Positions 1-64,000 of a stretch of 64,000 nucleotides of DNA are shown here, piece by piece (the stretch's first letter is position 1; each line of letters opens with the position of its first letter). Origin of the DNA: Ophelia neglecta (Eukaryota); assembly GCA_965285935.1 (NCBI GenBank), contig OZ260666.1, positions 24,304,001 to 24,368,000 on the forward strand, in the 5' to 3' direction. The translations under genes were made by a program, and so were the position numbers. The notes below the pieces were generated by a model that ran no database searches, was not told where the DNA came from, and saw only the letters and a program-made list of their open reading frames with translations.

Positions 1-2686
1 TTTTGAGGTGACCCGACCCCTGTATAAGCTACCAAATCAAAATCCGTGTTTCTATTTGCCGCAGTATTGGGCGTATTGGATTTATTGGCGTTATAACGTC
101 ATATCAGTACCACGTACCCGTATCCAAAACATTGGGATTTCATCTGTTCCACAATTCATTTAATGTAAAATGTTGGAAGGCAGGATGTTGCTATCGCGTA
201 TACAGTAAGTATGCTTCTCTCGTAGCGCCGTAGTCTCTAAATTCGAACAGGTCTCTGCTATTAAATGGTGTAAAACCTTAACTTCCCCTCTATTAATCAC
301 TCACGATGTCCTTGACGGCTATGTACCGCCTTAGGTTTGATTATCAACTTCCTTAATTACTTATGCGTTTGATTTATGTTTGGTCTCAATTAGTAGACGT
401 CTCCTTTGAAAGTGACGGGACATTATCTTGGAGAATGTGGTTGACACTTGTGACAAATAGGCTCATTATAGCCATGCATCAGTGAACGGCACAGGTTTTT
501 ACCCTTACAATTAAGACCTGCATGGCTGTAGTAAATATAGTGCTGAACAGTTAGCAAGATGGGAATGCAACACATTGAAAGGCTCTGTTTCCATTTTTTC
601 AGGGGGGGGGGGGGTTCCAATTTGCGATCTTGTTGGGTCATACAATAAAGCAACTCTTTGATGGGGGAGTGTTATTTGTGCGGGTTGGATGACGGTGCGG
701 GATGATAAAAGTAGGGAGAGGGGGGGGGGGGGGGGTATGTAAGCATAACCACATACCACTGTTTGGTTATAGGTTCACATAGTAGCTTAATTTCCATTGG
801 AAAATGATAGGGAGATAATATTAATACAAAAAACGATCAAACAAGATAATGGATAATGTATGTTGGCCAAACATACACCGTTAAACATCTTTATTCATAT
901 AAAAATAGGGTAGGCAGTTATTTTTTAGGAGAAAGTTAAATTAAACTTCCATTTGTTATTAAGGGGGAATTGGTTGCCATAATACAAACTCAAACATTGT
1001 TATCCATAATATTGCTTGCAATCCTAGTCACACATACATGTATTGCATTAAAATTCTAACTTGATATTCTGATCTGAACACACCGAGTGTTATGCCAGAA
1101 ATGAGGAAATGCAATTCATAGCCATTGGGGATAGAAGAAGACTGAAATTGGATAGGTGTTTAAATGTAGCTGGGGATTCTTGCAATACACCTGTGAACTT
1201 TTCTGTTGTTCTCTAATGCAAGCCTTTGTTTCGATTAGAATTGGACTGTTGCATGATAGTACAATATCTCGCTTAGTTGCCGGCTAAGTCTTGTTGTTTG
1301 CAATTCACTTCAAAAGTCAACTCCCCTATCGGTTCGTAAGATAATTTCAAAGTAGTGCAAGAAACTCGTACAAAATCCCCTTCGTAGATCTGACAAATCA
1401 TTTCACACCTACCCCCCTCTCTCTACACTATCCCTGTTTTATATATTTACCTTATCTTCACGTTGGTGATTATTTTGAACACATTGATTTCAATTATTTG
1501 TCAAATGTAAGGATCGCCACATGTTAGTGAGTGTATGTATAAATCGGTATGTGTTTGTGAATTTATATTCATTTGTGTATGTATGGTTCTTTATGTTTGT
1601 ATGCACGTGAAGGAATTATGCGAGTATATGCCAGTGAATGCGCTTCTATTTACAATTAACACATTGCTTGTATCCTCATTTCTGTCATGCCGTATTTTCA
1701 ACATAAATTGCTTTAGTTAAAGCACACTTTTATTAACAGCTTCGCTTTCAGTTCTCTTGGTTTATTCTATTTGAATTCTCCTTTGTACGGTTTTTATTTA
1801 GTACGTTTATGATGTTTACGAATGTACATTGTATATAATACAACACATGAATAAATTGAATTGATCTGAAATACATATTCTGGCTACTATTCATATTCCT
1901 AACAATGTGTCCTCTTATTTTGCTAACTAAAAACCTACTTTTGGACTGCCTAGATAACTTCTATATTAAATGGTTCTAGGGGCACAGACCCAGCCTGCAT
2001 AAATCTTCTCCCGCTGTTTGGAACAAGCGGATAGAATAATTCCCGACCTCGTTGCTATAGTTACCAGGTGATATCGATCGAGCCTGGATGAGCATGTTGA
2101 ATGGAATATTCCAGTGGAAGTTTATTATCCTTTTGCAGTCACGACGGGGCAGGAGGAGTTTCTTTTCGTCTAAATATATTTTGCACAGGTCTACGTGAAA
2201 CGAATTCCTGTCGATGGTATTAAAATATTTCCTCGTACAGTAAGTAGGTACTTCACAACTTACTCTACTTTACATGTATAATCTTGACTGTAGGGGGTTT
2301 GACTACAAGGCATGACCTTTAAGTTGTAATGAATTTGAGGGAAAAAGCACCATATGCCTAATCGGTTATATGCGTATCAGTAATATACTGGCTATGTTAA
2401 TGCGAAAAAAGTGTGGTAAACTAGATTTAATCAATATATTTCACAAATGTAAACACTTCCTATTACCTAGAAAATATAGTTTGTAGCTTTTTTCAATGAC
2501 TGCTTGTTTATTATCAAGTCTGCCATCTATAATGTGTTATGACATCATCAGAGGTGCGACTTATTTATATAGTATTCGAGTCGCGAGTTGTCAAGTCTTT
2601 ATGCCAAATGTTTACTTGTTTATTCCTTGATACTCTATCTTTTTTTATCTTTAGATTTAACCGATCAAAGTAGACTATTTAGCAGT

Positions 2687-5600
2687 ATGGAATTACTTAC
2701 TAGTATGTGGAAGTTGTTGGTAGTCTCCTGTATTGTTGGCCAACTACTACAAGGGGAGATTGTTCAAGGAACATTGGATGTAACTAAAATGGAAGCTACA
2801 CTGGGTGATCTTACTAACTCCATTCTTGGACATTCCCACATGCAGGCTAGTGGCTATTGAATTCAAATGTAACATTCCGTTTATGCCAAGTTCACTAGAT
2901 GCTGGAAATGAATCTATATACATGTATTAAGAAAAGTTAGCGATTATATGTGATTATTTTTTTACGGTGTCGCAGATCAGGGTTGCTCCGTTATCTATTC
3001 TGAACTATTGCCAATCGCTGTTGTGTAATATACGCATGTTTACCGCGACTCCCGTTCCCTCGTCGTTTGTTTTTATTTTATTGTAGGGCGTTTTGTTAAA
3101 TTAATTGTATATATATATTTAGGAGTACCTGAATTCGAAAGAAATAAGGCTAAGAAGTGATCCGATCAACGGTGGGGCGTTGTTGGTGAAGGTATAGAAT
3201 ATATATACTTACTAAGGTCACTTCATGGTCGTACGCCGTGGTAAAAAAGACTTATATATTCTTCTCTGAGTGTAGTTTAGGAAATACCGTTAGTTGGTTA
3301 TAAAAAGCATCTGCAAGTATTGTTTCTCAAAATGAGTAAACTTTGCCATTTTAGCTGTCAGAAATGTTGAGGACTAATATAGAAAGGAACTCAAATCTTG
3401 TGACTAGGCTAAGAGACAACATTTTGTTAAATTACCAAAAATATATGTCAGTTCCGGATTACCAGGAATGTTGTCGGCAGGACCTGTATAGCAAAGAATA
3501 CGACAGCCGATTCAAGTCGATTGTAAGTAAGATCCAAACACACTCACAAGTAAGGCTATTTTATTAACATAAGTAGAGGGAATGGCGGACGTGTAGTTTT
3601 TATCAAAAGTGGTCGTGGGAGAGGGGTTGTTTGCTGAGTCGGTGGTAAGGTGGGAGCGACAATTTTACTAATCGGGATAGGATGGGTCTTAAAATGGGCC
3701 AAATTGTGAAACAATTTCTGTCGCGTACCTAGTTTGTGGATAAAATTCAAAGTCTGGATCAGACAATATGACAAAGCAGGGACTCTGATCGAGCGCAGCA
3801 ATATTTGCATATATTTGAAAGAGTTTAATCTGTATCCCAAATAGTAAAATACCCTTATAAAACATAAGATTGTAGGTCCATTTTATAATCAATATTTGTC
3901 CTAATCTCAAAAAAAGTGTTAATTCACAAATCATACACTAACTTGCTTATTCCATGTTATTTATTGTTTTGAATGTCTTGTTTTTTCTGTTTAAAAAGGT
4001 AGATCGAAACGCCATGTGTTACCGTGCTTCCATGTATAAAGCGTATAATGCACGATATGCAGACTCAACCTTACTGTCCGAATTTCAGGAAAACCACGCT
4101 AAACACTCAGGTCAAAGTCACAATCATATTGTTGTAATATTTCAAATATGATGTAATATGGTTTTTCTCCGACCTCCGACAACTGATAAAATGAATTGCT
4201 GGTTTTTTTTCTAAGTTACTTCTGTTGTCACACATTATATCGTGTTGGCTACTTAATGAACAGAGATTAACCAGTAATCATTATACCATGCAACGACCGC
4301 ACATTGGAACTTTGTTTGCATAGTGTTGTTTTACCCCGCATCAAGTTACGAAATCAGCAGAAATGGTCTGATGAAAATTGCTGTCTGGAGCATGAAATTG
4401 CTTAACATTTATATTCTCCGCTAGGTCTGAAATGGCAGTATTTTGGAACTGAGACGGGGCTTTTATTTCTTTACCCAGCCACGAAAGCCATCAGCTGCAC
4501 CCAATACGATCCAAGGTTTCGGCAAGTATAATATTTATTTCCATCTTAGTGAGTGAGTGAATCTTTAATAAATCTACAAAATTGAATAAATAATATCCAA
4601 TAGAAGAGAAGTGTACCATTCTTTACCAGTATTTACCAGCTTCTGTAATGTAAGTTGGCAATGTAAGATAATGTAAGATAATGTATGACACTGGGTTATA
4701 TACGATACTGGCAAAAGTATGATGAGGTTGAAGCAAAGCACGGGGCTAAGGAACGACACGGAGCTAAAGTACGACACTGGTATAAAGTACGACTGGGCTA
4801 AAGTACGTCACTGGGCAGAAGACGATATTTGGTTAAAGTTAACAAATAAATCCGTGGCCAAGTTGGGAAAAAGTATGTATGGCTAGGCCCTCTTATGAAT
4901 ATGAGACACCAAGCAAAATAACCTCCGTACGAGAGATCTAATGTAAAAACGTATTTCATTTCAAAGAGGAAATGTGTCGTATATATATTTTCGGTGAAGC
5001 CTTATAATAATCTTTATCCTGATGTCAAGTAGATGGGAACAGTGGCCCTTCAACACGGAACATTACATTTGGAACTTTTAATTCCGATGCGGATTGTATG
5101 TATTTAAATAGGTGTCTATAGATCAATGAATGCAATATTGTTTAAAGCTGTAATTAGTTTGATATGATTTAATTATAGACCTTGGTATGTAGAGACTGCT
5201 AGTCCTATTCCCAAAGATGTCGTCATTGTAATCGATACATCTGGGTCTATGAGAGGAAAGAATCCAAATGGTCTCATCCTGCTAGATATCGCCAAAGACG
5301 CTGCAAAAACAGTCCTTGGAACTTTTAACCCAAAGGATAGGGTAAGGATACATGTTGACTGTGTTTGCTTCTAGCTGAGGAGAGCAGAAATTTATGCATA
5401 TTTTCCATATCACTGATCCGCCAGCAAAAGTCAAATATTATTTGCAGCGAAAACATGTTTAGGAACATTTAAATTATTTTAAAGAGTTTGGTAATGTTAA
5501 CTGTTTACGCACTTTATCGCTTAAACAAAACAAACTTTCGCTAGTTGAAACTCAAAACATTACTTTTGGACTGTCCAAAGTGGCCAGAAAGTTTGAATGA

Positions 5601-8600
5601 TAAAGTGCAAAGGCAATAAAATAGTTCATTCATGGTACGAATTGTATTTTTATATAAAACACATAATTTATTTTTCTAACATAATTTCACTACCCCCCCC
5701 CCCCCCCCTTTAGGTGAACGTGGTGTCATTTTCTGACTACGCTCACACGCCATCAGGAGCGACTATTCCGGAGTGCTTCAGAACAAAGTTGACTGTAGCC
5801 TCTCCGGCCAACATAAGGAGTTTGTCGAAGTACGTGGACAGTTTCACGGTAAGAACGCATGAAGAATTGCCATTTTTACAACATTTCATCGTACTTCATT
5901 ATTTGACAAACTACATATCATTCGCGCATTGTGTCCAGGAAAGAAGCCGAAAAAACTTTATTATTAACAATTGCCATCCAGTCAGGTGGAGGCACCAGGT
6001 ACGGTCGAGCTATCATAAAGGCTTTCGAGCTTTTGGTTCAAGCAGGTGGGGAAGGCGAATCACGAGGTAATAATTCAGCGTTCAATATATTCATTTAGAA
6101 AGACAGAGCATGTGTTGGGATTGATGAAATAAGCCTGAGATTGGTTGGGTATCTGCGCCTAGCAAGAGAGGGCTTGGCGGTCGTATAAGCAAAGTAAAAA
6201 GCATAACCTTTAATGTTCTTTAATGTAACAGTAACTTTACTGCACTATAATATATTATTAACTAAAAGATATAGCATTAAGAAAGCCGCTCTGGTTGGTT
6301 CATCTGGAACATTTAAATAATAAAAAAGAAGATTTAAAATGTGATTGATCTTCATTAAACTAATTATTGTTTATAAAAGATAGAGCCATTCTATTCCTGA
6401 CGGACGGGGATCCAAACGATGATAAGGTTTCAATTTTGAAAACAATCTCTGAGAGGAATTCCCACAATAATAGCGTTGTACTATTCACTTTTGGAATAGG
6501 TACGTGTATTGCTCGTGTAGTATATATAAAACAATACCCATTTGACTTTTGTCTATTTATTATATGGGCTTTCATGAACTTGATTAAGCAGTTAGTTAGT
6601 TTATTTGTTTGTTTGTTGGCTCGAATTTTGCGGTAAACAATAGTTTATTTAGATATACTATCCTCAGTCAGTTGTACGTTTGTAACTTTATTTCTTATGT
6701 TGATTTCTCTTCGTAATCATTGTTTGTTTTCCAGGTTATGTTGGAAGCATTGGACGGGATGTCCTTCGCGATATGACAGACGCACCTTTTCCATATGCTA
6801 GGGTCAGTTAATTATTCTCAATATTAATAAAAGAAACCCCAGCACGTTCCAATTGCGTCCAAATGTAATTATCTTTCTTAGGTGTTCAAGCAATTTATGA
6901 CATTAAGCACTAAACATTTCATTTATATGTCTTGAAAGTGGTGCTCCACACACATGTCACACACCTTTTTTTCCGTGATTAGCCTGGACGATACTTAGAA
7001 ATAAGAAATTCTGATCGCCTGAGACAAGACATGGCTTCGTACTATGATTACTTCAGTAAACCAGTGGATTCTGCTTTAATCTCTAGCCCCTATGTTGATG
7101 CATTCGGATTAGGTAAGTTTGTATATATAAAGTGAATCTTAATACCAATTCACAGTAAAATGATAGCTTTCATATTGTTTTTTTTTATTATCACTTATAT
7201 TACTCAAAAAACAACATTCTTTTGAATTTAAATGCAATAAAAATCCACCAATACGTGGTCTTGGTAGCTTTTTATAGCCCTGTTACTTTGTTAAACCTGT
7301 AAATTAGGGCTCGGCACTTAGGAATTTGGTCTCAATACGGTTACCGAGTTATCGAAGCAGGGATTTTCTTCCACGATTTTCTACTGCTGCAGCATCTTTT
7401 AGTGGACACTTAATAACTATGCCAATGATTATTCCTTCTTCGCTCACTAAATCTGATAAGGTGTGGTCTAATATCTATTTATTTGAAGTGAGTGTCTCGT
7501 TCGGCCTTTTTAAAGCCTTTATAACTATAAGTTCAATGAATAGTGTAAATATACTATTATGAGTTCATTTTTTATAGCATTTGCAGAAGTTTAACAACGC
7601 ATATAAGTGTTTATAAATAAAAATTTCGAGTATTTATGCTTGTTTGCAATCACTTCGATCATTGCAATATCTGTAGCGAAAGATTGCTGTTGTCTTTAAA
7701 GGTTTGGTAGTGACTGTGTCTCTTCCTGTGACGTATCATAATCAGTTTATAGGGATCGTCGGCACGGACGTTACTATGGCTGATCTATTGGCTCCGGTGA
7801 ACTTTCTTCAAGACGGGGTTAGCATTCATTTCATCGATTTATTACAATGGCTCTCGCCTTTTAAAGACCCGGCAGTGCTAAGCCGGAAACAAGGAAGCAA
7901 CCGGGTAAAAGAAACCAGCGGCCCAACAGTAAATAAGTCTGTAAAGAAAATGAAAACAATAAATTTGATGTGACCATATTTTTGTTATTTCATATACTTG
8001 TTTACTTCAAATGCTTACACCTTTAATTAATCTTCTTGTTGGTACTCTGGTAAAGCGTTCCAATGATTCTTTATATACTTATTCAGACCGGAAGTGGTGT
8101 CCTATCTTATGCTTACGTCATTGATAATGACGGTCTGACCCTCTCACATCCATTACTACCACAAGCACACGCCGTTACAGATGCTACACTGGCGTTGCAT
8201 ATAAAGGAGCTTGAACTTCACCCGAAGAAAAGATCGATTATGGACCAAATATTAACGTCTGTTATTTTAGGGCACAATACGCTATTTGTTATTTCCACCA
8301 TCCTGGTCCTATTACTTCTTCATACTGCGATAATATGATGATTCGTGTATTGTGTTTTTGGCGTCATTTTTCAAATATTTTCCTCAAGCCGTGTAATATA
8401 ATTTTATATTCAATAACAGTTATCATACTTTAAAATCAGTTAATATTCATATTCAACGACAGTCCGTCTTTCTACTAATAAAACCTTTGATTTTGTTGCA
8501 GAACAAATAATGGTACAATCGCTTCGTACGTTCCACATTTGATATCTAAAGGAGAGTTATTCAGGGGGGTCAAATTGGTGGATCATTACACCAGTTACCA

Positions 8601-11600
8601 CTGGTCCTTGGTAAAATAGAACAGTTCTACCAAACACGTTTAATAAGAATGTTTCATTTACTTAAGCCACTGTTTTATATATTTTAGGAGATGCATAGTT
8701 TAAGGATTCAAAAACGTATTTTGTAAATTTGTTTGCAGGTGCAAACGACAAAGTTAAAAGTTTGTGTTGTTCTAGCACAAGGAGAAGCTACATTTAGGTT
8801 ATTTGAGGGTGACACTTTAGTAGGAATGCCTTTCACATATCACCAATTCAACCTCACGGGTTTGGAAGCAAATCAAACCTGCAGGCATTTCAAAAGGCAA
8901 GCGTTGAAAGGCAAGTATTGTAAATTGATTGTGAGAGAGACAAATCATTCTTATGGAGAAGGGGTGATTAATTCAGTCACGCTTTGTCAATATTTGTCAA
9001 AACTATAATCATTCTTTGCAAATTGCTTTATTCGTCGCCTGTAGCAGTAAAAATGTACTCTCAATAAGAGTTTATTCCGTTTGTTTCACTACTTTTCAAT
9101 ATAGACCGATCTGTGGTCAAATTCGCTGCTAGAGCCTTTCAGAATCCGTTTGAGTACCTTGACACCGTGGAGACCTACAAAGACGTTCGAAATTATGATG
9201 ATATCATAAAATATGGCGCATCACATAAACTATTTCAGGTATTTAGTTTAAAACTTTAAACTGTTGAATAGAGCTAAACAGACTATTCGAAGTGTTTCAG
9301 AATTGCCTTTCTTAAAAACTAAGTAAATTTGAATATGTAATAACTGTTTTGCTAGATATGCTATTTTACAGTGAATGCTCTAAAATGGGTATGCCAGCGG
9401 CTCAGTGCCATACTTCGGAGTGTGCGTGTTTACCTATTAATAGCTGTTAGAAAATTTAAGTTCTACGCCAAGTTTACACTGAATAAGTGTGCTACTGCGT
9501 GTCATATTTCTTGTAGATCTTTATGACTAGTAAAACAGTATTATGTTGGCATGAGGGTCCCTACCCATCATTAACCAGTTTGTCAAGTAGATCAAGTAAG
9601 GAACATTTTTGCGTAATTAATCTATGTTTAATAACAGTTTCGGGATCGACATATACAATGGCCTAATATATTTTGAAATAGAAGGAAAAATTATCGACCC
9701 CGTTTGTGATATGTGGAATCGATACAAAAGAAACTAACATCCTTGAAATATTGGTCCTGTATTTTAGTGTATGCGAATTACAAAGATATGTTTATATAAC
9801 GTATCCTTACAGTCAACTGATGAAATTTGTAGGATGTGATGGGAAACCGAGTTCGCGACGTGTAGCAAAATAAATAATTTTATGCTAGTTATAACATAAC
9901 ATGGGTCATGATGTAAGTTGCCTAAACACTACAAAAAATTCCTCGCTTATATGTAGGACATTTCTCTACATTAGCAGACACACATCAACAACGGTCCGCA
10001 TTGTGACAATCCAATGAATAAAATGCGATTTTGTTTTGAGCCATTGGTTAGCTAGGAACAATTATGACAACAAACGCCTGGGCATGTTGGTTTCAAATTT
10101 TTACCCATTTGGTTTCCTTATAATTTCTAGCCATCCTCCAAATGGCCAAAGCACCTAAACCGTGTTCTATTTTTCCGGCTCTTGTCAACATTGAATACTG
10201 CTCAGATTTTCTGTGCCGTCTTGCTGGACCTTGTACTGTACAAAGGATCACATTTTGTACATATGTATTTTACGCCCTAACATTTAATCTCCGCTCATTG
10301 ACAGGACGGGGTATTGGAAGCTTTGAAGTGGACCTCAAAGGTTCACGATATCTGGTTTGATAGCCTAGCGGACGTTAGCCACGTGGTTTGGAGATATATT
10401 GCAACACCACAGGGGGTAATTCGAATTTACCCTGGCGTTACCTTAAACAAGAACTATGATCATACTCGCAGAAGCTGGTAAGAAAAGGATATTTTTTTTT
10501 GCCTTAAAGACTTTTTCAGCGACATTCTCTTATGGGCAGATGGCATCAATGGGGAAAAGACACCTTTCCAGGAATTACATTTACCATATAAACACAACAG
10601 TTTTAAGTAATGTTAACTCTGATAAGTCATCTGAAACTGCAGAGACCCGCTGTGTCTCTTTAAAATAATTAGTCTTTACATTGCTAAAAAATTCTATAAT
10701 ATAGGTATCGCAGGACGGTAGCTTACCCAGAGAAGACAGTGATTTCTGCACCATATCTGGATGCATTCGGAGCAGGTTACGTCGTCACTATCAGTAAAGT
10801 TCTGACATTTCCCGGGTAACTGTTTATCAGAATGTGTTTTATTCAGAGTCCACATTAAATAATAAAACTGACATTTTATGCCATGACTCAAACGTTACCA
10901 TTATATTTATATGGAACATTGATGTGAAATTAACTTTTCTTTATCGTGAAAGGCAGAGCGATGTGCCTGTTGGAACCTTTTTAAGTAACATACGAAAACG
11001 TACAAAAGGAGACTTAATAAGCCTACAGTTTAATGCTTCAGAGCGGGCGACCCCTATGTGAGAATCGCCGGAGTAATCGCTATGGACGTCACTATCGGTT
11101 TTATGCACCGACAGGTCATGAAATCCTTCTCTAAATGCCAAGAGCAGTCACACCGGTGAGTAATAAGGGAATCTGTTCATTGACCATATCCTTCAAATGC
11201 GTTTTTACTTAAAGCGGATATAACTTTTCCGACCATAAATAATACATGGTTATGTTATAGAAGGAAACCGAAAGGTTTTGATTATAACATAGGTACCAGC
11301 AAAACGTTAGTTTAGTTTTGAAGAAATACAAATATAACGTCCACATAGGACTTAATTTGATAATAATTGGAGAATACTGGATACTAGGCTTTGTGTAAAC
11401 GGCGAAAGAGAAAGCTATGGCGAAAGCATCATTGGTAGGAAAATAATCTACAAAATCAATCATTTTATAACTCAACCACAATCTACTCAACCCTATTTTA
11501 TACTGGGTATAAATGTGGTTGGGTAGCTTTAGCATGTTCTTTTTAAACTATTCTAAGAGAAGTTGTATCTTTCATCTTATCTGTCGCTTACGCCGTCTAC

Positions 11601-13802
11601 ACAAAACCAGGTTACTGTCATTTGTACCTTCCAGATGCTTTTTAGTAGACAGCGATGGGTATCTGGTAATGCATCGTGACTTTGTCACCCCAGAGGGACA
11701 GATGAGCTTTGATGTAGAAAATGTTCACATAACTCAAAAAGTACATGTGTCCTTTATATATTCGGCTTGTTGTTATTCGAAGTAAGTTCAAAGCACCGGC
11801 TAGTTTAAACTCATTGGAATCTATATTTAGCCAAATTGGATTATTACATTTTTTTCAGGAACATCAACTGGCCCGTGTCCTCGTCGATCGAGGGATTATG
11901 GGCACTCTTTCTTGTAACCAGTATTCATCCTTACACATACAAGTATATTATGAGGTAAGTGACAGATCAACACCAGGAAATGCACCTTGTTGCTTTTATT
12001 CAATACGTTTATATAATAGTGATTTCAGGTAAACGATTTCTTTCTCTCGTACTATTGCCTTATATCAAACACCTGGAAACATGTGGGATTTGACAGCAAC
12101 ATGGAAATAAGCATTTCAACGGTGGCCCATCTCATCACTATTTAAATCTCAGGTTTGAAAATGTCAATACATGACCGTAAGTTACAAAGTTTTGTAGAGC
12201 GAACTGTGGTACTCTTTCTTTAGGTCAATACGCATGGAAGCATTTTGAGCTCTGACAAGAGTAATCAGGCAGAATTATACCCAGTTAGAAGAACTAACCT
12301 TTACCTAGGCATCAATCAAGGCACAAAGACCTCCCAATCATGTGTCTGCGTCGGAATGGTACTTATCATTATTAAAATATATTGTGGGTCGTCATTAAGT
12401 GACGCTATTGGCATAGACTGTTGTGTTTTTGCACTCAATAATATGCCGGATGGTTATACTATTGTCACTTGCTTTAATCTTGCGATGGCTTAAAGCATAT
12501 TTAACATTTATCATAGTAAACACTTACACTTCAACGTTTATGAGGTAGTTTATTTGTTCTGTCAACACCCTTTTCTTTGCTATTAAAATGACTATTTTTC
12601 TCGTGTGAATACTTGGTGCATTTAAATGGATGAGTGTTTGTAATATAAGCCGCTTATACACCAGGCCTTTCCTCCAGACATCTAGGTTACCATTGGAGTG
12701 CCCCACTGGCTCTGCCATTTCATGTCCATGTCCGTGCTACGAAGAAACCAAGGATTACCATTACTGTAACGACACCTTCAGGGAAAAGTAAGTTAACAAA
12801 CGCGCTTAACGCTTTGATAGACAAGTGAAAATTGTCATCTTTAATGTTCTATGGATTTTCAACAAAAATCTGAACTTATATTTTATTAGCGACCTGAATC
12901 TGTGTATCCCTAAAAAGGCTCCGATTGACATGTATCCCCAACTCAGGCGGGAATCGAGACAGATTGAAAAACTGGAAATGTGCTTTGACCCACATTGTAG
13001 ACAGAAAACCACTTTTCAGTAAGATGTGTTCCTTAACGGTTTTTAACATGAGATGGGGTAATGTAGTTTTAATGCAAAAAAAATTATTATGTGTTCATAA
13101 ATTTAGCAATGAGTACACGTATGAAAAAAAAGAAAAGTGGATTATCACTTTTCATTGATAAAAGTGGAATAATCAACATTGTGTCACACATTAAACCTGT
13201 ATTTGGAATGTGATCAATAATTTGACAGGGCGTGTTACCCCCTCTCTGGGTGTGCATGGTGTCAACCGTCCTTGCAAGGAGCTGCTGCGTGTTATTATCA
13301 GGAGGATTGTTCCGAAGCCACTACCCAGACACGATCGTCTAACGAGGCCCTAACTATAGTACTGTCAATAGGCATATTCGTGCTGCTTGTAGTAATAGTT
13401 GTAGGAGCCGAGAAGCTCTACTATCACATATCAGAATCTCAAATACCCAGACCAGGGGTCCAGAATGGATCTCAAATACCCAGGCCAGGGGTCCAGAATG
13501 GATCTCTAATACCAAGGCCAGGGGTCCAGAATGGATCTCAAATACCTAGACCAGGGGTCCAGAATGAATCTCAAATACCCAGGCCAGGGGTCCAGAATGG
13601 ATCTCAAATACCCAGGCCAGGGGTCCAGAATGAATCTCAAATACCCAGGTCAGGGGTCCAGAATGCCGCGTTTGATCCGGACTCACATCACGCAGAACGA
13701 CCAGACGCATATAATCCAAACTATATTGACAACTCACGTGGAAACCCATTCGAACCGCCTCCCTCATATCCTTCGGTGGTTAATACCTCCAAGCCTATGT
13801 AA
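2687..13802 (+). CDS. CACHD1: VWA and Cache domain-containing protein (CACHD1-like / alpha2delta-related), copy 1; 25 coding exons, ~1184 aa
   Basis: Phase-consistent exon model: 2687-2845, 3123-3191, 3355-3522, 3999-4110, 4425-4521, 5179-5341, 5714-5848, 5982-6066, 6380-6499, 6735-6802, 6983-7112, 7702-7817, 8087-8256, 8502-8610, 8739-8910, 9105-9238, 10305-10477, 10705-10815, 11042-11155, 11635-11740, 11859-11954, 12224-12358, 12678-12787, 12890-13018, 13229-13802 (3555 nt). Motifs: signal peptide MWKLLVVSCIVG.., LKWQYFGTETG, YDPRFRPWY, KDVVIVIDTSGSM, GGT, ILFLTDG, PYVDAFGLG, YDHTRRSWY, RCFLVDSDGYLVMH, Cys-rich stalk, TM ALTIVLSIGIFVLLVVIVVGA. The symbol denotes the family; one-to-one orthology is not established. 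Confidence 0.9.
4687..4840 (+). repeat. Degenerate ~18-bp intronic minisatellite (gacactgggctaaagtac); also at ~31050-31203
   Basis: Successive variants gacacggagctaaagtac, gacactggtataaagtac, gactgggctaaagtac. Confidence 0.6.
13434..13664 (+). repeat. Coding 33-bp VNTR (SQIPRPGVQN[G/E]) x7
   Basis: Tandem atctcaaatacccaggccaggggtccagaatg(g/a) in the last exon, directly after the TM segment. Confidence 0.95.
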
Positions 13803-16108
13803 TTAAATTGCATTAATAAGACAGGGTGGCACTTGATAGCGACCATCTATGGTCTTAATGGTGTCTCCCTGGTCCCGAATTGTTTTGTTTTTTTTGCTCT
13901 TTTCTAATCATTTTTAATTATTTATTACCTGTTCTCATCACCAATATACTATGTATATTGTAATTATTGGGTTTTTTGGACGAAATAAACCAAGTCTGAG
14001 TCTGAATCTAAGTCTATCCACTCGGATATGCCGATGCTGACTTTCTTTTGGTTCCAAAGACACAATGCATATCCCCCGCCTATGGATTTCCCGGTCAGAG
14101 CTTTCGCATTCTGGACTAGTCAATCTGATACAGTTGTCCGTACCGAGCCAGCCCTTTTTTATTTAGTCGATTTTAACCTTGTTCACCATTACATAGCTTT
14201 ATATTGTTTTTTTGAAGATAATAATACCACTAATTGTAATACTACTAATACTACTACCAAAACTATTAGATATATTGACTAGTAAGAATAGAAGAGAGAA
14301 TATATAATATTACATTAACAAAGGATAACTATTTACATATTTGAGTTTATGGCCCCTGATGTAAAATAAGCATTACAAATCCCGGTTGTTTCACCATTCC
14401 AGTTGCTGTCAAATAATGCTTTAGATTTTCTATCTTCAGGTTGTCTATGTCGTGCTAGACACGTTAAACTCAGGTCTAAAACACACCATTACTCAGCGAA
14501 ATGTTTATTGAATACTAGATTTGGTATTTCTGTTGGAAGGCGTCGGGATCGAAGGGAGTTCATTTGTACATAGTAAATAATAACATGAAGACGGCGCTGT
14601 GTCGAAATTGGTTGTATTCTTAAGTAGAATTATAACGACATGATACAATGTACAAAGGTGGGGGACAAAGCCCCACAATACTGTCATGAAACATTCTCAT
14701 TCTAAAGTATATGTAATCTGTGATTTTTACACATATTTAGTACACCTAACATATGCACAACCTTTTAATACCCTTCAATTGAATAATACCTTTACAGTAG
14801 TTGTAATGAAGCACTAATTTATCATAATGTGTTGTCGAAAATTATTGACATTGGAATTTTACAAACTAGTCATATGTTCTAATACTGTAACACCTTACCA
14901 AATAAAGTGAAGTAAATTACTGAATTAATCTAGTTTCTAGCTGACAAATTAACATTTACGTATACCTGTATATAAACGTTTTTAAGTAAGTTGTAGGAGG
15001 AGGATGGGGAAGGTGGCGGGATTAACCACGAGGCGACCGTCCAGCACGGCGACGAGGCAGAAAAGACAGAGCGCCTCTCACTTTGGCTGGGTGTGCAGCC
15101 AAACGGAACAGCCCATCTGGCGGTCACATCTGGACTGTGGTGCCGCCCGGCAGCATATAATTGTCCACTGGGTCAGCACCTACTGCCCGCATACTACGCG
15201 GGCTACTATCCCGTCCCCATCCCCCAGAAAACCATTTATATTATATAAATTACATTTCTGTTGGAAGGCGTCGGGATCGAAGGGAGTTCATTTGTACATA
15301 GTAAATAATAACATGAAGACGGCGCTGTGTCGAAATTGGTTATATTCTTAAGTAGAATTATAACGACATGATACAATGTACAAAGGTGGGGGACAAAGCC
15401 CCACAAAGACTCGCCCGCGAGGAGACCCCCACCCGCACAGAGATTCGACGCATTCCCAAGAAGTTTATTGTGAATTACACAAAAAAGAAAAGTACACCAT
15501 TTACACATCAATTACATGTAGTATGTGTATAATTCTAATGTCAAATTATCTATAAGTAATCTGCCTCTCCAAAGGCATAAAAAAAACACACACAGGGAAA
15601 TGATAACCTGTTAATACAAATAATACTAGTGCATTCTTATGCACTGGGTTATTGGAACCTGCCATCCCAAACACCATGCGCTAAGCACATACACTACAAA
15701 TTCACCCTTATTAATTGTGGATTCGATCCCGTGGTTTATTTATCCTACTGTGTCCCAGGAAATCGCCCATGCTAAATTTCCTGGCACTTAGACCTATTCT
15801 ACCTAATGCAGCTTTTTATTTCTTACATGTGTAAGCTATATTTTTGGAGATTTTAAATTGGTCAGTTTGCCTCACTACAGTAGAAGCCGCCCATGTTAAG
15901 CCTCTGGAGTGTAAAACTACTTATAACCTTATCTTTTTCATAATTGTTATATAATATGTTAACTGGTGTGGTGAAACCGCCCATGCTAAGTTTCATCCAC
16001 TTACCTGAATTAAAGAAACTTGTCCTTCAAACCTAATTTATGGCTATTAAACTCCTTCAAAACTACTAAACTATCAATATATGTTAATATTTGTGGGAAC
16101 CGCCCATG

Positions 16109-17002
16109 CTAAGTTCCACATATGTGTTTTGAAACAGCTCCCTGGAACAACGGGAAGAACAACTCATTGATTTTTCTATCCCACGGAGCCAGAGCGGTAT
16201 TTTGCTCCCTTAGCAACCTATGGAGTTTATCGTATTCCACCCAAATGTTAGGTGGGCACGAGTGATGGATTTCCCTGATTGTTGTAACATATTTCATCAA
16301 ACTAGGGGCCGCTGCCTGATGGACTTCTGTGTATATCGCAATGAATATGAAAAATGCTGCCGACCATTCATCAAATGATTTAATCGGTTTTGTCTTATTC
16401 TTACTGTGTAACGAAATAGATGGGCAGTGGTCAGTTTCCGAGACCGTTATACTCATTTGCGAATCTCCCTGCTTTGGAAGCAGAGTAGAGAGGTCGACAT
16501 ATTGGTCGGCCAAAAGTTTTGCCCGAATTTTCCCATTTACCCCCCAGCCTAACGGTAACGTCTGTTGAACCTCAACTGGTATTTGCACATTTGGTATTTC
16601 TCGTGTATGGGATGGCAGGTTACCTGTATACATTGAGTCCATTACCGCCTTCAACATCTCATCTGCAGTCAGCTGCTGAATTTGCTGACCAGTGTTGCTT
16701 GGTGGGGCGCCACTTATTGGACCTTGTGGTGGAACTTGGGGTTCATGTGTCTGTGGAGGTCCCGCAGACTTCTGATTGGCCAGGAGATTAGCAACTAGCA
16801 CAGCCATGTCCGCCAGTTGATCATTGGACAGTGCTATCGTTATCGGTTCGTTGTTGTCTATCTCGATAACCGGCACTGTATCGTTCTCCTTCACAGGTTC
16901 ATTTGAGTTTGGGGTGTACTCCCCAGGTTTGGCTGCTTTACCCTTAACGTGGTTGCGTTTATTTCCAGCTGCTTGGCGTGTCTTTTTCTTGTGTGGTGCC
17001 AT
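16109..17002 (-). CDS. Gag-like protein of DIRS/Ngaro-group retrotransposon, C-terminally truncated
   Basis: Open frame from ATG 17002 (MAPHKKK). Pattern KIRAKLLADQYVDLSTLL...WSAAFFIFIAIY...LMKYVTTI...WVEYDKLHR...W matches my recollection of YR-retroelement Gag. No C-terminal zinc finger. Confidence 0.82.
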   Translation of the reverse strand: MAPHKKKTRQAAGNKRNHVKGKAAKPGEYTPNSNEPVKENDTVPVIEIDNNEPITIALSNDQLADMAVLVANLLANQKSAGPPQTHEPQVPPQGPISGAPPSNTGQQIQQLTADEMLKAVMDSMYTGNLPSHTREIPNVQIPVEVQQTLPLGWGVNGKIRAKLLADQYVDLSTLLPKQGDSQMSITVSETDHCPSISLHSKNKTKPIKSFDEWSAAFFIFIAIYTEVHQAAAPSLMKYVTTIREIHHSCPPNIWVEYDKLHRLLREQNTALAPWDRKINELFFPLFQGAVSKHICGT

Positions 17003-18357
17003 GCTGTAATGCAATTAAATAAGAAGCAGACATTTCTGTTCAGAAATAGAATATAACAGAATATTCTGGTGATTGGCCGATAATCCATTGTTGGAACTAT
17101 ATAACTACATATAAAAATGCGTTATAGACTATAATAAGCAATTCAGGCTAGGCCTATAGGTTAAATAGTTCATGACTATGTCCTGTAGTTTCCCAGAAGG
17201 GGCCTACTGTATGTATTGGACAGGGACTGCTTTTAACCACAGTACTATCCTAACTTAGATCCACTACCTTATAATAAATGCTTGCCTAAAGAAAGCATAT
17301 TCTATTATTAAGGACCCGTGTTCAACCAAACGAAATCCAATTGTATTAAAATAGTCAAACTAAAGTTACGTAGAAATCACGCAAAAGGCGAACAAACTGC
17401 TGTGATAATTACACGTCGTAAAAAAACATTCCATACCTCAGGATCGTCGCCCCAGCACTCCGAATAAATTTTGTCCTCCCATTAAGAGGTTAACTTATAG
17501 GCCAAAACAATTAGTGACACGCCCATTCATCCCTACTATACTTAAACGGGGTCCTGTTTGCTGAGCGAGGGGGACCGAGGAAGCAGACACATCAAAAGCC
17601 ACTCGTGACCATGGCCGATTCTCAGTAGGTCACATAACGTCCCAGAAATCTGCCACACGGTCTCCCACTCCAAGTTTAACCCCAACATGATCCTGCATGG
17701 ACCCCCTGAGTACAGCCGGATAAACGGCCTAAACTGCCTCGCATGGGCCAGACGCATGCAGTGACCCCCTGTGTCAACATGTTTTCTTACTGTTAACCCT
17801 GCACTAAACGCTCGAGCCAGACACCTGCTCCTGAGCTGCATTCCAGCAACAATGCAAAAGTTGTGCAGGGCTAAAGGGACTAAACGGCGATACATTAGTC
17901 ACTACAAGTTGGCCAAATCTCAAAATTACATCACTTCCAATGGACTGTGGCACGGGGCCACCTTCCAGTTCATAGTTATAAGTGCACACATTGTGCGGGA
18001 AGGATAACCCCGGCCCGCCATTATATCATAATATCCGAAACCAGATTTAACTTATTAAATACATGTGACATCCACCACTGAAAAACGCCATACTAATCGC
18101 GAATGTCGCCATAATCAACCTAGACAAGAATAGGCAAACAAAAACATGGACATCCTTCATTTAAAATGGCCATGTTGTAATCTGCAAGGCCAGATCCTGT
18201 CCAAATAGCTGACCAAAGCGACACAAACCTCCCAATGGTGGTGAAAATATGGCGCCTCACAGCAATACATGCAGTATTCAGATGCCGGAGCGACAAGGGG
18301 GAGTATGTAACGTACTATAATAGTGTAATGACTAGTTAGCATCAACTGCACCATGGC

Positions 18358-18990
18358 CTACCGCCGCCGTATAGCCTGCATGACGGCGCCTCGGATATCC
18401 TTGTATAGTAGGCATTCCCCCCTACTATTTAAATGTAAGTGGTCGCGTGTTAGGCGTTCTGCAGGATTTACAGCAATATTACAATTACCTCTATGATTCC
18501 ACCAGGTAATGTTAGGAAACTGATTGTCGTTATGAAGCGCAACTAAAGTCGCTTCAAATAAACTATTGAACTCGTCTACGAGTACATTGAAGTTAGACGG
18601 TGTGCGGGCGCAGTCTGGGCCACGATATATAACGCTACCCCACACCACCTGTGATACATTATGACCAAGTACCAAAAACTTCGCAAACGACAACATGTCA
18701 GCCACCAATTTATCCAATTTACCCAAATTTTCTATGGAAGTAATGTCCAGGGTTCCCACTTCGATATATATAATATCACGATTTACTACCAGATATGGTC
18801 TAGAGCACCCCGGCAAGTCTCGCACTTTCAGCCCGCCTCTGCCAGCGAATGACACGTGTCCGACCTGGTCAGGCAATCCCAAGTTTGGGAGAAATGGAGG
18901 ACTGCCGTCGCTACGGTGTATAGAAGTGGCCAGTCTTTCTATGAAGCTATGCCCCAGTACTAATACGTTCACACGTAACTCTGCTGACAT
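18358..18990 (-). CDS. SGNH/GDSL-type hydrolase (esterase) carried by the retroelement
   Basis: 210-aa open ORF with block I VLVLGHSF, block II GRGG, block III IEVGTLD (usual Asn replaced by Leu) and block V RDHLHLNSRG. Confidence 0.85.
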   Translation of the reverse strand: MSAELRVNVLVLGHSFIERLATSIHRSDGSPPFLPNLGLPDQVGHVSFAGRGGLKVRDLPGCSRPYLVVNRDIIYIEVGTLDITSIENLGKLDKLVADMLSFAKFLVLGHNVSQVVWGSVIYRGPDCARTPSNFNVLVDEFNSLFEATLVALHNDNQFPNITWWNHRGNCNIAVNPAERLTRDHLHLNSRGECLLYKDIRGAVMQAIRRR

Positions 18991-19639
18991 GTTCCCGAGC
19001 GAATAAAATTGTCAATTGTTTAACTTGGTCTTTACCTGTAATGGTATCTGTATTCATTTGTTGGTGATTAACCACGAGGCGACCGTCCAGCACGGCGACG
19101 AGGCATCAAAGACAGAGCGCCTCTCACTTTGGCTGGGTGTGCACACCCAGCCAAAGTGAGAGGCGCTCTGTCTGGCCAAACGGAACAGCCCATCTGGCGG
19201 TCACATCTGGACTATGGTGCCGCCCGGCAGCATATAATTGTCCACTGGGTCAGCACCTACTGCCCGCATACTACGCGGGCTACTATCCCGTCCCCATCCC
19301 CCAGAAAACCATTTATATTATATAAATTACATTTACGGTTGCTTTCACTCGCTTGGTTTATGTGTCACTGATGGAATTATTCGGAAAAAGAGGACTATTT
19401 TCATGTTCTTGAAATCTTATGGTTTCTGTTTAAGGTAGCACCTGTGAAGGAGATCTTTAGACTTCAAGAAGATCACGAACTAGCTGAGGCTGAGAAAATT
19501 TACCTTCCAGTCCAAAGTGGACAACGGGAGACATCAAAGCAGAAGGTCTTAAAGATGGAGCTTGGGGCCACTGTTGTCTAAAATGCTCGAGTCGGTTGTC
19601 GCACTAAGGACGATTATTAATCTTTATTCCTCCAGTGAT

Positions 19640-20265
19640 AGGAGAGTACAAGTAATCGAGAAAAAAAATACAAATTATTTAATAATACAAGGGAATTATT
19701 TAAATCAAATAATAATGTGAAAATAAAATATGTATATTTTAGAAACAAAAAAATATGACTAACCAGTAAAATGGAACATAAAACGTGGAAAGCAGTTGGG
19801 TCACAAATTTTACCCTACAACACCAGTCTTGTTCAAGTTCACATTGCTACATTAAGGGTTATTTTTCAGAAATACTTTCAAGTAAGGTGAGCCTACAATT
19901 GTACATTTGCCATACCGCCTTAGCTACACATGCGTGAGCACCTGCGTGACCTTCTACAAAAACTTCGCCACACCCCAGTAACCATGCTGCTGTCCTCTCG
20001 TCTAATGTGAGATGGAGACCCGGTTTTGGTGCAGGCATGGGAGAAATCTGCTCCTTAACACTCAGGGCATCATAGAGAGCGGCCCGGGATGTCGACAAGG
20101 CTGGACATCGGATTAGAAAGTGCTCTTCCGTTTCTAGATCACCGTCACACAGTTTACACACTTTATCGTCATATTTCTTGCCTAATTTGCCTTTATATGT
20201 CAAAGCGTCTGCGCCAATTAGGATACGATATGTATTATGCAAAACTAACGCTTCGCGGAACATTT
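19640..20265 (-). mobile_element. 5'-truncated non-LTR retrotransposon (LINE) 3' fragment
   Basis: ORF 19859-20263 contains CKLCDGDLETEEHFLIRCPAL, the C-terminal CCHC knuckle typical of LINE ORF2. Boundaries approximate. Confidence 0.75.
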
Positions 20266-21773
20266 TGATAAGCTACAAACACAATTATCTCGTTCTCATA
20301 AACTGAATATAAAACTCAAATAAGATGCTTTAAAAGCACCAGCGAAACTTTGTAAAGGTGGTTTTGAACTCTTGTTTTGAACCTGTGTTTATCTTGTTTT
20401 CATAGAGATCTAATACAAAACAAGTTTTTACTTAAATGTGCAATTGTTCTCCCCAGTGACTTGATTGTTGGATTTCCATGTACATGTTTGATTTATTATG
20501 TACTATGTTGTTTTGTTGTTTTATAATATAATAATGGATACACTGACAAATATTAATTCAAACAAAGAATCGTAATGTTTTTTATTCAAAATGGAGTTGA
20601 ACTAATTGTGATAAATACGACCAGAAAAATGGCAAGAACAGTGGGTATCGCTGGCCATAATAATGAGAAAAGTCGAAAGTAGAAAATGATTATACAATGG
20701 AATCTGAGAATACAGAACAATGGATGCAATACAACTACTAGCAGTAAACAACATAACCAAAGCATGGGTTAATAAAACAATTTGAACGTTTGGTTAATGC
20801 TTATTTTGTATGCGAATATGTAAGTAAGGCCTTTTGAACAAATTTCATTTGGTGGCCATTCGAAAATATTCATATGCTAATTATTCTTTTTGATTTCGGA
20901 CTGATTTGGTTGGCTTGTCTTTATGGATGAATGACTCTGTCTGCAGGGTAAGCACTCCCGGTTTTTAATCATACACGTTAGACATATTTGTTTTTGTTAA
21001 GATTATCAGTACACATATCGACGGCAATAAAAGACTTGTGGCAAAACCATGTAACATTTCTTTAAAGCGAGTAAGATTGAGAATCCGTCACTCGACACAT
21101 TTGCCTCTTCGATACAGTTCTGTACGCGTATTATTTCTTTTCATCACTAAATACCCTGTCGAAGGAAAAATGTCTTGGCTCGAATACTAGCTAACTCTTT
21201 AGCCGAAGTTTTTCGTCTCTCACTAATGTGAAGTGCTATTTTATTTCCGTCAGTCGCTTGGAGCTGGTGGGTCGGCCTTACCGAAACTAATCCTGTACTG
21301 TCTGTGGTTCCGCTATGAGGGTGTTTTTAAGTGTGCTTCAAATAGATTTCAAATACGTCTCGAGCCAATTAACGTTATAAAATGTGTTTATCGAGCCTAT
21401 GTAAAACTTAAACGTGTGACGCTTAACTGAAAGATATGAACAAGAAAATGTACTATTTTATAAACAAAAACGGAGCGGTACATTTCCGCCGATTGAATCT
21501 AGGCCTACAATAAATATGGATTCTTCTGAAGATGTTTAATTAAGTTTACCAGAAAGCACTAGCATGCTTATTGAGACTAAAGCTGACCGCACATGGTCTA
21601 TGCAAATGGCGACCGCATTTAACAATAATTCAAGAAGCTCCGAGCCGGAAGTTTAAGTGTATCAACCAAATATTCGGCATTTCATGTTCGTGTCGAAGTA
21701 GTACAATAATTTTACGGTATCTTAATTTAACGCACGGTCTGTCAAGTCCGCCAAAAAGACACATATTCACATC

Positions 21774-21939
21774 GGGTCTCTGTATCCAGCGCTGTAGCAC
21801 TGCGCAGCATAACTCGGTGCTGCGAGTCTGGTTCTGCTCGGAGAGCGGGGTGTTATTTGGGTCAGGGTAGGGTAATTCTTTTGTTCTCTCGCAGCCCCGC
21901 AGCCCAGCGTCAAACAGCGCAGCGCTGAATACAGGGAGC
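21774..21939. mobile_element. MITE with 9-bp TSD (Mutator-like)
   Basis: Imperfect TIRs gggtctctgtatccagcgctg / cagcgctgaatacagggagc, flanked by attcacatc at 21765-21773 and 21940-21948. Confidence 0.8.
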
Positions 21940-22173
21940 ATTCACATCAATGGCATGATAATAAATTGGTACCGTGGCTACTGAAAACAAAATTGGACTT
22001 GTTGGCCCAAGGACTTTTAAGTGTGGTCAGAACCGGGCTCCTCCAGGATCCCATGCAATAAGATATTGAATTTACACAAGCAGAACTGTTGGTTGAAATT
22101 TGCTTTTCATTTTACAAAACTTTACAGCGGAGAAGATCAGTTAAGATTTCCTAGTCTAAGTTGTAAAATGACG

Positions 22174-25113
22174 ATAGTTTGACCATACGCCCGTAGGCGA
22201 CATCACAGGAGTGGAAAGGTTGAGGGCCATAGGTTGACCATAGGCCCGCAGTGGACATCACAGGAGTGGAAAGGTTGAGGGCCATAGGTTGACCATAGGC
22301 CCGCAGTGGACATCACAGGAGTGAAAGTGAGAGGAACATAGGTTGACCATAGGCCCGTAGGGGACATCACAGGAGTGAAAAGTGAGAGGAACATATGTTG
22401 ACCATAGGCCCGCAGTGGACATCACAGGAGTGGAAAGTGAGAGGAACATAGGTTGACCATAGGCCCGCAGTGGACATCACAGGAGTGGAAAGTGAGAGGA
22501 ACATAGGTTGACCATAGGCCCGCAGTGGACACCACAGGAGTGAAAAGTGAGAGGAACATAGGTTGACCATAGGCCCGCAGTGAACATCACAGGAGTGGAA
22601 AGTGAGAGGAACATAGGTTGACCATAGGCCCGCAGTGGACATCACAGGAGTGAACGTGAGAGGAACATAGGTTGACCATAGGCCCGCAGTGGACACCACA
22701 GGAGTGTAAAGTGAGAGGAACATAGGTTAACCATAGACCCATAGGGGACATCACAGGAGTGGAAAGTGAGAGGAACATAGGTTGACCATAGGCCCGCAGT
22801 GGACATCAAAGGAGTGAAAGTGAGAGGAACATAGGTTGACCATAGGCCCGCAGTGGACACCACAGGAGTGAAAAGTGAGAGGAACAAAGGGTGACCTTAG
22901 GCCCGCAGTGGACATCACAGGAGTGAAACTGAGAGAAACATAGGTTGACCATAACCCATAGGGGACATCACAGGGGTGAAAAGTGAGAGGAACATAGGGT
23001 GACCTTAGGCCCGCAGTGGACACCACAGGAGTGGAAAGTGAGAGGAACATAGGTTGACCATAGGCCCGCAGTGGACATCACAGGAGTGGAAAGTGAGAGG
23101 AACATAGGTTGACCATAGGCCCGCAGTGGACATCTCAGGAGTGGAAAGTGAGAGGAACATAGGTTGACCATAGGCCCGCAGTGGACACCACAGGAGTGAA
23201 AAGTGAGAGGAACATAGGTTGACCATAGGCCCGCAGTGAACATCACAGGAGTGGAAAGTGAGAGGAACATAGGTTGACCATAGGCCCGCAGTGGACACCA
23301 CAGGAGTGAAAAGTGAGAGGAACATAGGTTGACCATAGGCCCGCAGTGAACATCACAGGAGTGAAAAGTGAGAGGAACATAGGTTGACCATAGGCCCGCA
23401 GTGAACATCACAGGGGTGGAAAGTGAGAGGAACATAGGTTGACCATAGGCCCGCAGTGGACATCACAGGAGTGAACGTGAGAGGAACATAGGTTGACCAT
23501 AGGCCCGCAGTGGACACCACAGGAGTGTAAAGTGAGAGGAACATAGGTTAACCATAGACCCATAGGGGACATCACAGGAGTGGAAAGTGAGAGGAACATA
23601 GGTTGACCATAGGCCCGCAGTGGACATCAAAGGAGTGAAAGTGAGAGGAACAAAGGTTGACCATAGGCCCGCAGTGGACACCACAGGAGTGAAAAGTGAG
23701 AGGAACAAAGGGTGACCTTAGGCCCGCAGTGGACATCACAGGAGTGAAACTGAGAGAAACATAGGTTGACCATAGGCCCATAGGGGACATCACAGGAGTG
23801 AAAAGTGAGAGGAACATAGGGTGACCTTAGGCCCGCAGTGGACACCACAGGAGTGGAAAGTGAGAGGAACATAGGTTGACCATAGGCCCGCAGTGGACAT
23901 CACAGGAGTGGAAAGTGAGAGGAACATAGGTTGACCATAGGCCCGCAGTGGACATCTCAGGAGTGGAAAGTGAGAGGAACATAGGTTGACCATAGGCCCG
24001 CAGTGGACACCACAGGAGTGAAAAGTGAGAGTAACATAGGTTGACCATAGGCCCGCAGTGAACATCACAGGAGTGGAAAGTGAGAGGAACATAGGTTGAC
24101 CATAGGCCCGCAGTGGACATCACAGGAGTGAACGTGAGAGGAACATAGGTTGACCATAGGCCCGCAGTGGACACCACAGGAGTGAAAAGTGAGAGGAACA
24201 TAGGTTGACCATAGGCCCGCAGTGAACATCACAGGAGTGGAAAGTGAGAGGAACATAGGTTGACCATAGGCCCGCAGTGGACATCACAGGAGTGAACGTG
24301 AGAGGAACATAGGTTGACCATAGGCCCGCAGTGGACACCACAGGAGTGAAAAGTGAGAGGAACATAGGTTAACCATAGGCCCATAGGGGACATCACAGAA
24401 GTGGAAAGTGAGAGGAACATAGGTTGACCATAGGCCCGCAGTGGACATCAAAGGAGTGAAAGTGAGAGGAACATAGGTTGACCATAGGCCCGCAGTGGAC
24501 ACCACAGGAGTGAAAAGTGAGAGGAACAAAGGGTGACCTTAGGCCCGCAGTGGACATCACAGGAGTGAAACTGAGAGAAACATAGGTTGACCATAAGCCC
24601 ATAGGGGACATCACAGGAGTGAAAAGTGAGAGGAACATAGGGTGACCTAAGGCCCGCAGTGGACACCACAGGAGTGGAAAGTGAGAGGAACATAGGTTGA
24701 CCATAGGCCCGCAGTGGACATCACAGGAGTGGAAAGTGAGAGGAACATAGGTTGACCATAGGCCCGCAGTGGACACCACAGGAGTGAAAAGTGAGAGGAA
24801 CATAGGGTGACCTTAGGCCCGCAGTGGACACCACAGGAGTGGAAAGTGAGAGGAACATAGGTTGACCATAGGCCCATAGGGGACATCACAGGAGTGGAAA
24901 GTGAGAGGAACATAGGTTGACCACAGGCCCGCAGTGGACATCACAGGAGTGAAACTGAGAGGAACATAGGTTGACCATAGGCCCGCAGTGGACACCACAG
25001 GAGTGAAAAGTGAGAGGAACATAGGTTGACCATAGGCCCGCAGTGGACATCAAAGGAGTGGAAAGTGAGAGGAACACAGGGCGACCATAGGCCCGCAGTG
25101 GACATCACAGGAG
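22174..25113. repeat. Satellite array: ~54 monomers of 54-56 bp with an ~821-bp (15-mer) higher-order repeat
   Basis: Consensus ggttgaccataggcccgcagtggacatcacaggagtggaaagtgagaggaacata. Diagnostic variants recur at 821-822-bp spacing (aaactgagagaaac near 22926, 23747, 24568; catctcagg near 23131, 23953). Confidence 0.97.
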
Positions 25114-28100
25114 CGGATACCTGGCACACAAAGTACTAGAGTACGGATAATTTATTAAATAATGATTATTGTTTTTCATCATGATCATTGACGTATTGAT
25201 AGATATTTACCAAATATAATCGAGCTGAATAACATGTTTTATCAAATTATTATTATTTTCTTATTTGTTTTATGATTATTTTTGACGTGGGATTTTCGTA
25301 TCATAATATTAGAATTAGCGACGTATGTACAAGTTTGAGTATAATCCGTTTTTTTCTCTGACAGTTTTAGTTTTCTTTTTATTCACAAACATACGTTTGG
25401 AAATTAGAATGATATGCAGAAATTATTTGCAGGTAAATCAATTGAGAACACTTAAAATATGCCATCTTCAGCTAGTTGTATTGCTATTTGGCTTAGGAAC
25501 TAGTAACCCCTTTTGAGGAAATAACCCGACTTTTGTTATGTTCAACCTATTTGAAATTAAACTGTCGTACACCACGCATGATTTCCTATTGAGATTCTGC
25601 TTACCATATGCACTACCTGTAACTTAATGTGACATCCCTGACCTACCCGCTGACACATATATAATAGCATATTACAATAGCATGCGATCGACTGGCTAAT
25701 AATTGACCTGTTTTATCCATGTGGCACACCAGTAAGGGCGTTTTTACCTGAATCTGGAACACGCCAATGGAATAAAACGAAGCCCGACTGATAGCTATAG
25801 GGACGAGCAGGTGATATAGATTGAGGGCGACCATTAGCAATGTGGACGGAATTTTCCACTGCATAATTTTTTTGCAATTTAGGGGCATCACATGAACGGC
25901 AGCAGCGATTAAACCGGGTCGGAGGATAAAACTTCCTGTATGGATTGTGGAGATAATCAGCTTCCTACCAATTAAAATCCGCGTTTATTGTCAGGTATGT
26001 ATATCACAACTTACTCTATTTTACTTGAATAATAACGACTATAAGCGTCTTTACTACAATAAGTAGCAGTGATTTATTGAAACTGCCGTTTTCATACTCG
26101 CACACCTGGCTTCTGCGTTCAATAATTCAAATGAGGCCGGTCAGTTGTGAATGTAATGTGTTCGAAAGGGGACACATGCTTTTACCTGGGGATTCCGAGG
26201 ATTAGCAGGGGGGGGGGGGTGGTAGAGCCAGTCCTGTGCCCATGCCGTCTGCTCTGCTCGATGCATGTAGGGGAGTTACGATAGAGGGTATATGGTCTTT
26301 AGAAGGGAGAGGGGGGGGGGGGGGGTGTCTTGGGCGTCTTTTGAGGTGACCCGACCCCTGTATAAGCTACCAAATCAAAATCCGTGTTTCTATTTGCCGC
26401 AGTATTGGGCGTATTGGATTTATTGGCGTTATAACGTCATATCAGTACCACGTACCAGTATCCAAAACATTGGGATTTCATCTGTTCCACAATTCATTTA
26501 ATGTAAAATGTTGGAAGGCAGGATGTTGCTATCGCGTATACAGTAAGTATGCTTCTCTCGTAGCGCCGTAGTCTCTAAATTCGAACAGGTCTCTGCCATT
26601 AAATGGTGTAAACCCTTAACTTCCCCTCTATTAATCACTCACGATGTCCTTGACGGCTATGTACCGCCTTAGGTTTGATTATCAACTTCCTTAATTACTT
26701 ATGCGTTTGATTTATGTTTGGTCTCAATTAGTAGACGTCTCCTTTGAAAGTGACGGGACATTATCTTGGAGAATGTGGTTGACACTTGTGACAAATAGGC
26801 TCATTATAGCCATGCATCAGTGAACGGCACAGGTTTTTACCCTTACAATTAAGACCTGCATGGCTGTAGTAAATATAGTGCTGAACAGTTAGCAAGATGG
26901 GAATGCAACACATTGAAAGGCTCTGTTTCCATTTTTTCAGGGGGGGGGGGGGTTCCAATTTGCGATCTTGTTGGGTCATACAATAAAGCAACTCTTTGAT
27001 GGGGGAGTGTTATTTGTGCGGGTTGGATGACGGTGCGGGATGATAAAAGTAGGGAGAGGGGGGGGGGGGTATGTAAGCATAACCACACACCACTGTTTGG
27101 TTATAGGTTCACATAGTAGCTTAATTTCCATTGGAAAATGATAGGGAGATAATATTAATACAAAAAACGATCAAACAAGATAATGGATAATGTATGTTGG
27201 CCAAACATACACCGTTAAACATCTTTATTCATATAAAAATAGGGTAAGCAGTTATTTTTTAGGAGAAAGTTAAATTAAACTTCCATTTGTTATTAAGGGG
27301 GAATTGGTTGCCATAATACAAACTCAAACATTGTTATCCATAATATTGCTTGCAATCCTAGTCACACATACATGTATTGCATTAAAATTCTAACTTGATA
27401 TTCTGATCTGAAAACACCGAGTGTTATGCCAGAAATGAGGAAATGCAATTCATAGCCATTGGGGATAGAAGAAGACTGAAATTGGATAGGTGTTTAAATG
27501 TAGCTGGGGATTCTTGCAATACACCTGTGAACTTTTCTGTTGTTCTCTAATGCAAGCCTTTGTTTCGATTAGAATTGGACTGTTGCATGATAGTACAATA
27601 TCTCGCTTAGTTGCCGGCTAAGTCTTGTTGTTTGCAATTCACTTCAAAAGTCAACTCCCCTATCGGTTCGTAAGATAATTTCAAAGTAGTGCAAGAAACT
27701 CGTACAAAATCCCCTTCGTAGATCTGACAAATCATTTAACACCTACCCCCTTCTCTCTACACTATCCCTGTTTTATATATTTACCTTATCTTCACGTTGG
27801 TGATTATTTTGAACACATTGATTTCAATTATTTGTCAAATGTAAGGATCGCCACATGTTAGTGAGTGTATGTATAAATCGGTATGTGTTTGTGAATTTAT
27901 ATAAATTTGTGTATGTATGGTTCTTTATGTTTGTATGCACGTGAAGGAATTATGCGAGTATATGCCAGTGAATGCGCTTCTATTTACAATTAACACATTG
28001 CTTGTATCCTCATTTCTGTCATGCCGTATTTTCAACATAAATTGCTTTAGTTAAAGCACACTTTTATTAACAGCTTCGCTTTCAGTTCTCTTGGTTTATT

Positions 28101-29020
28101 CTATTTGAATTCTCCTTTGTACGGTTTTTATTTAGTACGTTTATGATGTTTACGAATGTACATTGTATATAATATAACACATGAATAAATTGAATTGATC
28201 TGAAATACATATTCTGGGTACTATTCATATTCCTAACAATGTGTCCTCTTATTTTGCTAACTAAAAACCTACTTTTGGACTGCCTAGATAACTTCTATAT
28301 TAAATGGTTCTAGGGGCACAGACCCAGCCTGCATAAATCTTCTCCCGCTGTTTGGAACAAGCGGATAGAATAATTCCCGACCTCGTTGCTATAGTTACCA
28401 GGTGATATCGATCGAGCCTGGATGAGCATGTTGAATGGAATATTCCAGTGGAAGTTTATTATCCTTTTGCAGTCACGACGGGGCAGGATTAGTTTCTTTT
28501 CGTCTAAATATGTTTTGCACAGGTCTACGTGAAACGAATTCCTGTCGATGGTATTAAAATATTTCCTCGTACAGTAAGTAGGTACTTCACAACTTACTCT
28601 ACTTTACATGTATAATCTTGACTGTAAGGGGTTTGACTACAAGGCATGACCTTTAAGTTGTAATGAATTTTAGGGAAAAAGCACCATATGCCTAATCGGT
28701 TATATGCGTATCAGTAATATACTGCCTATGTTAATGCGAAAAAAGTGTGGTAAACTAGATTTAATCAATATATTTCACAAATGTTAACACTTCCTATTAC
28801 CTAGAAAATATAGTTTGTGGCTTTTTTCAATGACTGCTTGTTTATTATCAAGTCTGCCATCTATATTGTGTTATGACATCATCAGAGGTGCGACTTATTT
28901 ATATAGTATTCGAGTCGCGAGTTGTCAAGTCTTTATGCCAAATGTTTACTTGTTTATTCCTTGATACTCTATCTTTTTTTATCTTTAGATTTAACCGATC
29001 AAAGTAGACTATTTAGCAGT

Positions 29021-32000
29021 ATGGAATTACTTACTAGTATGTGGAAGTTGTTGGTAGTCTCCTGTATTGTTGGCCAACTACTACAAGGGGAGATTGTTCA
29101 AGGAACATTGGATGTAACTAAAATGGAAGCTACACTGGATGATCTTACTAACTCCATTCTTGGACATTCCCACATGCAGGCTAGTGGCTATTGAATTCAA
29201 ATGTAACATTCCGTTTATGCCAAGTTCACTAGATGCTGAATATGAATCTATATGCATGAATTAAGGACAGCTAGCGTTTATTTGTGATTCTTTTTGTACT
29301 GAGTCGCAGATCAGGATTGCTCCGTTATCTATGCATTACTATTGCCAATAGCTGTTGTGTAACATACGCATGTTTACCACGATTCTGGTTCCCCCACCGA
29401 TTGTTTTTATTTAAATGTAGGGCGTTTTGTTAAATTTGTTGTGTAAATACGATATATATTTAGGAGTACCTGAATTCGAAAGAGATAAGGCTAAGAAGTG
29501 ATCCGATCGACGGTGGGGCGTTGTTGGTGAAGGTATAGAATATATATACTTACTTAGGTCACTTCATGGTCGTACGCCATGGTAAAAAAAACTTATATAT
29601 TCTTCTCTGAGTTCAATTTAGGACATACCGTTAGTTGGTTATAAAAAGCATCTGCCAGTATTGTTTCTGAAAATGAGTAAACTTTGCCATTTTAGCTGTC
29701 AGAAATGTTGAGGACTAATATAGAAAGGAACTCAAATCTTGTGACTAGGCTAAGAGACAACATTTTGTTAAATTACCAAAAATATACGTCAGTTCCGGAT
29801 TACCAGGAATGTTGTCGGCAGGACCTGTATAGCAAAGAATACGACAGCCGATTCAAGTCGATTGTAAGTAAGATCCAAACACACTCACAAGTAAGGCTAT
29901 TTTATTAACATAAGTAGAGGGAATGGCGGACGTGTAGTTTTTATCAAAATTGGTCGTTGGAGAGGGGTTGTTTGCTGAGTCGGTGGTAAGGTGGGAGCGA
30001 CAATTTTACTAATCGGGATAGGATGGGTCTTAAAATGGGCCAAATTGTGAAACAATTTCTGTCGCGTACCTAGTTTGTGGATAAAATTCAAAGTCTGGAT
30101 CAGACAATATGACAAAGCAGGGACTCTGATCGAGCGCAGCAATATTTGCATATATTTGAACCTTGATAGAGCTTGTGATTTGAAAGAGTTTAATCTGTAT
30201 CCCAAATAGTAAAATACCCTTATAAAACATAAGATTGTAGGTCCATTTTATAATCAATATTTGTCCTAATCTCAAAAAAAGTGTTAATTCACAAATCATA
30301 CACTAACTTGCTTATTCCATGTTATTTATTGTTTTGAATGTCTTGTTTTTTCTGTTTGAAGGTAGATCGAAACGCCATGTGTTACCGTGCTTCCATGTAT
30401 AAAGCGAATTATGCACGATATGCAGACTCAACCTTACTGTCCGAATTTCAGGAAAACCACGCTAAACACTCAGGTCAAAGTCACAATCATATTGTTGTAA
30501 TATTTCAAATATGATGTAATATGGTTTTTCTCCGACCTCCGACAACTGATAAAATGAATTGCTGGTTTTTTTTCTAAGTTACTTCTGTTGTCACACATTA
30601 TATCGTGTTGGCTACTTAATGAACAGAGATTAACCAGTAATCATTATACCATGCAACGACCGGACATTGGAACTTTGTTTGCATAGTGTTGTTTTACTCC
30701 GCATCCAGTTACGAAATCAGCAGAAATGGTCTGATGAAAATTGCTGTCTGGAGCATGAAAATGCTTAACATTTATATTCTCCGTTAGGTCTGAAATGGCA
30801 GTATTTTGGAACTGAGACGGGGCTTTTATTTCTTTACCCAGCCACGAAAGCCATCAGCTGCACCCAATACGATCCAAGGTTTCGGCAAGTATAATATTTA
30901 TTTCCATCTTAGTGAGTGAGTGAATCTTTAATAAATCTACAAAATTGAATAAATAATATCCAATAGAAGAGAAGTGTACCATTCTTTACCAGTATTTACC
31001 AGCTTCTGTAATGTAAGTTGGCAATGTAAGATAATGTAAGATAATGTATGACACTGGGTTATATACGATACTGGCAAAAGTATGATGAGGTTGAAGCAAA
31101 GCACGGGGCTAAGGAACGACACGGAGCTAAAGTACGACACTGGTATAAAGTACGACTGGGCTAAAGTACGTCACTGGGCAGAAGACGATATTTGGTTAAA
31201 GTTAACAAATAAATCCGTGGCCAAGTTGGGAAAAAGTGTGTATGGCTAGGCCCTCTTATGAATATGAGACACCAGGCAAAATAACCTCCGTACGAGAGAT
31301 CTAATGTAAAAACGTATTTCATTTCAAAGAGGAAATGTGTCGTATATATATTTTCGGTGAAGCCTTATAATAATCTTTATCCTGATGTCAAGTAGATGGG
31401 AACAGTGGCCCTTCAACACGGAACATTACATTTGGAACTTTTAATTCCGATGCGGATTGTATGTATTTAAATAGGTGCCTATAGATCAATGAATGCAATA
31501 TTGTTTAAAGCTGTAATTAGTTTGATATGATTTAATTATAGACCTTGGTATGTAGAGACTGCTAGTCCTATTCCCAAAGATGTCGTCATTGTAATCGATA
31601 CATCTGGGTCTATGAGAGAAAAGAATCCAAATGGTCTCATCCTGCTAGATATCGCCAAAGACGCTGCAAAAACAGTCCTTGGAACTTTTAACCCAAAGGA
31701 TAGGGTAAGGATACATGTTGACTGTGTTTGCTTCTAGCTGAGGAGAGCAGAAATTTATGCATATTTTCCATATCACTGATCCGCCAGCAAAAGTCAAATA
31801 TTATTTGCAGCGAAAACATGTTTAGGAACATTTAAATTATTTTAAAGAGTTTGGTAATGTTAACTGTTTACGCACTTTATCGCTTAAACAAAACAAACTT
31901 TCGCTAGTTGAAACTCAAAACATTACTTTTGGACTGTCCAAAGTGGCCAGAAAGTTTGAATGATAAAGTGCAAAGGCAATAAAATAGTTCATTCATGGTA

Positions 32001-35000
32001 CGAATTGTATTTTTATATAAAACACATAATTTATTTTTCTAACATAATTTCACTACCCCCCCCCCCCCTTTAGGTGAACGTGGTGTCATTTTCTGACTAC
32101 GCTCACACGCCATCAGGAGCGACTATTCCGGAGTGCTTCAGAACAAAGTTGACTGTAGCCTCTCCGGCCAACATAAGGAGTTTGTCGAAGTACGTGGACA
32201 GTTTCACGGTAAGAACGCATGAAGAATTGCCAGTTTACAACATTTCATCGTACTTCATTATTTGACAAACTACATATCATTCGCGCATTGTGTCCAGGAA
32301 GAAAGCCGAAAAAACTTTATTATTAACAATTGCCATCCAGTCAGGTGGAGGCACCAGGTACGGTCGAGCTATCATAAAGGCTTTCGAGCTTTTGGTTCAA
32401 GCAGGTGGGGAAGGCGAATCACGAGGTAATAATTCAGCGTTCAATATATTCATTTAGAAAGACAGAGCATGTGTTGGGATTGATGAAATAAGCCTGAGAT
32501 TGGTTGGGTATCTGCGCCTAGCAAGAGAGGGCTTGGCGGTCGTATAAGCAAAGTAAAAAGCATAACCTTTAATGTTCTTTAATGTAACAGTAACTTTACT
32601 GCACTATAATATATTATTAACTAATAGATATAGCATTAAGAAAGCCGCTCTGGTTGGTTCATCTGGAACATTTAAATAATAAAAAAGAAGATTTAAAATG
32701 TGATTGATCTTCATTAAACTAATTATTGTTTATAAAAGATAGAGCCATTCTATTCCTGACGGACGGGGATCCAAACGATGATAAGGTTTCAATTTTGAAA
32801 ACAATCTCTGAGAGGAATTCCCACAATAATAGCGTTGTACTATTCACTTTTGGAATAGGTACGTGTATTGCTCGTGTAGTATATATAAAACAATACCCAT
32901 TTGACTTTTGTCTATTTATTATATGGGCTTTCATGAACTTGATTAAGCAGTTAGTTAGTTTATTTGTTTGTTTGTTGGCTCGAATTTTGCGGTAAACAAT
33001 AGTTTATTTAGATATACTATCCTCAGTCAGTTGTACGTTTGTAACTTTATTTCTTATGTTGATTTCTCTTCGTAATCATTGTTTGTTTTCCAGGTAATGT
33101 TGGAAGCATTGGACAGGATGTCCTTCGCGATATGACAGACGCACCTTTTCCATATGCTAGGGTCAGTTAATTATTCTCAATATTAATAAAAGAAACCCCC
33201 GCACGTTCCAATTGCGACCAAATGTAATTATCTTTCTTAGGTGTTCAAGCAATTTATGACATTAAGCACTAAACATTTCATTTATATGTCTTGAAAGTGG
33301 TGCTCAACACACATGTCACACACCTTTTTTTCCGTGATTAGCCTGGACGATACTTAGAAATAAGAAATTCTGATCGCCTGAGACAAGACATGGCTTCGTA
33401 CTATGATTACTTCAGTAAACCAGTGGATTCTCCTTTAATCTCTAGCCCCTATGTTGATGCATTCGGATTAGGTAAGTTTGTATATATAAAGTGAATCTTA
33501 ATACCAATTCAAAGTAAAATGATAGCTTTCATATTATTTATTTTTATTATCACTTATATTACTCAAAAAACAACATTCTTTTAAATTTAAATGCAATAAA
33601 AATCCACCAATACGTGGTCTTGGTAGCTTATTATAGCCCTGTTACTTTGTTAAACCCGTAAATTAGGACTCGGCACTTAGGAATTTGGTCTCAATACGGT
33701 TACCGAGTTATCTAAGCAGGGATTTTTTTCCACGATTTTCTACTGCTGCAGCATCTTTTAGTGGACACTTAATAACTATGCCAATGATTATTCCTTCTTC
33801 GCTCACTAAATCTGATAAGGTGTGGTCTAATATCTATTAATTTGAAGTGAGTGTCTCGTTCGACCTTTTTAAAGCCTTTATAACCATAAGTTCAATGAAT
33901 AGTGGAAATATACTATTATAAGTTCATTTGTTATAGCATTTGCAGAAGTTTAACAACGCATGTAAGTGTTTATAAATAAAAATTTCGTGTATTTATGCTT
34001 GTTTGCAATCACTTCGATTATTGCAATATCTGTAGCGAAAGATTGCTGTTGTCTTTAAAGGTTTGGTAGTGACTGTGTCTCTTCCTGTGACGTACCATGA
34101 TCAGTTTATAGGGATCGTCGGCACGGACGTTACTATGGCCGATCTATTGGCTCCGGTGAACTTTCTTCAAGACGGGGTTAGCATTCATTTCATCGATTTA
34201 TTACAATGGCTCTCGCCTTTTAAAGACCCGGGAGTGCTAAGCCGGCAGACAAAACTAATATGAACTATGAATAATCTACTTAATTGATCCCAGATCATCA
34301 GGAAGCAACCTGGTAAAAAAAAAACCAGCGGCCCAACAGTAAATAAGTCTGTAAAGAAAATGAAAACAATAAATTTGATGTGACCATATTTTTGTTATTT
34401 CATATACTTGTTTACTTCAAATGCTTACACCTTTAATTAATCTTCTTGTTGGTATTCTGGTAAAGCGTTTCAATGAATCTTTATATACTTATTCAGACCG
34501 GAAGTGGTGTCCTATCTTATGCTTACGTCATTGATAATGACGGTCTGACCCTCTCACATCCATTACTACCACAAGCACACGCCGTTACAGATGCTACACT
34601 GGCGTTGCATATAAAGGAGCTTGAACTTCACCCGAAGAAAAGATCGATTATGGACCAAATATTAACGTCTGTTATTTAAGGGCACAATACGCCATTTGTT
34701 ATTTCCACCATCCTGGTCCTATTACTTCTTCATACTGCGATAATATGATGATTCGTGTATTGTGTTTTTGGCGTCATTTTTCAAATATTTTCCTCAAGCC
34801 GTGTAATATAATTTTATATTCAATAACAGTTATCATACATTAAAATCAGTTAATATTCATATTCAACGACAGTCCGTCTTTCTACTAATAAAACCTTTGA
34901 TTTTGTTGCAGAACAAATAATGGTACAATCACCACGTACGTTCCACATTTGATATCTAAAGGAGAGTTATTCAGGGGGGTCAAATTGGTGGATCATTACA

Positions 35001-38000
35001 CCAGTTACCACTGGACCTTGGTAAAATAGAACAGTTCTACCAAACACGTTTAATAAGAATGTTTCATTTACTTAAGCCACTGTTTTATATATTTTAGGAG
35101 ATGCATAGTATAAGGATTCAAAAAAGTATTTTGTAAATTTGTTTGCAGGTGCAAACGACAAAGTTAAAAGTTTGTGTTGTTCTAGCACAAGGAGAAGCTA
35201 CATTTAGGTTATTTGAGGGTGACACTTTAGTAGGAATGCCTTTCACATATCACCAATTCAACCTCACGGGTTTGGAAGCAAATCAAACCTGCAGGCATTT
35301 CAAAAGGCAAGCGTTGAAAGGCAAGTATTGTAAATTGATTGTGAGAGAGACAAATAGAAGGGGTGATTAATTCAGTCACGCTTTGTCAATATTTGTCAAA
35401 ACTATAATCATTCTTTGCAAATTGCTTTATTCGTCGCCTGTAGCAGTAAAAATGTACTCTCAATAAGAGTTTATTCCGTTTGTTTCACTACTTTTCAATA
35501 TAGACCGATCTGTGGTCAAATTCGCTGCTAGAGCCTTTCAGAATCCGTTTGAGTACCTTGACACCGTGGAGACCTACAAAGACGTTCGAAATTATGATGA
35601 TATCATAAAATATGGCGCATCACATAAACTATTTCAGGTATTTAGTTTAAAACTTTAAACTGTTGAATAGAGCTAAACAGACTATTCGAAGTGTTTCAGA
35701 ATTGCCTTTCTTAAAAACTAAGTAAATTTGAATATGTAATAACTGTTTTGCTAGATATGCTATTTTACAGTGAATGCTCTAAAATGGATATGCCAGCGGC
35801 TCAGTGCCATACTTCGGAGTGTGCGTGTTTACCTATTAATAGCTGTTAGAAAATTTAAGTTCTACGCCAAGTTTACACTGAATAAGTGTGCTACTGCGTG
35901 TCATAATTCTTGTAGATCTTTATGACTAGTAAAATAGTATTATGTTGGCATGAGGGTCCCTACCCATCATTAACCAGTTTGTCAAGTAGATCAAGTAAGG
36001 AACATTTTTGCGTAATTAATCTATGTTTAATAACAGTTTCGGGATCGACATATACAATGGCCTAATATATTTTGAAATAGAAGGAAAAATTATCGACCCC
36101 GTTTGTGATATGTAGAATCGATACAAAAGAAACTAACATCCTTGAAATATTGGTCCTGTATTTTAGTGTATGCGAATTACAAAGATATGTTTATATAACG
36201 TATCCTTACAGTCAACTGATGAAATTTGTAGGATGTGATGGGAAACCGAGTTCGCGACGTGTAGCAAAATAAATAATTTTATGCTAGTTATAACATAACA
36301 TGGGTCATGATGTAAGTTGCCTAAACACTACAAAAAATTCCTCGCTTATATGTAGGACATTTCTCTACATTAGCAGACACACATCAACAACGGTCCGCAT
36401 TGTGACAATCCAATGAATAAAATGCGATTTTGTTTTGAGCCATTGGTTAGCTAGGAACAATTATGACAACAAACGCCTGGGCATGTTGGTTTCAAATTTT
36501 TACCCATTTGGTTTCCTTATAATTTCTAGCCATCCTCCAAATAGCCAAAGCACCTAAACCGTGTTCTATTTTTCCGGCTCTTGTCAAAATTGAATACTGC
36601 TCAGATTTTCTGTGCCGTCTTGCTGGACCTTGTACTGTACAAAGGATCACATTTTGTACAAAGGATCACATTTTGTACATATATATTTTACGCCCTAACA
36701 TTTAATCTCCGCTCATTGACAGGACGGGGTATTGGAAGCTTTGAAGTGGACCTCAAAGGTTCACGATATCTGGTTTGATAGCCTAGCGGACGTTAGCCAC
36801 GTGGTTTGGAGATATATTGCAACACCACAGGGGGTAATTCGAATTTACCCTGGCGTTACCTTAAACAAGAACTATGATCATACTCGCAGAAGCTGGTAAG
36901 AAAAAGATTTTTTTTTTTTTGCCTTAAAGACTTTTTCAGCGACATTCTCTTATGGGCAGATGGCATCAATGGGGGAAAAGACACCTTTCCAGGAATAACA
37001 TTTACCATATATACACAACAGTTTTAAGTAATGTTAACTCTGATAAGTCCTCTGAAACTGCAGAGACCCGCTGTGTCTCTTTAAAATAATAAGTCTTTAC
37101 ATTGCTAAAAAAATCTATAATATAGGTATCGCAGGACGGTAGCTTACCCCGAGAAGACAGTGATTTCTGCACCATATCTGGATGCATTCGGAGCAGGTTA
37201 CGTCGTCACTATCAGTAAAGTTCTGACATTTCCCGGGTAACTGTTTATCAGAATGTGTTTTATTCAGAGTCCACATTAAATAATAAAACTTACATTTTGT
37301 GCCATGACTCAAACGTTACCATTATATTTATATGGAACATTGATGTGAAATTAACTTTTCTTTATCGTGAAAGGCAGAGCGATGTGCCTGTTGGAACCTT
37401 TTTAAGTAACATACGAAAACGTCCAAAAGGAGACTTAATAAGCCTACAGTTTAATGCTTCAGAGCGAGCGACCCCTATGTGAGAATCGCCGGAGTAATCG
37501 CTATGGACGTCACTATCGGTTTTATGCACCGACAGGTCATGAAATCCTTCTCTAAATGCCAAGAGCAGTCACACCGGTGAGTAATAAGGGAATCTGTTCA
37601 TTGACCATATCCTTCAAATGCGTTTTTACTTAAAGCGGATATAACTTTTCCGACCATAAATAATACATAGTTATGTTATAGAAGGAAACCGAAAGGTCTT
37701 GATTATAACATAGGTACCAGCAAAACGTTAGTTTAGTTTTGAAGAAATACAAATATAACGTCCACATAAGACTTAATTTGATAATAATTGGAGAATACTG
37801 GATACTAGGCTTTGTGTAAACGGCGAAATAGAAAGCTATGGCGAAAGCATCATTGGTAGGAAAATAATCTACAAAATCAATCATTTTATAACTCAACCAC
37901 AATCTACTCAACCCTATTTTATACTGGGTATAAATGTGGTTGGGTAGCTTTAGCATGTTCTTTTTAAACTATTCTAAGAGAAGTTGTATCTTTCATCTTA

Positions 38001-40157
38001 TCTGTCGCTTACGCCGTCTACACAAAACCAGGTTACTGTCATTTGTACCTTCCAGATGCTTTTTAGTAGACAGCGATGGGTATCTGGTAATGCATCGTGA
38101 CTTTGTCACCCCAGAGGGACAGATGAGCTTTGATGTAGAAAATGTTCACATAACTCAAAAAGTACATGTATCCTTTATATATTCGGCTTGTTGTTATTCG
38201 AAGTAAGTTCAAAGCACCGGCTAGTTTAAACTCATTGGAATCTATATTTAGCCAAATTGGATTATTACATTTTTTTCAGGAACATCAACTGGCCCGAATC
38301 CTCGTCGATCGAGGGATTATGGGCACTCTTTCTTGTAACCAGTATTCATCCTTACACATACAAGTATATTATGAGGTAAGTGACAGATCAACACCAGGAA
38401 ATGCACCTTGTTGCTTTTATTCAATACGTTTATATAATAGTGATTTCAGGTAAACGATTTCTTTCTCTCGTACTATTGCCTTATATCAAACACTTGGAAA
38501 CATGTGGGATTTGACAGCAAATGGAAATAAGCATTTCAACGGTGGCCCATCTCATCACTATTTAAATCTCAGGTTTAAAAATGTCAATAAATGACCGTAA
38601 GTTACAAAGTTTTGTAGAGCGAACTGTGGTACTCTTTCTTTAGGTCAATACGCATGGAAGCATTTTGAGCTCTGACAAGAGTAATCAGGCAGAATTATAC
38701 CCAGTTAGAAGAACTAACCTTTACCTAGGCACCAATCAAGGCACAAAGACCTCCCAATCATGTGTCTGCGTCGGAATGGTACTTATCATTATTAAAATAT
38801 ATTGTGGGTCGTCATTAAGTGACGCTATTGGCATAGACTGTTGTGTTTTTGCACTCAATAATATGCCGGATGGTTATACTATTGTCACTTGCTTTAATCT
38901 TGCAATGACTAAAAGCATATTTAGCATTTTCATAGTAACCACTTACACTTATTATCGTTTATGACGTAGTTTATATGTTCTGTCATCACCATTTCTTTGC
39001 TATTAAAATGATTTTTTTTCTCGTGTGAATACTTGGTGCATTTAAATGGACGAGTGTTCGTAATATAAGCCGCTTATACACCAGGCCTTTCCTCCAGACA
39101 TCTAGGTTACCATTGGAGTGCCCCACTGGCTCTGCCATTTCATGTCCATGTCCGTGCTACGAAGAAACCAAGGATTACCATTACTGTAACGACACCTTCA
39201 GGGAAAAGTAAGTTAACAAACGCGCTTAACGCTTTGATAGACAAGTGAAAATTGTCATCTTTAATGTTCTATGGATTATCAACAAAAATCTGAACTTATA
39301 TTTTATTAGCGACCTGAATCTGTGTATCCCTAAAGAGGCTCCGATTGACATGTATCCCCAACTGAGGCGGGAATCGAGACAGATTGACAAACTTGAAATG
39401 TGCTTTGATCCACATTGTAGACAGAAAACCACTTTTCAGTAAGATGTGTTCCTTAACGGTTTTTAACATGAGATGGGGGTAAAGTAGTTTTAATGCAAAA
39501 CATATTATTATGTGTTCATAAATTTAGCAAAGAGTACACGTATGAAAAATAAAAGACTAGTGGATTATCACTTCATTGATAAAAGTGGAATAATCAACAT
39601 TGTGTCACACATTAAACCTGTATTTGGAATCTGGTGAATAATTTGACAGGGCGTGCTACCCCCTCCCTGGGTGTGCATGGTGTCAACCGTCCTCGCAAGG
39701 AGCTGCTGCGTGTTATTATCAGGAGCATTGTTCCGAAGCCACTAACCAGACACGATCGTCTAACGAGGCCCTAACTATAGGACTGTCAATAGGCCTATCC
39801 GTGCTGCTTGTAGTAATCGTTGTAGTAGCCGTGAAGCTGTACTATCACAAATCAGAATCTCAAATACCCAGACCAGGTGTCCAGAATGGATCTCAAATAC
39901 CCAGACCAGGGGTCCAGAATGAATCTCAAATACCCAGGCCAGGGGTCCAGAATGAATCTCAAATACCCAGGCCAGGGGTCCAGAATGAATCTCAAATACC
40001 CAGGCCAGGGGTCCAGAATGCCGCGTTTGATCCGGACTCACATCACGCAGAACGACCAGACGCATATAATCCGAACTATATTGACAACTCACGTGGAAAC
40101 CCATTCGAACCGCCTCCCTCATATCCTTCAGTGGTTAACACCTCCAAGCCTATGTAA
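29021..40157 (+). CDS. CACHD1: VWA and Cache domain-containing protein (CACHD1-like), copy 2; 25 coding exons, ~1162 aa
   Basis: Same exon structure as copy 1: 29021-29179, 29464-29532, 29696-29863, 30362-30473, 30788-30884, 31542-31704, 32074-32208, 32341-32425, 32739-32858, 33094-33161, 33342-33471, 34061-34176, 34497-34666, 34912-35020, 35149-35320, 35504-35637, 36723-36895, 37126-37236, 37463-37576, 38056-38161, 38280-38375, 38644-38778, 39098-39207, 39310-39438, 39650-40157. No stop or frameshift noticed; the last exon is 66 nt shorter (two fewer repeat units). Confidence 0.9.
39855..40019 (+). repeat. Coding 33-bp VNTR (SQIPRPGVQN[G/E]) x5
   Basis: Same unit as in copy 1, five copies. 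Confidence 0.95.
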
Positions 40158-41844
40158 TTAAATTGCATTAGTAAGACAGGGTGGCCCTTGATAGCGACCA
40201 TCTATGGTCTTAATGGTGTCTCCCTGGTCCCTAATTGTAATTTTTTTGCTCTTTTCTAATCATTTTTCATTATTTATTACTTGTTCTCATCACCAATTTA
40301 CTATGTATATTGTAATTATTGGGTTTTTTTGACGAGATAAACCAGGTCTGAGTCTGAATCTGAGTCTATCCACTCGGATATGCTGATGCTGACTTTCTTT
40401 TGGTTCCAAAGACACAATGCATATCCCCCGCCTATGGATTTCCCGGTCAGAGCTTTCACATTCTGGACTAGTCAATCTGATACAGTTGTTCGTACCCAGT
40501 CAGCCCTTTTTTTATTTAGTTTTATTTTAACCTTGTTCACCATTACATAGCTTTATATTGTTTTTTTGAAGATAATAATACCACTAATTGTAATACTACT
40601 AATACTACTACCATTACTATTAGATATATTGACTAGTAAGAATAGAAGAGAGAATATATAATATTACATTAACAAAGGATAACTATTTACATATTTGAGT
40701 TTATGGCCCCTGATGTAAAATAAGCATTACAAATCCCGGTTGTTTCACCATTCCAGTTGCTGTCAAATAATGCTTTAGGTTTTCTATATTCAGGTTGTTC
40801 TATGTCGTGCTAGACACGTTAAACTCAGGTCTAAGACACACCATTACTCAGCGTTTAATGAATACTAGATTTGGTATATTTGGTATTATTTGGTAAGCCG
40901 ATGTATTGTCTGTCTCAAGTAAAAATAACAATGAAACCAGCGGCCATCCTTCAAAAGTTCACAACTGTTCGATTGTACTACCCGATAATATCGTAATAAA
41001 GAAAGAGTACGAAATACATGGCTATATTTTCCATTTAATACTGGTAATAATACAGGTGTACAAGTATCATTATCATATTCGCATATTTCGGATTTGATTG
41101 AAAAGGCTATCTGTTGAAAGATCGAAGACTTCCGACTTTGAAGATATCATAGACATATTTCAATATGTTAGAGGCTTTAAGGGGAAATTACCGAGGACAG
41201 TGTACAAAGCATATAGTGTTATGACAAGGTACCATACTGAAAGTATACTCTGGCCTTTAACTATGACCAGATATTATGTATTTACCTGTACAAGAGGAAC
41301 ACATTCAAAAGCAAAAGGTGTAAAAAAACAAACTAATGTAATGATCAGTGATTATAAGGAGGCACTTAACCATGTTCAGACATTTATCATTTAGTTTTCT
41401 GTGCCATATTTCTTGCACACTGGCATGGGGTATGATGCATATTTGCAAATATTTTCGCAAGTTCGCGCCATGTTGACAGTGGAAAAACAGGTCGATATTA
41501 ATTTCCACCACACGAATATCCAACTTAACGCTTATAATTGTCGGAAAATCACATCTCTATATGCCTAGTAATTTGGAACTCTTGTTTAGGGACAACAAAT
41601 GAAAACAGGGATTTTCCGCAGATAGGTAAAAAAGATAACTTTTCATCAATGATATGCCCAAGATTTGAACGATGACTAACTTTGATGCTGCAACACTACT
41701 CGTTTTAAAGCAGGTTCATGATAATTTTACCTAAATGATGGGAAGGCTCCGCGGTGCTCAGGGGAGCTGATTTGCGTGTGAACAAGTACCAAATGTACAT
41801 GATAGTTTCCATGATTAAAACATATAATGTAGCTGATTTTATCT

Positions 41845-41960
41845 GGTAAGATTATTTCATGTGGTGGAAAATATTCTTAGAAATATCATACGAATGAAGG
41901 CGAAGCCCGAGTCAATCGTGATATATTCTAAGAATGTTTGGCACTAAGTGAAATAACTGC
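41845..41960. repeat. Short imperfect palindrome / foldback element
   Basis: Arms ttatttca..attcttagaaatatca..cga and tcgtgatatattctaagaat..tgaaataa around a ggcgaagcc loop. Confidence 0.55.
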
Positions 41961-42060
41961 CTCATATATATGATGAGTGCATTGCAGAAAAGACCGACAC
42001 TGAGTCACTCAGAAGCAGTACAACATTGTATGTGTTAACAAAAACAATGTTGGCTAAGGT

Positions 42061-42210
42061 AGATTCAGATTCAGATTCAGAGATATTTATTCGACCATAG
42101 CAAAATGAACATGTACAATGAATGATGGTAAGTGGAAATTATAATTATGGTCATGGAGACCCTCACTAAGATTTGGGTAATCGCTAGCGTGATAGCCACC
42201 ATAATATAAC
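42061..42210 (-). mobile_element. LINE 3' tail relic with (TGAATC)n
   Basis: The minus strand reads aataaatatctctgaatctgaatctgaatct, a poly(A) signal followed by a short tandem-repeat tail as in CR1/L2-type ends. Confidence 0.5.
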
Positions 42211-42458
42211 ACTGAAAGTTTCATACAGACAAAATTAAACTGCCAGTAAGTTTGGAAACAATGTGCGCCTTTATATGTGATAAATAGCAGAAGGGATATG
42301 CTCCAGCCTCGTTGTATTCTTGTGTCTCTGGATTATCAATTTTTGCACAAATTGTATATGCTCTCAGATCACTCTAAGTCACCAATCATAAAGACACTCT
42401 TAAAACGAGCAAAAAAAAAGAAGAAAAAATGAAATCAAATAAAATACAAGTGTCCTTG

Positions 42459-43055
42459 GACAAACGCTTACCAATTACCCCAGTAATACTAGAAAACCGT
42501 GTCAAAATATGCAGCAATTTTCAGTTTCCAATTATGTTAAGGTCCTGATAAAATCAATGTATCTTCTGGCTTTCCATGCATTTTAACGAATTGGAGAAAT
42601 AACTGGCACCGCACCAGGGAGCAAACTTGACCATAATGTACCATATGGTGCAGTTAAATTTTAATTTGATAAATGTCAGCCACCTTATCTACAACTTAAA
42701 CTAGAGCATTACAAGCATTCAGAGAGACCAATAACTTTACAACTAAAAACTAATAAAAACAAGAGCACGTGTCCCGTCAGGACATTGTGGGCATTAACCC
42801 AACTGAGAGGAAACATCGAAGGTCCATTCTGTTTTCCTGGTGGAATAGCCAGTAACCAGAAGGTTTTTCTCAGATTGTCTCAAAGCCTGTATTGTGAAAA
42901 TAGGATTGAATCCTGATCTGTACAAAGGTCATAGCTTTCGACTCGGCGCCGTTTCGGCCGCCGCATAATTAGGAATGTCTAATCAACAGATTCAGGCCAT
43001 GGGACGAAGGCAGTCCAACGCATATTCCAAGTAAATTCGCATTTCTACTTTATAA
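42459..43055 (+). pseudogene. Tyrosine recombinase pseudogene
   Basis: Fragments DKRLPITPVILE, MYLLAFHAF*RIGEIT, HYKHS, CPVRTL, GLNPDLYKGHSFRLGAVSAAA*, MGRRQSNAYSK*IR. Stops and frameshifts are present, and the catalytic Tyr position is a stop. Confidence 0.9.
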
Positions 43056-43179
43056 AATGGAATTTGTAGTGTTTCTTTCATGCTGAATATTGCATGTTCC
43101 TACTTTTCTGTTAAATGATCACCTAAAACGAAGTACAGTATTTAATGAAGTTACATAGCTCCTAGCAACTTTATTAGGC

Positions 43180-43465
43180 TAAGAGACGCTTAGTGCTTAA
43201 CAGGAGTGGTACATGTTAATTGGTCTCTAGCAACTATAGTAGAATTAGTCTGATTGTACTTAACAGGAGTGGTACATGTTAAAGGGCTTTTAGAAACTAT
43301 ACTAGTCTTAGTCTGATTGTACTTAACAGGAGTGGAACATGTTAATTGGCTTCTAGCAACTATACAAGTCTTAGCCTGATTGTATTTAACAGGGGTGGTA
43401 CATCTTAATTAGCCTCTAGCATAGTCATGGGTTTGATAATTTGATCATGCTTAACAGGAGCCGAA
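43180..43465 (+). repeat. 63-bp tandem repeat (~4.5 units) inside the YR element
   Basis: Core cttaacaggagtggtacatgttaa or variants at 43196, 43259, 43322, 43385, 43450. Confidence 0.85.
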
Positions 43466-44999
43466 AAACACTTAATATGGTTGGCAGGAGAATAGGTAGG
43501 GTATCATTAAAATTTATTCTCCCAGCTTAAGTACTGCTATATGTATTGGTATATTGATATATAGAAGTGGTTGCCTGGTTACAATTTAGAAGTGATTATG
43601 TCGGTATTTTAGCTAATCTTTGAGTTTTTATTGATTCATTGCAGAAACTGTTCTTTTGAAATGTGTGCACAGCCCATTTGTACAGCTGATTTGAAGTGCC
43701 TGTATTAATTTCGACAGAGTGAATGATACTCTTTAAGTATTGTCAATAATGTGAGTTTAAAATGGTTTGCATTGCCATGCATTGATTATAATAATGGGAA
43801 TATTGCAATTTTCACAAAGGCGGCTGATTTAATGAACGCTTGTGTTATTTAATACATTAATGCCATTTCAAATGGCTGCTTTATCTTTGAAGTTCTGAAT
43901 GATGAGTATGACTTCAAAAGGACCGTGTCAGTGTGTGTTCCCTCTCTCTCTCTTGGGTGGGGTCTCATCACAAGTGATTGGTGGTGGGTAGGTTCGCCCA
44001 CCTTTTTGAATTTTACAATTTGTTATATTTTCAGTATAATATTATTCAGTCAAACACACTCACGGCATTGTTTTCATTCACAAATGTTACTGCGTCGCTC
44101 GGTAACACATGGGAATAGAATTATAGGTTATTGTTTCGATAAAGTAACTTCTATCATTGTGTTAATATTTAAAATCTCTTTGAACATCGCATTGTAATTG
44201 AATTAACAGTCTCCAGTCTGTTCTGTTTATTATTTGCTATCTAGAAGACCGCATGTTATTTTGGAGCACTCTGTAGAGGTCAGCTGTAGTGAAATTTGTA
44301 ACCAGCTGTATGCCCTTATAAGGTATGTTATGATCACATGGTCATGTTCAGCCAAGTGTGCCAGACATAGTCTGGGTTGGTTCTTTCCAGCCTGACCCTC
44401 CAGAGAGAAGGTAGTACATTTTACCCACCTCCTCCCCTGCGCCACCAGTCTGTTATTTATGGAGTTTCGACATTTCTGATGACATATTATTCTAGTTTAA
44501 TATCTATTAATTTAGAAGAACATGTATGTTCAATACAGTATCTACCAATTTGCAGTATAATGGTGCACTTATTAATGGTCTTCTGTAAATGCTATTACCA
44601 ATACTCTTATGTTGTGGGTAGGATCTCTCACCTTTGTGAACTTTACATTTTGTTATATTTTCAATATAACCATATCCAACACAGTCACGGCTTTGTTTTC
44701 ATTCACAAATGTAACTGCGTCGCTCGGTAACACATGGGAATAGAAATATGTATAAAGAACAAAATATTACCTAAGTCCATCAAAACCTGGAAATATATTT
44801 GGGAAACCCTGTAATTGAGTATTGATTATTGTCGAGTTGTAATATTGAAGCTCCTAAATGGCTCAAAGTTTTTAAGCTTTTACACTGTTATCTAAGCTGC
44901 TCTTTATCGAATGTGTCTCTGTGCAATATTCATTGTGTCTGAAAACACTGTATTGTATGGTTAGGGAGTCATCATGTGAAATACCTGATAATAAAACTT

Positions 45000-45700
45000 A
45001 GTGGATGCTCATGGTACCGATTTCATAAGTGGTTCCTTGAAGGCTTCTGCCTGTGCATTGGCTGAGGTCAACGTGGTATAATACTACGGTGAATGAACCT
45101 GGATTGTTTTATGTAATGACGTAGTTCTTGAGATTGAAAGGGTGAACCATTGTCCGTTTTAAAAAGTTCTGAATACCCAAGATGGAGCACGCTGTCAAAG
45201 ATTGAATAACTACTTTTGGTAATGTATGTGTGAGAGTTTCTAAGAGACGGATATCTGGTAATATTCGTCGATGGATGCGAGAAGATAGTCACCAGTAGGT
45301 GGCGGGCCGCAGAAGTCATCACGCTCTGCCTGGCATTGGTGACATTTTCAATAACTCACTCTGTATTGGTGAGTTGACTGTCGCTTGGCGGGCGAGACAT
45401 TTTTTTTATTGCTTGGTCGGCCATATTGCCAATGCCATTCCCTGATGACCAACATGGGCGAGCAACGCAAAATACAAAATGTGATTGACAACAAAATGTC
45501 GAACTTGTTATAAGTTGTCACTATGACTTTTTATCGGCTCTATTGATGTACGTGTCAAAGTGTTCACACAGCTAGGGCTTTTCTTTCTACTTGACTGTAC
45601 CTGGATTCGACATCTGTGAACGATCTGCTCGCGTATGAGGTATTCTGTTCGCTTTGTGCTAGTATTCCGCCTCGGCCATGAGTCGCAGAGTCCACAATTA
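45000..45700 (-). mobile_element. Ty3/Gypsy pol relic: RNase H and integrase
   Basis: Minus strand encodes GILAQ..SYASRSFTDVESRYSQVERKALAV (RNase H), HVGHQGM (integrase zinc finger) and LFKTDNGSPFQSQE (integrase core), all disrupted. Confidence 0.82.
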
Positions 45701-46079
45701 TTATTTTTTTTTTTTCATTTCATACAATAGGCCAAATTACTGTTTTCTGTCATGGCTGTCTTAATCTTTTGAAATTGTGATTCTTGTTCATCTCTGCACT
45801 CAAATGTGACATCCTGTTTCGTAAGTCCCCGTAACCGTTCAGCAATATTCGAATAGTCTTAAATGAACCTTGATGAGAAGCTCTTTACAGCTGATATATT
45901 TTTCAGATACAGTAGCTCATTCATAGCACAGTGACAACAGTGTGAAGATGACGGGCTAATGTAAAGTGAACATAGAAACCAGAAATTTGAAACGAACCCC
46001 CATTTTTTAGGTTGCTAAAGGCAACTATGGGTTGCTTCTCAGGTATGATACAGCCTAAAGTCTCGGCTTAGTGAAAGGC

Positions 46080-46450
46080 ATAAACAGATATTCAGGACGA
46101 AATCAAAGACAAGTTTATATACGAAGGAATTGGCAAATTAAAAGGGATCAAACAACATATCGATAAAGCTGCCCGTCCAGTAGCCCTGAAACACACAGGA
46201 TATTCATATTTTTTTGGAAAAATATCTTATTGAACCAGTGTATGGTATACCAACGCCTTGAATATCACCAATAGTAACACAACCAAATAAAGTCCATTAG
46301 TCTGTGTGCCGGCATACGTGACCCTAACTAGACATTACTCAGAGAACGCCATAAAATGGCAAAACTAGAATAAAAGATGAGTTACTTTAACAATGCAAAG
46401 GTGTTCAGTAAACTATACTGCAATCAAGCTTTCCAGATCCCCAACAGAAC
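46080..46450 (+). mobile_element. Ty3/Gypsy pol relic: N-terminal reverse transcriptase
   Basis: Fragments EGIGKLKG, PTP*ISPIVTQP, ISLCAGIRDPN*TLLRERH, NNAKVFSKLYCNQAF resemble the Gypsy RT pattern WISPIV..RLCVD.R..N....RE.H....FSKLD. Confidence 0.75.
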
Positions 46451-48732
46451 TGCATGCCGTAAGGGTAATAAGATCATCAAACTTTCATTTGCTATGCAAG
46501 AACATATCTTGAAGATCACAGAAGACGGTAGTCGAACATGTTTCTTGAACTAGGAAACAGCCTTTAATAGTTTTAGGCTAAATAGATTGTTGTACAGACT
46601 GTATAACAGAGACGTGACAGACAAACTTTTGCTGCTCTCTAAAACCTTCATTTGCTAGGGGATGTATAGATGTTCTAAATACTAAACCTTGAAAAACCAT
46701 TTCCCGTGAACCTACTTATACCTGGTATCCACTGTGCGACTAAATTCACTGATTTTTTTATCTAAAATGGCCGCCTGTACTCCATGATCAGACATCAACT
46801 TACTCCAAATTTGCGTTATATTTTGAATAAAATTGAGTGAGAATATATACTCTTGCAAAATTCCCATACACCAGGTATATTTTCGTTATAATGCTTGAAG
46901 AATACCAGGCTTCTTATCGTTATCCTGACTATAAAATTGAACTAAGACTTCAGCGCTGTTTGTGTGAAAGCCCAGGTTATCAAAGTTCATTGTAAATTGT
47001 AGACCTTTGCGCTCAAAGTTCGCATTACCAGACATTGAGTATTTAAATGTGACCGAATTTTGGCTTAAATTATGGCCATGGCACGATTTACTTGACGTAT
47101 TAGGATTTAATGTAGGCTCCTCTAGTGCAAACTGGAAAGCTTTTAAGCTAAAGTTGTGAACTTTATCTGATATGACTAAAGTCTAATTGAGGTGTACACG
47201 CACTTATTTGCTTTAGCTGCAACTTTAGATAATTACATGGTAGCCTCCTTGTAAGGGATGCAACAAATCACAGAACATATTAGCTGTTTGCTTTGCACTA
47301 TGGTGACCCAGGACTGAGACATTTATATGTCGTGACATTAAGCTTAGTATTTTAGAGTCAGGCTTTTCCCCAACGCTTTATTTATAAACAATAAATTGTC
47401 CAATGCTATATCATGAGTCCCCTGTTGTCTAATAAGCAACCAGCTTACATATTTACCATACGAATAAATACATTTGTTCTTCAGTCGCACTACCTGTTGA
47501 GGAAGACCATTTATATTTTAGCCATATTACTTATATGTTGGATCAGAAACGAATTTACTCAAATGTATATATTAGATTTCTATGCACTACTTTTCGTACC
47601 CGGCTATGGTACCTATGTACTCTACAACCGATCACATATACTAGAGGGAGATGTATCACAACAGAATACCATCGGACCCATCATAGGTATTATATATGGG
47701 TTGTTTCAAAAATGCCGAAAAACGCTCCAGTTATTCAAAAAGGTTAAACTAATTTGATAGCATGGCTGCATAAATTTACAAAGGTTCAAATATGCACGAA
47801 TACACGCCATCACAGTTCCAATCATAGTAATACACAATATTTCATCCTTGTACTTCGTTTGAGAAATTTAAAATGCTAAGGATGAAAACATATTTACAGC
47901 ATGCTACAGTTGTACCAGCCAACTGATTTTATCTATATAATTTATGCGCGTGAGTTGAGCACGTATAAACCAGTTTCTACAAACTGGCCTAGACTAGAAC
48001 TCTAGATTAGATTTATATTGGAATTTGATCTGTATGCTTCATTGGCTTATCACAGTACCATATTTATATGTATTATTGTTAAGACTACGGCTAACGTTGA
48101 GGCCAGGCCAGGACACCTATTTGTTATATGAGTCACTGTATGTAAATAAACCTAGGATCATTGACCACAATGCAGCGCTTCACCTTCATATTTATGTTTA
48201 TATGGCTATTTAACTATTAGATTAAGAATTTATTCGCATGCAGAAATTGTCAGTCTCGACTGGTAGCTTCTTTTGAAACTTGGAGGACATTGTGACCTGA
48301 ACGATGATAACTATATAACCATTGTGCACCAGGATTTCCTACGAACATTATGGGAACACTCCCTGTATTATGAAATTTTGGAATCGCACTACAAGAGAAG
48401 CATCCTGACAAAATTGACTTCCATAAGCAAATATAAGAAACCAGTCTTCTAGACTCCCGAATATCATATTAATGTAGATTGCATTGATAGGCATTTATGC
48501 ATGGCACTATACCATTTAGTCCTCCTGAAATATACGATATAGATATTTCTATCAGTGGGTAGCCACATCAAAATCTACTCGGTATGTTCACTCAGTGACT
48601 GAATTAACTCAATTCATAGCTTAAAGCAAATCCGCTCGGAAATTGCGCATGTAATGACATTGTGTGAAATGAGGTTTGCACAACTGTATACCCATTATCC
48701 TATTGTAGCGCAACTAATGCAATACCACTGCA

Positions 48733-48740
48733 TATATAAA
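48733..48740 (+). promoter_or_regulatory. Candidate TATA box of the trefoil-SRCR gene
   Basis: tatataaa about 190 nt upstream of ATG 48932; motif match only. Confidence 0.3.
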
Positions 48741-48931
48741 TTGGACAATCACCCACATTTGATTATTGGCCAATTTGCTTGCCACATCCCGCCCAGTCAG
48801 TAATAAATCGATTTAAAAGCACTATTGGATCATACACACTCTATATCGGCAGCAAAAACAATGACACATAGTTTTCCTTTTTGTCAAGTGCTCTTCAAAG
48901 ATAGCCAGGATTTGTAAGATCAGCATTCATA

Positions 48932-51900
48932 ATGCGGATAATGCGGTTTTTCCATTCAGTCACCCTCTCTGCGTTTTTACTTACTGTGATCCAGGTGAAT
49001 GGGAGTACACTGCAGAGACCACGGGTAAGTACAATTATGTTGTATGGGCATTCCTATCCTGAGTCAAGTCAGCGACACATAATATGAAAGCTAAGGGTTT
49101 TGGTTCTAAAAATTAAGCTTCATTCTATCATACAATCCTTGTCAGTTGATTAAAAATGCAATGTGATAATCAAATATTCGATTAACCATCAAATAATTGT
49201 CAGAAAAATGAGAAACAACTTATTGCGGTGCCAACCGTCGACATTGATTGATGGAGAAAACTTTTAAGTGATAGCACATACTATTTCATTAATTGTGAGT
49301 TACAACTGCATTAACAAGAACATTATCCCGATGCCAAACCGGACATATATTGTTCGTTCTCCTAGAGCATTTTTTTTTTAAACGGTGAAAGCGCAAACCA
49401 TGCCGAATGAGAACGGGGCCTTATAATATCAACTAATATAAGCATATTGTTAACCATACACCTAAACCCTCAATTACAATATCGATTTGTGTTAAGGTTA
49501 TAAATTGATACTGTACATTTATTTGGTTATCGATGTACAATTCTAGTCATTATTGGAGATATATTTTTAATCCCCCCCCCCTCCAACCACCCCACACCCG
49601 ATCGACCACAGCAAGGAATGTGCAAGCAAGTTGAGCCAAGGACAAGGGTCTTAGCGAATGGAACAGAATGCATATTACCCTCCTGCTCTAACATCAGCAA
49701 TGGTAAACTGTCACACCCACTGGATACAACGATTTAAATGGTTTGCTATATCGTCGGTTAGTAAATGTAAATCGATTGCTGATCAACTGATTGAATTTAC
49801 GAAAGGACGATTTGGAAATGATGAAAAATGAAAAAACCCAAAATCCCTCATTCGATAATATGAGGGATGGAAAAATAAAATAGTTCACACACGAGGTATT
49901 AATAAATACTCAATGCAATAAAAGAAAAAGAAAGGACACCTTTACTATTAGCGTACTTTGACATTGCTATCATATATTGTTGCAGACACGTCAGAATGGC
50001 CAGTTAAGCGGGAATTGTTCGGGTGCCTTGGATGCAAGAAAAGCATGCGGTGAACAGACGTTGGATGAGCATGAATGTCGCGCTATGGGATGTTGTTGGG
50101 AGCCATGTGAAGCGTGCAGTGCGGCGTTACCATCGTGCTTTCTAACTTCAGGTAAAAGCTTCTATAATTTTGGCTTTTGATTAAAAGCGGAGGCGCGGAG
50201 CCTTGCGGAGGTAAATTCCCAGATTAGAACAATGCGCTAGACATATTAAACCTGCTTCTAACCCTTTCCCTAACCCTTAAATTAAACATCAGATATAACT
50301 CATGCCTTGCCGATGATTTTTTGCTTTTCTTCACTCAGAAATACCCATGACCTCCGCCTCCGCAGAGCCTCCGCGTTTAAACAATAGCCATAATTTTAAT
50401 GTTAAAACAACCCAGGATATAATTATGCCCATATGGAAAGCTAAAAACAGTGCAGTTTGAAACCGTCATGTGGTGACTTAATCTTGTTCTTGCCTATTTA
50501 AATGAAAGGGGCAGCTGGAGGCACAGCGTTTCGAAAAAAAAATTGTTGTGACATCTCTGTTCATCTCCGTATTACTGTTTGTATATGTCGCAAAAACTGT
50601 ACTTAGTTAAGGAAATTCGAAGAGTTTAGAGAGATACCCTAATATGTGTCTTAATTCGTCAAGTAACTACATAGGCATGACTACAACCATGTATCATAAA
50701 GGAAAGAAACACTCCGCCGTAAAATATTGTTTGAAAATACCAGGGGAGTCAACCGTTTAATACATTATGCTTATGTGTTTGTGTGCACGAGGGAGCCCCT
50801 GTATTTTCCAGCGCCTTTAATATCTCTGGTTTTTTATGGTATGATATTGGCCAACTTATAACATCATATTTGGTTAAGCGACAAACTAACTGTTTTTCTT
50901 TAATGAAAGTTTTCCTTGCTTTACCTCCGACAGCCACTAACATTCGGCTGGGTAATGGAACAGAACATTATGGGAGAGTAGAGGTTCTTGTCCATCAAGT
51001 ATGGGGCACTGTGTGTGACCACCAGTTTGCCTTCAATGACGCCACGGTGATATGTCGAGAGTTAGGTTTCCAGCTTGGCATTGCTATGGATAACGCATAT
51101 TTTGGACCTGGCAATGGTCCAATTTGGCTGAACAACGTGCAGTGCACTGGTCGTGAAACAAGTTTAAAGGAATGTTCTAAGACAGACGATGGAAACCAGA
51201 CCTGCAGTCACTCAGAAGACGCCGGAGTAATCTGCAGTAAGAGCTAGTACCTCAAAGGAAAATATTAGTAGATACACTATAATAGATTATCTCATTTTGA
51301 CAGCACTCGTCTCATACTACACCGAAATAATCAGGTTATATAAGTAAAGTGAGGTGTTCTTTCCTTGCAGGCAATGAGATTTACCCGTTCGGTGAGTATT
51401 TGTTTGTGGCATTAGGCCAATCGTGTACTTTAGGAATTTATTACCATTCCTGGCATACAATTTAAATCAAACGTTTTCAGTAAATTGCAGTATACATAGG
51501 AATACGTACATGAATATGGTTAAAAATTATTGACATTTTATAATGTAGGTTTTTTTTTAACAATATACACAGTTCAGATAATTTGTTAGTCGACGAGTCT
51601 AAAGAAATATTAAATATTATGTGTGTATCTAGACTCCCATAAATATATATTGATTAATGTCGAATTTGCAAAAGGTTATACAAACATTAAGTAAGAAAGA
51701 CCTTTTCGGGCATCATAGTTTTGTAAATAGAAATATAGTGAACACAATAATAAATGTGGGTAACAAATCACAATAACGAATACAAATTAACATAACAAGA
51801 ACAAATCTGAACATAAAAAGTTGAATCTTGCAAACGATGTTTTTGTTATTCGCCAGTGTACATTATTTTGTTGACAGCGACCGACATTCGTGTGGTTGGA

Positions 51901-54900
51901 GGGACGATAAGTTGGGGCCTGGTACAGTTCCTTGTTAATGGAGTATGGGGCTCCGTGTGTGACAGTGGCTTTGACGACAGGGACGCCGACGTGATATGTC
52001 GGCAGTCGGGGTATCACAGCGGTGTTAAAGATCGATCATACTGGAGACGCGAAGAAACTGGTCCCATCTGGTATGAAGAACTACAGTGTGACGGGAATGA
52101 AGCTAACATTAACGACTGTAGAAAGAGCATGCTCCGGCCTCACCACTGCACTCATAGAGACGATGCCGCCATTATGTGCCGTAAGTCTTGTCAGAATTGA
52201 GTATAGAAGACAGCTGATTCATTAAGAACTAATGATTAAAACATCACTTTATCAGGGATTTTCAAAGACGCACGGTATCTGTCGTGTCATTTAAAATCCT
52301 TACAAAACTTGAATACTGAATGCTAATTATATTAAAGGTGCTTTATTTTGCAGGTAACAGGCGACCTGTTGTGAAAAACTGTGAGTTTAATTGACCATAC
52401 GGGTTTAATTGGGGTCGTTCTTTTGGTTAGCTTATAGGCAGGAACACACTACCAGAAGGTCCAAAATTGTCGATTTTATGTTGAACATTAAGGTACCACC
52501 ACTATCTGAAGCTGCTTAATTTGCCACACTATCATGTTATTATTACCTTGCAGCAACGGATCTACGTTTGGCTGATGGAACAGATCATTCAGGAAGAGTA
52601 GAGATCCTTGTAGATGGAGCATGGGGAACGGTGTGTGACGACAACTTTGACATTAGGGACGCCTATGTGATATGTCGACAGTTAGGGTTCCAGTCAGGCA
52701 TTGCTAAAAGAGAAGCATTCTTTGGACGTGGAAGTGGCCGTATCTGGTTGGAAAAGTTGGACTGTAATTGGTATGAAGCTAACATCAACGAATGTAAAAA
52801 TAACAAGTGGGGATTGCACAGTTGTTACCACAACGAAGACGCCGGCGTCGTATGCAGTATGTACAGAGGTGTTGAACATGCAGTAGTAACTTGACTTTAC
52901 ACCGCGTATTTCCTACAGTTCCTTCACACAGTAATGTCCCATTTTAGCACTTATCAGATTCCAAAAATGTGTCTTTCTTACAGGTAACGAGACGTATGCT
53001 AGCAACTGTGAGTTTGGCGGAGGCGGTTCAAGCATAATCACATATTTTTTAATGATATCAGATAGTCGTGGATTAGTTAGTTAAGAATAATTTGAATATT
53101 GTGGTTCCTTAGAGGCTAATCACCTTTGCTACAATTACCTGTTGTTTTATTGTTCTTATATTGTCGCCGGCAGCCACGGACATACGTTTGACCCATGGGA
53201 CAAATAGCTCTGGGAGAGTCGAGGTCCTGTTTCTGGGAGAATGGGGTGCCGTGTGTGACAGCCCTTTTGACCACCACGACGTCCAGGTTATATGTCGACA
53301 GTTGGGATTCCAGTTTGGTATCGCAATGAATAATGTTTTCCTAGGACCAGGAAACGGTATTCATTGGTTAGACAACCTGGATTGCATCGGGGATGAATCT
53401 AACATCAACGAGTGTAAAAGGAGTAAGTGGGGAGACCATGAATGCTATCATTGGACCATGAATCCCACCAAAGACGCTGGGGTCATCTGCAGTGAGTTTA
53501 TCATACTCTTTTGGATCGAGTCATTACTAGACATAAAAATTACTCTATACATACGTGGAATATCCATATGATCAGATGAGTGTGTGTGATTTATCCAACT
53601 ATGCTTTTACTCTTTTACAGGCAACGATACATTTGAAAGGGAAGACTGTAAGTTGATTAGAGCCAGTTGGTTGAAGGAATCCGTGTCAATCCTTGATGAT
53701 AGTACACACTTAATAAAACATTCAATGTGAATATTTACCCTCGACAATTCACTTTGTTTCTTCTCTAATAAGGAAGTACCGTGTTTCTTTGCCAACAGCT
53801 ACTGACCTGCGCTTGGTAAATGGAACTGATCGCTCGGGAAGAGTGGAGATACTCTTTAACGGGATATGGGGCACTGTATGTGACAACCACTTTGACAAGA
53901 ACGATGCCGAGGTTATATGCCGACAGTTGGGTTTTCCTGGCGGTATAGGTTTGAGGAGGGCATTCTTTGGGGAAGGAACCGGCGCAATTTGGTTGTCCAA
54001 ACTGGACTGTAGTGGCTATGAGGCCAACATCAACGGATGTACCAAGAGCAAGTGGGGAGAAAACTTCTATGACTGTGTTCATAGTTATGACGCTTCTGTA
54101 CACTGCTTTCTGAGTAAATATCTATTTGTATTTTAACGTGCTATTCGAATTTCTTTACAAGTGCTCTCTTTATTTGGATGAAAACTTTCCGAATATTAAA
54201 TACATTTGTAATATTCCTTATATTGAAAGTATACAATATGATTTTTTCAGACAACGACACAATTGATGCGGACGGTGAGTTTACACTTACGGCACATATT
54301 GTCCAGCTTCTTTGGTGTATTGCATAAACAGAAACAATCTTTATTAAAACAGTATCCACTAAGACTTACATATTAAGTCTAAGCCTCAAACGAGTAACAT
54401 ATTTCATACACATAACTGCCTTGTTATTCTACTAATAGCCACCGACATACGACTGATTGATGGAACAAATAGTTCTGGAAGAGTCGAAGTCCTTGTTGAC
54501 GGAATCTGGGGCACTGTGTGTCATAGTCGTTCTGGCAGCTATAACGAAGCGTTGGTGATATGTCGCCAGTTGGGTTTCTCGTGGGGCTGGCCGAGCAGAA
54601 ACGTCGTTCGTGGAAGTGGACTTATCTGGCTGAGTGGACTGAAGTGCAACGGGAATGAAGCTAACATTAATGAATGTGCAAGGAATCAGTGGGGAGACCA
54701 TACGTGCGAACACTACTCGGACTTCGGTGTCGAGTGTTGTAAGTATATTTCCTTTTCGTCCCACTCACATTCAACTGGAATCTCAACAAAGTTCAACAGC
54801 ATATGCACTAATGTCATCAATTATTTGTTCTGGGTAAGGTATATTTATTTTTGTTCAATAATCAGTAATTATATGGATAGAACGTAGCAATGCTACCGAT

Positions 54901-55069
54901 ATTTAAAGATTCAGTGACACAGAAACTAGTGATAGAAATAAGAAATGATCCCCTGGAGTAATTAATATGAACCGGCTTTTCAATGCCAGGTATTCGTATA
55001 AGAAATAATTTTATGATTTATACCTATAAACGTTGTATATATTTCTTTCTAGACGGCCAGCCGATATAG
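48932..55069 (+). CDS. Secreted trefoil (P-type) + 6x SRCR protein (DMBT1-like scavenger-receptor family), 14 exons, ~746 aa
   Basis: Exons 48932-49024 (signal peptide MRIMRFFHSVTLSAFLLTVIQVNG), 49986-50151 (trefoil CSGALDARKACG..C..GCCW..PSCF), SRCR exons 50934-51236, 51878-52180, 52554-52856, 53174-53491, 53799-54113, 54439-54738, linker micro-exons 51371-51391, 52354-52380, 52984-53007, 53621-53647, 54251-54274, terminal exon 55053-55069 (YGQPI*). All introns are GT-AG and phase-consistent (2241 nt). AATAAA at 55311. Confidence 0.9.
50172..50389. mobile_element. Intronic MITE with 8-bp TSD
   Basis: TIRs ggcttttgattaaaagcggaggc / gcctccgcgtttaaacaatagcc; ataatttt at 50164-50171 and 50390-50397; internal taaccct motifs. 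Confidence 0.8.
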
Positions 55070-55485
55070 TAACATATCTAGGCTTCGATTACATTTGAGT
55101 AAAAGGGCACAGTTTACTAAGCTGAAACATTTGGAAAAACCTAAGTAAAACAGGCCATGCTACAAAAGAACATCTTTTAAATGCAGTCAAAATGCACATC
55201 GTATACCCTCTGTAAATCACCCGCTCATTAATTGTTTTTAAATATAATGCGATATAATAATCAATTGTGGAGTACAGTCGGTGGCGGGAGAGTTGTGCAT
55301 CACCTTTCCAAATAAAACCAGTGCCATATTGATAATCTGAATCGTATTAAATTCAATAAAACCCAGCTCCGAAATAACCATCCTCCCGGGATGCACAATG
55401 ATTATTGCTTCCTCTAACCATAAATAAAATTATACAAAGGGTAAGGTGGCGAATTGTCTTTCATGAGATACATTGAATTGCGTTA

Positions 55486-55778
55486 TTTGTTGTTGTTGTT
55501 GTTTGGGGTTTTAAGTGGCTTTCAACACATATATGGTCATAACGCCACTGTGCCTACTTGTGACAGTGGGCTCAATGCCCTCTTTACAGTGCTGCCTCAC
55601 ATGAGTACCTATCGTATACACCAGACAGGGAACCCCACCCAGTCACATTATACTGACAAGGGTTGATTAGTCCTGATACTACCCCCGATATACCGGGCGC
55701 CTGGCGGGGGAGCTATCAGTACCTATTTTTACGACCTGGGTTGGACGCGATCGAGATTTGAACCCCGATCTATATAAC
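55486..55778 (-). mobile_element. tRNA-derived SINE, 5'-truncated
   Basis: Minus strand has a B-box (ggttcaaatc), a central tgtcagtataatgtgactgggtgggg segment resembling the Nin/Deu-type SINE domain, and a (caa)n tail. 12-bp TSD tgaattgcgtta at 55474-55485 and 55779-55790. Confidence 0.85.
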
Positions 55779-58110
55779 TGAATTGCGTTAGAAGATAAAT
55801 CTATTGTACGAGAAGCAGAGTCAACCAATTCGTTCAAACTTATAAACTTACTGACATTCCCAAGTAAACGTGGTTTTTTGATATATATTTATATTTATCC
55901 TTGTTAATGCATGGACTGCTGTCATGTGCTTTTTTAATCTCCCCAGAATGGAGACTGAATTAAAAACTATTCATTGTGGTTAATTTATAACTTGTACGCA
56001 TATCTATCAATAATATCAGCTCAGTTTTGAACTCTTTTGTTGGCTACCCATGCCGGCCTATTTTTATGACCCAATGGCATCATGCATCCCATATATAAAT
56101 GTCAGGTTAGACTTTACCTCTAAATATAACATTGCAACCCTGGGCTTGTAACATCATAATATGAATACTAGTGACTATGACTTGATAATTAGCAATGTAA
56201 CACGGACACGCTAGCTTCGGTTAACTCGCTATATTATTTACCAGGCCCTTGGTCTAAAGAAATACGACATGACAAGCTAATATAGGGATTCTGTATCCTG
56301 GGTAATATACTTCTAATGTAGTTCTCGGCAATAAGAGACCCTAGAAATATTATATATTGTAAGATTGTTTGCCTCAATAGTGTTGGTGTGAATAGACAGA
56401 TGTCGCTATCCCAAGTGTTCCGGCAATGTTCCGTAATTTAATGATTTCTACGTATAAACACATTTACAATCATTACGGATACACTTTTGAATAAGGAACA
56501 TTTATCATCTAAATGTTATCGTTAAGCGTCGTCCGCTGGACACCATTTGGTTTAAATGCATGGATTCTGTGTCGTTTCCTGTGCCCGCTTTCGGCACGTG
56601 AAAATTGATAAATTAAAGTGCCCTAGGAAATATCCCATTTTTAGTAATCCAACGAGTTTAATTGTACCATCCCTATGAAAAGTTTAATAATTGATCAATT
56701 AATTTTATATCTTCTCATCAACAACATATCGACATATGGTCAATTACAATTTTTATCCACACTGATGGTTGGAAATAGTTGTGTAAAATACTAACAAGCC
56801 CTGGTACAATAGTACAATATATTTTCAAGCTACGTGTATGTTTATTCATATTCTTGTCACAATTGAAGCTTAGCAAACGAGACTTCATTTCAACTACAAT
56901 CTGTTATAATTATGCCTTTTTGTTCACCAGTAACACTTAAACCACAGGTTTTCTTTCACTATGAGCTATACTACTTAAATTGTGTCTAGTTTCTATATAA
57001 AACAAATACCTACAAAATACCATAAAATATACGTCGTAAGATTTTCAGCCTTAGCGTCACATTTGAACAAGGATCATTTTTGGTCTCTATATCAGAATTT
57101 TATTGGTAGCAAGTACGAGCATTTGACAATCCACAACTCGCCACGATGTTTGTCAAGCATGTGCCTTTCTTAGGCTTTACATAAAAAATCTTGTTTCATA
57201 TAAGGATAGCAAACTACTTATATACGACGTATGTAGAGGTATATTAGTTTCATTTAAACCGATAAATCAATAGAGATAGTAGTATGAACAAAGGCACTAT
57301 TCCGCCGCAGTAAATAATATATCAAATAAGATGTATATGCAATGGTACCATCCTTACAACGACATATTGTGTTTATGTATCACGAGCTTTCCTTATTTAT
57401 GACATAAACACATCATTGCTTTATAATTCTGGTAACTTGGAGGGTCGAACTGCTTTGTAAGTGAGAGTTTAAGCGGAAGAGAAATATTTTTAAACATAGT
57501 TATCGTATCGCTTTATGTTCGTCGAAAAACTGTCAACCTATCCAAACACAACTATGTCGAGCGTTCTTCTACAGCGTAAAAGATAAGTATAATGACTATG
57601 CAAACCAATTTACATTGGATTCAAAAGTAGCTCAGAACAAACGAGATATACCATAGGCCTACATGGTATAAATTATAATACTACAAATATACAAGACGAA
57701 ATATACCTAACCCTTTATGAATATGTGTTTGTGAATAAAAAAATCATTTTCCCATTCCTATTGAATTTCTGTTCGACTTGAAAGAAAATAAATGATTATT
57801 ATTCAAGATGTTAAAATTCTTAAAATAACTTATAGTAAACTTCCACGTATAGCCACAATTCATGGTGAACAACTAAGTGTGTACTTCTAAACTGTATCTG
57901 CATTTACGCTGACACACTGGACACCAAATCTTAATGTTTCGTATCGGTATGCTATGCACATGTAATACGACTATACTTTCTGGGTTATACTATATTCACA
58001 TAAAACTGCTTTAAAAAGTCGGTGACTATTTTTGTCCATGTCTATATTCGTACAAGCACCTAGATGCAGCCTTTTGAGATGTTAGCTAAGGCTTTTACAT
58101 TTATATGGAA

Positions 58111-60913
58111 TCAGGAGACCACTCTCTTCCGGTGGTCCACGTTGAACTTATTGATGTTTAGGCTTCTCCATTCGTTTCCCATTAGAAAGCCTTTGTAATT
58201 ATCGCTGACGGAGGTAGCTCTCTGACCGAGGTCTGACATTCCAGTACTGACGCTTGTTGCGCCCATGAGATTTCCAGTTCTGCAGCTAATCATAGCCCCC
58301 AGCGTCTGTCTGAACACGCGGCCGAAGACGCAGTACAAAAAGAAGTTGATGGCATTGTTGAGAACAAATAGCTGATAGGTTATAGCGTATGCCATAAGGG
58401 ATTTTGCCCTAGTGTCCGGATTCGGCCAAATGATATTTCAATACATCAGACCGTTGACGTAGATGCTAATCAAATATTAAAGGTGAAAATGTTGTATTTT
58501 ACAAATTTTGGGGGGGGGGGATTGTGTGGGTACCCGACAGGGCTGTCATTTGAGCTCAATTTTCTTCTTCATGTACGTTGACATGCTCACTCAGTTATGC
58601 AATGACAGAAACTGTAGGAGAGTGTATACCAGTACTATGATGTCAATGGATGCTGATTATATTGCCAAGTGCTCTGATAGTGTATGCAGAATGCACAGGT
58701 TGATTAATGTATTGTCCCAGTTTTATCATAAGTTTGGGGTCAATTTTAATCTTTCTAAGATTGAAGTTTTGGTGTTTCGCAGAGCTGGGACTTTAAAGAA
58801 AAATTAAAGGTGGTATTAAAGGGATGGTCCTATTGAATGTGTTAGCAAGTATAAATATCTGTGCCTCGTAAGAAACCCAAAACCACAACCAAAAAGCGGA
58901 CTCTGTCTCAGGAAACTTTAGCAGCACAGGGACAGAGGGTTATATTTATCATCAAACTGGTGTCGCGAAAGCGTGGAGGACTAAGTCCTAGTAAATGATT
59001 TATTTGACAAAACTGTTAAATCTATAATATTGTATGTGTCAGAAATGTGCGGGTATAACATGCACAAATGTATTGTAGACGTGCAGAGCGGATACTGTAC
59101 ATGTGTGTTTGGCCTGTCTTTAATGCTGCTTCGCTTGGACGGTGTAGACGACTTTAATTAGAGGTTGATACTTTCTGTTTAATTGTAAATTATTGGGCAA
59201 AACGTGTCATATCTGACCCAGAGTCCCTGACAAACAGTTGTTATCTATTGCAAAAGGGTATGAATGTTGCTTGACGAAATAAGTTGTGTTCCAGTGTTAG
59301 ACACATATTATTAAGACATGGGTTTGAAAATGAATGGAAATCAAAGTACTGATGACACGTATGAAATTTTCAAACATCTGAAAGATTTCAATTTATTTGG
59401 TTTGAAAATGTGGAGGAAAATGGTAAACATGAGTTGCATAGTAGTTTTAAAACAACATTATCTAATATATATACTTTATTAGGGCTCTGAAAAAATTGAA
59501 ATCATATTATGACCATAATCTTATGATGAATGAAGGGCGATAGCAGGGATTTTATGAGACTCTGCTACTTATGTAAAAACACCTTAAATGTAGAAGTTAT
59601 TTTTTTATTGTGAGGTACATTTTGTTGCAACCTGCACTCTCTATAGAGACGTCAGTTATTTTTAAGCATTGTCGTCACAAGGATGATGGTTTCAGGTTTT
59701 TATTGAACTGGTAAGTGAAATAGATTTGATTTATGATTTAGCAGTTCTTGTCCATAGTGCATTCAACCTGCATTTTAAATAATTGTTGAACATCTACCAG
59801 TTGGTATCATTCTTGTGTTATCTATTAGTATATGATGGTGGCCAGTTGGGCGGTAGCCTGCCGTTGTTACATGATAATTAATCTACAATAACAGGATTTT
59901 TGACTTGGTACAGATGGTGTTCTAATTGACATAATTTTAATGTCGGTCTTAAATTTTACCGTTTGTATAAAATGAGCCCATATATTTAGGACAGCTTTAG
60001 CAAAAATATATCATGTTCCGCCCCCAGAAGGATATCACACCTCAAGTCCACCGTATCGCCAGATAAGTCTTAGTAATACAATGCACTCATCTTTTACCTT
60101 ACACCAGGTATACTACAAAACCACGTTTGGGAAAATGGTCACTACCACCACTGTCCCACAACCCACATTATTCCACCCCTAGGTTCAGAACAAAGTTTGG
60201 ATATTGTTGTGGACACCCAAAGTCATGTTTGCGTCTCAAGTGGTCCAAAACAAGACTAAAAAGCCCTTTCCCTGACCCCGAAACATCTGGATGCTTCCCT
60301 ACCCATAACATGACTGAAGGGTAAAAAAGAGAGGACTTGCAGCACCCCACGTTTTCTATAAGATACAAAATGTACCGAACTGAAAATTAAGCTGTTATGA
60401 AATAAATCACTAGCTTTGTTCACACCACAGTCTTGCACGAACATGTTTCTTTTTTTTTTATTCCCAAAGAACATTTTAATTCCGAGGAAGGTGTGATATC
60501 ATCTGAAGCCCGACAAGCTTCCATTGCAACCTATATATTATACTTTTCTTAGGGCTGATAAGTTATAACATATACTAAGCTGTCCAATCGAATTGAAAAG
60601 CACATAGAATCGCAACAGACTGGTGTACAATAAGCCCAAGTCTGCTACTGCGAGGGCTGTTAGCACACAGTTGGTACCTGAAGAGCGCATATGCCGTGAC
60701 CGGAGGACGACAATGGCCAGGATCTTGTTGTTGGTTTCCAACACGAGGATGACGAGGGAGCAGTGGCTGAACAACGAGGACGCGTACGCGTACGGTATAT
60801 CAGCGTCAGGCAACCAAAGACGAGACTCTCACCAACGAAATGCCGTTCGAACGACGTTTCTAGAAGCAGTATTCGCGGAGATATGTTGTTTTGTTTCCCA
60901 GAGATAATTCCAT
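58111..60913 (-). pseudogene. Class A peptide GPCR pseudogene (FMRFamide/sex-peptide-receptor-like), split by a LINE relic
   Basis: 5' part (60538-60913): TM1-TM2 ILAIVVLRSRHMRSSGTNCVLTALAVADLGLLY, with a degenerate GN motif and an upstream stop/frameshift. 3' part (58111-58470): TM7 LFVLNNAINFFLYCVFGRVFRQTL, with an in-frame TGA just upstream. TM3-TM5 were not found. Confidence 0.8.
58510..59890 (+). mobile_element. Degenerate LINE (CR1/L2-like) ORF2 relic
   Basis: GTRQGCHLSSIFFFMYVD, decayed YADD (DADY), FGVNFNLSKIEVLVFR, KYKYL and a late EVHFVATC knuckle, with many stops. Confidence 0.82.
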
Positions 60914-61349
60914 GAAAAGTGCCGTTTTTGCCGAGAGGCCGGTCGATTTGACCCAGACATTATTGGCTACAACATGGCATCATTTCAGCCAATCAGATGC
61001 ATGGCGTGCAAACAGAGAGAAATATACAGGGAGAGGGGCCCTTCCTATGCAAACAAAACAGATAGAAATATACAGGCTGAGGGTCCCTTCCTATGCAAAC
61101 ATTCTCCTGTCAACATCGCTGAAGCTGTTATAGACACCGGGGGGTAGTGTTGAAACTTACATCGGAAAAGAAAGAAAATAGGCCTTTAGAGATAAATAAA
61201 CGACATGAACAGTTAGAGGAAGAATCAGAGTTCAGGTTGCAGTGACGTAATAGGACTTTCCCCATGCAGTGGCGCCCCCTGTTGGGCTGTTCTAGAGCTT
61301 TCAGGACCGATAAAAATATCTGGTTATCTGGCCTGTGATTGGCCAAAAT

Positions 61350-63083
61350 AGCTAGACGAGCTGTATAGCATGCTGGACTATGTGTTATTTATAAAATAGA
61401 CTTAAGGTCTTATCATTTAGGAATAATTGATAGACGCATACTGGTATTGTTGGCGCAATGGTGGCCATGGCAAAGACATGTCACACTTTTTGCGCGGGTC
61501 ATTTTTTGGAGGCCGGCAGCCATTTGGACGTAAAGAGAGGAAAAAATGATCATTTCTTCAAGCTCACGTAGAAAAAAATTTGCCAACTAATGCTATCCTC
61601 ATTTTTTGATATGTTGTTGTCTTAACTGGTGTCTTTCAGCGACACACATCAGCTAAGCCCGAGCAATATCGTGACTAGGTGAAAAACGACCAGCTAGGCA
61701 CGCGATTTAACATGTAAGAGATAGGGATTTTAATTACGTCCCTGCAACCTACAGGGCAAGACCATCAGTTTAGCATTTGACCGCAAGGTGGCGCTAGCAA
61801 AGCATGTAGAACATAGGCCATTCTGAAGCACCCGAAAAACAAGGTGTTTTCATTGCGCACGCGTGTTGGCATAGAAATAAAAGGTAATCTCAAAAAAAAA
61901 GAGTGCAAAAGTTAGAGCTTGGATTTCTCTACAATATGGCGCCAGTAGTTCATGCGTCGGACGCACGGTGTCGCCACTGGATTTTTTCAAAAACAGAGAT
62001 GTCGGCAAGAAGTGAAAATTTCTATTTTCGGCATCCGCATGCGCAGAGCAAAACTGTTGATAGGTACTGATAGGGTACCTTATGGGGGCCATTTAGGTTT
62101 TTACTAGGCATCGCTATCACTTCTAGTTACGTCACAATCACGCAATATGTGTCGAAAATGACGAAAAGTGGGTGTCAGAAAACTGCTAAGAATCGCATAA
62201 AAACGACACTGGAGCGATAAAGGAGCAATCCGGAAGCGCAAAAACACATTTTCGTCGATATCTCGCGACTTCCGGTAGGCACACTCCCAAAAAATTGCAC
62301 ACAAATAAAGATCCCGTCCTTACACATTGTGTGGAAATTTGACGGTGATCGGCCAAATATTGCGACCTGCAGCTCGTGCCGACTGATTTGGCCAAAATGG
62401 CGAAATTTTCAATGGGCGATTTGCCCGCGAAATAATCGGGCGATTTTCACGATCGCGACGGTTTTGGGATCGGTATCACCCACTCTTACAGAATCGGTTG
62501 TTGTTTAGGCTTGTTTCGAAAAAAAGTGTTTTTTGCAAAAGTAGCAAAAAGTCGAAATTTCAATCTGCGCAGTTTGCGCATGCGCATCAAATTTTATTTG
62601 ACCATTAGAAAGCGGAGGCCAAAAGATTCACTTTTATTCAGTGCCTAATTAAGCGAGATACGGGCCACGAGACTTGAAACGAGATTTGGCCTGTATCTCA
62701 AAAACTAAGCTTCTGAGCGCTTAACGGACGAAATTACGGATGAATAAACCGGGTTTCCTACTTTTTTAAATCCGACAGATCGGTACCGGCGATTTGGCTG
62801 TGCGACGCACCATCGCGATTTGGCGACCCCGTGACCGACGCTCACTGCTTTTCGGGCCGATTTTCGACCTTTTCGGCGATAACTTCCGAACCGCTGGGCC
62901 GAATATCACCATCTACGAAAAGAACCGAGAGTTTGGGGGCATACACGATCTCTGAAAAATTGAAGACGATCCGACGCGAATTGCGACCTGTATCGCGTTA
63001 CGCTCGACCCCGTACAAGCATACAGATGGACACGACCGAGGCGTATATATCAGCGCCAGCAGCGAAGCTGCGCGCTGATATAA
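61350..63083 (+). mobile_element. Probable non-autonomous Helentron/Helitron-like element (5' end uncertain)
   Basis: CpG-rich non-coding block ending in the stem-loop tatatcagcgc-ca-gcagc-gaa-gctgc-gcgctgatata (63046-63081). Family assignment is by resemblance only. Confidence 0.45.
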
Positions 63084-63270
63084 TGACACATAAACGCCAT
63101 ACTGCTGTCGCATTCCGATTGCTAAGGTCAGAGTCATAGGTAGGAACTGCAGAAGTAAATCTACTTGTTCCTATGAAGTGTTGATGAGGAATTGAGATGC
63201 TGCCATGGTATCTTAGAGAGGTAATGATATAATTTAAATTTTCAATCCGAGTATGCGAAAAAGAAAATTA

Positions 63271-63682
63271 GGGGCGATCCATTAGATTGTGTGTGTGTGG
63301 GGGGGGGGGGGACATTTTACTTTGGAACAAACTTTTTATTTTTCAAGAAGTAAACTCAATATTTTTATTTTTTTTTGAGCAAAATGAAGCAAACAATCTA
63401 TTTTTCCTGGATTTTCAGACAAACACTTTTTTTCAACGCTAGTCTACAGATGCAAGCAAAGCATGATTAGCTGCATAGGTGGATGGAGCAATTTGTTTTG
63501 AAATTTACTTTAGACCTGTTTTTGACACATGTGAACCAAAAACGAACTTTTTTTCTAACTTTCCCCAGCACACTTTTTTTCCTCCAATCATCAAAGCAAA
63601 CAATTTTCCTGGAAATTGGGAACAAACAATTTTTTCTCAAATACTTGAAACGCCCCCCTCACAGAATCAAATGAATCGCCCC
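63271..63682. mobile_element. PIF/Harbinger (Tourist-like) MITE
   Basis: TIRs ggggcgatccattagatt / aatcaaatgaatcgcccc, with a 3-bp TTA TSD at 63268-63270 and 63683-63685. Confidence 0.85.
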
Positions 63683-64000
63683 TTAGTGAAATGATTGAAA
63701 ATGCGCAAAGGTAACAGTATTCCCATAACCTTAGCTACGTCTAAAAGAATATACTGAAAATATAATATACTAAAGCATATTGGATCAATCATGTACAGCT
63801 AAAAACATGAATTTTTCACAGGGAATTAACTTCGCGAAAGACCATCATTCGGAGCAAGCATTTCAAGCCCCTTTAGAATATGCATATTGGAAGCATATTA
63901 CTATTTGATAGGTATACCTGTTTATACAAAATCTGGTTGAGAAACAGAGAGCTTTTGCATATAGTGTGACCCCTGAATAAAAGTTTTTTAATACAATTTT

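What the first reader, a model, noticed from the sequence alone, without database searches (positions are those of the whole stretch)
14526..19334. Enzyme-less YR retroelement that keeps an SGNH hydrolase upstream of Gag
Seen: a complete A1...B1-A2-B2 split-repeat frame with near-identical repeats and a clean ATTT crossover core, two open ORFs (SGNH 210 aa, Gag 297 aa), and no room for RT, RNase H or recombinase. Established: split direct repeats define Ngaro/PAT elements, and some Ngaro elements carry an SGNH hydrolase, to my knowledge downstream of the recombinase. Inference: this may be a recently mobilised satellite-like family that supplies its own capsid and esterase and borrows RT/YR in trans, with an atypical hydrolase-first order. 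Gag ends inside the first copy of the repeat motif that follows YR in the neighbouring element, consistent with a single large internal deletion.
Basis: partly seen in the sequence, partly recalled or inferred. Interest (0 to 1): 0.85.

Follow-up and report, generated by a model that had tools for sequence, protein, structure and literature searches.

The report
Defective hydrolase-first Ngaro-like retrotransposon copy
This is a real but defective copy of a tyrosine-recombinase retrotransposon that has lost its enzymes through an internal deletion. Its "unusual" hydrolase-before-Gag order is normal for its lineage, and nothing here shows that it is a mobile satellite family.

Summary
On the minus strand, 19334-14526 carries split direct repeats: A1, then B1-A2, a 341-nt spacer, then B2. 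They are about 99% identical, and a 4-nt AAAT core lies at both ends and at the B1/A2 junction. There are two open ORFs and no RT or recombinase.

- **ORF1** is a true SGNH-fold protein but a divergent one. The block III Asn is Leu, and it gets no Pfam hit.
- **ORF2** is homologous to the ORF that sits directly upstream of RT in full-length relatives. It lacks their C-terminal CCHC zinc knuckle and matches no known capsid fold.

The hydrolase-first order is not special to this copy. In 80 related loci from public metagenomes, every locus with enough sequence reads Hyd > Gag > RT > YR, and none has RT or YR upstream of the hydrolase. The A2-spacer-B2 layout, the stem-loop array after YR and a conserved motif at the start of B are also lineage traits.

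The element is best read as one internally deleted, non-autonomous copy that keeps all recognisable cis signals. Copy number and an autonomous partner could not be tested, because the host genome is in none of the collections. The only other YR element in the window is a degenerate copy of a different family.

One thing is unexplained. A 14.5-kb duplicated block ends exactly at the element's B2 end, and homology does not resume on the other side.

The parts
19066..19334 (-). A1 split direct repeat (269 nt). It begins with the AAAT core at 19334-19331.
   Evidence: matches A2 with 3 substitutions in 238 aligned nt plus one 31-nt indel.
19110..19173 (-). Perfect 30-bp hairpin inside A1. It is created by 31 extra nt (19174-19144) that A2 lacks.
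   Evidence: indel. DNA fold -42.5 kcal/mol, z = -11.2, 0 of 200 shuffles as stable.
18358..18990 (-). ORF1, 210 aa: a divergent SGNH/GDSL-fold hydrolase homologue. Ser15, Gly52, Asp183 and His186 are kept; the block III Asn is Leu81.
   Evidence: at least 849 relatives, nearly all Pfam Lipase_GDSL_2; 36 of 73 conserved columns; AF2 pLDDT 79, Foldseek hits to GDSL acylhydrolases, PAF-AH and sialate O-acetylesterases, E about 1e-6; no Pfam hit for this copy.
17003..18357 (-). 1355-nt non-coding interval between the hydrolase and Gag. It is longer than the 480-870 nt seen in relatives.
   Evidence: no tblastx similarity to relatives; no repeat elsewhere in the window.
16109..17002 (-). ORF2, 297 aa: Gag-position protein, C-terminally truncated. 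It has an MAPHKKK N-terminus like the relatives' MPPKKR, keeps the conserved core at residues 142-285, and lacks the Cys/His knuckle region. The stop codon lies in hairpin 1 of the array.
   Evidence: 31% identity to the L003 ORF between the hydrolase and RT, E = 1e-20; 1538 relatives, typically 330-400 aa; CCHC columns absent; core pLDDT above 90, no structural or sequence match in PDB or BFVD.
15754..16124 (-). Array of four stem-loops (16124-16091, 16001-15968, 15911-15878, 15787-15754). The apical sequence CUUAGCAUGGGCGG is conserved and the stems covary. In full-length relatives this kind of array follows the YR stop.
   Evidence: 5 matches against 0.8 expected; folds; 81% of cells paired against 68% in shuffles, 1 of 500; 5 of 8 pairs with compensatory change; equivalent arrays in L003, L008, L009.
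15386..15432 (-). Conserved 3' motif (GTGGGG, small hairpin, TTGTGG, T-rich stretch, CCCCAC) that straddles the start of B1.
   Evidence: the motif lies 460-850 nt after YR in 15 of 25 relatives, against 1 match in 179 kb of coding control. It is also present in the neighbouring element at 43957-44001.
15254..15406 (-). B1 split direct repeat (153 nt). It ends with the AAAT core that it shares with A2.
   Evidence: 152 of 153 identical to B2.
15020..15257 (-). A2 split direct repeat (238 nt).
14679..15019 (-). Unique AT-rich (30% GC) spacer between A2 and B2.
   Evidence: A2-spacer-B2 is also seen in relatives L009 (107 nt) and L010 (62 nt).
14526..14678 (-). B2 split direct repeat. It ends with AAAT (14529-14526) at the element/host boundary.
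   Evidence: The boundary is confirmed by the paralogous block, whose homology stops at 14527/40877 and which has ATTT at that site.

Best explanation
The 4.8-kb unit is one internally deleted, non-autonomous copy of a split-repeat tyrosine-recombinase (Ngaro-like) retrotransposon.

**Lineage.** The normal layout of its lineage is A1, SGNH hydrolase, Gag, RT/RH, YR, stem-loop array, conserved 3' motif, B1-A2, spacer, B2.

**The deletion.** A single deletion of roughly 2.7-2.9 kb (inferred from relatives' sizes) removed the Gag zinc-knuckle tail, RT/RH and YR. It fused the Gag frame to the first post-YR stem-loop.

**Integration.** The copy, or its full-length parent, entered the chromosome by recombinase crossover within a 4-nt AAAT core shared by the B-A circle junction and the target. 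That leaves AAAT at both ends and no target duplication. This step is inferred from the anatomy and from the published DIRS/Ngaro model.

**When the deletion arose.** It could have come from template switching during the reverse transcription that made this copy, or after integration. The sequence does not say which.

**Present state.** The copy cannot move by itself. It keeps every cis feature I could recognise, so trans-mobilisation is possible in principle. I judge a one-off defective copy more likely than a propagating family.

**Confidence.** Identity as a deleted hydrolase-first Ngaro-like copy: about 0.9. One-off rather than family: about 0.6.
For: - Split repeats and AAAT core.
- No RT or YR inside the element.
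- ORF1 is an SGNH homologue.
- ORF2 is homologous to the ORF directly upstream of RT in relatives.
- Full-length relatives all read Hyd > Gag > RT > YR. Seven contexts were examined first. In the 80-locus survey, 31 loci are fully colinear, 17 more read Hyd > Gag > RT, and none of 9 loci with at least 2.4 kb upstream has RT or YR upstream.
- A2-spacer-B2, with A1 directly before the hydrolase, in L009 and L010.
- Stem-loop arrays directly after the YR stop in L003, L008, L009 and the neighbouring element.
- The Gag stop lies in hairpin 1, and the knuckle present in 103 of 150 relatives is missing.
- Conserved 3' motif at the B start.
- Internal-deletion derivatives occur as single copies in a related family (L002).
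- Repeat divergence is about 1%, against 2-4.5% between the flanking duplicated blocks. The insertion is therefore young relative to that duplication.
Against: - No full-length member of this exact family was available, so the deletion end points are inferred from relatives at 25-40% protein identity.
- The window Gag is also short between the conserved core and its end, so more than one deletion is possible.
- Copy number in the host genome is unknown, so a family cannot be excluded.
- The right flank does not continue the paralogous block. This is not what a simple insertion predicts, and it could mean recombination between copies or a mis-join through a multi-copy repeat.
Confidence: 0.62

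Rival explanations
1. One reading: a trans-mobilised, satellite-like family. On this view it keeps the hydrolase and Gag because they aid its own propagation, and it borrows RT and YR from an autonomous partner.
For: - All recognisable cis features are intact: A1, four stem-loops, the 3' motif and B1-A2-spacer-B2.
- The repeats are about 99% identical.
- Both ORFs are open.
- DIRS-1 RT has been shown to act in trans on an RT-less construct (PMC7192593).
- SIRE is a known non-autonomous VIPER derivative (PMC6681497).
- The flank discordance at the element is easier to explain if at least two near-identical copies exist.
Against: - There is only one copy in 64 kb.
- No partner is in the window. 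The only other YR is a pseudogene of a family whose B repeat is about 67% identical.
- Open ORFs say little at about 1% repeat divergence. My estimate is roughly 0.3-0.4 expected stop-creating substitutions in 1.5 kb.
- Gag lacks the nucleic-acid-binding knuckle, and the hydrolase lacks the oxyanion-hole Asn.
- In related families I found one-off deletions (L002). A candidate shared junction (L023, L029, L051, L054) turned out to be ambiguous.
Confidence: 0.25
2. An assembly artefact. On this view the internal 'deletion', the placement of the element, or both result from a collapsed or chimeric join through repeated sequence, in a heterozygous genome whose haplotypes were assembled in tandem.
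For: - Window 1-14527 and 26339-40877 are 95.5-98% identical, and the homology stops exactly at the element's end.
- Nothing beyond the element matches what follows the second block.
- The right flank is itself a repeat, a LINE 3' fragment.
Against: - There are no Ns or gaps.
- Both ends of the element are complete, with the expected AAAT core.
- The Gag reading frame runs cleanly into hairpin 1.
- The internal order of features matches relatives.
Confidence: 0.1
3. A naturally short element type that never encoded RT or YR. This would be a composite of captured hydrolase and Gag genes between split repeats.
For: None specific. Only the absence of a full-length member of the same family.
Against: - Both ORFs and all non-coding landmarks are homologous in sequence or design to those of full-length Hyd-Gag-RT-YR elements, and they lie in the same order.
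- Gag is truncated relative to 1538 relatives.
Confidence: 0.03

Closest known systems
Ngaro retrotransposons with an SGNH ORF (for example Xenopus DIRS-53_XT; Goodwin & Poulter 2004 as summarised in PMC9210276)
   Same: - Split direct repeats A1...B1-A2-B2 of almost the same sizes: A 236 and B 152 bp in DIRS-53_XT, against 238-269 and 153 here.
- An extra SGNH-type ORF, a Gag-like ORF and no methyltransferase.
- YR downstream of RT in the full-length relatives.
   Different: - Published descriptions place the hydrolase after YR. Here and in all relatives found, it is the first ORF, directly after A1. The gene order is the same on a circle, but the B/A junction sits between YR and the hydrolase instead of after the hydrolase.
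- A2 and B2 are separated by a spacer.
- This copy has no RT/RH or YR.
SIRE, the non-autonomous derivative of VIPER in Trypanosoma cruzi (PMC6681497)
   Same: An enzyme-less derivative of a split-repeat YR retroelement that keeps the terminal repeat material.
   Different: SIRE is about 430 bp, non-coding, corresponds to the A2+B2 region and is highly multi-copy. This element is 4.8 kb, keeps two ORFs and is seen once.
Internally deleted, trans-complemented retroelements in general (truncated DIRS-1 constructs, PMC7192593; my own knowledge: LARD/TRIM-type LTR derivatives)
   Same: Loss of the enzymatic ORFs with retention of termini and cis signals. For DIRS-1, reverse transcription in trans has been shown.
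   Different: No evidence of mobilisation here. Retention of an accessory hydrolase is not a described feature of those derivatives.
PAF acetylhydrolase Ib catalytic subunits and bacterial GDSL/SGNH acylhydrolases
   Same: Closest solved structures to the hydrolase family, both by profile (1fxw, E = 2e-7) and by fold (TM 0.6-0.66). The Ser, Gly, Asp and His positions are conserved.
   Different: The window protein has Leu in place of the block III Asn and falls below Pfam detection. Substrate and role in the element are unknown.

Membership tests
Ngaro (split-repeat YR retrotransposons) | Split direct repeats A1 ... B1-A2-B2, with the internal repeats at the 3' end | tested here: met
   A1/A2 and B1/B2 are about 99% identical and B1 abuts A2. 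Deviation: a 341-nt spacer lies between A2 and B2, as also seen in relatives L009 and L010.
Ngaro (split-repeat YR retrotransposons) | Encodes RT/RNase H and a tyrosine recombinase on the same strand | tested here: not met
   no RT or YR similarity inside 14526-19334. It is met in the relatives (RVT_1 above the Pfam cut-off; YR with HSFRIGAA ... GRW-SDA-Y motifs and a weak Phage_integrase hit). The window copy is therefore a derivative, not a functional member.
Ngaro (split-repeat YR retrotransposons) | No methyltransferase domain (this separates Ngaro from DIRS/PAT) | tested here: inconclusive
   Relatives' RT ORFs are 506-576 aa, are directly overlapped by the YR ORF, and show no MT Pfam hit. 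This cannot be assessed in the window copy, where that region is deleted.
Ngaro (split-repeat YR retrotransposons) | RT/YR phylogeny groups with reference Ngaro sequences | not tested
   No reference Ngaro protein sequences were available in the tools, and the primary papers (Goodwin & Poulter 2004; Poulter & Butler 2015) are not held.
Ngaro (split-repeat YR retrotransposons) | Integration by crossover in a short core shared by the circle junction and the target, with no target-site duplication | tested here: met
   AAAT lies at the A1 start, the B1/A2 junction and the B2 end. The paralogous empty site at 40877 carries ATTT. Only the B2-side flank could be checked against an empty site.
SGNH/GDSL hydrolase | Block I nucleophile Ser in a G-x-S motif near the N-terminus | tested here: met
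   G13-H14-S15, nearly invariant in the family alignment.
SGNH/GDSL hydrolase | Block II Gly | tested here: met
   G52 is invariant in 50 sequences.
SGNH/GDSL hydrolase | Block III Asn (G-x-N-D) | tested here: not met
   The window has G79-T80-L81-D82, while Asn is present in all 49 other sequences of the alignment.
SGNH/GDSL hydrolase | Block V D-x-x-H | tested here: met
   D183 and H186 are conserved. This loop is modelled with low confidence (pLDDT below 50 for residues 173-191).
SGNH/GDSL hydrolase | SGNH alpha/beta/alpha fold and family-model score | tested here: inconclusive
   The fold criterion is met: Foldseek gives 126 PDB hits at E <= 1e-3, and all the top hits are GDSL/SGNH enzymes. 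The Pfam score criterion is not met for the window protein, but it is met for relatives P0001 and P0002.
Retroelement Gag (nucleocapsid-type) | ORF immediately upstream of, and slightly overlapping, the RT ORF | tested here: met
   This holds in the homologues' elements. In the window, RT is deleted.
Retroelement Gag (nucleocapsid-type) | CCHC-type zinc knuckle | tested here: not met
   C-x2-C-x3/4-H-x4-C occurs in 103 of 150 relatives, and in 84 of the 100 that are at least 320 aa. It is absent from the window ORF.
Retroelement Gag (nucleocapsid-type) | Capsid-like fold | tested here: inconclusive
   The core at residues 150-290 is modelled confidently. It has no match in PDB or BFVD at E below 0.04 and no PDB sequence-profile hit.
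Trans-mobilised non-autonomous family | Several copies with the same internal junction at different loci, plus an autonomous partner with matching termini | not testable with these tools
   There is a single copy in the window. The exact proteins and a 26-nt A-repeat probe are absent from the public collections. The host genome is not available.

The most novel reading that the evidence does not exclude
The copy belongs to a propagating family of hydrolase-plus-Gag 'satellites' of a hydrolase-first Ngaro lineage, mobilised in trans through the retained stem-loop array and the 3' motif. Its position exactly at the edge of a 14.5-kb duplicated block would then record an element- or recombinase-mediated rearrangement. 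A separate point: the hydrolase-first arrangement is widespread in public metagenome data but is not described in the papers I could read, so it may be an unrecorded architectural variant of Ngaro.
Probability: 0.2. Interest if true: 0.6.

Novelty: new variant of a known kind. Interest (0 to 1): 0.33.

Why it matters
For the window itself it matters little. Deleted, non-autonomous copies are the common fate of retrotransposons.

Three things of modest value came out of the check.

1. **A large hydrolase-first clade.** The hydrolase-carrying YR retroelements found here form a large clade: at least 849 hydrolase relatives and 1538 Gag relatives. In this clade the hydrolase is the first gene rather than the last. 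This differs from the published Xenopus description by a shift of the B/A junction around the same circular gene order.

2. **Two conserved non-coding features.** One is an array of stem-loops with identical loops and covarying stems just after YR. The other is a compound motif that marks the start of repeat B. Both are candidate cis signals for packaging, priming or recombination in a group whose replication is poorly understood.

3. **A copy to use in testing.** This copy keeps all of these signals but none of the enzymes. If the host genome holds an active partner, it is the natural object for asking which signals are sufficient for trans-mobilisation.

Tried and rejected
- **Pfam on both ORFs:** no hit at E <= 1. 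Homology had to be shown through relatives.
- **Word-based homologue search with Gag:** blank. The exhaustive search found 1538 relatives.
- **Exact-protein look-up of four window ORFs:** not in the collection.
- **26-nt A-repeat probe against metagenome contigs:** no match. Copy number is therefore untestable.
- **Rfam on the whole window:** nothing.
- **A conserved third ORF in the 1.35-kb hydrolase-Gag interval:** none found.
- **A YR C-terminus hidden near the deletion junction:** none in any frame.
- **Nucleotide homology between this element and the neighbour:** only about 67% over roughly 100 nt of the B repeat. They are different families, and the neighbour cannot be the partner.
- **Split repeats in the L003 family:** not found, although other relatives have them.
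- **A precedent for a propagated enzyme-less derivative:**
  - L002 is RT-less, but its junction-specific ORF is single-copy.
  - L023, L029, L051 and L054 share one junction with different downstream ends.
  - Their post-junction sequence lacks the lineage's 3' hallmarks, and their ORFs are decayed.
  - It may therefore be another repeat inserted into RT, so I do not count it as evidence.
- **Aligning the Gag tail 'SKHIC' to the relatives' knuckle 'KHxC':** rejected as evidence, because the final Cys-Gly-Thr codons are encoded by the hairpin-1 stem.
- **Simple insertion into the duplicated block:** rejected, because homology does not resume after the element.
- **Unequal crossover between flanking elements:** rejected, because the orientation and sequence of the neighbour do not fit.
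- **Primary Ngaro papers:** not held.


Full report
**1. What is there**

The element lies on the minus strand between 19334 and 14526. Repeat finding and self-BLAST and pairwise alignments give these repeats:

| Repeat | Coordinates | Length |
|---|---|---|
| A1 | 19334-19066 | 269 nt |
| B1 | 15406-15254 | 153 nt |
| A2 | 15257-15020 | 238 nt |
| B2 | 14678-14526 | 153 nt |

B1 and B2 differ at one position. A1 and A2 differ at three positions and by a 31-nt indel. B1 and A2 overlap by AAAT, and the same four bases open A1 and close B2.

Three details were missed:
- A2 and B2 are separated by a unique, AT-rich 341-nt spacer (15019-14679).
- The extra 31 nt in A1 are an exact inverted copy of the neighbouring sequence. 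They create a perfect 30-bp hairpin (-42.5 kcal/mol, z = -11).
- The four copies of TTAGCATGGGCGG occur only inside this element.

There are no Ns in the window. Nothing suggests human sequence.

**2. The two ORFs**

*ORF1 (18990-18358, 210 aa).*
- It has no Pfam hit of its own.
- It aligns over 96% of its length, at about 31% identity, with two 191-198-aa proteins that score above the Pfam cut-off for Lipase_GDSL_2.
- A profile search found at least 849 relatives of about 190 aa.
- An AlphaFold model built on 50 of them (pLDDT 79, pTM 0.82) matches GDSL/SGNH acylhydrolases, PAF acetylhydrolase Ib and sialate O-acetylesterases (E about 1e-6, TM 0.6-0.66).
- The family profile also hits PAF-AH Ib by sequence (2e-7).
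- The protein keeps Ser15, Gly52, Asp183 and His186.
- It has Leu where every other aligned member has the block III Asn, and it matches only 36 of 73 strongly conserved columns. Other members match 63-73.
- It is an SGNH homologue whose catalytic competence is doubtful.

*ORF2 (17002-16109, 297 aa).*
- The word-based search found nothing. Exhaustive phmmer found 1538 relatives, 250 of them at E <= 1e-10, typically 330-400 aa long.
- It aligns at 31% identity (E = 1e-20) with the ORF that lies between the hydrolase and RT in a full-length element.
- Its closest relatives sit directly upstream of RT, so the positional label 'Gag' is justified.
- Its N-terminus (MAPHKKK) resembles the relatives' MPPKKR start.
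- Relatives end in a Cys/His region. A retroviral-type knuckle, C-x2-C-x3/4-H-x4-C, occurs in 103 of 150 of them (84 of the 100 that are at least 320 aa). The window ORF lacks it.
- The conserved core is modelled with pLDDT above 90. It matches nothing in PDB or BFVD, so 'capsid' is not shown.

**3. No enzymes here**

tblastn with RT and YR proteins from related elements finds nothing between 14526 and 19334.

The only YR similarity in the window is at 42165-43052 on the plus strand.
- Its reading frame has in-frame stops, and the catalytic-Tyr region is broken.
- It is followed by five 63-nt units carrying CTTAACAGGAGTGG (43183-43465).
- It has split repeats at 43981-44124 and 44611-44749.
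- It has only a faint RT C-terminal trace at 40966-41256.
- Its B-type repeat is about 67% identical to the B repeat studied here.

It cannot serve as the partner.

**4. The hydrolase-first order is the lineage norm**

Contigs encoding the nearest hydrolase and Gag relatives all read hydrolase, Gag, RT (RVT_1), then a YR of about 300 aa.

In the L003 family, element boundaries were fixed by comparing independent copies. The hydrolase starts 232 nt from the 5' end.

In L009 and L010 the contigs are permuted and read YR, motif array, [B+A], short spacer, [B+A], hydrolase. This shows two things. A1 sits directly before the hydrolase, and A2-spacer-B2 is normal (spacers of 107 and 62 nt).

A survey of 80 further loci from public metagenomes gave:

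| Arrangement | Loci |
|---|---|
| Hyd > Gag > RT > YR, colinear | 31 |
| Hyd > Gag > RT | 17 |
| Hyd > Gag | 6 |
| Hydrolase only, at least 2.5 kb downstream | 7 |
| Hydrolase only, contig too short to judge | 18 |
| Hyd > RT > YR | 1 |

Most of the Hyd > Gag > RT and Hyd > Gag loci simply run off the end of the contig. Among the 9 loci with at least 2.4 kb upstream of the hydrolase, none has RT or YR upstream.

Published descriptions that I could read place the Ngaro hydrolase after YR (PMC9210276; also PMC7192593). On a circle the gene order is the same. What differs is where the B/A junction falls. This is my inference. I could not check Repbase or the primary Ngaro papers.

**5. Non-coding landmarks support one internal deletion**

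Each of the four motif copies is the apex of a stem-loop. The stems differ between copies but stay complementary:
- 81% of cells are paired, against 68% in shuffles (1 of 500).
- 5 of 8 pairs show compensatory change.

With only four copies this is suggestive rather than conclusive. The same design follows the YR stop in L003, L008 and L009, with three or two hairpins spaced 106-167 nt apart.

In the window, the Gag frame ends with codons supplied by the stem and loop of hairpin 1. Gag's tail, RT/RH and YR are therefore missing, and the array begins at once.

Further downstream lies a compound motif: GTGGGG, a small covarying hairpin, TTGTGG, a T-rich stretch, then CCCCAC. It is found 460-850 nt after YR in 15 of 25 relatives, against one match in 179 kb of coding control. 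It is present at 15432-15386 straddling the start of B1, and in the neighbour at 43957-44001.

The element thus keeps every cis feature I can recognise. From the relatives' ORF sizes, the missing piece is about 2.7-2.9 kb.

**6. Family or one-off?**

The window holds one copy. The exact proteins and an A-repeat probe are absent from the collections.

- Open ORFs are weak evidence. With about 1% repeat divergence, I estimate only 0.3-0.4 expected stop-creating changes in 1.5 kb.
- In a related family, an RT-less derivative (L002) is single-copy.
- A shared junction in L023, L029, L051 and L054 looked promising. Its downstream sequence lacks the 3' hallmarks and the ORFs are decayed, so I do not count it.
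- Trans action of a DIRS-1 RT is documented (PMC7192593), and SIRE is a non-autonomous VIPER derivative (PMC6681497). The idea is plausible in kind.

My probabilities:

| Reading | Probability |
|---|---|
| One-off defective copy (born deleted, or deleted in place) | about 0.6 |
| Mobilised family | about 0.25 |
| Assembly artefact | about 0.1 |

**7. An unexplained neighbour effect**

Window 1-14527 is repeated at 26339-40877 at 95.5-98% identity. The homology stops within a base or two of the element's B2 end.

The second copy has no element at that point, but it carries ATTT there within a short ACCAAAT-like repeat. This confirms the B2 boundary and fits an AAAT target.

However, the sequence beyond A1 (19335 onwards) is a LINE 3' fragment followed by a 55-nt satellite, and it matches nothing after 40877. 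So this is not a simple insertion into one of two paralogues.

Possible explanations:
- a tandem duplication whose junction holds the element. This is testable, because the sequence to the left of the window should then match 19335-26338;
- recombination between element copies;
- a mis-join through a multi-copy repeat in a heterozygous assembly.

The last two would both imply further copies.

**8. Verdict**

The element is a deleted, non-autonomous copy of a hydrolase-first Ngaro-like lineage. The gene order is inherited, the two retained proteins look impaired, and mobilisation as a family is untested.

Noticed in passing
window 1-14527 and 26339-40877: A block of at least 14.5 kb is present twice at 95.5-98% identity, with a period of about 26.3-26.4 kb. 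It starts at the window edge, so it may extend further left. Its right end coincides with the element's B2 end in copy 1 and with the 5'-truncated end of an old YR element in copy 2. Homology does not resume beyond either element.
   Followed up: partly
window 40966-44749 (+): A degenerate, 5'-truncated Ngaro-like element of another family:
- faint RT C-terminal trace at 40966-41256;
- YR pseudogene at 42165-43052, with in-frame stops;
- five 63-nt units at 43183-43465;
- conserved 3' motif at 43957-44001;
- split repeats at 43981-44124 and 44611-44749, with 486 nt between them.
   Followed up: yes
window 15754-16124 (-); L003:8652-8933; L008:5368-5634; L009:868-1088: Arrays of two to five stem-loops directly after the YR stop. 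Within a family the apical sequence is conserved, while the stems are variable but complementary. These are candidate protein-binding or packaging signals in this lineage.
   Followed up: partly
window 15386-15432 (-); 15 of 25 related loci, for example L012:5672 and L018:7198: A conserved compound motif of about 47 nt: GTGGGG, a small hairpin whose sequence covaries between families, TTGTGG(C)G, a T-run, then CCCCAC. It marks the point where repeat B begins.
   Followed up: partly
window 19110-19173 (-): A1 carries a 31-nt inverted duplication absent from A2, which gives a perfect 30-bp hairpin. It looks like a fold-back or template-switch mutation in one repeat copy.
   Followed up: partly
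window 22105 to about 25000: A long tandem array of a 55-nt unit, with a higher-order period of about 820 nt visible in the identity pattern. It is GC-rich (about 51%) with strong GC and AT skew, and it produces spurious ORFs on the minus strand.
   Followed up: no
window 19859-20263 (-): A 134-aa ORF with the C-x2-C ... H ... C motif typical of the C-terminal end of non-LTR retrotransposon ORF2 (weak Pfam zf-RVT hit, E = 0.0095). This LINE 3' fragment abuts the A1 end of the element.
   Followed up: partly
window 13272-13802 (+) and its duplicate near 39857-40156; window 50783-54712 (+): Host-gene-like features. One is an ORF with seven 33-nt in-frame repeats (PRPGVQNGSQI units). The other is a series of SRCR-like cysteine-rich exons spaced about 620-680 nt apart. 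Together they suggest an invertebrate-type genome. The host was not identified.
   Followed up: no
L002:7765-11006 against L003:3858-9293: In a related family, one copy has an internal deletion equivalent to L003:5425-7616. It removes most of Gag and all of RT but keeps the hydrolase and YR. Its junction-specific ORF is found on one contig only.
   Followed up: yes
L003:3862-9295 (also L001, L004, L005): This 5.43-kb full-length family shows no detectable split direct repeats at its ends, although it has the post-YR hairpins and the B-start motif. Its terminal structure is unexplained.
   Followed up: partly
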